Assembly (NCBI GenBank): GCA_963772805.1 | Contig: CAVYYU010000001.1 | Span: forward strand, 1,170 to 65,169 | Reading direction: 5' to 3' | Origin: an uncultured Gammaproteobacteria bacterium | GTDB taxonomy: Bacteria; Pseudomonadota; Gammaproteobacteria; Legionellales; Legionellaceae | Length of the DNA stretch: 64,000 nt | Shown: piece by piece, positions 1 through 64,000 of the stretch | Layout: each line of letters opens with the position of its first letter | Numbering within the stretch: position 1 is the first letter of the stretch | The notes under the pieces: generated by a model | Told to the model about the DNA's origin: nothing | Seen by the model: the letters and a program-made list of their open reading frames with translations, nothing else | The model's database searches: none | Translations under genes and position numbers: made by a program

Positions 1-110
1 CCATCTGGCCCCACTAAGGCCGCTGCAATCGGCACCTCGCCTATCTCGGCGGCGACGTTAGCAATGGCGATGAGTTTTTGCATGGCGAATGTCATATATT
101 CTTCATGCAT
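1..110 (-). CDS. Partial CDS: N-terminus of a TadA/CMP-dCMP-type deaminase, continuing beyond the window start
   Basis: My translation of the minus strand from the ATG at 110-108 gives MHEEYMTFAMQKLIAIANVAAEIGEVPIAAALVGPDG. This resembles the N-terminal helix plus the GEVPvGAvlV strand of TadA-like deaminases. The catalytic HAE/PCxxC motifs would lie outside the window. Confidence 0.4.
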   Translation of the reverse strand, partial: MHEEYMTFAMQKLIAIANVAAEIGEVPIAAALVGPD

Positions 111-422
111 GGGTTTACGCAAAAATGCTATCCTTGAGATATGAAAATTGAAAAACGCCCCCCTGCCATTCCCCCGGTTGAACCGGTAGTGTCCATCCAG
201 CCGATGGATGCGCGCAACCCGGCACGCACGCCGCAGAAAACATTGGCATTCAAAGGCAAGCCCGCAACACAGGCGGGAACCGCAGTGCCCAAAGATGAAT
301 GGCTGCGGGGCACGGCAGAGCGGAATGCAAATACGGGTCTGTATGGCCCAGATGGAAAGATGCTAGGCTAGTATTGCCATCACCGCATCTAGCCTTGTTT
401 CTCAATCCATGTATCCTATACT

Positions 423-1617
423 GTGCGCATGGAATACACGCTTATATTCACGATTATATCCGGAATTGTTGTCGCGTTTATTTTTGGCATGGCGGCAAAA
501 ACCCTTAAATTGCCTGCTATTTTTGGGTATCTGCTTGCCGGGGTGGCGATTGGCCCCCATACGCCGGGCTTTGTGGCCGATGTTTCGCTGGCCAAGCAAC
601 TCGCTGAAATTGGAATTATCCTGCTGATGTTCGGTGTTGGTCTGCATTTTTCGTTGCGTGATTTGCTTGAGAGCCGAAAAGTAGCGTTACCTGGTGCTGT
701 TGTGCAAATGCTCGCGGCGACAGCGATTGGGGCGTTATTGGCAATGCAGCTTGGGCATGACATGGTTGCAGCCATTATCTTTGGGTTTGCGCTTTCGGTC
801 GCCAGCACGATTGTATTGATCCGCTCACTTGAGCAGCGACAGTTACTTGAAAGTGCGGGTGGTAAAATTGCCGTTAGCTGGCTCATCGTTGAAGATATCG
901 CCGATGGTGCTGGCCTTGGTGATGCTGCCGGTGCTGGCGGAAATGTTCGCTAGCAAGACGGCTATCTCGGCGAGTATGGTTGGCACCTTGCTGCTTACGG
1001 TCATCCTCAAAATAGGTGCATTTTTTGCATTCATGCTGATTGTCGGGCGGCGCGTGTTGCCATGGATTTTAATGCGTACTGCGGCCGTTAAATCCGATGA
1101 GTTGAACACGCTTGGCACACTTGCGATTGCTTTGGGCTTTGCACTCATTGCCTATGTCGTTTTCGATGCATCGCTGGCGCTTGGCGCATTCCTCGCGGGC
1201 GTGATGCTTAATGAAACGGAGATCGGTCGCCGCGCTGCCGATAGTTCGATTCAAATGCGCGATGCATTCTCGGTGCTATTTTTTGTCTCGGTGGGTATGT
1301 TATTCGACCCGCATACACTACTCGATCAGCCGATTGGCGTGCTGACGACATTTCTTATCATTGTGCTGGTTAAGGCAGCGGTGGCATTAGTGATCACTGG
1401 CTGGTTCAAGCAGCCGCGTGACGTTGTCTACCCGGTTGCGATTGGTCTTGCACAGATAGGCGAGTTCTCGTTCATTTTGGGCGGCCTTGCCTTGAGCAAA
1501 GGGCTTATCACACAGGACTTGTACAACCTAATTCTCGCTGGAGCGATGCTGTCGATCGTGGTGAATCCATTCCTGTTTCGTTTTTACGATCGCAGAGTGG
1601 CGCGCAGGAAAATTTAA
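423..1617 (+). pseudogene. CPA2-family monovalent cation:proton antiporter (YbaL/KefB-like membrane domain), split by a 1-nt frameshift near 900-904
   Basis: ORFs 423..953 and 829..1617 are consecutive parts of one polytopic protein (GYLLAGVAIGPHTPGF, then ...WLIVEDIA / MVLALVMLPVLAEMF...). The reading frame is restored by removing one base in gatatcgccgatggtg. Confidence 0.7.
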
Positions 1618-2549
1618 CCCAGCGTTGCCATCAGTTCGTCCCACTCGCGTTTGGTGAGGCCTGAAGTCTCCTGCGTTACCTTCTCACCTGCGATCATGCG
1701 TTTGACGACGGCGAGGCCCGTGCGCGAGAGGCGGCTGCCATGCAGGCGATGCTCCTGGAACGCATCGAACGCGAAGGGAACCCATTTCTCGACGACCTTG
1801 ATCATCGCATCGGCATAGACGCGGATCTCGTATTGCGCGTGGGGGTCGGCGCGCAGCATGAGGAAATGCATGAGGTTATGCAGGTCAATTTTCCAATACC
1901 ACTGGGTGTAGTAGTTCAGCGTCAGGTTCATGCGCGCCAGTTCGCGGGCGATGCCGGATTTGCTTTCATCAAGCACGGTGCCTTTTTCGTCGCAGTTCAT
2001 CAGCTCTTCGTAATGGCCATAAACCTGCTCGGAATCGCCCTTCAAAATCTCAAGCACGCGCTTGGATTCCTCGGCGCTCAGGGTGTCGCCACCGCGGCCC
2101 TGATGGTTCTTTTTCGATTGCGGCGCGAGTTGAGATGCATCCGGAATGTAGAATTCCTTGTCCATGATGGAGTAGCGCGCCGAATATTCGTTTACGTTCG
2201 CAGTGCGGTGGCGAATCCATTGCCGCGCCACAAAAATCGGTAGCTTCACATGGAATTTGATTTCGCACATTTCAAACGGCGTGGAGTGCCAGTGGCGCAT
2301 GAGGTAGTTGATGAGGCCTTTATCCTGGCTCACCTGCTTGGTGCCACGGCCATAGGATACGCGGGCGGCCTGCACGATCGCGGCGTCATCGCCCATGTAA
2401 TCGATCACCCGAATGAAGCCGTGATCGAGCACCGGGATGGTGTCGTATAAAATTGCCTCAAGGGCGGGCGAGGTCGCGCGTTTGGTGGTGAAGGTTTCAT
2501 CCATGGGTTGGTTGTCCATCGCGTCGTCCTTGATTGCGGTTACCGCCAT
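1614..2549 (-). CDS. thyX: Flavin-dependent thymidylate synthase ThyX
   Basis: The ThyX signature [15 protein letters not shown] (RHRxxSxxxxSxR) is present and the overall length is ThyX-like. An AAGGAG Shine-Dalgarno (plus-strand ctcctt at ~2558-2563) sits 8 nt upstream of the ATG at 2549, so the longer 339-aa ORF start is unlikely. Confidence 0.9.
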
Positions 2550-2761
2550 AGTCGTGCTCCTTATATTGAAGGGGGCATCGCCCCCTACGTCGCTGCGCTC
2601 CTTACCCCCTCCGAGCATTGCTCGGCTCGCCATGGAAGGCTACGCGGGCCTAAAACCAGCAGTTAAAATGCTACTATTTAATTAAAACCATGCTAGCGCA
2701 ATGGCAGGGCCACGCAAGCAGTGCGGTAGCCTTACCCACATGTGTGAGCAGTAGGGCAGGG

Positions 2762-4819
2762 TCAGACGTTGAGACGAATCACCTGAGGACGCTGGCCACC
2801 GTTATTTTGAACCAGCGCGGAGCCAGCGCCAGTTTGTAGCCCGCTAAAGGCGTTGGCATTGAAGGCCACCTGCCCGTTGCCGGCACGGCCTGTGGCCATT
2901 TGCAGCTGCTGCATGAGGAGCTGATTCTGCGCCATCAGGGCAGCGACGGTTTCATCGTTTGAAAGCCCAGGCTGAGGCGCATTGACGACGGCAGCGACTT
3001 GCGGTGCGGGTGTCGCGCGTGGGGCGGGCGCACTGGCCGCTGTCTGCGGTGCAGGGCTTTCACCCCAGAATATGTTGTAGATCGCGCGGCCAGCGACGGC
3101 CAGGCCGCCGACAGTTGCGCCGATGGCAGCGCCGGCGGGAACGGTTGCCGGGGCAAGCGGTCCACCAATTGCGCCCGCTGCAGCACCAATCGCTGCACCG
3201 CCACCGATGAGGCCTAAATCAATGCCAGAGCTGACCATGCCGTTACGGTCGCCATGGGCCGCAGCATTCACGAACTCACCGCCTGAAACAAGGCCGCCGA
3301 CAATCGGGGTGGCGCGGCTGAAGCCGATGCGTGCCATGGTGCCTGCAATAGCGGCGGTTTGTGTGCCATGGATTGCTGTACCTGCAACATCACCTTCATT
3401 GAAATTCGTGAGGGTTTGATTTGCAGTGTAAAGTGGCGCGAACGCATTCAGTCCACGCGATGCCCAGCGACCGAACGATCCAAAGAATCCTCCTGGTGAT
3501 GGGGTATTCGGAGTGATGGCACTTGCTACCCCGTTGACCGTACCTGTGACAGCACCGGACCCAGCATTGAATGTATGGGCAAGACCAGCCCCTAATGGGC
3601 GACCAAACGAAGTGACACGGCTAACGGCACGCTGCCAGCGTGAAGCGTCGGCAGGGAGTGTATGATTCGCATCGTCCGCCAAGTTACCCAGCGTGCGTGT
3701 GATACGGCTGGATGAATTCTGTGCATCGGCAATTGGATCAGCGGGTAAAGCAGCCAAGCGGTTTGCCGCTGTATTGCGCGCGTCCTCAGCGAGGTCGACT
3801 GCATTTTGCAGCGCGGCGCGGTCAAGCGGACGGCCACGCCAGTTCGTTGTTCGCGTGCCGTCGTCAAAGGCGTCAAGCCTTGCTTGGGCAGCGTTAAGTG
3901 TGCTGTTGGTAGAGCGCAGCGTCCGCTCAATTCCCGGGCGGTTACCTATGACCATCGTGCGGGCAAAGCCTTGCGCTGCGCCGCGATAGGTGAGGGCGGC
4001 ACCGCCAACTGCGAGACCAGTCGTCGTGAGGCCAGATATCGAGCGGTCCTGACCGAGTGAGCCTGGGACGCCTTGTAAGTTTGTCTGTTCAATTTGCCCG
4101 GCTTGCAGCGGGGTGGTTCCGTCGGGTCCCATGATAGGGGTGGGTGCTGCATCCTGGCCGTTGAAGGTAGAAACGGTACCGTCTTGCCCCACAATGAGGC
4201 TGCCATTCTCGACACCCAGATAGGGCGCCATGTTAACGCCATTGATGGTGGTCTGACGCAGGCGTGCTTCAACTGCAGGGCGCACCTCGTCAAGCGACGA
4301 AGCAACCGCATTGGTTTGCGCAATTTCTGAAGCACTACGAAGCCCTTTACCTTCTGTCCAATAATTTTCGGCATCAGCCCACGCTTGATCCCAGTTGACG
4401 CGCTCGCCTGTGAACCAGCCTTTGACAAGATTCCAGACCGCAATTCCACCCACGGCAACATAATTGAACGCGGACTGAATGCCGCCGACGGCCGTACCGA
4501 CCGCACCGGGGGCTTCAGTGCGTGTTTCTCTGGGCGCGAATTCTGACTCGGTCGCCATATACATCATGCCCTGATAAGCCGTTGCCATGGTCAAGGCTTG
4601 TTCGCGTGAGAGCACGGGCAAGGCGTTTAGCTCGTTGCTGATTGCGCCACCAGCATAGATTAGCCCGCGCACGGGGAGGGCTAGCGCATCAATATACTGA
4701 CCGGGCAAAGAGGTAACGATATTGGCACCACCAGCGATGAGATTGCCGATGGCATCGGCGGTTTGATAGCCTTTGAATAAACCACTATTGCGCGAAGCCT
4801 GCCGCGTTTGGACCGTCAA
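2762..4819 (-). CDS. Hypothetical 685-aa Gly/Ala-rich protein with a C-terminal glycine-zipper segment
   Basis: Long ORF with GxxxGxxxG runs (GLIGGGAAIGAAAGAIGGPLAPATVPAGAAIGATVGGLAVAG) encoded at ~3060-3230. I recognise no catalytic motif. Confidence 0.6.
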   Translation of the reverse strand: MTVQTRQASRNSGLFKGYQTADAIGNLIAGGANIVTSLPGQYIDALALPVRGLIYAGGAISNELNALPVLSREQALTMATAYQGMMYMATESEFAPRETRTEAPGAVGTAVGGIQSAFNYVAVGGIAVWNLVKGWFTGERVNWDQAWADAENYWTEGKGLRSASEIAQTNAVASSLDEVRPAVEARLRQTTINGVNMAPYLGVENGSLIVGQDGTVSTFNGQDAAPTPIMGPDGTTPLQAGQIEQTNLQGVPGSLGQDRSISGLTTTGLAVGGAALTYRGAAQGFARTMVIGNRPGIERTLRSTNSTLNAAQARLDAFDDGTRTTNWRGRPLDRAALQNAVDLAEDARNTAANRLAALPADPIADAQNSSSRITRTLGNLADDANHTLPADASRWQRAVSRVTSFGRPLGAGLAHTFNAGSGAVTGTVNGVASAITPNTPSPGGFFGSFGRWASRGLNAFAPLYTANQTLTNFNEGDVAGTAIHGTQTAAIAGTMARIGFSRATPIVGGLVSGGEFVNAAAHGDRNGMVSSGIDLGLIGGGAAIGAAAGAIGGPLAPATVPAGAAIGATVGGLAVAGRAIYNIFWGESPAPQTAASAPAPRATPAPQVAAVVNAPQPGLSNDETVAALMAQNQLLMQQLQMATGRAGNGQVAFNANAFSGLQTGAGSALVQNNGGQRPQVIRLNV

Positions 4820-5234
4820 GGAAGGCCCGCACAGCAGGGGAGGTCTCTTCGCTTAGGTAGCCTCCTTGTTCACGCATGGTATTGAAGAGTCGCTCGAGGG
4901 CACCGGGTGCGCGCAGCTCTTCAGGAATGTCGCTAATCGTACGTTGATAGTTCTCGAAGAATGCAGCTTGTGCCTCAATCCTGCTCTGCCAGTTCGTGGG
5001 TAGTAAGCTGAAAACATCCTCGGCGGAAGCGGTATCGAAACTATCGATGGAATAATCATGCAATGCTCCGCTCGCGTCGCGCAGGCGGATGATGCCATCG
5101 ACCACGGGTGGATTACCCTCGGGGGCGGATGCAGGTGCTGCAGAGGCACTTGCAGCAGGTGCGGGCGCTACAGGTGCTGCCGTTTCCTCTGCTGGGGGTT
5201 GGGGTGTTGCTTGCGGGTTATTGTTGCTGCTCAT
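4785..5234 (-). CDS. Hypothetical 149-aa protein with an Ala/Pro-rich N-terminus, directly upstream of and overlapping the 685-aa ORF
   Basis: ORF on the same strand with a 35-nt overlap with the downstream ORF, which suggests an operon. I recognise no motif. Confidence 0.5.
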   Translation of the reverse strand: MSSNNNPQATPQPPAEETAAPVAPAPAASASAAPASAPEGNPPVVDGIIRLRDASGALHDYSIDSFDTASAEDVFSLLPTNWQSRIEAQAAFFENYQRTISDIPEELRAPGALERLFNTMREQGGYLSEETSPAVRAFLDGPNAAGFAQ

Positions 5235-5379
5235 GGTATTTTCTCCTACTCACACCCTAGCAAAGAATTGTGACAGCATGATGACGGTGCGCGCAAATTT
5301 ATGTGACGGTTTGGTGACGAAAGTGCCGGTTGAACGCCGCCTTGCATTCGCTGCGGGGGTGCGCTATATTTAGAGCGTT

Positions 5380-5456
5380 ACGCAAGTAACTATGGTGATA
5401 AACGCGACGTGGAATAGTCGGATTGGACCCGGGGGCAGAGCCCGGCGGCTCCACCA
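5380..5456 (+). ncRNA. ssrA: tmRNA (ssrA) acceptor piece of a circularly permuted two-piece tmRNA. The 5' boundary is approximate; the 3' end is CCA at 5454-5456.
   Basis: The segment ccggg-ggcagag-cccgg-cggctcc-a-cca gives a 5-bp T stem, a 7-nt loop, a 7-nt acceptor 3' strand, discriminator A and encoded CCA. The acceptor 3' strand pairs perfectly with GGGGCCG at 5581-5587, including a G3:U70 wobble. Confidence 0.7.
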
Positions 5457-5580
5457 GGTGTTTGCGGGGTGGTAAATGGCAGTAAAAAGGCGAGGGCAGT
5501 AGCTCACGCGAGCCATCATTCCGCAAGGCGGCGTTTCATGGTGATTTTTAACAGAAATCACCGGAAGCAAAGCAAAGTCT

Positions 5581-5800
5581 GGGGCCGAATTAGCATCGAC
5601 AACCGCAATAAAGACATCGTCTTTGCCTGGGGTGATCTCCCATAATCGGGTCAATTTCTAAGTGCAAACGACAACGTAGCACTCGTTGCAGCTAACGACA
5701 ACAACGTCGTAGCAGCCCGTCTCGCGGCTTAGTGTCGCCTGACAGGTTCTAGCCTGTAAACGCAGCCCGAGGGGAGCTGGGCAACAGAATCCCCTCACCT
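5581..5800 (+). ncRNA. ssrA: tmRNA (ssrA) coding piece: 5' acceptor strand, tag reading frame 5664-5732 and terminal hairpin. The 3' boundary is approximate.
   Basis: It starts GGGGCCGAAUUAGCAUCGAC (compare the E. coli tmRNA 5' end GGGGCUGAUUCUGGAUUCGAC). The tag frame is GCA AAC GAC AAC ... GCG GCU UAG = ANDNVALVAANDNNVVAARLAA-stop. A hairpin gagggga/tcccctc lies at 5769-5796 and a T-rich tract at 5804-5812. Confidence 0.75.
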
Positions 5801-5850
5801 GAATTTTCTTTTAAGTGGCGCAACGCCTCAAACCGCGCTATAAGAGGCTC

Positions 5851-6378
5851 ATGACACACGACACCATTGATTATCCCGGCCTGATTGACGCAGCCATGCG
5901 TGGTGTGGTGCGCGAGGCGCTCGTGCATGTCGATAAGTTTGGGCTGCAAGGCGAGCATCACTTCTTCATTTCGTTCCAAACGAATTTCCCCGGTGTGAGC
6001 ATCAGCCCGCAGCTCAAGGCCCGTTACCCTGAGGAAATCACGATTGTGGTTCAGCATCAGTTCTGGGATTTGAAAATTTCGGATAAGCAATTTTCCATTA
6101 TGCTGTCGTTCAATAATATCCCCGAAAAACTGGTGGTACCGTTCGACGCGTTGACGGCATTTGCCGACCCTTCGATCAAGTTCGGTTTGCAGTTTCATGG
6201 CAAGCAATTTGCGGCCAACTCAGGCTCGGATGAGGCGGTTTCCTGCCCTGCCACTGGCCGCACGGCGCATGAAAAACCCTCCATGGCCGCGTTTGAAGAA
6301 GACGCACCCAGCCGTGCGGATGAAGCAGCGAATGACGAGAAGGTCATTAGCCTTGAGGCGTTCCGGAAACGTCCTTAA
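5851..6378 (+). CDS. sspB: Alpha-type SspB (ClpXP adaptor for ssrA-tagged substrates)
   Basis: The gene sits directly downstream of ssrA. It has an SspB-like fold sequence (HFFISFQTNFPGVSISPQLKARYPEEITIVVQHQFWDL), an acidic linker and a C-terminal LEAFRKRP tail resembling the ClpX-binding tail. I chose the start at MTHDTIDY. Confidence 0.7.
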   Translation: MTHDTIDYPGLIDAAMRGVVREALVHVDKFGLQGEHHFFISFQTNFPGVSISPQLKARYPEEITIVVQHQFWDLKISDKQFSIMLSFNNIPEKLVVPFDALTAFADPSIKFGLQFHGKQFAANSGSDEAVSCPATGRTAHEKPSMAAFEEDAPSRADEAANDEKVISLEAFRKRP

Positions 6379-6532
6379 CCCACTTATTCCAGATTTATTA
6401 ATTGCTTAATCAGGGTTTGGCCCACTTAGAGCCATGCCCGTTTATTTTTTGTGCGGCGCACAAATTATGCTGGACATGTTGCAGTGCAGCATGTATGCAG
6501 AATACACTATCAAGCCAAACAAAGGGCTGATT

Positions 6533-6775
6533 ATGAAATCGCTGGCTGCCGTGCTGTTATTTTTGTTAAGTGCTCATGCCGCACAGGCACAGCAGGCGAC
6601 GACGACCCCCCCAGTCCAGCAACAACAAGCCAGTGTTGATCCCTACATCGCTTCGATAACCCCGCAACAACCGGTGGCGCAGGAGCATCCCGCCCCTCAG
6701 CAACCCGCTCCTGAGGCACGCCCTTGGGAATATGGCCAATCGGTCATCACCGACATCCGTCAGATGAATTTTTAG
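6533..6775 (+). CDS. Small secreted Gln/Pro-rich protein (80 aa)
   Basis: Signal peptide MKSLAAVLLFLLSAHAAQA, followed by a low-complexity Q/P-rich sequence. Confidence 0.45.
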   Translation: MKSLAAVLLFLLSAHAAQAQQATTTPPVQQQQASVDPYIASITPQQPVAQEHPAPQQPAPEARPWEYGQSVITDIRQMNF

Positions 6776-6920
6776 ATAGCGTCGCTAATTCTACTATGCC
6801 CTGCTGCAAACATTAGGCTACTGCGCTTCCGCTACGCATGTACTTTAACGTACACTTGCGTTGCGGTTCTCGTAGCCTGCTGTTTTCGCAAGAAGCCTAG
6901 CGAATTATCGACACTATCTA
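6773..6920. repeat. ~148-bp imperfect palindromic (MITE/REP-like) intergenic element, copy 1
   Basis: Terminal inverted repeats tagatagcgtcgctaattc / gaattatcgacactatcta. The 50-nt core at 6822-6871 is shared (43/50) with 11266-11315. The element starts at the stop codon of the upstream ORF. Confidence 0.75.
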
Positions 6921-7050
6921 ACGCGCGCGAACTATTGTTTGAGGCGCTTAAGCATTTTCCACATGATTCTTAAGTATTGCAAACTATACACTTGCGCCTG
7001 TGATGTATGGCGCGCTAACGTTTTTGTCGACGTACAACTCCGCATAGTGA

Positions 7051-9256
<2,206 letters not shown>

Positions 9257-9260
<4 letters not shown>

Positions 9261-9370
9261 ACAATAGCATTCACGAGCTGCTGAAACGCCTGGGCGGCGG
9301 GCGACTGCGCGTGTACCGGTAGGGAAGCTGTTCTTGCCGATGGAGGTCAAAAGCGATGGAACTGCTTAAC
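9257..9370 (-). pseudogene. Diverged 3' fragment of an apbC/mrp-like gene (extent approximate)
   Basis: My minus-strand translation ends ...SLPVHAQSPAAQAFQQLVNAIV-stop. The intact ApbC C-terminus at 11353 reads ...IAMHTQSPAAQAFQQLVKAMIVV-stop. The stop codon overlaps the katG stop. Confidence 0.55.
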
Positions 9371-9414
9371 TTCGATGACCATGAGATTGTGTTTCTTCAA
9401 GTCGAGGCTTTGAA

Positions 9415-9846
9415 ATGAGCACGCGCACAGCCTCGCGCGTGAGCGGACTAAACCACATCACGCTAGCCGTAGCAGACGTACAGCGGTCTGTGACATTTTA
9501 CCGAGACCTGCTCGGTTGTTCGGTTCGGGCGTTGTGGAAGGATGGTGCCTACCTCGAGGTTGGTTCACTCTGGCTATGCCTATCACGCGACGATCTTGTA
9601 AGAACGTCGCCACATCCAGACTATACGCATTTCGCATTCAGCATCCCTGACGTGGAATTCGCCGAGATGAGTGAAAGATTGAAGGAAACTTGTGGCGCCT
9701 GGAAGGAAAACCGAAGCGAAGGGGCTTCGATTTACTTTCTGGACCCGGACGGACACAAACTTGAGATTCACCTTGGCGATATCGAGACGAGATTAGCCCA
9801 TTACCGAAGTGATCCATCGAAAGGCGTACAGGTTTTCGACGACTGA
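9415..9846 (+). CDS. fosA: FosA-family glutathione transferase (VOC/glyoxalase fold; predicted fosfomycin resistance)
   Basis: There is strong motif-by-motif resemblance to FosA: LNHITLAVADV..SVTFYRDLLG, GAYLEVGSLWLCLSR, DYTHFAF, WKENRSEGASIYFLDPDGHKLEIHLGD...RLA. Confidence 0.8.
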   Translation: MSTRTASRVSGLNHITLAVADVQRSVTFYRDLLGCSVRALWKDGAYLEVGSLWLCLSRDDLVRTSPHPDYTHFAFSIPDVEFAEMSERLKETCGAWKENRSEGASIYFLDPDGHKLEIHLGDIETRLAHYRSDPSKGVQVFDD

Positions 9847-9973
9847 TTGTGCAGCGAATTCCAGGGAGGTTGTTCTGAAAATACCAACGCAAGACTACGG
9901 CATTAAACGCGAGCGCTCGAGGCTCTTTGCCCGATTAATCCTCGCCTTGTCTTCACACAGCGTAGCGGGGCAA

Positions 9974-11014
9974 ATGAGATATCAAATGGCCTTGGCTCGA
10001 TACATTTTGAGCCTCCTGCTTGTGGCGGCCGGTGCCGGGATGACCGGGGCATTTTTCCCGCAACCTGCCACATCCGCGGAGGTAACTAGCGCGCCTGTGC
10101 TAAGCGGTGGCAAGTTTGTCCGGCCCGGGCCCTGGGTACCACCAGCCGGGCTTATCCAGACCCCGCTCTGGCCGGACCAGGCACCTGATATGCAGAACGT
10201 GGACTTTCAGCCCGAAACTGTGCTCGTGAACCCAACCCCGAAAGCCCTGTTTGGCAGCATCTCCGAGGCTGCACTCGATGTGTCTGTGCCAACCATCACG
10301 GTCATAGCCGCGCGCGGCAAGCCGAACGGCGCGGCGATCCTTGTCTTCCCCGGCGGTGGCTTTAAGGCGGTCGTCCTTACTTTGCAAGGAACTGAGATCT
10401 GCGACTGGGTCAGCGCACAGGGTATCGCCTGCATTCTAGTGAAGTATCGCGTCCCCAGAACTGGACACCACTACGATGCGTCATGTGACTGCGGGGTCGA
10501 GCCCGACAGGCCACGCGCCTTGCAGGATGCCCAGCGTGCCATCCGATTGGTCAGATCGCGCGCGGAGGAACTGGGCATTGATCGAGACCGCATCGGCGTT
10601 ATGGGCTTTTCCGCCGGTGGCTATCTGGCGGTGCAGACGAGCAATATCTTCGCGCCGGCCTACATGCCTGTCGATGACATCGATACCATCAGCAGCCGGC
10701 CGGACTTCGCGATTGCCTTCTATCCTGGCCACCTGTGCCGGCCCGGAGAGATCCTCCCTGCCAACCTTGAGGTCACATCGAGGACACCTCCCACCTTCCT
10801 GATTGCAGCCTGGGACGACGATGTGAACCCAATCTGCAACAGTACACTATATGCCCGAGCACTCGACGCGGCAGGTGTCCCGGCAGAGGTACATTTCTTT
10901 GCCTCCGGTGGTCATGCCTTCGCGCGGCGGACGCCCGAGGCGCGTCATGCGATCTGGCCCGAATTGGTCAAGGGTTGGCTCACCGAGCGCCAGATAATCG
11001 GGCAGAAGCCGTGA
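9974..11014 (+). CDS. Secreted alpha/beta hydrolase (Aes/HSL-like esterase)
   Basis: Signal-like N-terminus MRYQMALARYILSLLLVAAGAG, oxyanion-hole motif FPGGGF, nucleophile elbow GFSAGG and C-terminal GGHAF. The start is taken at the ATG at 9974. Confidence 0.75.
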   Translation: MRYQMALARYILSLLLVAAGAGMTGAFFPQPATSAEVTSAPVLSGGKFVRPGPWVPPAGLIQTPLWPDQAPDMQNVDFQPETVLVNPTPKALFGSISEAALDVSVPTITVIAARGKPNGAAILVFPGGGFKAVVLTLQGTEICDWVSAQGIACILVKYRVPRTGHHYDASCDCGVEPDRPRALQDAQRAIRLVRSRAEELGIDRDRIGVMGFSAGGYLAVQTSNIFAPAYMPVDDIDTISSRPDFAIAFYPGHLCRPGEILPANLEVTSRTPPTFLIAAWDDDVNPICNSTLYARALDAAGVPAEVHFFASGGHAFARRTPEARHAIWPELVKGWLTERQIIGQKP

Positions 11015-11212
<198 letters not shown>

Positions 11213-11215
<3 letters not shown>

Positions 11216-11365
11216 ATATAGTCATTTGAATTTAGTGTGATACTCGGCTGCAACCCTCACGTTTTTGCGCTTCCGCTGCGCATGCACTCAAACGTGCACT
11301 TGCGCGGCGGTTCTCAAAACGCGAGCGGTTTCGCTGTCGTCTCACACTAAATTCAAACAACTATC
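11213..11365. repeat. ~150-bp imperfect palindromic (MITE/REP-like) element, copy 2
   Basis: Arms tcatttgaatttagtgtga / tcacactaaattcaaaca. The core at 11266-11315 is homologous to 6822-6871. The element lies between the katG-fragment stop and the apbC stop. Confidence 0.75.
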
Positions 11366-12162
11366 ATCGCCTTCACGAGCTGCTGAAACGCCTGGGCAGC
11401 GGGCGACTGCGTGTGCATCGCAATGTAGTTCTGCCCTTGGTCGGCGCTTACACCAATGGCGGGGTCAAGCGGCAGTTTGGCGATGAGCTTGCTGTTATAT
11501 TTAGTGGCCAGTTTGGCACCGCCGCCTGCGCCAAATAGGGCGTGGCTGTTGCCTTGAGGGTCGGTGAAATAGCTCATATTCTCGACGACACCGAGGAGCG
11601 GCACCTTGAGCTTATGAAAGGCGCTTGCGCATTTGTCGGCATCAATCACCGCCACATCCTGCGGGGTGGTGACGAGGATGAGCCCAACGAGTGGCGCATT
11701 CTGGGCGAGGCTTAAGGTCACATCGCCGGTGCCGGGCGGCAAATCAACCAACAAAATATCGCATGGTTCTTCGGCAGTGCCCCAGCGGGTGAGGCGCAGG
11801 AACTGCACAAGCGCTTTGGTAATCATCGGCGCGCGCAGCACCGCTGCTTCATCCCCCGTGATCAGCGCCATCGACATCGCGCGGATGCCGTGCGCGATGG
11901 GCGGCACCATCAAGTTATCTGCGATTTCGGGTTTCAGATAGGTCTCAAGCCCGAGCATGCGTGGAATGCTTGGCCCGTAAATATCCGCATCCAGAATACC
12001 CACGCGTTTACCAGCCGCCGTGAGGGCATGGGCGAGGTTGACCGTGACCGTGGATTTGCCCACACCGCCTTTGCCTGAGGCCACCGCAATAATGCGCCCC
12101 ACATGCGGGATGGGAGAATGATTGATACTCGGTGGGCGTTGCAGTTCGGGCGCTGGTTTCAT
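11353..12162 (-). CDS. apbC: Mrp/ApbC/NBP35-family Fe-S cluster carrier ATPase
   Basis: Deviant Walker A IIAVASGKGGVGKSTVTVNLA and the CxxC-region family architecture. Confidence 0.9.
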   Translation of the reverse strand: MKPAPELQRPPSINHSPIPHVGRIIAVASGKGGVGKSTVTVNLAHALTAAGKRVGILDADIYGPSIPRMLGLETYLKPEIADNLMVPPIAHGIRAMSMALITGDEAAVLRAPMITKALVQFLRLTRWGTAEEPCDILLVDLPPGTGDVTLSLAQNAPLVGLILVTTPQDVAVIDADKCASAFHKLKVPLLGVVENMSYFTDPQGNSHALFGAGGGAKLATKYNSKLIAKLPLDPAIGVSADQGQNYIAMHTQSPAAQAFQQLVKAMIVV

Positions 12163-12221
12163 CGGGGTTCTCTCTCACGCTACCTATTAGATTGCTTGAA
12201 GCAGGAAGCAATTCACCCTAT

Positions 12222-13451
12222 ATGTCAAAAAAACAAAACGCGCACGAGGAAAACATGGCCGATAATCAAAGCCCGTGGGGGAAAAAGCCAAGCGGTGGTG
12301 CGGGTGGCGGCCATGGTGGTGGCAATGCAGGCGGTGGCGGCGGCAAAGGCCCTGGCAACCCGTTTGAGAAAATCATTCGCGACAGCAAGGATAAAATGCG
12401 TGGCGCTATCCCCAAACCCGGCGATGGCAACGAGCGCGACCTCATCATTGTTGTCTTCTGTGTATTTCTGCTGCTCTGGCTTGGCTCGGGCATTTACCGC
12501 GTGAATTCCGATGAGCTTGGGATCGTGATGCGTTTTGGCCAGTATAGCCGCACCGCGCTGCCCGGCCTGAACTATCATTTGCCAGCACCGATTGAATCGG
12601 TGCTCATCCCATCCGTCACGACGGTGAACACGGTCGAGATTGGTAACCGCGCAGGTAGTGCCGAGAACCCCAGCATTCGTATCGCAAAAAGTGCTTACAG
12701 TGACCGTGCTGGCAGTGTTGCGCCAGCGCAAAGCGAAGGGCTGATGCTGACGGGCGATCGTAACATCGTGGATATTGATTTTACCGTGCAGTGGAAAATC
12801 GATGCGACGAACCCCGAGAAATTCCTCTTCAACATGCGCAACCCGGCGGGCAATGTGCGCATTGTGGCCGAATCCGCGATGCGTGAAGTGATTGGCCGCA
12901 CCAAGCTCGATGATGTGCTGACCGGTGCACAAAGCCAGATTGCCGAGGACACCAAAACCCTGATGCAGCAGATGTTCAATGAATACGATGCGGGGATTGA
13001 GATTATTGCGGTGAACCTGAGCCGCCCGGATGTGCCGCAGCCGGTGATTGGTGAGTTCCAGGATGTGAAACGCGCCGAGCAGGACAAGCAAACGGCGGAA
13101 TCGGTGGCCGAGGGCTATCGCAATGAAATCATCCCCCGCGCGAAGGGAGACGCCGCAAAAATGATTCAGGATTCTGAGGCATACAAAGCCAAAGTGATTG
13201 CGGATGCGCAGGGTAATGCCTCGCGCTTCAAGCAGATCTACACCGAGTATGCGCAGGCGAAGGACGTGACAAAGCGCCGCATTTACTTGGAGACCATGGA
13301 AGAAGTGCTCAAAGGCATGCCAAAAATCATCATGGAAAAGGGCGGCCAGGTTTCGGTGCTGCCGCTGACCATGCCAGTGGCCAAACCAGCGAGCGAGCGC
13401 GAGGCCGCGCCTGCCACCTCAACTGCGCCTGAAGCGCCCGCGCAACGTTAG
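12222..13451 (+). CDS. hflK: HflK (SPFH/band-7 modulator of FtsH)
   Basis: Gly-rich N-terminus with SPWG, one TM segment, an SPFH domain, and immediately followed by hflC. The start could alternatively be the ATG at 12255. Confidence 0.9.
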   Translation: MSKKQNAHEENMADNQSPWGKKPSGGAGGGHGGGNAGGGGGKGPGNPFEKIIRDSKDKMRGAIPKPGDGNERDLIIVVFCVFLLLWLGSGIYRVNSDELGIVMRFGQYSRTALPGLNYHLPAPIESVLIPSVTTVNTVEIGNRAGSAENPSIRIAKSAYSDRAGSVAPAQSEGLMLTGDRNIVDIDFTVQWKIDATNPEKFLFNMRNPAGNVRIVAESAMREVIGRTKLDDVLTGAQSQIAEDTKTLMQQMFNEYDAGIEIIAVNLSRPDVPQPVIGEFQDVKRAEQDKQTAESVAEGYRNEIIPRAKGDAAKMIQDSEAYKAKVIADAQGNASRFKQIYTEYAQAKDVTKRRIYLETMEEVLKGMPKIIMEKGGQVSVLPLTMPVAKPASEREAAPATSTAPEAPAQR

Positions 13452-13461
13452 GAGATTTGCC

Positions 13462-14388
13462 ATGCAAGCCATTGTCATTAAAACCGCGATTGCCGCTGTC
13501 ATCACCTTGGTGCTGATGACCTCAAGCCTGTTCATTGTGCCGCAAACCAGCCAGGCGCTAGTGCTGCAGTTTGGTGAAATCAAGCGCGTGGTGAAAACGC
13601 CGGGCCTGCATGTGAAGGTGCCCTTCATTCAGGATCTGCTGATGTTCGATAAGCGCATTTTGGAATTTGAAACCAAGCCCGCCGAATTCATCAGCAAGAA
13701 CCGTGAGACGGGGGTCGATGAACGCGTGGTGATCGATGCGTTCGTGCGTTATAAAATCATCGATCCGGTGCAGTTCTATCAGGCCGTGAAAAACGAAGCG
13801 AACCTCAATAACCGCCTCACCAGTGTGGTGCTTTCGAGCATGCGCCGCGTGCTTGCCGCCCATTCCTTAAGCGATTTGCTCAGCACCTCGCGCGCGACAA
13901 TCATGAAGCAGATTCAGGTTAATGTGAATGCGCAGGTCTCGGCGGCAGCCGGGGTGGTCGCGCGCGAGAATAGTTCTGGCCCAAGCAAAAATGTGCAGGG
14001 CTTTGGTGTCGAGGTGGTGGATGTGCGCATTGTGCGTGCGGAGCTTCCGGCCGATATTTCGCAATCGACCTATGAGCGCATGCGCAAGAACTTCACGAAA
14101 GAGGCGCAACGCTTCCGTGCCGAAGGGGAAGAAAAAGCCACCGAAATTCGTGCGACTGCGGAACGCGAGCGCACGGAACTTTTAGCCGAGGCCCGCAAAA
14201 CTGCGGAAATCACGCGCGGGGAGGGGGACGCGATCGCCACCAAAACCTATGCGGAAGCTTTTGGCCGCGACCCAGCGTTCTTCAAATTCTATCGCAGCAT
14301 GCAGGCCTATCGCAGTACGTTGAGCCGGGACGACACCTCGGTCATCCTTTCGCCAAGCGATGGCTTTTTGGATGAGTTCAGGCAGTAA
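13462..14388 (+). CDS. hflC: HflC
   Basis: N-terminal TM segment plus SPFH domain (LVLQFGEIKRVVKTPGLHVKVPFIQ), typical hflKC pairing. Confidence 0.9.
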   Translation: MQAIVIKTAIAAVITLVLMTSSLFIVPQTSQALVLQFGEIKRVVKTPGLHVKVPFIQDLLMFDKRILEFETKPAEFISKNRETGVDERVVIDAFVRYKIIDPVQFYQAVKNEANLNNRLTSVVLSSMRRVLAAHSLSDLLSTSRATIMKQIQVNVNAQVSAAAGVVARENSSGPSKNVQGFGVEVVDVRIVRAELPADISQSTYERMRKNFTKEAQRFRAEGEEKATEIRATAERERTELLAEARKTAEITRGEGDAIATKTYAEAFGRDPAFFKFYRSMQAYRSTLSRDDTSVILSPSDGFLDEFRQ

Positions 14389-14435
14389 GCGGCGGATGAT
14401 TGCCCGCTCGCACGGGTGAAAAATTTGCATGCGCT

Positions 14436-14621
14436 TTACCTTGATTTATGACGCGAGTGCACCCTATGTAATGGTTGTCCTAATTGCCCTTCATTTAAAG
14501 TCGTTTTGTTTAACAGCACACCAATGACATTGTCGCTCATATCCAAACGTTCAAGTAACTTATCAATCAAATCACTTGCCTGGCATCTTTCAACCAAAAG
14601 AAGCAGCAAATCTTCATTCAT
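14436..14621 (-). CDS. 61-codon ORF translationally coupled (ATGA overlap) to the giant gene; its 3' end is probably truncated or altered at the compositional junction
   Basis: The start ATG (14621-14619) overlaps the TGA stop (14620-14618) of the upstream giant ORF. The last ~10 codons lie in sequence of different composition. Confidence 0.35.
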   Translation of the reverse strand: MNEDLLLLLVERCQASDLIDKLLERLDMSDNVIGVLLNKTTLNEGQLGQPLHRVHSRHKSR

Positions 14622-17600
14622 AGCGCCTGTTTTTTAGGATCAACCGATAATTGAAGCCCTTTTTCATCTGCATCATTAATTAAGGCACGTAACTGCAAAC
14701 CTGCAGCAATGTCCTTACCAAAAATAGTTAATAGTTTGACTTGCAGTGCCTTACTCAAGCTCATTTTACTTAAATTGGCATTTAACGCACTCATTTGCTT
14801 ATTCTGCTTACAGTGCTCACATATTAAAATGAAGCATTCTTCCCATTCGGAACGCAAAGAGTCAGTCACTGCACGATTATATTGTTGATGAACTGCTTTA
14901 ATAAGTTCGACCAGTACAGAATCTTTATTATTTACTCGTTCAACAATTTTTCTCGCTATTTGCATTGAAAAGCTTTGGTGTGATATTGCATCAAGCAACA
15001 TTTTTGCAGTTGCCTGGGAATGAGAAATTAAGAGTAATAACATTTCAGGAGTTTTAACCACTGCAACACTGTTCTCTAACGCATTCTCGTCAAATTTAGG
15101 ATATTCTAAAATAGCTTGAAGCCCTTCCACATCACTGGTGTTATTTTTTAAAAAGTAAACAAGAAATTTTCCAGGAGAAAATGAAGAAGTACTAAATAGC
15201 GTTTCGCGAACCTTAACGCTGACCAATTTATGAGTGAAAATTTTATAAAAAAATGTTTCATTCGCAGCAAGCGCCGCAAATTTTATTAATTGTTCTTCGT
15301 TTAAACTATCTTGACCCAATATAAAATCAACAACATACTCAGGAATCATCGTGCCCGGTCGGGCCAGAATTTTGCTAATAAATAATTCAGACTCTGTTTT
15401 TGACCGAGATTTGCTAAGCAGAAGGCTCCATGCTGCATCATTAATCATGACCGAAGAATCAAGTAGGGCGATAACCACGGCTTCATCACAAAATTGACTC
15501 TCAATAATTTCATTAGCAAATACTGCCGAACTGTAATTTATCTTTAAAACCGTCTGTAAATCTTGTGCTGACGTTGCTTTTCGGAGAATCATTGGACAAA
15601 CAATATCATTTATTGAATTCCCGCCTTGAAATAAAGGATGAGCCCGCAGCAGAAGTAGCGCTTTAAAATCAGCTTTTACCCCTGTCAGTCCATCATTTAA
15701 ATCCCCCCCCAACTCTTGGGTCAAGTGACGAAGCGGCATGCCAAAATAGTCTTCAAGAACCTTAAATTCATTTGAATCTAACCCCCTTAAAAAGGGAGTA
15801 TTAAGACCGGCTTGCGCCAAACGCAAGATAATATTGTTCAATACCCCTAATTGAATTGAATGCTCATGGAGAAAATCAAGACTATTTAGCGGTAGATCAA
15901 ATTGTCTTTGCAATTCACCAACTTCAAGCCTTTCTTTAGTCCATTGCCGATTTATATATGCAAAAGCTTGCGCAGCCCTGCTGCATTCAGCAACCTGCAC
16001 TGCACTAAATTTAGGGAAAAATCGTTTCCAATTGAACTTGCTTAAATCGTCAAAACGATGTTGAACAATATAGATCAATCCTTCCATACTTGTTTGCGAT
16101 AACGCTGTTTTTAACTGTGGAAAATCGGCCTCACTTCCTGGGCGATAGGGCATCAGCTCTTTTTCAAATAACGCCAGTTTCTCTGGAGTACGCTCTTTTA
16201 ACCATTTTAATGCTCCCTCTTGCGCTAAAAGACTGGAAATTTCTCCATTAAAAAAGCGAACTTGCTCACGCAGCACTTGATAACGCTCACTATTAAGTAT
16301 ATTTTTCGGCCTTTTTCCGCCAACTACCGTATCTTGCGTAGTTGCTAACCAGCTATCACTCATTTGTGGTGAATTAATGTGTTGCGCTATGCGCTTTGCT
16401 TCTTGGGGCGTAACGATCATGGCATGCAAAATACCTTGATGTATGTGATACCAAACAACAAGAGCAGGTTTTAAAAAGGCACCGGTATATTTCTGTTGAC
16501 CTCGATAGGCTGAGGCATAATTTATACTTGCTCTTAATTCATTGCTAAATAAATCAGACTTGTCTTCAAAGAAACAGACTTTATTCAAAGGCCAAGCATA
16601 GAAGCTCATCGACATTTCATGCATATAAATGATTTTTGCGTCACGCAGATCTATTACATGAGTTTCTGCAAGCCTAGAATCAAAAGTTTCATGAATTGCC
16701 GCAACTTCCATCTGCGTTTCCCGTTGCATCTCAGTTTGAATCTCTACTTCCATAGCCAATGCACTTTGTTCAGCAGCTTCATATTCTTGCAAGCAATTAG
16801 GTAATGCCTTGGCAATGATTCCCTGAAGACTTCGCTTTATTTCTTCCTCAGCTCCAGCCGTGAATTTTGCTAATTTAATGCATTCATGCCAACGCATAAT
16901 TAACGACTCTTGATGATGTTTAAGAATATCTGCCGTAGCTTGCGGTTTATTCAGCGCCCCATAAAGCTCAAAGAAGTTCACTGAGGGTTTGTCCGCAAAA
17001 AAAGAATTAAAAATCTGGGCTAATTCCCTTTTTTTAGCGGCGTTAGCAGCAGGCACACTATGAATAAATGCCAGACCTCTACTGCGCATCAAATTCGTCA
17101 TTTGTAATTTTGCCGCAATAAGATTGTCCTGTAATAAGCTAAGATTATCGATGTTCGCAAATTGCTTGAACAACGCAGCACGTTCAATGTCTTTCAGCTT
17201 TTCAGAAACAACAAGTTCCATGGTTTGCTCTAAACCTAAGCCACGCATCCGCATACTTCCTTGTAAAAAGGCTTGTAAGGATGTTTTTTCATCAGCAAGA
17301 ACAATGGCATGGGCTTGGAGCGCTTGCGCTATATCAGTGCCTAACGTATGGGGTTGATCATAATAGGTAAACCGTTGCTCAGGAGTCGAACCTAACAAAC
17401 GACTGATTTCTTTTTCATCTGTTGTTTTCAGAACAATTGGCTTATTCGGTTTGTTAATATCGATCGCACATAAGAGCTGGTTTTTATCAAAATAAAGGAT
17501 GTGTCTGATCGTTTTATTAGCAGTATTATGATGGAAACGTGCAAGTTCCTGGGCAACAAAGAAATTACTCACCCCTTGGAATTTGGCACAGATATCAATA

Positions 17601-20600
17601 ATTGCGCGTGTACGCTCAGGTGCTTGCGAACGCGTCAAAATACGTTCGATAAATTGATAAACATCTTTATAATCAGCACCAGAAATCCGTATATTTTTAT
17701 TATGAAGGACTTCGATAATGTAGCCATCTGTACCTAGAGACGAGGCTTTATTGTATTTAAGGCGCTGATGAAAGGTCGTATGATTTGATGGCGTTCCCGA
17801 AACCGCTTGCGCACTGCGATAAAGATCAATATGGTTAAATGAATTACTGGAAATTGTTCGGCTGTCTTGTTGAATTTGTCCTAAAGATTGCTCTTGTAAA
17901 ATAGTGAAAATAAGCGCTTCATTATACTGAAAATGAGCATGAAGTTTTTTCAGCTGCTCTGGATCGCTTAAATTAACTTGGGTTAAAGTCAAACCTAAAG
18001 CACGAGCCAGATGTGCAAATCCCTTGGCCGTAGGGGTATCATCTAAATGGCGTAAGGCCGAGTTTTGAAACAGCTCTTTGCGTGCTGCAGCGTTCCACTG
18101 CTCAATTCTTTGCGTCAGTAATTTTGTGCTAACCCCCTTAATAAGCATCATTTGCACTGTATAGTTAATGGACTCCAGTTGATTTCCAAAACGATTACGC
18201 TCATTGACAATATTATTTGCCGCATAAGGAAGAGCCAAAGTTCGCTCTAAAGCACTAAGGTCTTTGCGTTTGGAAGAACCATAATGTTCATTGAGACGAC
18301 GAGTCAATGTTTGCGGCAACAAGGTAATTTCTTGCTTGAAAAAGGCAAGTGTCTCTTTTTCTTCCAGATTGGCTTGAACAACAGCTACAGGAATTTTTTT
18401 TGCCGTATTGGTGAGGTAGGCGATCAATTCTGCACTAACCCCATCCCCATAGCGTTGACGCGCATTTTCAATAAATTGACTAAGCGGACTCGTCCTCTCT
18501 CTAAGCAGTTTGTTTGCCAGTTCTTTCTTAAAATCAGTCCAATCATAATCAGGACTAAAGCCAGGCGCGTCTTTAATCAATTGCGGGTCAATTAAGCGAA
18601 ACAACGCAATTGCATTATGAATTACATCAACACCAATGGGTTGAGTATCTGTTCCCGTATAATTTAGCCGTTTTTTAATCGACAAACCTTGATGCGCCTC
18701 ATCAATAACACAATCACCATGATGACGCACAAGACTCGTGATCTTATCTAACCAATAGATTTGTTGTTCCCAGGTCTTATCTGTTTTGCCCTCAGAAAGT
18801 AAGAGATCAAGGTATTTAAGCTCTAATGACTGCATGGCTTCGCCTGTAGTCACAAGGTAACTCTTGTTTGTCGTCACCTCGACAAACAACTTATAAATTT
18901 GCTCCAAACGTTCCGGCACAGCATTACTGTCGCGATTAAAATCAAAACGGTACGCCCGCTTTCCATATAACCGCTGCGAACTACGATTTAAATCTTCATA
19001 GTTAGTTTCTAATAAAGCCTGAGGAACCTCAACAATAACCAAGTTATCCCCTTGCGCTTTCATTTCAGCAAGAATGGGAAGAATAACCTTCGATTTACCG
19101 CCCCCCATGATGATTTTTTCAATTACCGCATTAAAACCATGACGTTTATCTGGAACGGCCAATAACTCGTTTAACGCTCTGACTTGCCGATCATGCAACA
19201 GGATTTGCTCTTCATGTTGTAAAAGAACTATTGCAGGCACATCCAATGCGGGAATTTCCGAGCGTGCCAATAGATCCAACGCCACAACAGCACTGCTTAC
19301 ATCCTGTTTAACCACTGTTTCATGGAGCTTACCCCTGATTTTTTCTGCCGATTGATAACAAATGCCCTGAACCAATGCTTGATGAATCACATCATGCAGT
19401 TTTTGTGCATTTTGGGGACTTAAACCTGTTTTCGTAATGGTGTAAGTAAAATCAGCTCGTGTATAAAGTGATAAGAGATCGGCATGCGTTAAAGTTGCCC
19501 GAGTTCGTGATTCTTTTTCAACAGTCCATGTTTGTGCTAATGCAAAATCTTCCGGCCCTTGGTTGGCAAGATTTAATGCCTCATCCCACAATCTTTTCGT
19601 TGCTAATTTAAGTTGAGCTGAAGCCTTGATAGCCGACTCATGCACTGTGCGAACACTATTCATGTCCTCAATTAAACCTATTGCTAATTCTTTTTTTTGT
19701 TTTTCAGCATCAATAATTTTCTTACCGGCATCTTCTTCTATAGCAAACTCATCCTCTAAGCTATTCGCCGGCTTATTACCTAATACCTCAAGTTTTTGTG
19801 CAAGTGCGTCTTGAATCTTTTTATAATGTACGATGTATTGATCGACAGAGGTCAATTGAGTATCAATTCCCATTTTTACACTTAAGGATTGCTTTGGCAA
19901 AACGGTAGTACTAATTGGTTTAGGGATCTGATGCTCATACTCTTTTATAAGCTGTTCAGGTTCCGCCAGCAACGTTGCATACACATCTTTTGCCTGATAA
20001 ACCTGCAGAGGTGGTACATTGTACCAACGAACAATATTTACCAAATCGCCGAATTTTTTATAATAACTATTGATTAAACGTTCATTATTATGTGCTGCCC
20101 GATATAAAATATTGCATAAAAATGGAATCTGAGAATTTTGCTTGTCTAAAGGTACATGACGATTGGCAAGTAAAGTTCGCGTACAAAAATCGAGTAAGGA
20201 TTTACGAAACGCATGAATCGTTATTTCATTAACATTAGAAAGTGCTATGCGCAAATAGGCTGGAAAATGTTCGACAAAATCCTCATCAATCATCGTCGAT
20301 GAAAGCAGAACCATCGCTCGTTCATAAGCCTCACTACTTAGACCGTTATTATTCGCCATAAGTTTTTCATATACAGAATCGCCACTCGAAGTCTTCTTCA
20401 TCGCAGCCGCTTCTGGCAATGATAAATCGACCGCGACTAACTCCAAGCTGGTCGACTTGGAAACGATAGGCTTTAACTTTTTAAGTTGCTGTTCTATATG
20501 TGCTATTCGTTCCTGTTCAGCAAAAGATAATTCGCCGGTCTTTTCTTGAGCAAGTAAAAATTTTCGCTCCTCCAATAAGGCTTCCAGACTTAAACGTGTC

Positions 20601-23600
20601 CATTCATAGCCCAGTGCACCTAAGGGTTTAAAACCTGTGGGCAGTGATTGATGGTAATAATCTAATAAACGTTTGCGTTCAATTGTTGAAAGCTGATATT
20701 GATGTTCCAGATGACGCCCCATGGTTTGGAGGCGCTCAAATGTCTGATAAATTGTTCCAGGAAGCGTTCGTAAAAAACAATCTATTTCTTTATATTGCAA
20801 TTGAGCATATTCAGAGTTAGCACTGTTATCTGAATCTGGAGCCTTCAGATCAAATGTCCGGTCCTGCACCAGATAATCGGATAAAAGACTCATGGCCTTA
20901 AGTTGGCATGCAACAAAAGGGGGAGTATTTCTGATGGCATTTTTCTCAGAATTCTGATGTTTATCAACGATATAAGGTAAATCTTTGCACATCCATTTAA
21001 TGTACTGTAATTCTGCTGGCTCCCCCTTTAAACCGCCCAAGCGCTTAATACAATCTTCGAGGGTTTTCCATGCTTTTTCGGGCTGATTAGTAACCAAATA
21101 CATATATGCCAAATACAATGCATCCGCGGCAGTATCTGCAATGGGTTCACCATCAACTAATTGGAAACTTGTATAGCGCTCACTGTCTTGATAATTCCAT
21201 TGCGGCTCTTTAACCGGTGGTGTAGCTTGCCAAAATTCTTTAAGACTATCCTCGGCAATGACACCACGTTTATCATGGATTACAGGATAAAAGTCACTTT
21301 GCACACCAAAATCCAAATCATAAAATCGGCTTACTGGCACTAAAACACGTTGTTGACCTTTTCCTTGTAAAACAAGACCGGCTACTGAAGCATGAATCGG
21401 TGAGGCGATGTTAATCACTTCCTCTTCGGTTGCGTCATTAATCACAGTCTGGGTGCTTGTATCGATTTGAAAACTTAGACCATAACGAGGTAATTTGACG
21501 AAAGCCTTATCTTGATCCCCATAAGCAAGGATAAAGCGATTACTTTCAAAGGCATTAAATAGCTGATAATTATCAGGATTAAGTGCACCTACCGAATACA
21601 CTATCTCTAATCCTTGCTCATCGAGAGGTTTTCTGATTTTCCCGCCAGTAAGGGAGTAAACGGGAACATTATCACGCGTCAAAATGCCGGTACCAGCAGT
21701 AGACGCAGTATGTTTCCAATAGTTCATTGCCCCATCAGTCAAAAGAGCGGGGAAATCAGTTTGAATTACTCCACCGCGTTGATTCGCATAGTATGCCTCA
21801 TGATGATGAGTCAAGGCTTGCAGTTCATACCTTGCTGTCTTACCATTAATAGTCCAATCTTTCTGAACAATAAGCGTATTACCTTGATAAAATAAATGAA
21901 CATCACCTTCCTGTCTTTGAAGAATAAAATAACTACCCGCATGATTCATAAGGCATACGTGTACGTGATGCAAACCCAATTGTTTAATTAATGGATGATT
22001 CCGAATCGCCAAGGGCACACCCGCTTTAGCAAAACCTTTATCAAAAATTTTACCTTTAAGCGCATCAACATGAAGTACGGCGCCTTGATTATCCGCTAGC
22101 GAATAATTGGGAAACTTGCCGGTTAACCCAGGTTGCAAAGACATTCCTGCAGCAACTAACGTACGTTTTACCGCTTCATCCACACGCTGCTCGGGTTGTT
22201 GACTGGTAAAAATTTTAAATTTCCCTACAGCAATGTCTACTTCAACACGATGGGCTCTGTCTTCAAGAATAGAGGGATTGGTATGTCCCATAATATAGAA
22301 ATAGGATTGCATTGCCTGCTCAAGAAGCTCATTTGCTGCGTCACCTTCTTCAATTCGAGCCATAGTGGCTAAGAAAAGGTATTGTTGCAGCACATAAATT
22401 ACATCAGGTTCTGAGGATAAGGACAATTGCTTGATAAGATCTTCTTGTACCGTCTTTAAACGTGTGAGTCCTTCGTTCTTATTTAATTGCGCAAAGTAGC
22501 GACTTACCAATAAATCCAAACGAAAGAAGAACAAAGACTCACGCGTATGTTGCCCATTGTGAGCAAAAAAACGTTTCCCCGTTTGTAAAAAATGATCCAA
22601 TTGAGGGATGAATTCTGGGTTGGTTAGTGCATCAAGCAAAAGTCCTGGTTGGAAAATATTCGCTTCAACATAACGCTGATTATTTACATCATTTAATCGG
22701 CTTACATGCAAAGTAAAATAATCCACGGTTATTGCAATTTGTAGCGCAGGATTCCCCCTTAGATGACAGTAATCACGAGCAAGAATATCGGATGTTGTGA
22801 CTTTCTGAGATTCTCGTGTCGCCTTAAATGACGTTAATTGAATGGCATTTGCTGTTTTTGACTGAATATGCGTTCCTGATCTAATCGCTGATTCATTAGA
22901 AAGATCAATATCTAAAGCCTCATATGCCGGAGAGTCTTTTAAGTCATATTTGTCCTGCTTCACCGTTGTTGACAACGGTTGATAGGGTGTAAAAATTGCA
23001 TATAAAGGGGCGATTACTCTAAATTGTTCATGAACATATTGAAAAGTCAACGACTTAGAAGAATTCAACTGTTGAGTAAAAAAAGGATTAATAGCACGAC
23101 GAAGCGCTGATTCATGATCAAGATGTGCTTGAATTTTATCAATGAGGGGTTTAAATTTTGTATCAAGGAGGTTCGTCTTTTGAAGATGCAATGAAATCAT
23201 AAATAAAGACTGCAAACCGTTTTTTCTAATGTCTGTATGCAGTTTTGATGCATCGGCACTATATAAGGTTGCATACAACTTATCTAATTCAGCATTAAGC
23301 TGAGACTCTGTTTGCAAAATACGTTGAAAATAAAAAAACAAATTAATATCACCATAGACCTCTGGTGCTTTAAAGCGTGCTCTTAAAAGCATTAGGCGCT
23401 GGTCAACCTGTGCGTTATTAGTTGCATCGAAAGGATCACGGTCATGATTATCAATTAAAGTGGCCATCATCATGTCAGTAAACCGTTTAAATGAAGGTAA
23501 ACCACCACCTTTTTTTCCTGATGAAGTAGCAATCGCTTCATAGGCGTCCACCTGCAATGAAAGCACACTCAAACTTAGGTGATTAAACAAGGGAACTTGG

Positions 23601-30313: not shown

Positions 30314-31945
30314 ATGAAAAAATATCTCTACTCGACCCTGTTGGCTTTTAACTGTATTAATGCGCAAGCGAATACGAATCAACCGACGTTGGTTGTTCAA
30401 TTAGTCGTAGATCAATTGCGCGGCGACTTAATTCAACAACATCAACAACAATTTGGCAATTCTGGTTTTACTTATTTATTAAACCATGCCATTAATTACC
30501 ATAATGCCCATCACCCACACGCCAACACGACAACCTGTGCGGGACATACGACCATTGCAACCGGAAGCTATCCTGCCATGCATGGCATCGTAAATAATGA
30601 TTGGTATGATCGAAAATCAAAACAACTGATCTATTGCATGGAAGATTTAAAAGCAAATATCTTACCAACTCAACATACTAAGACCATTATTCCAGGCCGC
30701 TCGCCACGAAATATCTATGCATCAACCTTAAGTGATGAAGTCATCTTATCGAACAAAGGACGCTCCTTTGGCGTTTCATTAAAAGACCGCTCAGCGATTG
30801 CACTTGCAGGACATGCAGGCAAAGCCTTTTGGTTTGATACAACAAATGGTGGTTTTGTTACCAGCAACTATTACTATGATGAATATCCTGTGTGGGTGCA
30901 AAATTGGAATAAACACTATGAGTCCCCTAATTTTGATTGGAATCTTGGACGTCCAGAGACTGAATACCAAAATGTAAATTCACCCGTGTTTCCACAAATA
31001 GATCAAACCTTTGGCCAAAATTTCCCACATCATGTGCGCCATAATGAAAATCAAGACTATTTTAAAGCACTGTCCAAAACACCTAAAGCCGATCAATTAA
31101 CAGGGAATTTTGCAGAACAATTGTTAATTGAAGAACGGTTAGGATTAGCAACGAATAAAACAGATTATTTAGCCATTAGTTTTTCTGGAGTTGATGCAAT
31201 TGGCCATCAATTTGGCCCGCATAGTCTGGAGGCAGAAGATAACCTACTGGAATTAGATAAAACGCTAGCCCATCTTCTTGGTGTAATTGATAAACAAGTA
31301 GGGCTGAATAATACTCTGATTGTCCTCACCGCAGATCATGGCGTAAATGATGGCCCAGCTTATCTCAAGGCCCATCATATTACTGAAATTAACCCCATTA
31401 AGATTGCTGAGCTGGAACATTACATTCATAAGGTATTACAAAAAAAATATAAGCTTCCCGCACAAGCACTTATGTCCATTACCCTGCCTTATATTTACCT
31501 TGATCATAAAATCATTAGTCAGCATAAAATCAATCTACATGAAGTGAGTCATCACTTAGCCCAGGCATTAACGCTACAACCTGGAATATTTAAAGCCTAC
31601 ACACTTCCTGTTACACAGATTGAAAAAGATTGGCTCAGTGCTAAGGTAAATAAAATGTCATATCCATACCGAACAGGAGATGTCTATATAGTACAGCCCC
31701 CCAATCAATCGAATGGCGCGAAAGATATGTACCGCATTACCCACGGTAGTCCATGGAATTATGACAGCTATGTTCCTTTATTATTTGTTCATCCAAATTT
31801 TAAAGCGCAACGTATTTCCCGACCAGTATATACTACAGATATTGCGCCAACTTTATCGGCCTTATTGATGATAAAATCACCATCCGCCGCGGTTGGGCAA
31901 CCGTTAGAGGAAGTATTGTCCGCATCAGAACAATTACCCCAATAA
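30314..31945 (+). CDS. Secreted alkaline-phosphatase-superfamily phosphodiesterase/phosphatase (NPP/PafA-like)
   Basis: Signal peptide; the nucleophile region TTTCAGHTTIATGSYPAMHGIVNNDWYD is typical of NPP/AP enzymes; the metal-site region LTADHGV is present. Confidence 0.8.
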   Translation: MKKYLYSTLLAFNCINAQANTNQPTLVVQLVVDQLRGDLIQQHQQQFGNSGFTYLLNHAINYHNAHHPHANTTTCAGHTTIATGSYPAMHGIVNNDWYDRKSKQLIYCMEDLKANILPTQHTKTIIPGRSPRNIYASTLSDEVILSNKGRSFGVSLKDRSAIALAGHAGKAFWFDTTNGGFVTSNYYYDEYPVWVQNWNKHYESPNFDWNLGRPETEYQNVNSPVFPQIDQTFGQNFPHHVRHNENQDYFKALSKTPKADQLTGNFAEQLLIEERLGLATNKTDYLAISFSGVDAIGHQFGPHSLEAEDNLLELDKTLAHLLGVIDKQVGLNNTLIVLTADHGVNDGPAYLKAHHITEINPIKIAELEHYIHKVLQKKYKLPAQALMSITLPYIYLDHKIISQHKINLHEVSHHLAQALTLQPGIFKAYTLPVTQIEKDWLSAKVNKMSYPYRTGDVYIVQPPNQSNGAKDMYRITHGSPWNYDSYVPLLFVHPNFKAQRISRPVYTTDIAPTLSALLMIKSPSAAVGQPLEEVLSASEQLPQ

Positions 31946-32360
31946 TTGGGCTTCGCGAGTAATAGCCGTCAGAAGGGGCGTGCTACCTCGTAAAGATTCC
32001 GGGACATGTATGGACTCCACCGGTTTTGCAAGAGGTAATTTTAAAATTTTTAGCCATTTAGGTTGAGATTCTGTCATGTATTCGGTCTCTTTATTGAGTG
32101 ATATACGTTCACTCTGGCCCTGATAGCATCCGCGTTCTTTCTCCTCATCATCCCAAAGGTTCTATTACCACCCCTTGTCCCACATAGGTTTTGAAAGAAC
32201 TGGTCTTACCTGTTTTGCTATCAATCTTGGTTTACCTTAAGCAATCTCCTGAAGAGTTTGTCGCTCTTAACTTATTTTCAATCGCCTAATTTTGTTGTGT
32301 TTTTTTATACCTAAAAAAATTAGATGAAACATTGTAGTTCAATCATGACACTCTATTCAT

Positions 32361-33278
32361 TCATGCCACTTGAACATCAGTAGATGCTGCTTTTCGATAA
32401 CATTCCCCTGTTACTAAGAGTGCCCAGACAACGCGGGCATTTTTGTTGACCAGAGCCACTGTTGCTTTGTTATAACCACAACATTGTTTTTTGTCTGCCA
32501 CCCATTGGCTTTTTCTATCTATTTTATTATCACAACTATTCACAACAGAATGTGCGCCATGAACAAGTAACTTCTTTATAAAAGGATCACCTCGTTTGGT
32601 AATTCCCCCTAAAACTATTTTAGTACCGCTCAAGTGCTGCTTAGGTGTCAGGCCTAACTAGGCTGAAACTTCACGCCCATTTTTAAACGTATTGGCTTCA
32701 CCAATCGTAACCACTATAGCTGACGCTGCTATTGGTCCAAATCCTTCTATTTCTTGGACTGCCACACAGCGTAGAGCCGTAGCAGCATGAACGTGAATTT
32801 TCTTCTCATAATAATCAACTTGTTCAAAGTACATTTTTAATTGTTCATGTAACTGTAAAAATACCTCTTTTGAAGCGCTACTTAATTTGTTTTCTTCTTG
32901 CTCTAAAATCGCGGGTAGCTGATTAAGATAAGATAACCCCTTTGCTACAATCCACGAAGCTGATTGCCATGCGCTGTTCTTTGTTTCATTGCTAATTCTC
33001 TAGCTCGATGAAGCAACAAGATGTCTTGTTGAGCCATCGTTTTTTTAGGAACAAATCACATAGTTGGCCTTGTTACCGCCTCAGCAATTGTTTCTGCATC
33101 GCGATGCATCATTTTTAATCGATTTTACATAGGGTTTTACAAATTGAGGGGGACATTATTTTTACTGTATGCCCATATTCCTCAACTCGAGCCCAATGAT
33201 GTGCTCCACCACAAGTCTCTATACTCGCTAAACAGGGCGTAATATTAGCCATATATTCAATCAGTTTTACTCGTTTCA
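32361..33278 (-). mobile_element. Decayed IS110-family transposase gene (multiple frameshifts and stops)
   Basis: My translation shows IS110 hallmarks in three frames: ETCGGAHHWARVEEYGHTVK, NDASRDAETIAEAVTRPTM-stop-FVPKKTMAQQDILLLHRARELAMKQRTAHGNQLRGL-stop, GFGPIAASAIVVTIGEANTFKNGREVSA-stop-LGLTPKQHLSGTK and ITKRGDPFIKKLLVHGAHSV...NKATVALVNKNARVVWALL. Confidence 0.85.
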
Positions 33279-33309
33279 TTAATATATGACTCTTAGCAAG
33301 ATGAACTAT

Positions 33310-35469
33310 TTAATTTCCTAAATTAGGTGTACTGCTCCTTGGTACGTCCTGATACTGAGCGTTTTTTTCGCCTTCCTGGTGAAAGATGGAATAGGGATTT
33401 TCTGCAAACGTTATTTTATTTGCACTGTTAAAATCTAATTTTTTTAATACCGTATCGATGTCGACATAGATACCCTGCGCCATTAATTCGTTGAATTTAG
33501 CGTTTTTTCTATCCTCATAGATAGAGGAAAATTCATCGAGGATGCGCAGTTCTACCTTGGGCTTAAGATACTCCCAAATTGCTTCCACACCATCTTCCTT
33601 GAGTTTCTCCCAGACATCATTACTTAGAGATGAATATTTTAAGTACGTTTCAGCTTCTTCTTTAACAATATTGGGAAACTTAAGACAAGCCACCTCATGG
33701 GTAATAAAGAGTACTTCCACCTCAGAATGGATGCCGTTTAATTTTTCGACTAACTTGTTAAAAGTACCTGCACTGCAAATGGGGCGATCGCTTCCACCCT
33801 CATCAATTCCTTGCTCGGTAAGATTGTATCCTCGCTGAATTTCATATAATCCTTCAATCAATTGCACTTGGGCATCTTCCAGAGTACCTTGCCGTCTGCT
33901 TTCATCATGAATTGCAAACCAGAATAAGGCGAGCAATTGCTGGGTGGATACCTGCGATGAAGTATCTTCAAAATGATAATCAGGAGCTAAAATGCGCTCG
34001 AGACAGGTTCTTGCCGCAGTTAATTGAGTCTGTTTGAGGTTTGAATTTTCAGGGAGTTTAGTTTGGTTACACCAAATAGATAATTCAGTATAGAACTTAT
34101 CCATGCCGCGACCCAACATGTTTTTCCCATAACAGGCAAGTAAGTTCTTTGCAGATTGAGAGACTGAGCGATGGACGCTTGCAGTATGTGTACTCTGGTT
34201 TTGATTTAATTCACCAGCGGCTAAGGGAATATCATTCAGGAGTTGGCGATTGACGTAATTGTGGAGTTGTCTTTGCCCTTCGGGTATGTCGTTTTGATGT
34301 GTTTCTGCGATAGTTATCATGGCATTAAAATGCTCAAGAGTGAATTGATGTGCAGGAATACGATTCCAAACATCTTTTATATCGAGCAGAATACTGGCAC
34401 GTCTGAGTAACACGTTAAATTGTTCCTGAGCATTGTCTGGCGTGAGTAAACCTGCTTGTCTTAGTACTCCAAAGGCATCCAAGATATGAAGCGGCTGGTT
34501 AAGTACCGTTAAGGCCTCGCGATTTGCTGCAGCAAATTCGCCTGTGAGCAAACCTTCTTCATGCAGCTTTATAAGCGCCCAAGAAAGATTCGAAGGATTT
34601 TCATGATTTGCTACAGCATTAAAATTGGCATCCGTAAGCAACTTAGCTTTATGCAACGCTATAATCGCATCAACGAAAAAAGAAGGCTCGTTAAACTTCG
34701 TTAAGGCTTCGCGAATTGCTACAGCAAATTCGCCATCGTGTAAGGTTTCTTTATGCAGCCTTATAAGCGCATCAGAAAGAATGTAAGGATTTTCATGATG
34801 GACTACAGCTTCAAAATTTTCATTCATAAGCAACTTAGCATTGCGTAAATTTATAATCGCATCAGCAAGGTAATTAGGATCAAGATGCTCTACTAGAGCA
34901 TTACTATAGATTTGTGCAGCCACATCAACAAGGAGTTCAGCTTCATATAGCTTTGTAAGAGCAAGTGCGAGGCTGCGAGGGGCTTTAGAGTTTATTACAA
35001 TGTCATGATAAGTTTGAGCTAAGTCGCCGCTTTGTTGCAGGAGTCTAAGAGCGTCAGCAAGGTTTTCTGGCTCACTGTTCTTTGCTACAACAGTGGCATT
35101 GGCGACAGTAAGCATCTCCCATTGTTGTAAATTGCTAAAGGCAACCAAAACGCTCTTTGGTTGTTCATGGCGCACTACAAGGTAAAAATGATCTTTAACA
35201 GATTCTTTCGTAATTTCCTTTAATTTTTTTAAAATAATTGGTAGTAATGAACCATTGTAGGAGTCTGCCAAATCACTAAATACATAGGGAAAAAGATTAG
35301 TCTGTTGTGAATAGGCATCACAAAAAGCCCAGGCATCTTCTGCCGTAAAAGCATCTTTCTGATTAAGTATGTTACTTAGCTGCTCTGGGAAGAAAAGACT
35401 CTGATGCCATGCTAACTTAAGGTAGTCTGCACGAAGTTGCATAAAGGTTTCTTGAATTGTAATATTCAT
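33310..35469 (-). CDS. 719-aa protein with ~7 tandem ~32-aa helical repeats and a C-terminal globular domain (effector-like)
   Basis: Repeats follow the pattern NPxxLxDAlixLxxAxLLtxxNFxav. A 192-bp tandem DNA duplication lies at ~34507-34890. Confidence 0.8.
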   Translation of the reverse strand: MNITIQETFMQLRADYLKLAWHQSLFFPEQLSNILNQKDAFTAEDAWAFCDAYSQQTNLFPYVFSDLADSYNGSLLPIILKKLKEITKESVKDHFYLVVRHEQPKSVLVAFSNLQQWEMLTVANATVVAKNSEPENLADALRLLQQSGDLAQTYHDIVINSKAPRSLALALTKLYEAELLVDVAAQIYSNALVEHLDPNYLADAIINLRNAKLLMNENFEAVVHHENPYILSDALIRLHKETLHDGEFAVAIREALTKFNEPSFFVDAIIALHKAKLLTDANFNAVANHENPSNLSWALIKLHEEGLLTGEFAAANREALTVLNQPLHILDAFGVLRQAGLLTPDNAQEQFNVLLRRASILLDIKDVWNRIPAHQFTLEHFNAMITIAETHQNDIPEGQRQLHNYVNRQLLNDIPLAAGELNQNQSTHTASVHRSVSQSAKNLLACYGKNMLGRGMDKFYTELSIWCNQTKLPENSNLKQTQLTAARTCLERILAPDYHFEDTSSQVSTQQLLALFWFAIHDESRRQGTLEDAQVQLIEGLYEIQRGYNLTEQGIDEGGSDRPICSAGTFNKLVEKLNGIHSEVEVLFITHEVACLKFPNIVKEEAETYLKYSSLSNDVWEKLKEDGVEAIWEYLKPKVELRILDEFSSIYEDRKNAKFNELMAQGIYVDIDTVLKKLDFNSANKITFAENPYSIFHQEGEKNAQYQDVPRSSTPNLGN

Positions 35470-35839
35470 AATTTCCTGAAACGTCAGTTGGTAATTTGTG
35501 CTTTTAATTTTAACACAAAGATTATTTAATAGCCAGAACCCATGTCGTTTAGATAGTGTTAATTCCGTATGGTTCTAATGTGATGAACGGTCCCCCCAAA
35601 TATAATCCTCAGCATAAAAAAACCTTAAATTAACAAGGTAACTCGTTTGCTTGCTAAACAAGATGTCCGGCTATTCGAGGGGAGAAGGAAATTTAACGGG
35701 CTATGGGCTTCGTAAACGAAGCACCATAAAGCTCAGTTCAGCTATGCTACTCTTACAAGCAAATACCCTACTTGAGATAAAGATTGAATTTAACACAAAA
35801 AACATTTACCATTTGTGCGAAAATTTGAGCGATATAATC

Positions 35840-36469
35840 ATGAACAAAGAAGCAATTATAATTGGGATTTCAGGCCCATCAGCATCAGGTAAAAGCCTTT
35901 TCGCAAACACTATCGTTAACGAATTAGGTTCAGATCATGTAGTCGTTATTTCTGAGGATGCCTACTACAAAGATAACGGGCATTTACCCTTCGCTGACCG
36001 AGAAAAAATAAACTACGATCATCCGGATTCTTTTGATCATACTCTGCTTTGTGAGCATTTACGCCAACTGCGTGAAGGCAACTCGGTCGAGATTCCCATT
36101 TATTCACACTCCAAACATCAGCGTTCAGCGGAAACCAGGGCGGTAGGCAAGCACGCGATTATTATTTTAGAAGGCATATTGCTCTTTAGTGATAAAGAAT
36201 TACGAGAACTAATGGACATCCGTATTTTTATGTCTACCCCTTTGGATGTTTGTTTGACGCGACGTTTAAAAAGAGATGTTGTGGAGCGCCATAGAACATT
36301 TGAGTCCGTAGTACATCAGTATGAAACAACTGTACGGCCCATGTACTTACAGTTTATTGAACCATCAAGTCGTTATGCGGACATCATTGTTCCTCGGGGC
36401 GGTGAAAATAGAATTGCTATCGAAATGATTCAAGCAAAAATGCGTGAATTATTAGCATCACATACTTAA
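35840..36469 (+). CDS. udk: Uridine kinase
   Basis: P-loop IIGISGPSASGKS and the Udk-family body. The start is the ATG at 35840. Confidence 0.9.
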   Translation: MNKEAIIIGISGPSASGKSLFANTIVNELGSDHVVVISEDAYYKDNGHLPFADREKINYDHPDSFDHTLLCEHLRQLREGNSVEIPIYSHSKHQRSAETRAVGKHAIIILEGILLFSDKELRELMDIRIFMSTPLDVCLTRRLKRDVVERHRTFESVVHQYETTVRPMYLQFIEPSSRYADIIVPRGGENRIAIEMIQAKMRELLASHT

Positions 36470-36487
36470 ATAGTAAAGGAGAACACC

Positions 36488-37276
36488 GTGGGCTTTTTAG
36501 CGGGTAAAAAGGCACTTATCATTGGTCTGGCGAGCAATCGATCCATTGCTTACGGTATTGCTAAAGCATTTCATGAACAAGGAGCTGAATTAGCATTTAC
36601 CTATCAAGGCGAACGCTTAAAAGAGCGTGTGGAATCAATGGCTGCTGAATTTAATTCAACGCTGACTTTTCCTTGTGATGTAGCTAATGACGCAGAGATC
36701 ACTGCCCTTTTTGCAAATCTGGGTAAGCATTGGAATAAATTCGACATTCTGATTCACTCTGTTGCTTATGCTCCGGCCGATCAAATCAGTGGCGACTTTG
36801 TAACATCCTGTACTCGTGAAGGATTTAGAATTGCTCACGACATCAGTGCTTACAGTCTGATTGGTTTAGCGCAAGCGGCTTTGCCGATGATGGAGGAAAC
36901 CCAAGGCTCTATTTTAACAATGAGCTATTATGGTGCTGAAAAAGCGGTCCCTAACTACAACGTTATGGGCATAGCTAAAGCCAGCTTAGAAGCTTCTGTA
37001 CGTTATTTAGCGTCAAGCTTAGGCAGTCGCGGTTTACGTGTTAATGCCATCTCCGCAGGCCCAATTAAGACGCTAGCTGCCGCAGGCATTAAGGATTTCC
37101 GAAAAATCCAATCCGCTTATGCAAGCATTACCCCACTGCAAAGAAATATCACGATTGAAGAAGTTGGTAATACTGCTGCATTTTTATGTTCGAACTTAGC
37201 TTCGGGAATTACCGGGGAAGTAGTGCATGTGGATGCGGGTTATCATGCTGTTTCGACCATGAGTGATTTAACTTAA
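36488..37276 (+). CDS. fabI: Enoyl-ACP reductase FabI
   Basis: SDR fold with [13 protein letters not shown] and the YxxxxxxK region ([23 protein letters not shown]). GTG start. Confidence 0.9.
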
Positions 37277-37343
37277 TATTCGCAACATGTTGGGTCATTT
37301 GGCCCAACAACCATGCTCATCAACAACCTCATAACCAAGATAA

Positions 37344-37381
37344 ACCGCGTAGATTGGGTCAAACGACCCAATCTACGCGGT
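37344..37381. terminator. Bidirectional terminator between convergent fabI and kdsA
   Basis: Perfect 17-bp stem accgcgtagattgggtc-aaac-gacccaatctacgcggt. Confidence 0.7.
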
Positions 37382-37402
37382 GGTTTGGGCAAGGGAAAAG
37401 AT

Positions 37403-38223
37403 TTAAACAATTTCCCCTGTCTTTTTATAAACCGCATCAATTGCTATTAGAGACTCTAACAACTGCTTCATTTTATCCAAAGGCCAACTATTAGGACCAT
37501 CACTTAAAGCTTTGTCGGGATCAGGATGGGTTTCCATAAAAATACCCGAAATTCCTGCAGCTACAGCCGCACGTGCAAGCACAGGTATAAACTCTCTTTG
37601 TCCGCCAGAAACACCATTATTACCACCAGGCAATTGCACTGAATGGGTGGCATCATAAACAATGGGACATTCGGTTTCGCGCATAATGGCTAAAGAACGC
37701 ATATCGGAAACTAAATTATTGTAACCAAAACTCACGCCGCGTTCACACGCCATAATTTGCTCATTACCACCCGATTTTGCTTTTGTAATGACATGCTTCA
37801 TTTCCCACGGTGCTAAAAATTGGCCTTTTTTGATGTTCACTGGCTTATTCATCGCCGCCACTTTTTGAATAAAGTTTGTTTGGCGGCATAAAAAAGCCGG
37901 GGTCTGTAATACATCAACCACACTGGAAACTTCCACTAAGGGCGTGTCTTCATGCACATCAGTTAACACAGGCACACCAATTTGTGCCTTTACTTTTTCT
38001 AAAATTACCAAGCCTTTCTCAAAACCTGGGCCGCGATAACTGGACAAAGAGGAGCGATTTGCTTTATCAAAAGATGATTTGTAGATAAAAGGAATGTTTA
38101 ATTGACCACAAAGTTCTTTTAAATAACCTGCAGTTTCCAATGCCAATCCCTCGCTTTCAATAACACAAGGGCCTGCTATTAAAAATAAAGGCTTATCCAA
38201 ACCTACTTCAAATCCACATAATT

Positions 38224-38227
<4 letters not shown>
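37403..38227 (-). CDS. kdsA: 2-dehydro-3-deoxyphosphooctonate aldolase (KDO8P synthase)
   Basis: KdsA family sequence throughout ([19 protein letters not shown], ...). Confidence 0.9.
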
Positions 38228-39909
<1,682 letters not shown>

Positions 39910-39974
39910 TTAATTCATGAAATTTACATTTGCATGTAAACGGGATTTAATTCTACCAAAATGAAGATAAAAAT

Positions 39975-40005
39975 GACACAAATTTCTTAAGGAAGATTTG
40001 TGTTT
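39975..40005 (-). terminator. Putative rho-independent terminator downstream of ribBA
   Basis: The minus strand has a hairpin acacaaatcttcc..ggaaatttgtgt (imperfect), followed by a T-rich tract. Confidence 0.45.
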
Positions 40006-40126
40006 CATTATAAATCAAGATAAGAATTACGCTGTGAGGCCTATTCATTGTGTCTATCCGGCGCATAATACCTGAACTAAACCGCAAATGTTAGACCTCT
40101 CAGTCAAAGGAAAATAGCGACAGCCC

Positions 40127-41335
40127 CTAACTAATGGCCAACAAATGCCCCATCTTCTCTTTCTTCGTTTTCAAATAGCGATGGCTTTCCAGAGTTGGCT
40201 CAACCTCTAAAGGCACCCGCTCAGTTACCGTCACGCCATAACGATCAACTGCAGTAATTTTTAATGGATTATTCGTCAACAGACGTATTGCATCAATACC
40301 AAAATGTTTGAGTATCTGATAGGCAATCGCATAATCACGATTATCAACCGGAAGACCCAGCTCATTATTTGCATCGACCGTATCTAATCCCTTTTCTTGC
40401 AAAGCATAAGCTTTTAACTTATTCGCCAGGCCAATGCCGCGCCCTTCCTGACGTAGATAAATTAACACGCCCCCTTCGGCGGCAATCAAAGAAAGAGACT
40501 GTTCTAACTGCTTGCCACAGTCACACTTGCACGAACCAAAAATATCGCCGGTAATGCATTCAGAATGGATACGCACCAAAGGAACTTGATTGGCAAATTT
40601 TGGCGGTTTAACCAAGGCAAAATGCTCCGCAGAATCCAAATCATTGGCAAACACCGTCATGTTAAAATCCCCTTTATCTTGCAAGGGAATACGGGTTGAT
40701 GCTGCATCACGAACTAAAACTTCATGACGCACACGGTATTCAATTAAATCTTTAATAGTTACCAAGGGAATATCATGTTTTTGTGAAAAGGCAACCAACT
40801 CCTCAAAACGACTCATGGTTCCATCTTCATTCATGATTTCACAAATTACCGCCGCAGGTATTAAGCCCGCAAGCCTTGCCAAATCAACACTCCCCTCAGT
40901 TTGGCCAGCACGCTCTAAAACACCTTTTTTGCGCGCCCGCAAAGGAAATACATGTCCAGGGGAAATAATGTCTGCCGGCTTACTCTCAGGGTTAATTGCA
41001 ACCTGAATAGTATGTGCCCGATCATGGGCCGAAATACCCGTTGAGACGCCCTCTACTGCTTCGATGGATACAGTAAACGCCGTGCCATAAGGTGATTTAT
41101 TGTTTTGCGCCATCATGGGCAACTGTAATTGATCAATTAATTCCTCTGCCATAGGCAAACAAATTAATCCACAACCATAACGAGACATAAAGTTAATTAC
41201 TTCAGGGGTGGCAAATTCCGCAGCCACGATGAGATCCCCTTCATTTTCTCTATCCTCATCATCGATTAAAATAACCATTTTACCGGCTTTGAGTGTTTCC
41301 ACTGCCTGTTCTATTGTAGCTAATGAATGCTTCAT
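40127..41335 (-). CDS. ribBA: Bifunctional 3,4-dihydroxy-2-butanone-4-phosphate synthase / GTP cyclohydrolase II
   Basis: RibB half ([11 protein letters not shown]) plus RibA half (CxCxC zinc site [18 protein letters not shown]). Confidence 0.9.
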
Positions 41336-41371
41336 AACGCGACCTCATTAAATCCAGAGTATAGGATGCCC

Positions 41372-42427
41372 CTAGCTCTCTTGCCAATCAATACATGCCA
41401 TCATATTGTCACCCATAGCATGCCAAGACACCGTGTGCGGACGGTCAAATATCCCACTTTTCTGATATGCTGAAATTGCATTTTGTTCCAAACTGGTTGG
41501 AACGAGATACAAATAAGTACGATGAACTAATCCTTCCTGATGCAAGGCAGTAAAAATAGCACCACCCGCTTCGACCCAAACATCATGATATCCTAGTTCG
41601 CCTAAATGCCTAATTACAGCACTTAAATCCATTACCCCATTCTTCATCGGCATGCGATACAAACTACTCTTTGAATAGGAAATCTCGCGCTCATCACAAT
41701 AATATACATGACAATGAGCGGCAGTTGAAAAAATATGCGCTTCTTTATCAAGCGTGAGTTGTCTATCAATAATTGCCACGGGCTTTGATTGCTCTTTAGC
41801 CCCTAAGCGCACATTCAACTTGGGATTATCCACTTGAATGGTTCGCGCGCTGGTAAGGATCACATCCGTAGCCGCTCGCATTTGGTGAGTAAACTCCCCG
41901 CATAAGGAATTGGACAACACTACGCGCTCACCGACTGCCCGACCAATTTTACCATTTAAAGTTTGGGCAATTTTAACCGTAACCCGAGGTTTTTTAGTTA
42001 CCGTCCAATATGTATAACTTTTATAAAACTCAGTGATCTCTGCCACCGGATAATGCGTCACCTTAATGCCTTGGGCGCGCAATTTCTCCGTTGAATTATT
42101 TTGCGCAACGATGGGATTAGGATCTGCATAAGCAAAAATCACATGCTCAATACCGCCATGGTTAATAATGACGTCAACGCAAGGAGGCGTTCTCCCCCAG
42201 TGATTACAGGGTTCAAGTGAAATATAAAGACTTACCCCTGGTGTTTTAGGCGGGATCTGTGCTAACAATAGTTGTTCAGCATGCGGAGTCCCTGCACCAT
42301 GATGACAGGTCTGTGCTATAATATTTTCGTTTTGCACAGCAACAGCGCCAACACAAGGATTGGGAGCGCAAAAACCTTGTCCAAGACGGGCTTGTTCGAG
42401 AGCTGCGAGCAGAAACTTTTTATGCAT
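41372..42427 (-). CDS. ribD: Riboflavin biosynthesis deaminase/reductase RibD
   Basis: Deaminase motifs HAEQ and PCxxxxxxPPC, plus a C-terminal reductase domain. Confidence 0.9.
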   Translation of the reverse strand: MHKKFLLAALEQARLGQGFCAPNPCVGAVAVQNENIIAQTCHHGAGTPHAEQLLLAQIPPKTPGVSLYISLEPCNHWGRTPPCVDVIINHGGIEHVIFAYADPNPIVAQNNSTEKLRAQGIKVTHYPVAEITEFYKSYTYWTVTKKPRVTVKIAQTLNGKIGRAVGERVVLSNSLCGEFTHQMRAATDVILTSARTIQVDNPKLNVRLGAKEQSKPVAIIDRQLTLDKEAHIFSTAAHCHVYYCDEREISYSKSSLYRMPMKNGVMDLSAVIRHLGELGYHDVWVEAGGAIFTALHQEGLVHRTYLYLVPTSLEQNAISAYQKSGIFDRPHTVSWHAMGDNMMACIDWQES

Positions 42428-42490
42428 TGATTACGGTACCTTTAAAATCCGGATTAATGATAACAAATTATTCAATTTTTGAGTAGCCTA

Positions 42491-43876
42491 ATGATTAAAT
42501 TGAAGATCAAGAAATATATTTGCTGGCTGTTATTAACCAGTGTTTTAACTCAACCTGTTGCTGCAGAAGGATTATCTCCGTATTCAACAAGTGAGCTGGA
42601 TCAGCTGGAAAAAGAATTTGTTCAACAAATTAACCTCTCAGACAGTGTAGAGCGCAATCCCTTAGCAAAACAATACATTAATCGCATTGGCAAAAACTTA
42701 GCGCATCAAGGACATATTAGAACACCCGATTTTTTTATTGTAAAATCCGGTGAAATCAACGCATTTGCCGGCCCCGGAGGCCATATAGGCATTAACACCC
42801 AGCTCATTCTCATCACCAGTAATGAAAGTGAATTAGCCGCGGTAATGGCTCATGAGATTGCCCACGTTCGTCTCCATCACCTCTACAGCGCCATCGAACA
42901 CCAAAGACAAATGCGCATTCCCATGCTTGCCTCCATGCTGGCGTCAATTGCCTTGGGGGTCATTAATCCTACCGTAGGTATGGGCGCAATGATGGGGTCA
43001 TTATCTGGTTTTTCTCAAGATAATATTAATTTTACCCGCTCAAAAGAAAAAGAAGCAGACCGAATCGGTATCGATATGCTGATTAAAGCTGGCTACAACC
43101 CACACAGTATGGCCGCCTTTTTTCAAAAGATGCAGGAAAATACCCGTTATTCCTACACAGCGCATGTACCTGCTATTTTACGCACCCACCCCTTAGATTC
43201 AGACCGTATCGCCGAAGCACAAAACCGTACTACACGCTTTGGGAAAAAATATTATCCTGATTCAACCGATTATGCCTTAGTTAAAGAAATCATTCGTACG
43301 GATGTAGCACGTGATCCCAGAGAGTTACTGGAGTACTATGAACGTCAATGCCGAAGAGTCAGTCCTGATAATGCCTGTCAATACGGTCATGCACTGACAT
43401 TAATCAATACGAATAATTTTGCGAGAGCGCACGATCTGCTCGCACCGCTCATTGCGCAAAATAATAATCTCTATTTTCAAATCGCTATAGCACAAACAGA
43501 AACTGGTCTATATCAACATCAAGCAGCCCTCACCCGACTGACAGAAATGCAAAATAATCATCCGGATAATTACGCCGTCCTTATGGCTTATTCCCAAGCC
43601 TTATTAGCGGCAAATCAACATGAAAAAGCAGCCAGTATTTTGCTTAAAGGCAGTAGACAATATAAGCAAGACCTGCCGCTGTGTAGAGAATTAGCGCGCG
43701 CCCAAGCAAAAACCAATCAAAAAAGCTATGCCTATTTTACACAGGCACAGTGTTTATTACTTGAAGGACAAAAAAGAGCGGCCGTAGCCCAGCTAAAAGT
43801 AGCACGCGATCTGGCGAAAAATGACGAGTATTTACAAGCACGTATTTCTGCAAAAATTGAAGAGATTACGAATTAG
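42491..43876 (+). CDS. bepA: M48-family periplasmic metalloprotease with TPR domain (BepA/YfgC-like)
   Basis: Signal peptide, the HEIAHV zinc motif and a C-terminal TPR-like region. The ORF track starts at a TTG at 42479. Confidence 0.8.
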   Translation: MIKLKIKKYICWLLLTSVLTQPVAAEGLSPYSTSELDQLEKEFVQQINLSDSVERNPLAKQYINRIGKNLAHQGHIRTPDFFIVKSGEINAFAGPGGHIGINTQLILITSNESELAAVMAHEIAHVRLHHLYSAIEHQRQMRIPMLASMLASIALGVINPTVGMGAMMGSLSGFSQDNINFTRSKEKEADRIGIDMLIKAGYNPHSMAAFFQKMQENTRYSYTAHVPAILRTHPLDSDRIAEAQNRTTRFGKKYYPDSTDYALVKEIIRTDVARDPRELLEYYERQCRRVSPDNACQYGHALTLINTNNFARAHDLLAPLIAQNNNLYFQIAIAQTETGLYQHQAALTRLTEMQNNHPDNYAVLMAYSQALLAANQHEKAASILLKGSRQYKQDLPLCRELARAQAKTNQKSYAYFTQAQCLLLEGQKRAAVAQLKVARDLAKNDEYLQARISAKIEEITN

Positions 43877-44013
43877 TGATACAGCCCCAATTGATGATAT
43901 AGATAATACAATTGTCTGCAACAAAAAAAACTTTGATCAAGGGATGATAATGCATAAAACCCGGGTGCAGTGCAGCGAAACCCGGGCTTGATTTGCCTTC
44001 ACGTGTAAGAAAA

Positions 44014-44499
44014 TTAATCGCGAAAATTCTCATACTGTAGAGGCAGCTTAACATCTGATTTCTTTAACAGGGCAATTGCTTCTTGCAAATCATCGCGTTT
44101 TTTCCCCGTAACGCGCACCTTATCTCCCTGAATGGAACTTTGCACTTTCAATTTAGCATCTTTAAGCAACTTCACAATGTCTTTTGCTATGGGCTGATCA
44201 ATCCCTTGTTTAAACGTCATATTTAAAGAATAAAACTTCCCACTATGCACTGGCTCATCTTCTATATCGACTCCAGAAACATCAATATTGCGTTTTGTGC
44301 AATGATTACGGAATAAATCTTCTAATTGTCGCACTTGAAAATCGGATTCAGAACGCAGAGTCACTGTAAGTTCTTTAATCTCGATACTTGATTCCACACC
44401 ACGAAAATCAAAACGTGTTCCCATCTCGCGAATAGCATTATCTACGGCATTACGTAGTTCAACTTCATTAGTTTCTGAAATAATATCAAAAGAGGGCAT
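44014..44499 (-). CDS. yajQ: YajQ-family (UPF0234) nucleotide-binding protein
   Basis: MPSFDIISE...ELRNAVDNA..E...RFDFRG is the YajQ N-terminal signature; 161 aa. Confidence 0.9.
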   Translation of the reverse strand: MPSFDIISETNEVELRNAVDNAIREMGTRFDFRGVESSIEIKELTVTLRSESDFQVRQLEDLFRNHCTKRNIDVSGVDIEDEPVHSGKFYSLNMTFKQGIDQPIAKDIVKLLKDAKLKVQSSIQGDKVRVTGKKRDDLQEAIALLKKSDVKLPLQYENFRD

Positions 44500-44745
44500 A
44501 AGATACTCATTAAAATTTAAAACGGTAATTTAACAAAAAAAATAGTGCTTCACCACTTTTTATCGCAGATAAAAGATAGGAGAAAAATAGCCCGATTCAG
44601 AGTTATTACTAATAACCAAGGCCAAGCTTGGGCTATCTTTGGTACTGATTCGGGCGATGAAGCAACCTCTACGCTTTTTTATACGAATCTATCACTCAGC
44701 TTCAAAGAGATAAGTGCAACATCCCGGCAGCCCCATTACAATCCA

Positions 44746-45129
44746 TCAAATAAAGTACATTTTAAATAGTAAAAACAGCCCTATAAGTAATATTATAACA
44801 CCCGAAATAGTAAATGTTTCGGGTTTAACTGATATTTTACGCCACATTCGATGAATGAATTCTGGACAGAATAATCTAATTATACCGCTAATCAAAGCAA
44901 GCCAACCTATTATGGTTATGATCACGGGCCATGACATTACCCATACATTGTGACTGACAACGATCATCAAACCGGCAATTAGCGTTATAAATGCAATTAC
45001 AAATAATAATCCTGTCTGTGCCATAATATCGCTCATTGCGGCTATTACTACACTACGCCTGACGATTAAAAACAGCCCCATAATCACTAGATACCAACCA
45101 AGAACGCAGGCCAAAAATACCGTCACCAT
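44746..45129 (-). CDS. Small integral membrane protein (127 aa, 4 TM segments)
   Basis: Four hydrophobic helices. No motif recognised. Confidence 0.55.
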   Translation of the reverse strand: MVTVFLACVLGWYLVIMGLFLIVRRSVVIAAMSDIMAQTGLLFVIAFITLIAGLMIVVSHNVWVMSWPVIITIIGWLALISGIIRLFCPEFIHRMWRKISVKPETFTISGVIILLIGLFLLFKMYFI

Positions 45130-45260
45130 GATAATGCTCCTAACAATCTTCCCTATTTAAATTATAGCTCAATAGCACTTATTTATTGTTTAATTAATTG
45201 GCAATTTGCCCGAATAACAACTAAGCTTATACTGAAGAGTTGTATCAGAGGATCCCCAAA

Positions 45261-45455
45261 ATGAACGAGCAATATACTGCATCTGTGTACACTGGTAGTG
45301 AACAATTTGCAAAACAGGTTGGGAATGATCTTGATGAACTCTACACGTGGATGCTTATTCAAGGCAATATGTATTTTGGCGATGTTCACGGTGAAATCAT
45401 CGATAATAAAACTAAAAAAACCATCCGAACCTTTCGCAAATGTGCGATTGAGTAA
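45261..45455 (+). CDS. Hypothetical 64-aa protein
   Basis: A GAGGA Shine-Dalgarno sits 8 nt upstream of the ATG at 45261. It competes with an antisense 97-aa ORF that looks less protein-like. Confidence 0.35.
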   Translation: MNEQYTASVYTGSEQFAKQVGNDLDELYTWMLIQGNMYFGDVHGEIIDNKTKKTIRTFRKCAIE

Positions 45456-45513
45456 TTTCTGTTGACTAAACCCCACAAGTACCTACAATAACAGCCCTTC
45501 AGCAAAATCCTAT

Positions 45514-46716
45514 ATGCTAAGGATTGTTATGAGTACTAAAACAACGTCCTCGTTTAATCTTATTTGGTTATTAAGTTATATTTCGATTGCATCAATATCT
45601 GCAGCGATTATTACTCCCTCATTACCTAAAATCCAGGCTCAATATGCCTTAAACCCAGGAATGGTGGAATGGATAGTCTCTGCGTTTTTAATTGGGTACA
45701 TGGCTGGCCAATTAATTTATGGACCGCTTGCTAATCGTTTTGGGCGCTTAAAAGCATTACGTATCGGTTTAACCATTAACCTCTTAGGCATTGGAGTTTG
45801 CCTTAGCGCCTTGACATGTGAAACGTATGGACTTTTAATCATCGGTCGTTTAATTACAGCCTTAGGCGCTGCCAGCGGATTAGCCTGTACTTTTATGTTA
45901 ATTAATGAATGGTTGCCTGAATCACAACGAAAAAGCGCCATGTCTTATTCGGTATTATCCTTTGCTCTGGGCATAGGCATTGCCGTGGTACTTGGTGGCT
46001 TAATTACCGATTATTGGCATTGGCAAGGTTGCTTTTGGTTTTTACTGATCCATGGAATCATCATGCTCATTGGCACCGGTGTATTTAATGAAACCTTAGT
46101 TACTCCTAAACCAATTCATGCCTTAACCATCATAAAAGATTATTCAGCAGCGCTTTCTTCATCAAAACTGGTTATCTTTTCATTGGTTGTAGGCACCTGC
46201 TCAGCAATCTCTTATTGTTTCTCAGCAGCTGGACCGCAAATTGCAGAAGAACTATTAAAACTGTCTGCTGCTGAATATGGTTATTGGAATAGCCTTAATA
46301 TTGTGGGTATGCTGTTCGGTGGTGTATTGGTCAAACAATTACTCACGCGTTTATCAGCAAATCAAGTAATCGCCATTGGTTTTTTGGGTGTTGCCTTGGG
46401 CATTATTAATTTATTTTTTATGTGGTCCATGGGCAGTCAATCTACATTATGGTTTTTCCTGATTACCGCCAGTTTATATTTATTTAATGGCTTGATGTTT
46501 TCCAGCGGCTCATTAGTTGCCTCTAATGCACTTACAGACAAAGCCAGCGCAGCGGCCATGATGAGTTTTATTAATATGTGCTTTGCAACACTTGCAGTGA
46601 TTTTAATGGGCTACTTAGCGATAAACCCCTTATTAAGTTTGATTCTTATCCTAAGTCTTGTTTGGGCATTGGTTGTGGTGCTCTTACTTATAGAAAATTA
46701 CCGAGGTACAAATTAA
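45514..46716 (+). CDS. MFS transporter (Bcr/CflA-like drug:H+ antiporter family)
   Basis: 12-TM profile with the MFS motif A-like sequence GPLANRFGRLKAL. Confidence 0.85.
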   Translation: MLRIVMSTKTTSSFNLIWLLSYISIASISAAIITPSLPKIQAQYALNPGMVEWIVSAFLIGYMAGQLIYGPLANRFGRLKALRIGLTINLLGIGVCLSALTCETYGLLIIGRLITALGAASGLACTFMLINEWLPESQRKSAMSYSVLSFALGIGIAVVLGGLITDYWHWQGCFWFLLIHGIIMLIGTGVFNETLVTPKPIHALTIIKDYSAALSSSKLVIFSLVVGTCSAISYCFSAAGPQIAEELLKLSAAEYGYWNSLNIVGMLFGGVLVKQLLTRLSANQVIAIGFLGVALGIINLFFMWSMGSQSTLWFFLITASLYLFNGLMFSSGSLVASNALTDKASAAAMMSFINMCFATLAVILMGYLAINPLLSLILILSLVWALVVVLLLIENYRGTN

Positions 46717-46820
46717 ACCAGGATCTGTTAACAGACTATTTTGGACAAAATAAAGGCAACTAAAAAAGAAAAGACTATACTTAAGTTGTAGGGAAAAAAG
46801 TACAAACAAAGGAGAATGTA

Positions 46821-47060
46821 ATGAATACAGATTCTATGTACCTTTCCAAATGCTTGCGTACTGTACTGATGGTAGGAGTTTTAGGTTTCATGGCAAGCTA
46901 TACAACTATTGCCAGTGCAGCCCAAGGCTGTGGTCATGGATTTCATCGTAATATCTATGGGCGCTGCGTATTTAATCATCCTGGCCCACGAGCAACTCCA
47001 GCCCCTTATCATCGCGGCTGTTGGCGAAATGCTTGGGGACAATTACGTTGCTATAGATAA
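46821..47060 (+). CDS. Small secreted Cys-containing protein (79 aa)
   Basis: AAGGAG Shine-Dalgarno, a signal peptide, and a mature part with 4 Cys (GCGHGFHRNIYGRCVFNHPG...GCWRNAWGQLRCY). Confidence 0.6.
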   Translation: MNTDSMYLSKCLRTVLMVGVLGFMASYTTIASAAQGCGHGFHRNIYGRCVFNHPGPRATPAPYHRGCWRNAWGQLRCYR

Positions 47061-47070
47061 TTAAAAGAAT

Positions 47071-47110
47071 ACAGCGTGGGCTAGCATAGCATTAAACCTA
47101 CGCTGTTTTA
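47071..47110 (+). terminator. Rho-independent terminator
   Basis: Stem acagcgtggg / cctacgctgt (1 mismatch), followed by tttta. Confidence 0.6.
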
Positions 47111-47233
47111 TTCAAGCATTACTCTAAATATTTCTTATCAAAATGCCAACAGTTAAAATAGCCCGTCTTATACTAGGGGCTGTTGCCCTTTCGCTAGATC
47201 AAGCCAAAATCGGTTGATTTTTGAGCGAATGAA

Positions 47234-48313
47234 ATGAATTTTAATTTGACAAAAGAGAAATTTATAATACAGAATAATCATATTAGATACGAACAGCTGA
47301 CTATTGTGAACGATAAACGAGATGTTTTACCTACGAGTGACATTACTGCACAAGCGGTGGTGATCGGATGCTCGCATAATAACCAAAATTGCAATCATGA
47401 CATTCATCCATCTTCCCAATATTTTTATACTATTGATGTTAGTGAGGCTTTAAAACCAGATTGTATTATGGATATTACAAAAGACAATATTCCAACTTTC
47501 TTGCAAAATAAATTCCAATTAACCATTTTGGAATATTTACCTTTCGATACCTACAATTATAGCCCTTTATCTGAAAAAATCATGGGTATAAATGGGCAAA
47601 GAGGTCTTGATAATTCAAGAGAGTTGACCAGCGAAAATGGTTTTATCATGGTGGTAGGGAATTCCAGGAACTATCGTTTTCGTAATTCGGTAGCGAATTT
47701 AAACTATCTTGAAATTGCGAGTAGTAACGCTGGAAATTATGTTCTACTAATTCCAAATAATCAAAATCGCTCCGCTCCCGAGGTAATGCAAGATATACAA
47801 AATTTACCAGACGCTCTGCAACAATCCATTTCTACAGCAACTACACAAGGATATAAACCCGAAGAACCATTGGAATTTTGTAAACTTAACTATCATATAA
47901 AATCAAGTAATGAAGATTTTATTGATCATCTTAACCACTATATTATGTTGCGTTCTTTCCAAGAAGAGTACAAAACCAGATTTAATATTTTGGGGATCGA
48001 ACTTAATTTTGGTTACTCATCACATCAAAAAATTAGTGCAGCAAATGCTTTAATACACGTTTTACTTGGCAATGCCCCTGAAGAATCTTTGGCGCCGCAC
48101 AAACCATCCTTAACGAACGGTGTATTAGGCCAAATTTTAAATTTTCATTTAAAAGGCAAAAACCTCAGTCAATTAATCAATGAGAGTCAAGTAACAGAAT
48201 CGTCCCTTAATCGAAATACAACAAATGATTTTAAAGAAAGGTTTAAAAATTTAAATTCCGATCTAGAATTAAAGAATGAAATAAACCCCGATCAAACCAG
48301 ACGGCGTCTCTAA
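47234..48313 (+). CDS. Hypothetical 359-aa protein (orphan; effector candidate)
   Basis: Clean ORF. No motif recognised. Confidence 0.6.
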   Translation: MNFNLTKEKFIIQNNHIRYEQLTIVNDKRDVLPTSDITAQAVVIGCSHNNQNCNHDIHPSSQYFYTIDVSEALKPDCIMDITKDNIPTFLQNKFQLTILEYLPFDTYNYSPLSEKIMGINGQRGLDNSRELTSENGFIMVVGNSRNYRFRNSVANLNYLEIASSNAGNYVLLIPNNQNRSAPEVMQDIQNLPDALQQSISTATTQGYKPEEPLEFCKLNYHIKSSNEDFIDHLNHYIMLRSFQEEYKTRFNILGIELNFGYSSHQKISAANALIHVLLGNAPEESLAPHKPSLTNGVLGQILNFHLKGKNLSQLINESQVTESSLNRNTTNDFKERFKNLNSDLELKNEINPDQTRRRL

Positions 48314-48532
48314 ATTTTATTTGGTTAAAATCTCACCTATAATTAACGAAAAGGTTAAATGTAATACGCGACGCTGTGTCCAGTATGTCCGTGGATCAGA
48401 ATTTCAATACTAAATATAAAGCCCTGAGTAAGTGCCTTTCGGAATAAACAGATTTTGCAGCTCATGATTGTAAAAGAGATAAGCATTGCTTGCATGATAC
48501 GCCATACACATAGATCCCCAAACTGCTCACAG

Positions 48533-48559
48533 AGATATCCACAGAAATTGTGGATATCT
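48533..48559. promoter_or_regulatory. Perfect 11-bp inverted repeat made of two facing DnaA-box-like 9-mers
   Basis: agatatccaca-gaaat-tgtggatatct: atatccaca matches 8/9 of TTATCCACA. A third copy, ctatccaca, is at 48664-48672. Confidence 0.4.
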
Positions 48560-48887
48560 AATCTATGCTAAAAATAATAAGTTCTATACAAACCCAAGCA
48601 CAGCAAGGACTATTTAAAATAAGTTAGATAAGTAAATTAAAATACAAGAAATTATTAAATAATCTATCCACAGAAAGGGATGAATTGATGAGTAAATTTT
48701 CAACCCAATGGTAACAAAAAAAGAATAAAAAAACAGCCTTATTTTAAATTATTTTTCTGCTTTTCCTTGAAAACACAATATATTGTGCTTATGACCTCAT
48801 TAGCAGCGCAATGATTTTTAATCCAGCATCTGAGTATAAACGTAGCCGTATTAGCGTAGCGTAATTCATGATGTCCTTTAATTCAGG

Positions 48888-50168
48888 TCAGGGCTGTAAT
48901 TGACACTGCTCTAGAAAATAAATAGCCACTGAATCATGGGAATCCTGAGCAATAACCTCTTTAAAAAGACAGCTGGCTTCTTGAAACCGTTTTTCTTCAT
49001 AATGGTTTAGAGCCTGGGTAAAAAGCAAAAGAGTATTCTTTTTCAATTGTATTTCGCTGACATTGTCATGATTAAAAACTTCATAAACTTTAATCGGTAA
49101 ATTCTTACCTTTCACAGAAGTTAAACCTAAAGAGCGTAAATGATAGTTTTCTATGTATTTTAATTGTTGGTATGTTTGTCCGCTAATTAAGAGTTCAATA
49201 TTAAAGCTTCGGGTTAATGATTCTACTCTGGAAGCAATATTGACCGCATCGCTAATCACACTGCAATCCATGCGCGACTCAAAACCAACCGTACCGACAA
49301 TTAATGAACCGGTATTAATGCCAATACCTACATTAATTGGCAGTAAATTATTACGTGCACGAACCTCATTAAATACATTGAGCGCATCAAGCATACCCAA
49401 TGCTGCAGATACAGCATTATCCGCATCATCAAATAAGGCCATCAGCGCATCACCAATGTATTTATCAATAAAACCACCATTTTTAACAATCACTGGATCC
49501 AAATAACTCATCAAGCTATTTACCAAGTTAAAAATTTCAACCGAAGACAGCTGTTCTGCCAGAGTAGTAAATGATTTAATGTCTAAAAATAAAACCGTCA
49601 TAACTTTTTCAACACAATCACCCAGTTTTATATCTGCTATATTTTTTCGATTAAGCACTTTTAGGAAATTTTGGGGTACAAAGCGTGCTACTGCAGCAGC
49701 GTTTTGCTGAATTTCCACAAGCTTATTCACAAGTTCATCATTTAATGCCCGTACCTTTTTCTCAGCAACCTGCAACGCCTGAAAGTAAGAACTGGTACGA
49801 ACCATATAGCAAACACGATAACCAATTAAATCAGCATTAATAGGCTTTGTCGTAAAATCAGTAGCGCCAGCCATAAATGCTTGATTAATCGATTCATAGT
49901 CTTCCAATCCAGTAACCATCATGATAGGGGTGTATTGATAATCAGGTAACTTGCGTATTGCGCGGCATACTTCAAAGCCATTTAAGCCTGGCATCTCCAC
50001 ATCCAGCAAAATAATATCTGGCCTTTTCGTATTTAATAATGCTAATGCGGTTTCACCATCTTCAGCTTGAATAACTTCAAAACCATATTTGATTAGGGCA
50101 TCACTAGTGAGCAAACGCATTGTGGCGCTGTCATCAACAATCAAAACTAAAAAGCTTTCTTTTTCCAT
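48888..50168 (-). CDS. Response-regulator receiver fused to a class III adenylate cyclase (plus a short TPR-like tail)
   Basis: REC domain (DDSATMR..., DIILLDVEMPGLNG, K in TKP). Cyclase motifs VLFLDIKSFTTL, DKYIGDALMALF (Lys consistent with ATP specificity), GINTGSLIVGTVG and ISDAVNIASRVE. Confidence 0.85.
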   Translation of the reverse strand: MEKESFLVLIVDDSATMRLLTSDALIKYGFEVIQAEDGETALALLNTKRPDIILLDVEMPGLNGFEVCRAIRKLPDYQYTPIMMVTGLEDYESINQAFMAGATDFTTKPINADLIGYRVCYMVRTSSYFQALQVAEKKVRALNDELVNKLVEIQQNAAAVARFVPQNFLKVLNRKNIADIKLGDCVEKVMTVLFLDIKSFTTLAEQLSSVEIFNLVNSLMSYLDPVIVKNGGFIDKYIGDALMALFDDADNAVSAALGMLDALNVFNEVRARNNLLPINVGIGINTGSLIVGTVGFESRMDCSVISDAVNIASRVESLTRSFNIELLISGQTYQQLKYIENYHLRSLGLTSVKGKNLPIKVYEVFNHDNVSEIQLKKNTLLLFTQALNHYEEKRFQEASCLFKEVIAQDSHDSVAIYFLEQCQLQP

Positions 50169-50173
50169 AAACG

Positions 50174-51232
50174 TTACTCGACTTTAGTGGTGCAAATATT
50201 CGTTAAATAATTGGCAATATGTTCCAAATCAATCACCAGATCTACTGCATTCAATGATTGTGCAACAGCCCCCATACCAAAAACAACGGCACTTTGAGGA
50301 TCTTGAATTAACGTATGCCCTTGCGCTTTTTTTAGTTCTAATAAGCCCTCAGCCCCATCATCACTCATACCGGTTAAAAGCATACCTATAGCCTTAGGAC
50401 CTGAAACTTGAGCTACAGACCGCAGCAATATTGTGATCGAAGGACAAAAACCAGAAACAGGATCTCCATCGACTAATTTACAGGTTAATTGATCCTGAAC
50501 ACGCTCTATCAGCAGATCTTTTTGCTCTGGAGCAATGTAGACGGCTCCTTTGTGTAATACATCATGATTCACTACATTTTTCACTTTAAGGCGGATATTT
50601 TTTGCAAGCCATTGTGAAAATCCACAAATAAAACCATTGCTCATATGCTGAACAATCACAATTGGCACCGGAAAATCAGCTGGCAATTGGGACAAAATGG
50701 TTTTCAATGCCATAGGGCCCCCTACTGAAGCGCCAATTGCAATGATTTCATACGCTGGTGTCATTTTTTGGAGCTCGGCCTGTTTGTGTTCTTTTGCATA
50801 AGTGAGTGTCGTTTTTAATGGTTTTTTAGCGACGCAAATTTCTGAAAGACTACGGATGGTATCAATAATGTAATTACTGCGCTCCTTAAATGATGATGAA
50901 AATGCATTAACCGGTTTAGCCAATGCAGTTAATGCCCCTGCTTCAAGAATATGAAAGGTAGCATGAATTGATTCATCATTCACCATAGAGCTAATCACAA
51001 TAATTGGCGTGGGATTTTGTGACATAATAATACGCGTTGCCTCAAGTCCATCCATAATCGGCATTTGAATGTCCATCGTAATCAAATCGGGCTTTAATTT
51101 CGCGGTTAACTCAACTGCTTCTTTGCCATTTTTAGCAACACCAATCACCATCATGTCTTTTTCAGACTCAATAATGTATTGAATTAATGCAACTTCGGTG
51201 GGTGAATCATCAGCAATTAAAATTCTTATCAT
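50174..51232 (-). CDS. cheB: CheB-type protein-glutamate methylesterase (REC + methylesterase)
   Basis: REC N-terminus, GASVGGP, HMSNGF and LTGMSDDGA motifs. Confidence 0.9.
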   Translation of the reverse strand: MIRILIADDSPTEVALIQYIIESEKDMMVIGVAKNGKEAVELTAKLKPDLITMDIQMPIMDGLEATRIIMSQNPTPIIVISSMVNDESIHATFHILEAGALTALAKPVNAFSSSFKERSNYIIDTIRSLSEICVAKKPLKTTLTYAKEHKQAELQKMTPAYEIIAIGASVGGPMALKTILSQLPADFPVPIVIVQHMSNGFICGFSQWLAKNIRLKVKNVVNHDVLHKGAVYIAPEQKDLLIERVQDQLTCKLVDGDPVSGFCPSITILLRSVAQVSGPKAIGMLLTGMSDDGAEGLLELKKAQGHTLIQDPQSAVVFGMGAVAQSLNAVDLVIDLEHIANYLTNICTTKVE

Positions 51233-51260
51233 AGGCAGTAATTCACATGTATTTAAAAAG

Positions 51261-53561
51261 TTAAGATAACAATGCTTTTTTAATTATTTCAGAAGAATTT
51301 AGTACAAAGTTAATTTGATTACTGCCTGTCAAAGTAGCACCAATGACAAAAGGCATATTGGTTAATGGCTCTTGCAACGGCTTAAGCACAACTTCCCTTT
51401 CGCCAATAATTTCATCGACGAGCAAAGCAATACGCTCCCAATTTTTCTTAACGATAACTACAGACAGATACTCTTTTGAATTGCGTGTATTTTCATCAAG
51501 ATACAATATCCTGGCCAAAGAGCTTAACAAAACCGGTTGCTGCTTGACAAGAACAGTAGGGCTTCCTTCCACCTCCACAATATCGCTTTTTTTTAGCAAT
51601 AAAACACTTTCTACAGAGCTGGTAAGAATCACAAATACTTGCTCATTGCATGAAACAATCAAGCCACGTTCGGTTGCCAGGGTAATGGGAACGCGCAAGA
51701 AAAAATGTGTGCCATTGCCTGGCTGGCTGGTTACACTAACTAGCCCTTTCAACTGGGTCAGGTTAGAACGAACAATATCCAAGCCTACACCTCGTCCAGA
51801 AATACCTGTTACCACCTTACGGGTAGAAAAGCCTGGGCGAAAAATAATATCTAAAATGTCCGTAGGGCTCATCATATCAAGCTCAGTTTGCGTGATAATA
51901 TTTTTTTCCAAGGCGCTACGAGCTAAATTATCTGGGTTAATCCCCGCGCCATCATCAGAGATTTCGAAGATAATTTGATGATCTTCCTGATACACCTTAA
52001 GACGAATGTTCCCTTGCAATGATTTACCTGCTGCCTGACGTTGTTCCGCATCTTCGATGCCATGATCAATTGCGTTACGCAAAATATGCACAATAGGATC
52101 TTTTAATCCTTCCAAGATCATCTTATCAATTTTTACATCATTGTTTTTAATATCAAAATTAACTGGTTTTTGTAGTTCATTAGCTAAATCACGCACCAGC
52201 CGTGGCAAATAACGCAACTGGCTGTCTACTGAAATCAAACGTATAGTACGAATTTCATCCTGCAGCGCATTGAATAAAACAGATAACTCATTAACCGGCA
52301 TACGCAATCCTCGCTGTAACCGATGGGTGGCATTGCTGATTTCAGAAAGCTCTGAAAATTGGGTAGAAAATAACGTGTCTAAACGCTCTTCTTCACCATC
52401 AAAAAGACGTCTAAAACTTAATATGTTTTTTTTCCAGGCTTTAATAAAATAATCGATTTTGCAATTTATTTTGTTAAGATCTGCATAATGTTCCTCAATG
52501 GCAATTTTAACGCCCTGGATTTCTTCCATATCGGCTGAAATACGATCCAAATTTTGCAGAGGTACGCGGATGGATTCATACTCATTCACTTTGCCTTTCG
52601 TTACAAAACGGTTAAGTGCCACATCAGGCTCAAGGAGCTGTTCAACGAGCGGTTTTACTTGCGTGGGGGCTTCTTGCTGAGAAAACTCAGTATATTTCCG
52701 CAGCTGCAACAAATGATTTTGTAGATCAAAAGATAAAGGTATTTCCTCACTATAACATTGCATTGCCTCATTCATGTAATCAATCGATTGCAAACAAAGA
52801 TTAATTATTCCGGGAGAAATTCTAATGCTTTTTTGCTCAATTGCCGTAAATAAAGTTTCCAGATGATGTGCGATTTCACCAACGTTAATCGCACCAACTC
52901 CGCGAGCAGAACCTTTAATATTATGCGCTGCGCGAAAAAGCTCTTCTAAGAGCGCTACAAATCGCTGCTCCGATATGCCATCTTTTTCAAGCTGCAACAA
53001 ACCATCAGTAATTTTGATTAGATTTTCCTGAAGTTCTACTTTAAAAGTTGCAATAATTTTTTTTAAAAACTCGCGTTCAGAGGTATTAGAGGACTGCGTA
53101 GCCAACGGAAGAAAAAACCCTTCAGGAACGGATGGTTCTGGTATAACTGCAGCCTCCTCCCCTTTTTCGCTCAAATGTACTTGTTGCTGCAATTGATGTA
53201 GTAATTCACGAATATGAGCAGAACATGGTTTTTTTTCGACGAACTCTTGCATGACCTCACGCATACCCTCCACAGAGAGAAAGACTAAATCAACGCATTC
53301 AGCGGTTACCTCATGCTCTGACACAAATAATTTTTCAATGGACTCAGCCATCTTCGCAAGATCATTAATCCCAACCGAAAGCGCAGCAACTTTAATATTA
53401 CGGCCAGAGCGAGAAATTTCAGCAATAATGGGCTTTAAATCATTATCTGAGGTGCCTGACTTAATTTTTTGTAAATTATCCGTTATCACCGAAAGTAGCG
53501 ATTCCAACTCGGCATTAAAGGTTACAATTAACTGTTTTAGCAAGGGCTCATCTGGAATCAT
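51261..53561 (-). CDS. cheA: CheA-type histidine kinase with two HPt-like domains (the first lacks the His), an HATPase domain and a C-terminal CheW-like domain; no receiver
   Basis: HPt2 is FRAAHNIKGSARGVG (His codon at 52923-52925). HPt1 is RSGRNIKVAALSVG, with Arg in the His position (~53400-53402). N box HILRNAIDHGIE, G1 DDGAGI and G2 GRGVGLDIV are present. Confidence 0.9.
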   Translation of the reverse strand: MIPDEPLLKQLIVTFNAELESLLSVITDNLQKIKSGTSDNDLKPIIAEISRSGRNIKVAALSVGINDLAKMAESIEKLFVSEHEVTAECVDLVFLSVEGMREVMQEFVEKKPCSAHIRELLHQLQQQVHLSEKGEEAAVIPEPSVPEGFFLPLATQSSNTSEREFLKKIIATFKVELQENLIKITDGLLQLEKDGISEQRFVALLEELFRAAHNIKGSARGVGAINVGEIAHHLETLFTAIEQKSIRISPGIINLCLQSIDYMNEAMQCYSEEIPLSFDLQNHLLQLRKYTEFSQQEAPTQVKPLVEQLLEPDVALNRFVTKGKVNEYESIRVPLQNLDRISADMEEIQGVKIAIEEHYADLNKINCKIDYFIKAWKKNILSFRRLFDGEEERLDTLFSTQFSELSEISNATHRLQRGLRMPVNELSVLFNALQDEIRTIRLISVDSQLRYLPRLVRDLANELQKPVNFDIKNNDVKIDKMILEGLKDPIVHILRNAIDHGIEDAEQRQAAGKSLQGNIRLKVYQEDHQIIFEISDDGAGINPDNLARSALEKNIITQTELDMMSPTDILDIIFRPGFSTRKVVTGISGRGVGLDIVRSNLTQLKGLVSVTSQPGNGTHFFLRVPITLATERGLIVSCNEQVFVILTSSVESVLLLKKSDIVEVEGSPTVLVKQQPVLLSSLARILYLDENTRNSKEYLSVVIVKKNWERIALLVDEIIGEREVVLKPLQEPLTNMPFVIGATLTGSNQINFVLNSSEIIKKALLS

Positions 53562-53569
53562 AGCGCCCC

Positions 53570-55432
53570 CTAAACTTTATAGATGCTTACATCATCTTTA
53601 AGATGCTTCGCAATTTCATCCAATTTATGAATGAAATCCATCATTTCCTTAATACCGCCGGAGAACGTCGATGTAGTTCGATTAATTTCATTCATACTTT
53701 CAACGATTTGTTCGATACCGACCGCTTCTTGACGTATGGCCACTTCGATATGTTGGCTTGAAATCGAAGCCTCATTAATCATTTTACTTAAGGTGTGGAT
53801 CACCTCCCCCGCTTTTTCAATTAATTGTGTGCCAGACCCCAAGGTTTTTGCCCCCTCTTCAGTCACGGTAACTGCTTTTTCAGTAGTACGACGAATGTCT
53901 TCGAGAATTTTTTGCACTTGCACAGTAGATTGCTCTGATTGTTCTGCTAAATTTCTTACTTCGGTAGCTACTGCAGCAAAGCCTTTTCCGGCCTCACCTG
54001 CTTTTGATGCCTCAATAGCTGCATTCAAAGCCAGCATTTTTGACTGTTGCGCAAGGCTATTCACCACAGCCGTGATTTCCCCGATTTGTTGCGTGTGAAT
54101 ACTTAAATCAAGAATTGTTTGCGCGATAAGTTTCATTTTTTCTTCTGAAGCTTTAATGCCATGAATGCTTTGTACTACAGATTCCGTACCGAGCTTTCCT
54201 TGTTCATAAGTATTTTTAGCAACATCACGTAAGGCTTGAGCTTTATTCATGGTTTGTTTTGAACTCTTATCAATTTCCTCCAAAGAAGCACTAATTTCAT
54301 TAATTGCTGAAGCCTGTGAATTAATACTCTCGGTCTGCTCACTTGCAGAGGTGATCACTTTATCTACCATAGTAACAATTTCATTACTCACTTGAGTAAT
54401 TTTTTGAGTACTCGATGCCAAAGCATCGGTCATCAAATTTAAATCATTACCTAAATCTTGCAATACATCTTCTTTATCAAGTACGAGTCGCTCCCTCAGA
54501 TCGCCAGCAGCTACTTTACTGCTATGCAGACTGAACTTATTCGATGAATTCACCAATTGTTCCAGAAGTCGCCGTGATTGCTCTTCATTTTTACGCATTT
54601 TCTCTTCATTTTCTTTAATTGCTTGTTGCATGCTTTTAAGTGATAACAGCATCTTGCCTAATCTATCTAAAGTATGAATTTGAATATCGATATCACGCTC
54701 ACCTGCAGCAATACGTTCAGCAATTTCAATCACATTATCTATTGGACCTGAAAGAGTACGTTGTGTTATTAGAGGGACAATAATTGTTAACACAATTGCG
54801 AGAATTAACAGCGCATATGCCGATTGTTTGAGTGTTAATAAAGTTTCATCAATATGGCGCGTGTTTTTGGTAATTTCTTGCCTTATATCACTGTATAATC
54901 CACCAACTCGTTGTCCACGTTCATTAGAATAAGCACCATCAATAATATCAATCAAGTGGCTGCTAAGGGGTCTTACCTTCTCTGAGGCATGCTGCAAGCC
55001 CTCTATTGTGCTTGCATTTCTTAGCATATGCATCACCGCCAATTGCCCCTGATATACCGGCTCATAAAGTTGTGTTAATTGTCGCCAATTCTCCAGGATC
55101 TCTTGATTACCTAACTTAGTTAATGCCTCATGCCATATTTCTTTGGTCTTATTAATTTCATCCCAAACACGTATAAATTCAAGCTCATCATTAGGATCTC
55201 CGGTCATTATCCAATGCGCAACGATATCTCTAGTCTGATAAATCTGGGTATCTAATACCGCAGATAAATTAACCTCATAGATTTGTTTACTAGAAAAAAT
55301 TATGGAGTTAATTTTGGGTAATAAAAGCATAATTAACAGCACAAGAGGCAGGCTTAATGATAGAAACCCTATAAATAAACGGGTTCGGAGCGTAATAATA
55401 AAATGTGGCTTCCTAACTGTTTCCATAAACAT
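53570..55432 (-). CDS. Methyl-accepting chemotaxis protein (2 TM segments, periplasmic sensor, HAMP, signalling domain)
   Basis: Highly conserved hairpin tip [36 protein letters not shown]. Confidence 0.9.
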
Positions 55433-56006
55433 CTCCTATCTTGTATACGCTTTTCTTAATTTCTTGACTTAATCCTAAGACAAGAGCATCAATATTCAGA
55501 ATGGCAGTAACGGCTTGATCTAAGCCAAGAATGTATTCAGTATGAGCAACATTCACCGAAGTTAAAGGAACACCTAACCGACTCGGTTGATAAATACCAC
55601 TGCCCTCAACACAATTAATCAATAGACCCAAAGTAACATCATTTGTATTAATAACAATAATAATTTTACTGCATGATTCCAAACGAGCTGGATGAAAAAA
55701 CTTCATCAGATCAATTACGGTAATCAAAGCACCGCGCCAATTGATTACCCCGGTAATAAAATCAGGAACAAAAGGCGGTTTGGCTATAGAAACATAATGT
55801 AAAACTTCATGAATATGTTGATAAGCAATCCCATAATGCTCATTTGGACCAAGTCTAAATCGTACATAAGCAACACCATTTGGCTCACTTACACTCTGTT
55901 CATACTGAGCAAGCTGCTCCGCACGTGCTTGGAGTACACGTAGTGCCGCATCACCCTTGGGCATTAATTCTGAAGCATGTTTTTGTACTTTAGTCATTGC
56001 TGCCAA
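55413..56006 (-). CDS. cheW: CheW-like coupling protein
   Basis: CheW domain ([19 protein letters not shown]). A 20-nt overlap with the mcp start. Confidence 0.8.
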
Positions 56007-56040
56007 AATTCCTTTCGCGGTTATTTAGAGTCTATTGCCC

Positions 56041-56155
56041 TTTCTACTCTCTTGGCCAAATGAGTCAATTTTCTGTACCCCGATGCACACGTACTTGATG
56101 TATGCTCCGCTTCGCTGCGCAAAAATCAACTCACGGTGACTCAATCTAACGAAAT
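56041..56155. repeat. ~115-bp hairpin-forming intergenic repeat, copy A (overlaps the last 5 codons and the stop of cheR)
   Basis: It aligns by eye with 60521-60620: tttctact.tcttgg...attttctgt.c.ccgatgc.cac.t.cttgatgtatg...gactcaatcta.cgaaat. Confidence 0.7.
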
Positions 56156-57001
56156 ATCAACAGAGCCTAAAGAAAAATAGATTGCTCCATTATGGTGAAA
56201 AACAAGATTTGTTTCTGCCGTAACAATGGGATCAGAGGCACCCAGTACAAGATAAGCGCTCTCGGCCATAGTTGCACTTAATTTTTTCATGATTTTTACA
56301 ACAAACTCACTATCAAAATAAATTAGCACATTGCGGCATAAGATTAAATCAATCTCATTGATTCCATTAAGAATAGATGGATAACTATTATCACTCAAAT
56401 TAAGGTATTTAAAGTTCACCAAATTACGAATCTTGGGGGAAAGAACATAAGTACGCTCCTCTTTAGAGAAATAGCGTTGCAAATAGAGTTCTGAAATAGA
56501 GCGCATTGACCACTGCCGGTAAACACCTGCCTGTGCCTTTGCCAAAGCGGTCGTGTTAATATCAGTGCCTAATAGTTGCAAATTCCAACCATCAATGTTC
56601 GGTATTAATTCAGACAACAGCATCGCAATAGTATATATTTCCTCGCCTGTTGAACAACCTGCACTCCAAATTTTTAAAGTAAAATTATTTTTCTTTTGCT
56701 TTATTAACTGCGGCAATATTATTTTTTCCAATAAATGCATTTGATTTTTATCGCGAAAAAAATAGCTTTCCCCGACAGTAATTGCCGCAACTAAATCAGC
56801 CAGTAAAGAGGAACTATTGGAGCAACGCGTTAATTGATGCAAATATTCTTGAGGTGAATAATTGAATTTATGACACGCATCGATAATTGTTTTCACCAGC
56901 GCCCGTGTCTGATTAATATGAACAACAAGCCCAAATCTTAGACGAATTAATTCAATAAATTCAGATTCCAAAATTTTTATACTATTCAATAAATTATTCA
57001 T
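56141..57001 (-). CDS. cheR: CheR-type MCP methyltransferase
   Basis: CheR N-terminal helical domain plus a SAM-MTase domain (IWSAGCSTGEEIYTIAMLL, CRNVLIYF). Confidence 0.9.
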   Translation of the reverse strand: MNNLLNSIKILESEFIELIRLRFGLVVHINQTRALVKTIIDACHKFNYSPQEYLHQLTRCSNSSSLLADLVAAITVGESYFFRDKNQMHLLEKIILPQLIKQKKNNFTLKIWSAGCSTGEEIYTIAMLLSELIPNIDGWNLQLLGTDINTTALAKAQAGVYRQWSMRSISELYLQRYFSKEERTYVLSPKIRNLVNFKYLNLSDNSYPSILNGINEIDLILCRNVLIYFDSEFVVKIMKKLSATMAESAYLVLGASDPIVTAETNLVFHHNGAIYFSLGSVDISLD

Positions 57002-57470
57002 GATCTGCAGAATAGTGATGAGCTTCTTGTGTTAGTTTCAGTGCAAACACCCAAAGAATATTCAGCAACAGTGAAACGCCTGTTGCCAGAGTAACTGCTC
57101 CTAAAAATGGCGAATGCCCTTCTGTAAGCTCTTCATGTATTTCAATGTTTTCTTCACAAATCGCACCAAGTCCAATCACTTTATCTACAATCAAAGCAAC
57201 ATGGTGTATTCCATCAGAGCAAAGCAGAATGGGTATATTTAAAGAATATATTTGCTCACGTGTCAAACCAATACAAACTGCTAAATCAAAAACAGGAACA
57301 CAGGTATTTTTAAGATTCATCAACCCGACAAAATAGACCGGACTACCTGGAATGGTTTCAAGCATAGGTAAAGGAAGTATTTTTTCTACATAACGCAAAT
57401 CCAAACAGCAGTGTACGTCTTGCAAGAGAAAATGAAGAACATTTATGCAATTACCGTCCTCTTCAACCAC
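56994..57470 (-). CDS. Second CheW-like protein
   Basis: CheW-domain-like (VGLMNLKNTCVPVFDL). An 8-nt overlap with cheR. Confidence 0.7.
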   Translation of the reverse strand: MVEEDGNCINVLHFLLQDVHCCLDLRYVEKILPLPMLETIPGSPVYFVGLMNLKNTCVPVFDLAVCIGLTREQIYSLNIPILLCSDGIHHVALIVDKVIGLGAICEENIEIHEELTEGHSPFLGAVTLATGVSLLLNILWVFALKLTQEAHHYSADHE

Positions 57471-57753
57471 TTAGCCCCCGTCCTAAGAAGATTTCTTTTT
57501 TATTCTTATATTTATAGACCTAATCTACACAGCACACAAGGTAAAAAATGAACAATCTAGCTATAAGCCGGAGGGAGTGTTTCTTTTTCGAAGTTATTCT
57601 TGCACCCGAAGCCCGTAAATTGGGCGCTTTCCCTGAGGTATTGCCAATGGTTAATATCTGTTATTCCCCTTAGCTCAAAAGTAGATTGTGCAAAGTCCAA
57701 CAACGGAGCGAAACGACCGCCATAATGTTGGGCGACTCTGCAATCCGCTTATA

Positions 57754-58095
57754 TTATCCTTTTTTAACAAACTGTGACTTTAATTTCATTGCACCAATTC
57801 CCTCAATTTTACAATCAATGTCATGATCACCATCAACCAAGCGAATATTCTTAACTTTCGTACCCACTTTAACTACCAGTGAGGAACCTTTAACCTTGAG
57901 ATCCTTTATAACCGTAACTGTATCGCCGTCTTGTAGAATCTGACCATTTGCATCTTTGATGACTCGGGCTTCATCGCGCGATTCTTCGGCATCATCCTTT
58001 GCCCATTCGTGGGTGCATTCTGGACAAATAAGCAGGCTGCCATCTTCGTACGTGTATTCTGAATTACATTTAGGGCATGGGGGTAATGTATGCAT
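57754..58095 (-). CDS. phnA: PhnA/YjdM-family zinc-ribbon protein
   Basis: [21 protein letters not shown], followed by the conserved C-terminal beta domain; 113 aa. Confidence 0.85.
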
Positions 58096-58146
58096 GTTTT
58101 TTCCTAATAATAAACCAAGACCGTATTGTACAACCTAAGAATGCAA

Positions 58147-58566
58147 TTAGCATCCCATAACAGTAATTTTCAGATGCCGTTGATGCGGTTGGTAGCGATG
58201 TTCATAAAGATAGATCCCTTGCCATGTACCTAAAGCTAATTTTTTATTCTGTAGCGGAATGGTAAGACTTGTCTGCGTTAAAATGGTACGTATATGCGCA
58301 GGCATATCGTCCTCCCCTTCAATGATATGCTTAAAAAGTGGATCACCATCAGGGATTAGGCGTGCCAGAAAATGTTCTAAGTCTTTGCGAACCTGGGCAT
58401 CATAGTTTTCGCACAACATTAATGAGGCGCTGGTATGTTGAAGAAAAAAATGACATAGCCCCTGTTGAATCGAGGTATTTGCTAAAACGGCGGCAATTTT
58501 TGCTGAGATATCCGTTGTTCCTCTTCCTGCAGTCTCAACAGTCATGGAAAATTGTTCTAGGTTCAT
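58147..58566 (-). CDS. yjbQ: YjbQ/UPF0047-family protein
   Basis: HTSASLMLCENYD...DDMPAHIR...LGTWQGIYLYEHR signature; 139 aa. Confidence 0.85.
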   Translation of the reverse strand: MNLEQFSMTVETAGRGTTDISAKIAAVLANTSIQQGLCHFFLQHTSASLMLCENYDAQVRKDLEHFLARLIPDGDPLFKHIIEGEDDMPAHIRTILTQTSLTIPLQNKKLALGTWQGIYLYEHRYQPHQRHLKITVMGC

Positions 58567-58777
58567 AAATGAATCTCCTTACGTTTTATCAGGATAACTC
58601 CATAACAACTGTCATCCCATATCTGGCTAAATTTGCTTGATAAGACAAGCCAGTACTGAATTATTGTATAATTAATCTTTTTTTCCTATAATCCCCCTTG
58701 ATTTTTTGTCAAAAATAGGCAAAGATGCGCAAAAATATTCCACAAAGCCATTTTTTACTGCGCTTTATTTTGAAATT

Positions 58778-58809
58778 GGTGTTTGCTGTAAACACCTTTT
58801 CTCATTTTT
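58778..58809 (+). terminator. Terminator-like hairpin in the 5' leader of the permease gene (possible attenuator)
   Basis: ggtgttt-gctgt-aaacacc, followed by ttttctcattttt. It lies inside a 28-codon upstream ORF (ATG at ~58726). Confidence 0.4.
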
Positions 58810-58876
58810 AAGTGGGAAAAGGTTTAAAATATTGCGGATGAATATAGCATTGCTTCATCATCTTTAACTAAATAAT

Positions 58877-60358
58877 GTGAGAAATAAACAGCCTGTGAAT
58901 AATCGTAATTCAAAAACAACTAAGCCCATTAAAGACAGTGGTTACAGCCGAGGATTAAAAGACCGACATGTTCAACTAATTGCCCTTGGTGGGATTATTG
59001 GCTCAGGTTATTTTTTAGGTACTGGTGAGGTAATTAACCTCGTAGGTCCCGCGGTATTTCTAGCTTATGTGCTCGGTGGTTTAATTATTTTTCTAACGAT
59101 GCTGTGTATGGGTGAGCTTGCGGTAGCAATCCCCATTTCAGGTTCTTTCGTAACCTATACCGCCGATTTTATATCACCGTCTGTTGCCTGCGGCGTTGGG
59201 TGGTCCTATTGGATTAGCTGGGTGGCCTATATTCCAGCGGAATGCGTCGCGGGGGGTATCATCATGGAGATGTTTACCGGAGTCAATGGCTATGTCTGGG
59301 CTATTTGTTTTGGTTTATTAATTACCTATATCAATCTCGCTAAAGTAGATACCTTCGGTGAAATAGAGTTCTGGTTGGCCTTAATTAAAATTATGGCGTT
59401 GATGGGATTTGTTATTTTATCCCTTTTAATTTTCTTTGGCCTGGTTCATGGCAGTGAGCCTGCTGGCGTTATTGGGAGTAAGTACATTTTGGGTGATGGT
59501 GGCATGCTACCCAACGGGGTCATGTCCTTATTAACCGCCATGGTGCTTTTACTCGTTAACTATCAAGGCTCTGAAATCATTGGTCTTGCTGCTGGAGAAT
59601 CTGAAAATCCTGCGCGCATGATTCCCCATGCTATTCGCAATGTGACCTTTAGAATTCTTTTTATCTATATTATCCCTGTATTTTGTCTCGTTTTAATTTT
59701 TCCTTGGCAAAAGGCCGGTTTATCGAATTCGGTCTTTGCTGATGCGCTTAATATGTATGATTTAAAATGGGCGGGAATAGTAACAAGTTTTGTTACGCTG
59801 AGTGCGACCTTATCTTGTGCTAATTCTGGATTTTATGGCACCGTACGTGCTCTAAATGCGCTGGCACGTGATGGTATGGCTCCTCATACTTTTGCTAAAT
59901 TCAACCATAATTCAATCCCACAAAATGCGGTCATTGCGACCTTAATTATGATCTGGGTTCTTTTAGGTGTTGGTTACTTCTTCGGACAAACAAAACTATA
60001 TATCGCCTTACTTTTAGTATCTGGCTTTACCGGTACTCTCGCCTGGATTTCATTGTGCGCGTCACAAATTAGATTCAGAAATAGATTGTATCAAGCCGGC
60101 TATACTACAGCGAATCTGCGTTATATAACGCCCTACTCCCCCTATACAGGGATTTTGGCAATAATATTGATGTGTATTGCTCTCTTTTTCCTAGTGCTAA
60201 ATAAGGATCCCACCTATAAATGGGCATTCTATATTGGTACGATAAGTTTTGTGATTCCAATCGTAATCTATAAGGCATTCGACTTATCGAAAAAGAGACG
60301 CAAAGCATTGCACCTTAAAACTAGAGTCAAATTCCAGGATTTATTCCCCCCTGTATAA
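58877..60358 (+). CDS. APC-superfamily amino acid permease
   Basis: 12-TM profile with the N-terminal motif LKDRHVQLIALGGIIGSGYFLGTG typical of AroP/LysP-type permeases. GTG start. Confidence 0.85.
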   Translation: MRNKQPVNNRNSKTTKPIKDSGYSRGLKDRHVQLIALGGIIGSGYFLGTGEVINLVGPAVFLAYVLGGLIIFLTMLCMGELAVAIPISGSFVTYTADFISPSVACGVGWSYWISWVAYIPAECVAGGIIMEMFTGVNGYVWAICFGLLITYINLAKVDTFGEIEFWLALIKIMALMGFVILSLLIFFGLVHGSEPAGVIGSKYILGDGGMLPNGVMSLLTAMVLLLVNYQGSEIIGLAAGESENPARMIPHAIRNVTFRILFIYIIPVFCLVLIFPWQKAGLSNSVFADALNMYDLKWAGIVTSFVTLSATLSCANSGFYGTVRALNALARDGMAPHTFAKFNHNSIPQNAVIATLIMIWVLLGVGYFFGQTKLYIALLLVSGFTGTLAWISLCASQIRFRNRLYQAGYTTANLRYITPYSPYTGILAIILMCIALFFLVLNKDPTYKWAFYIGTISFVIPIVIYKAFDLSKKRRKALHLKTRVKFQDLFPPV

Positions 60359-60375
60359 CTTGAGCCTGAGTGTCA

Positions 60376-60397
60376 GCTGGGCCGTATAAAGCCCAGC
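60376..60397 (+). terminator. Hairpin downstream of the permease gene
   Basis: gctgggc-cgtataaa-gcccagc. There is no strong T tract. Confidence 0.4.
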
Positions 60398-60520
60398 ACC
60401 ATATCTAATCTCTAAACATCAATTTGTTGGATTAAATTCTTCCCAACCCTGTGCCAGATTCAATACTAAACATTACTTAGCTCTGCCTATTTCTTCATCT
60501 ATTCTAGGGGCTGTTGATAT

Positions 60521-60620
60521 TTCTACTATCTTGGTTCAAATAAATTGATTTTCTGTGCTCCGATGCTCACCTGCTTGATGTATGTCAAAAATAAATTTAT
60601 TTGGACTCAATCTAGCGAAA
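60521..60620. repeat. ~100-bp hairpin-forming intergenic repeat, copy B
   Basis: See copy A. It lacks the 16-nt ctccgcttcgctgcgc segment, and its arms (caaataaattgatttt / aaaaataaatttatttg) differ from copy A but still pair. Confidence 0.7.
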
Positions 60621-60757
60621 TGGCAACCCCCCTAATTTAATCAGGAAAATTGGACTATAATTTAATAAACTGATTCCTATAGAGACAATTGGAGATTAGC
60701 TCTACTCCAAGCAATAATTAATACAATAAGTCGCGAGTCAATTTGGGGAATTAGAAA

Positions 60758-61078
60758 ATGTCGTCATTAGAAATGGAAAATGAAATAAGACAATTAAAAG
60801 AAATAATTGTGCAATTACGCCTGAAGTTAGAGTCAAATTATATGGACATGCAAAGAAAAATCGAAAAAGAACGTTCGGATTATAACCAAATTATCATCCA
60901 ACTACAGACGTCAATAGTTGAATTAAGGTGTGAGCTTGAAGCCATAAGGACACAAAATCTAAAAAATGTAGAAGAAATTAAAAAAGAAAAAAATAGCGAA
61001 ATTTATCAATTGCAAGAAACAATAAAAGAAATGAGAATAAAGCTTGAGGTGGCAATTAATGATTCTACTAATCAATAA
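60758..61078 (+). CDS. 106-aa coiled-coil protein
   Basis: Heptad-rich, charged sequence located 44 nt upstream of the cyclase gene. Confidence 0.5.
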   Translation: MSSLEMENEIRQLKEIIVQLRLKLESNYMDMQRKIEKERSDYNQIIIQLQTSIVELRCELEAIRTQNLKNVEEIKKEKNSEIYQLQETIKEMRIKLEVAINDSTNQ

Positions 61079-61122
61079 TAGCTTCAATGATTTCATGTTT
61101 TTTAAGTTATTGAGATATAAAT

Positions 61123-64000: not shown

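What the first reader, a model, noticed from the sequence alone, without database searches (positions are those of the whole stretch)
48888..57470. Chemosensory (Che-like) cluster with no CheY, whose terminal gene is a receiver-adenylate cyclase fusion
- **Gene order** (minus strand): cheW-like, cheR, a 134-nt gap holding a repeat element, cheW, mcp, cheA, cheB, REC-class III cyclase. The last five genes are separated by 20-nt overlaps to 28-nt gaps, which suggests one operon.
- **Output.** There is no stand-alone CheY, CheZ or flagellar gene in the window. The only non-CheB receiver is fused to a cyclase with intact metal-binding Asp residues and the Lys that normally specifies ATP.
- **Analogy.** By analogy with Wsp (CheA-type kinase to the REC-GGDEF protein WspR), this looks like a chemoreceptor array wired directly to cAMP synthesis rather than to motility.
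- **CheA.** It has two HPt-like domains. The first has Arg where the phospho-accepting His should be (RSGRNIKVAA versus RAAHNIKGSA), and the protein lacks the receiver present in WspE.
- **Prior knowledge.** As far as I recall, a Che pathway with a direct REC-cyclase output has not been characterised biochemically. I also recall, unverified, that L. longbeachae was reported to carry che genes without flagella.
Basis: partly seen in the sequence, partly recalled or inferred. Interest (0 to 1): 0.65.

Follow-up and report, generated by a model that had tools for sequence, protein, structure and literature searches.

The report
Legionella chemosensory operon ending in adenylate cyclase
A Legionella 'chemotaxis' operon has no CheY and ends in a receiver-adenylate cyclase fusion, so it probably converts a sensed signal into cAMP rather than steering motility, which would explain why flagella-less Legionella keep these genes.

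Summary

- **Cluster.** Seven minus-strand genes (cheW, cheR, cheW, mcp, cheA, cheB, REC-cyclase) lie at 48888-57470. Gaps and overlaps are as described. A dispersed palindromic repeat fills the 134-nt cheR-cheW gap.
- **Source.** The window is metagenomic DNA from a Legionella close to L. drancourtii.
- **Conservation.** The same seven-gene order, cyclase last, recurs in all 17 other Legionella/Fluoribacter loci examined. These include non-flagellated species.
- **Selection.** All genes are under purifying selection.
- **Cyclase.** It is a complete class IIIb adenylate cyclase. Its closest solved relative is P. aeruginosa CyaB. It sits behind a canonical receiver and a roughly 50-residue helix, and the predicted fold matches full-length WspR.
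- **CheA.** Published MiST-based data class orthologous CheAs as ACF. The closest non-orthologous relatives are WspE-like CheA-REC proteins. Their clusters carry REC-GGDEF-EAL or REC-cyclase regulators.

My verdict is a Wsp-like (ACF) chemosensory pathway whose output has been swapped to cAMP synthesis. Phosphotransfer, enzyme activity and co-transcription are inferred and were not shown. REC-cyclase regulators in ACF-type clusters were catalogued once, in a 2012 survey, but never studied. The Legionella papers I read list the che genes and this cyclase separately and never link them. I rate it a new variant of a known kind, of moderate interest.

The parts
57471..57753 (-). 283-nt intergenic region upstream of the first gene. 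It is the presumed promoter region of the cluster (inferred only).
   Evidence: Sequence read. The consensus promoter scan found nothing above the chance expectation, and I have no transcript data.
56994..57470 (-). cheW-like coupling protein (158 aa, GTG start). It overlaps cheR by 8 nt.
   Evidence: Pfam CheW, E = 3.7e-18. Conserved as the first gene in the 15 genome loci. dN/dS = 0.14 against L. drancourtii.
56141..57001 (-). cheR methyltransferase (286 aa). It has no TPR extension.
   Evidence: Pfam CheR, E = 6.7e-53, and no other family hit. dN/dS = 0.07.
56007..56140 (-). 134-nt gap holding a palindromic dispersed repeat (REP/MITE-like). It is a lineage-specific insertion between cheR and cheW.
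   Evidence: Folds to -31.4 kcal/mol. Related copies lie at window ~60500-60640, in the L. drancourtii gap, and in L011 (two copies) and L003. In the 12 loci from other named Legionella/Fluoribacter species the same gap is 13-31 nt by tblastn match ends, or a 4-nt overlap by called genes in L022. Contigs from other runs span it.
55413..56006 (-). cheW coupling protein (197 aa from a TTG start; an ATG lies three codons downstream). It overlaps mcp by 20 nt.
   Evidence: Pfam CheW, E = 1.7e-19. Sequence read.
53570..55432 (-). Transmembrane chemoreceptor (620 aa). It has two hydrophobic segments (about residues 17-48 and 197-228), a periplasmic domain of about 150 aa of unknown family, a HAMP domain, a 40-heptad signalling domain, and no C-terminal pentapeptide.
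   Evidence: Pfam MCPsignal, E = 2e-32, plus HAMP. It aligns without net gaps to the CtpM profile (312 vs 312 positions). It is 28 residues longer than the Tar/Tsr profiles over the same span. Hydropathy. dN/dS = 0.04.
51261..53561 (-). cheA kinase (766 aa). Order of domains: degenerate HPt1, HPt2, dimerisation, HATPase, CheW-like. No P2 domain was detected and there is no receiver.
   Evidence: Pfam Hpt (residues 169-260), HATPase_c and CheW. PDB CheA matches over residues 423-759. N, G1 and G2 boxes are present. Orthologs are classed cheaACF in PMC10782961 Table S2.
53187..53543 (-). HPt1, the degenerate phosphotransfer domain (residues ~7-125). Arg54 (codon 53400-53402) occupies the position of the phospho-accepting His.
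   Evidence: 30% identity to HPt2, E = 1e-17. DNA-level repeat 52906-52939 / 53383-53416. The 'RNIKV[SA]A' motif is conserved in most Legionella-clade homologs (RTIKVAA in L010, RNIKVLA in L006), down to 40% identity. His is retained in the more distant P0177. dN/dS = 0.32.
52692..53069 (-). HPt2, the canonical phosphotransfer domain (residues ~165-290). His213 (codon 52923-52925) is the predicted phosphorylation site.
   Evidence: Pfam Hpt, E = 1.6e-15. Aligns to E. coli CheA P1. 'AHNIKGS' is invariant in 16 orthologs.
50174..51232 (-). cheB methylesterase with receiver (352 aa). Asp54 is the phospho-acceptor, and the Ser-His-Asp triad motifs are present.
   Evidence: Pfam CheB_methylest, E = 1.4e-54, plus Response_reg. 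NCBIfam CheB subfamily scores 323.9 bits against a cutoff of 293. Motifs GASVGG, VQHM and MSDDG.
48888..50168 (-). Receiver-adenylate cyclase fusion (426 aa), the predicted output response regulator. It starts 5 nt after the cheB stop.
   Evidence: Pfam Response_reg, E = 2.6e-27, plus Guanylate_cyc, E = 2.4e-23. It is the last gene in all 17 other Legionella/Fluoribacter loci examined. AF2 model has mean pLDDT 87.
49809..50150 (-). Receiver domain of the fusion (residues 7-120). Key residues are Asp12, Asp13, Asp56 (phospho-acceptor, codon 50001-50003), Thr86 and Lys108.
   Evidence: All five residues are invariant in 16 orthologs. The best named matches are PleD-type receivers.
49617..49832 (-). 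Linker of the fusion. A continuous helix spans residues 112-160, followed by a short helix at 166-171 (motif RFVPQxFL) leading into the catalytic domain.
   Evidence: AF2 secondary structure. R162, F163, V164 and P165 are invariant in 28 homologs. This region aligns to the helical handle of the photoactivated cyclases OaPAC and bPAC.
49077..49616 (-). Class IIIb cyclase catalytic domain (residues 185-364). Key residues are Asp196, Asp240, Lys236, Ser303, Asn310 and Arg314.
   Evidence: Best PDB sequence hit is P. aeruginosa CyaB 3r5g, E = 2.7e-27. The fold match to it has TM 0.79 and rmsd 2.5. The residues are invariant in orthologs.
48897..49061 (-). C-terminal three-helix, TPR-like tail of the fusion (residues 370-424).
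   Evidence: AF2 helices at 370-391, 395-408 and 413-424. Orthologs carry precomputed TPR-type Pfam hits (PF14559, PF12895), marked weak in L. longbeachae. The longer Beggiatoa-type homologs carry TPR_2.

Best explanation
This is an ACF-class (Wsp-like) chemosensory pathway of a Legionella close to L. drancourtii. Its dedicated output regulator is a receiver-class IIIb adenylate cyclase.

**Proposed mechanism (inferred)**
1. A transmembrane 40-heptad chemoreceptor with an uncharacterised periplasmic domain of about 150 aa senses an unknown signal.
2. Through two CheW proteins it sets the autophosphorylation rate of CheA on His213 of HPt2.
3. The phosphoryl group passes to Asp56 of the cyclase fusion (output) and to Asp54 of CheB (adaptation, together with CheR).
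4. Receiver phosphorylation changes the packing or register of the long helix that joins the receiver to the catalytic domain. That switches the activity of the cyclase homodimer and so the cAMP level.
5. cAMP is then read by cNMP-binding proteins encoded elsewhere in the genome.

**Shown versus inferred**
- Shown: domain content, catalytic and phospho-acceptor residues, conserved synteny, purifying selection, class of the orthologs, and the predicted fold.
- Inferred: co-transcription, phosphotransfer, ATP as substrate, and the sign of regulation. I guess activation, by analogy with WspR and cyanobacterial CyaC.
- The conserved degenerate HPt1 (His replaced by Arg) probably has a docking or regulatory role. 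That role is unknown.
For: **Gene content**
- Gene content and spacing are confirmed.
- CheB and the cyclase fusion hold the only receiver domains in the 64-kb window.

**Conservation**
- The seven-gene order, with the cyclase 5-22 nt after cheB, is kept in 15 genome loci and in L. longbeachae.
- It is also kept, with a 14-nt cheB-cyclase overlap, in a Legionella MAG whose CheA is only 40% identical and whose upstream flank (amino-acid permease, YjbQ/UPF0047) matches the window's.
- It is present in non-flagellated L. gratiana and L. longbeachae as well as in species the review treats as flagellated.
- dN/dS is 0.04-0.32 for every gene and domain.
- Cluster GC is 38.2% against a 39.0% Legionella background.

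**The fusion protein**
- The receiver DD-D-T-K residues and the cyclase D-K-D-S-N-R residues are invariant in 16 orthologs.
- The best solved relative of the catalytic domain is the cAMP-forming CyaB of P. aeruginosa.
- The AF2 model (pLDDT 87) runs receiver, 49-residue helix, cyclase. It matches full-length WspR (3bre, 3i5a), PleD and OaPAC/bPAC.

**Class and relatives**
- Orthologous CheAs are classed cheaACF (PMC10782961 Table S2).
- About 93% of multi-Hpt CheAs belong to the ACF or Tfp classes.
- The closest non-orthologous CheAs (43-49% identity) are Hpt-HATPase-CheW-REC hybrids.
- Their W-R-W-MCP-A-B clusters carry REC-cyclase (L017), REC-GGDEF-EAL (L018, L027) or REC-HD (L020) regulators.
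- Che-linked REC-cyclases group together in 65 of 100 NJ bootstraps.
Against: - **No transcript data.** No RNA run holds the region. A hairpin-forming repeat interrupts the cluster between cheR and cheW, and consensus scans for promoters and terminators were uninformative.
- **No biochemical evidence** for phosphotransfer or cyclase activity.
- **Partner ambiguity.** The nearest REC-cyclase homologs outside the Legionella-type clusters are orphans or sit beside classical histidine kinases. The receiver family is therefore not intrinsically Che-specific. In L016 and L017 an extra REC-HATPase gene accompanies the cyclase.
- **Other regulators.** L. longbeachae has several species-specific response regulators of unknown type. 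A stand-alone CheY-like partner elsewhere cannot be excluded.
- **Motif deviation.** The usually conserved Gly of the (I/L)GDxVN motif (motif consensus from my own knowledge) is Ser306 here. It is nearly invariant (at least 90%) in the 28 homologs aligned, so it is probably tolerated, but this is untested.
- **Weak tree support.** Bootstrap support for a single recruitment of the cyclase is only 65%.
Confidence: 0.7

Rival explanations
1. The main output is a CheY-like single-domain regulator encoded elsewhere, for example one controlling type IV pili. On this view the receiver-cyclase is only a secondary branch or a phosphate sink.
For: - L. longbeachae has type IV pili, and several lineage-specific response regulators of unknown type.
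- Reviews have suggested pilus-based functions for the Legionella che genes.
- CheA lost the C-terminal receiver that its relatives carry. In other systems that receiver commonly acts as a sink.
Against: - No CheY is found in the window. Called genes in the L021 and L022 flanks show none either.
- The ACF class is characterised by multidomain regulators.
- A mere sink would not need invariant catalytic residues in the cyclase domain.
- The gene order matches Wsp, not the Tfp-type pilGHIJK-chpA order (own knowledge).
Confidence: 0.12
2. The cyclase fusion is the regulator of an unrelated classical histidine kinase, and its position after cheB is only conserved hitch-hiking.
For: - Homologs at 36-40% identity in Sorangium and other bacteria sit beside HisKA/HATPase kinases or stand alone.
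- A REC-HATPase gene travels with the cyclase in L016 and L017.
Against: - The spacing after cheB is 5-22 nt on the same strand (a 14-nt overlap in L021) in all 17 other Legionella/Fluoribacter loci examined. This holds across lineages whose CheAs are only 40% identical.
- There is no kinase gene next to the cluster in the window.
- In the most distant cases (L016, L017) the cyclase still stays with the che cluster despite rearrangement.
Confidence: 0.06
3. The catalytic domain makes another nucleotide (cGMP or another cyclic NMP), or it is inactive and serves as a nucleotide-binding or scaffold domain.
For: - Specificity of class III cyclases cannot be read with certainty from two residues.
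- The Gly-to-Ser change in the (I/L)GDxVN motif.
- The guanylyl cyclase Cya2 is among the structural matches.
Against: - Lys236 plus Ser303 is the ATP-type pair of class IIIb, as in CyaB, where Lys and Thr align to them.
- Guanylyl cyclases normally have Glu at the Lys position (own knowledge of the family).
- All six catalytic residues are invariant in 16 orthologs, and five of them in all 28 homologs aligned, including distant ones.
Confidence: 0.06
4. It is an ordinary flagellar chemotaxis operon, as annotated in the 2010 genome paper.
For: - The 2010 paper called the genes a chemotaxis system and called llo3303 'CheY' in the main text.
- Some che-positive Legionella species are flagellated.
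Against: - llo3303 is CheB, even in that paper's own supplementary table.
- There is no CheY in the cluster.
- Orthologous CheAs are ACF class, not an F class.
- The operon is fully conserved in non-flagellated species.
Confidence: 0.02

Closest known systems
Wsp system of Pseudomonas (WspA-F plus WspR), the ACF-class prototype
   Same: - Same parts list: one transmembrane MCP, two CheW, CheR, CheA, CheB, and one receiver-stalk-nucleotide cyclase regulator as the last gene.
- Nearly the same order. Wsp is MCP-W-R-W-A-B-RR (own knowledge); here it is W-R-W-MCP-A-B-RR.
- Orthologous CheAs are classed ACF.
- The predicted fold of the regulator matches full-length WspR, 3bre and 3i5a.
   Different: - The output domain is a class III adenylate cyclase, not GGDEF, so the messenger would be cAMP rather than c-di-GMP.
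- CheA lacks WspE's C-terminal receiver and instead has an extra degenerate HPt at the N-terminus.
- CheR has no TPR extension.
- The MCP gene sits in the middle of the operon.
Pil-Chp system controlling the adenylate cyclase CyaB in P. aeruginosa
   Same: - A chemosensory system whose output includes cAMP synthesis by a class IIIb cyclase.
- CyaB's catalytic domain is the closest solved relative of this one (E = 2.7e-27, 31-32% identity, TM 0.79).
   Different: - Chp is Tfp class, with the CheY-like regulators PilG and PilH and a multi-Hpt ChpA-REC.
- CyaB has no receiver. It is controlled indirectly through PilG, FimL and FimV (titles and abstracts listed, plus own knowledge).
- Here the receiver is fused to the cyclase, so the coupling would be direct.
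Cyanobacterial CyaC (Spirulina/Anabaena), a receiver-containing class III cyclase
   Same: - A class III cyclase regulated through a fused receiver domain. From my own knowledge (Kasahara and Ohmori 1999), phosphotransfer to the receiver activates it.
- Its catalytic domain is a close structural match (1wc0, 1wc1; TM 0.80-0.84).
   Different: - CyaC carries its own histidine kinase module and two receivers (own knowledge).
- It is not encoded in, or fed by, a chemosensory cluster.
REC-CHD regulator in the CheR-TPR cluster of deltaproteobacterium NaphS2 (PMC3447774, Table S2)
   Same: The only published record I found of a receiver-mononucleotidyl cyclase regulator inside an ACF-type chemosensory gene cluster.
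   Different: - It is a single table entry with no analysis or experiment.
- It comes from a different phylum, and its cluster has a CheR-TPR, which the Legionella cluster lacks.
Related clusters, several of them Legionella-like MAGs or metagenome contigs, with CheA-REC (L017, L018, L027; P0184, P0196, P0199)
   Same: - Same W-R-W-MCP-A-B backbone, with CheA 43-49% identical over HPt2 to P5.
- L017 also ends in a REC-cyclase.
   Different: - Their CheAs keep the C-terminal receiver and have a single HPt.
- L018 and L027 use REC-GGDEF-EAL as the regulator and carry CheR-TPR and two MCPs.
- L017 adds a REC-HATPase gene.

Membership tests
ACF class of chemosensory systems (Wuichet and Zhulin classification) | CheA assigned to the ACF class by class-specific profiles (MiST) | tested here: met
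   I did not run the profiles on this sequence. [quoted passage not shown] The same proteins are P0134 and P0157, and loci L003, L005 and L015.
ACF class of chemosensory systems | Multidomain response regulator (receiver fused to an output domain) encoded in the cluster | tested here: met
   REC + Guanylate_cyc protein at 48888-50168. PMC3447774 describes multidomain regulators as frequent in this class and almost absent from the other 18 pathway types.
ACF class of chemosensory systems | No CheY, CheZ, CheC/D/X or CheV, and no flagellar genes, with the cluster | tested here: met
   Only two receivers in the 64-kb window. No such Pfam family appears among the 36 ORFs scanned. The rest of the genome could not be searched.
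ACF class of chemosensory systems | Output is a cellular function other than motility | not testable with these tools
   This needs genetics or biochemistry. Indirect support is that the operon is conserved in non-flagellated species.
Wsp system (strict membership) | Regulator is REC-GGDEF (WspR) | tested here: not met
   The output domain is PF00211 Guanylate_cyc, with no GGDEF hit.
Wsp system (strict membership) | CheA-receiver hybrid kinase (WspE) | tested here: not met
   No Response_reg hit in CheA. Relatives with the receiver align only to residues ~165-766.
Wsp system (strict membership) | CheR with a C-terminal TPR domain (WspC) | tested here: not met
   CheR is 286 aa with only the PF01739 hit. 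Relatives in L018, L020 and L027 do have CheR-TPR.
Class III (subclass b) adenylate cyclase | Cyclase homology domain fold | tested here: met
   Pfam PF00211, E = 2.4e-23. CyaB 3r5g, E = 2.7e-27. AF2 model with Foldseek gives TM 0.79-0.84 to CyaB and CyaC.
Class III (subclass b) adenylate cyclase | Two metal-binding Asp; substrate-defining Lys plus Ser/Thr (the IIIb marker); transition-state Asn and Arg | tested here: met
   D196, D240, K236, S303, N310 and R314 align to the CyaB residues. All six are invariant in 16 orthologs, and five (all but S303) in all 28 homologs. The residue roles come from established knowledge of the family.
Class III (subclass b) adenylate cyclase | Forms cAMP from ATP | not testable with these tools
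   An enzyme assay is needed.
Two-component receiver domain (phosphorylatable) | Acidic pocket Asp-Asp, phospho-acceptor Asp, conserved Thr/Ser and Lys | tested here: met
   D12, D13, D56, T86 and K108 are present and invariant in 16 orthologs. Pfam Response_reg, E = 2.6e-27.
Tfp class (Pil-Chp type) | CheY-like PilG/PilH genes in the cluster and a ChpA-type CheA with many Hpt domains and a receiver | tested here: not met
   No single-domain receiver in the window. CheA has two Hpt domains and no receiver. Orthologs are classed ACF, not Tfp.
Flagellar (F-class) chemotaxis system | Stand-alone CheY as the output; CheA of an F class | tested here: not met
   No CheY. Orthologs are classed ACF. 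The cluster is retained in species without flagellar genes.

The most novel reading that the evidence does not exclude
The most novel reading my evidence does not exclude has four parts.

- **Direct wiring.** This would be the first chemoreceptor array wired directly to cAMP: CheA phosphorylates a receiver fused to the cyclase. A methylation-adapting array would then set a cAMP level that governs life-cycle or host-interaction traits in Legionella species of the longbeachae/anisa/drancourtii clade, flagellated or not.
- **A new role for HPt1.** The conserved pseudo-HPt (His replaced by Arg, motif 'RNIKV[SA]A') could be a docking or gating domain. It would have replaced the receiver that related CheAs carry, and would partition phosphoryl flow between CheB and the cyclase.
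- **Array tethering.** The TPR-like tail could tether the cyclase to the array.
- **Amplification.** The neighbouring GAF-GAF-PAS cyclase (61123-63396) could amplify the signal.
Probability: 0.25. Interest if true: 0.75.

Novelty: new variant of a known kind. Interest (0 to 1): 0.55.

Why it matters
- **An open question in Legionella biology.** Since 2010 the Legionella literature has called it a paradox that L. longbeachae and its relatives keep a full 'chemotaxis' operon without flagella, while L. pneumophila has flagella but no che genes. A 2017 review still calls for experiments on the operon's role. Reading it as an ACF pathway whose last gene makes cAMP gives a concrete, testable answer.
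- **A link to cAMP signalling.** It ties the operon to the unusually rich cAMP equipment of these species. The 2010 genome paper reports eight class III cyclases and 13 cNMP-binding proteins in L. longbeachae.
- **A natural example of output swapping.** For chemosensory signalling in general, the same W-R-W-MCP-A-B backbone is joined to REC-GGDEF-EAL, REC-HD or REC-cyclase regulators in related lineages.
- **An evolutionary series for CheA.** The relatives run from CheA-REC, to two intact HPt domains, to a conserved degenerate HPt. This could show what the CheA receiver and extra HPt domains do.
- **Limits.** The surprise for a chemotaxis specialist is moderate. ACF outputs are known to be diverse, and one REC-cyclase case was tabulated in 2012.

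Tried and rejected
- **RNA evidence.** No RNA run holds the region. The supplements of the 2010 transcriptome paper list the genes but give no expression values for them.
- **Promoter and terminator scans.** Counts were at or below the shuffled expectation, so they were uninformative.
- **Wsp reference clusters from plasmids.** A tblastn of CheA against plasmids found only 25-30% identical hits with poor annotation. It was no use for classing the system.
- **First tree attempt.** The Biopython bootstrap timed out. I redid it with a lighter script. Support for a single origin of Che-linked cyclases is only 65%.
- **Is the 134-nt element repeated in the window?** An exact or near-exact search found no second copy. 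A short-word blastn and an alignment were needed to find the diverged copies.
- **Recent horizontal transfer, rejected.** Cluster GC equals the Legionella background. A 40%-divergent Legionella has the cluster with the same upstream flank.
- **Assembly artefact, rejected.** An independent 12-kb contig is colinear over the whole region.
- **Not done.** I ran no structure prediction for CheA. The HPt1-HPt2 homology is already significant at the sequence level.
- I left the third large protein search and the representative-library search unused, because they return no genomic context.

Full report
**1. What is in the sequence**

Seven minus-strand ORFs occupy 48888-57470. Pfam and NCBIfam identify them as follows:

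| Gene | Coordinates | Size |
|---|---|---|
| CheW-like | 56994-57470 | 158 aa |
| CheR | 56141-57001 | 286 aa |
| CheW | 55413-56006 | 197 aa |
| MCP | 53570-55432 | 620 aa |
| CheA | 51261-53561 | 766 aa |
| CheB | 50174-51232 | 352 aa |
| Response_reg + Guanylate_cyc | 48888-50168 | 426 aa |

- Spacing in gene order is an 8-nt overlap, a 134-nt gap, a 20-nt overlap, then gaps of 8, 28 and 5 nt.
- A receiver HMM built from the CheB and cyclase receivers finds no third receiver among all ORFs of at least 60 aa in the window.
- Pfam scans of 36 of the 61 listed ORFs of at least 110 aa show no flagellar, CheZ or CheY gene.
- An independent metagenome run holds a 12,047-nt contig that is colinear with 48528-58200. 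It differs by 60 substitutions and no indels. The arrangement is therefore not an assembly artefact.

**2. Organism and conservation**

- The closest named relative of the cyclase fusion is the L. drancourtii protein, at 93-94% identity. Orthologs at 70-75% identity occur in L. longbeachae, anisa, bozemanae, dumoffii, parisiensis, cherrii, gratiana, wadsworthii, cincinnatiensis, steigerwaltii and lytica.
- A scan of one genome per species returned 15 Legionella/Fluoribacter loci. All 15 have the same seven genes in the same order and strand, with the cyclase 7-21 nt after cheB.
- L. longbeachae has the same arrangement (L022).
- So does a Legionella MAG whose CheA is only 40% identical. There cheB and the cyclase overlap by 14 nt, and the cluster sits next to the same permease and YjbQ/UPF0047 genes as in the window (L021).
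- Against L. drancourtii, dN/dS is 0.04-0.21 for all genes and domains and 0.32 for HPt1.
- Cluster GC (38.2%) equals the Legionella part of the window (39.0%).
- The cluster is therefore old, inherited vertically within this clade, and maintained by selection as a unit.
- According to a 2017 review, L. longbeachae, L. gratiana, L. cincinnatiensis and L. sainthelensi lack flagellar genes. The same review says both flagellated and non-flagellated Legionella carry the operon.
- Retention of the operon is thus independent of flagella.

**3. The output protein**

*Receiver*
- It has Asp12, Asp13, the phospho-acceptor Asp56, Thr86 and Lys108.

*Catalytic domain*
- It has the two metal-binding Asp residues (196, 240) and the substrate-defining Lys236.
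- It has Ser303 at the second specificity position. This aligns with the Thr of CyaB and is the class IIIb marker.
- It has the transition-state residues Asn310 and Arg314.
- All of these are invariant in 16 orthologs. Most are invariant in 28 homologs that reach down to 38% identity.

*Relatives and fold*
- The best solved relative by sequence is the catalytic domain of P. aeruginosa CyaB (3r5g, E = 2.7e-27).
- An AlphaFold2 model (mean pLDDT 87) has these elements:
  - a receiver at residues 7-120;
  - its last helix continuing as one helix over residues 112-160;
  - a short helix at 166-171 carrying the invariant RFVP motif;
  - the cyclase domain at 185-364;
  - three C-terminal TPR-like helices at 370-424.
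- Foldseek matches the catalytic domain to CyaB, CyaC and Cya2 (TM 0.75-0.84). It matches the whole chain to the sensor-helix-cyclase proteins OaPAC and bPAC.
- It also matches full-length WspR (3bre, 3i5a) and PleD.
- The protein therefore has the WspR architecture with a class III cyclase in place of GGDEF.

*One deviation*
- The Gly of the common (I/L)GDxVN motif is Ser306. It is nearly invariant (at least 90%) in the 28 homologs aligned.

**4. The kinase**

- CheA has an HPt domain at residues 169-260 with His213 in an invariant 'AHNIKGS' motif. It also has HATPase and CheW-like domains, and aligns with solved CheA P3-P5 structures.
- No P2 domain and no receiver were detected.
- Residues ~7-125 are a second HPt, 30% identical to the first (E = 1e-17). 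The duplication is still visible at the DNA level (repeat 52906-52939 / 53383-53416).
- In this HPt1 the His position is Arg54.
- The Arg sits in a motif 'RNIKV[SA]A'. It is kept, with two single-residue variants, in every Legionella-clade homolog, including those only 40-43% identical.
- A more distant relative without a receiver (P0177) still has His in both HPt domains.
- This is a conserved, degenerate domain and not decay in progress. Its function is unknown.

**5. Which kind of chemosensory system**

[quoted passage not shown] The species are L. anisa, bozemanae, cincinnatiensis, gormanii, gratiana and parisiensis.
- The same paper reports that about 93% of multi-Hpt CheAs are ACF or Tfp class, and that some such Hpt domains lack the His.
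- The MCP has a 40-heptad signalling domain. It matches the CtpM profile position for position and is 28 residues longer than the Tar/Tsr profiles.
- The nearest non-orthologous CheAs (43-49% identity over residues ~165-766) are Hpt-HATPase-CheW-REC hybrids, the WspE architecture.
- Their genomic contexts share the W-R-W-MCP-A-B backbone but differ in the regulator:

| Locus | Regulator and other features |
|---|---|
| L017 | REC-cyclase as last gene, plus a REC-HATPase gene |
| L016 | REC-cyclase divergently upstream, with REC-HATPase and a cNMP-binding patatin gene |
| L018, L027 | REC-GGDEF-EAL as first gene, with CheR-TPR and two MCPs |
| L020 | REC-HD and further genes |

- REC-cyclase homologs at 36-40% identity in Beggiatoa-like bacteria, Sorangium and others are not in che clusters.
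- In an NJ tree the Che-linked cyclases group together in 65 of 100 bootstraps. This is suggestive of a single recruitment, but not strong.
- The gene order here (W-R-W-MCP-A-B-RR) differs from Wsp (MCP-W-R-W-A-B-RR, own knowledge) only in the position of the MCP gene.

**6. Mechanism**

The best-supported reading is an ACF pathway that follows these steps:
1. The receptor controls CheA.
2. CheA~P (His213) donates to Asp56 of the cyclase fusion and to Asp54 of CheB.
3. CheR and CheB adapt the receptor.
4. Receiver phosphorylation acts through the long helix to switch the cyclase dimer and so the cAMP level.

- Only the parts list, the residues, the synteny, the selection, the class of the orthologs and the fold are shown.
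- Transcription as one unit, phosphotransfer, substrate and the sign of regulation are inferred.
- I put this reading at 0.7. Four rivals are set out and scored in the Rival explanations section of this report. They are: a CheY elsewhere, with the cyclase as a side branch or sink; an unrelated kinase partner; a different product or a dead enzyme; and ordinary flagellar chemotaxis.

**7. Literature and novelty**

- The 2010 L. longbeachae genome paper described llo3298-llo3303 as a chemotaxis system without flagella. It called llo3303 'CheY' in the text and cheB in its own Table S, and listed Llo3304 among eight class III cyclases in a different section. It did not link the two.
- The 2017 flagellar-regulon review says additional experiments are needed on the operon's role, and mentions no adenylate cyclase.
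- Full-text searches for Legionella with chemosensory and cyclase terms found nothing further.
- A 2012 survey of CheR-TPR clusters lists 'mononucleotidyl cyclase' among receiver-fused outputs. That rests on one case, deltaproteobacterium NaphS2.
- P. aeruginosa Pil-Chp controls the cyclase CyaB, but indirectly and through a Tfp-class system (plus own knowledge).
- I therefore file this as a new variant of a known kind: an ACF system with a directly fused cAMP output. It is uncharacterised experimentally and unrecognised in the Legionella literature I could search.

**8. The 134-nt gap**

- The element folds into a long hairpin (-31.4 kcal/mol).
- It has diverged copies at window ~60500-60640, in the same gap of L. 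drancourtii, and in L. steigerwaltii and L. anisa loci.
- In the 12 loci from other named Legionella/Fluoribacter species the cheR-cheW gap is 13-31 nt by tblastn match ends, or a 4-nt overlap by called genes in L022.
- It is therefore a lineage-specific insertion of a dispersed repeat.
- Whether it attenuates transcription between cheR and cheW is unknown.

**9. Other observations**

- **Chimeric left end.**
  - The first 14.5 kb of the window is foreign to the rest. It has 56% GC and holds an alphaproteobacterial two-piece tmRNA.
  - In three other metagenome runs the Legionella sequence continues into different DNA left of 14475.
  - The contig is probably chimeric there. This does not touch the che region.
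- **pyrG.** It carries an in-frame TGA at 39202-39204 where three other runs read CGA.
- **Second cyclase.** A GAF-GAF-PAS cyclase lies 3.6 kb upstream of the cluster.
- **L. drancourtii draft.** It has a frameshift in cheA at the HPt1/HPt2 junction, in a poly-A run.

Noticed in passing
window 1-14474: This block has 56% GC against 39% for the rest of the window. It holds an alphaproteobacterial two-piece tmRNA (5338-5799, Rfam RF01849, 190 bits), ThyX, a haem peroxidase (Pfam PF00141) and two Band_7 genes. In three other metagenome runs the Legionella sequence continues into different DNA left of 14475. The contig is most likely chimeric at that point.
   Followed up: yes
window 39202-39204 (pyrG, minus strand; ORFs 39202-39861 and 38224-39189): CTP synthase is split by an in-frame TGA ('MAD*AKIALF'). 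All three other runs that hold this stretch read CGA (Arg) there. It is either a sequence error or a strain-specific nonsense change in an essential gene.
   Followed up: yes
window 61123-63396 (+): A second class III cyclase (757 aa, GAF-GAF-PAS-cyclase) lies 3.6 kb upstream of the che cluster. The architecture is that of cyanobacterial CyaB1, which from my own knowledge is activated by cAMP. It could interact with the che-linked cAMP output.
   Followed up: no
window 14618-24976 (-): A giant ORF of 3452 aa starts about 140 nt to the right of the chimeric junction at 14475. Its only Pfam hit is DUF3638 (residues 1910-2114). It may be an effector-like protein.
   Followed up: no
window 56007-56140 and ~60500-60640; L001 7427-7555; L011 2100-2345; L003 5640-5740: A family of palindromic dispersed repeats about 100 nt long is found in intergenic regions of several Legionella species. 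The core reads ...TGATTTT.GAGCACCGAAGCGGAGCATACATCAAGTA.GTGAGCATCGGAGCACAGAAAATCA... One copy is inserted between cheR and cheW in the drancourtii lineage only.
   Followed up: partly
L001 ~10495 (L. drancourtii LLAP12 draft genome): cheA changes reading frame exactly at the HPt1/HPt2 junction, in a poly-A run. It is either a draft sequencing error or a natural split into an HPt1-only ORF and a CheA that begins at HPt2.
   Followed up: partly
L016 425-5164: In a distant relative of the cluster, the REC-cyclase is divergently transcribed from the che genes. It is flanked by a REC-HATPase gene and a cNMP-binding patatin-like phospholipase gene, which is a candidate local cAMP effector.
   Followed up: no
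window 29215-30042 (-) and 47234-48313 (+): The first is a putative Dot/Icm substrate (PF16848). The second is a 359-aa ORF with no Pfam hit, convergent with the cyclase gene. Both are consistent with Legionella effector-rich DNA.
   Followed up: no
PMC2824747, main text versus Tables S: The 2010 genome paper calls llo3303 'CheY' in the main text and in Table S6. Its own table of specific genes annotates it as cheB, which is what the ortholog here is.
   Followed up: yes
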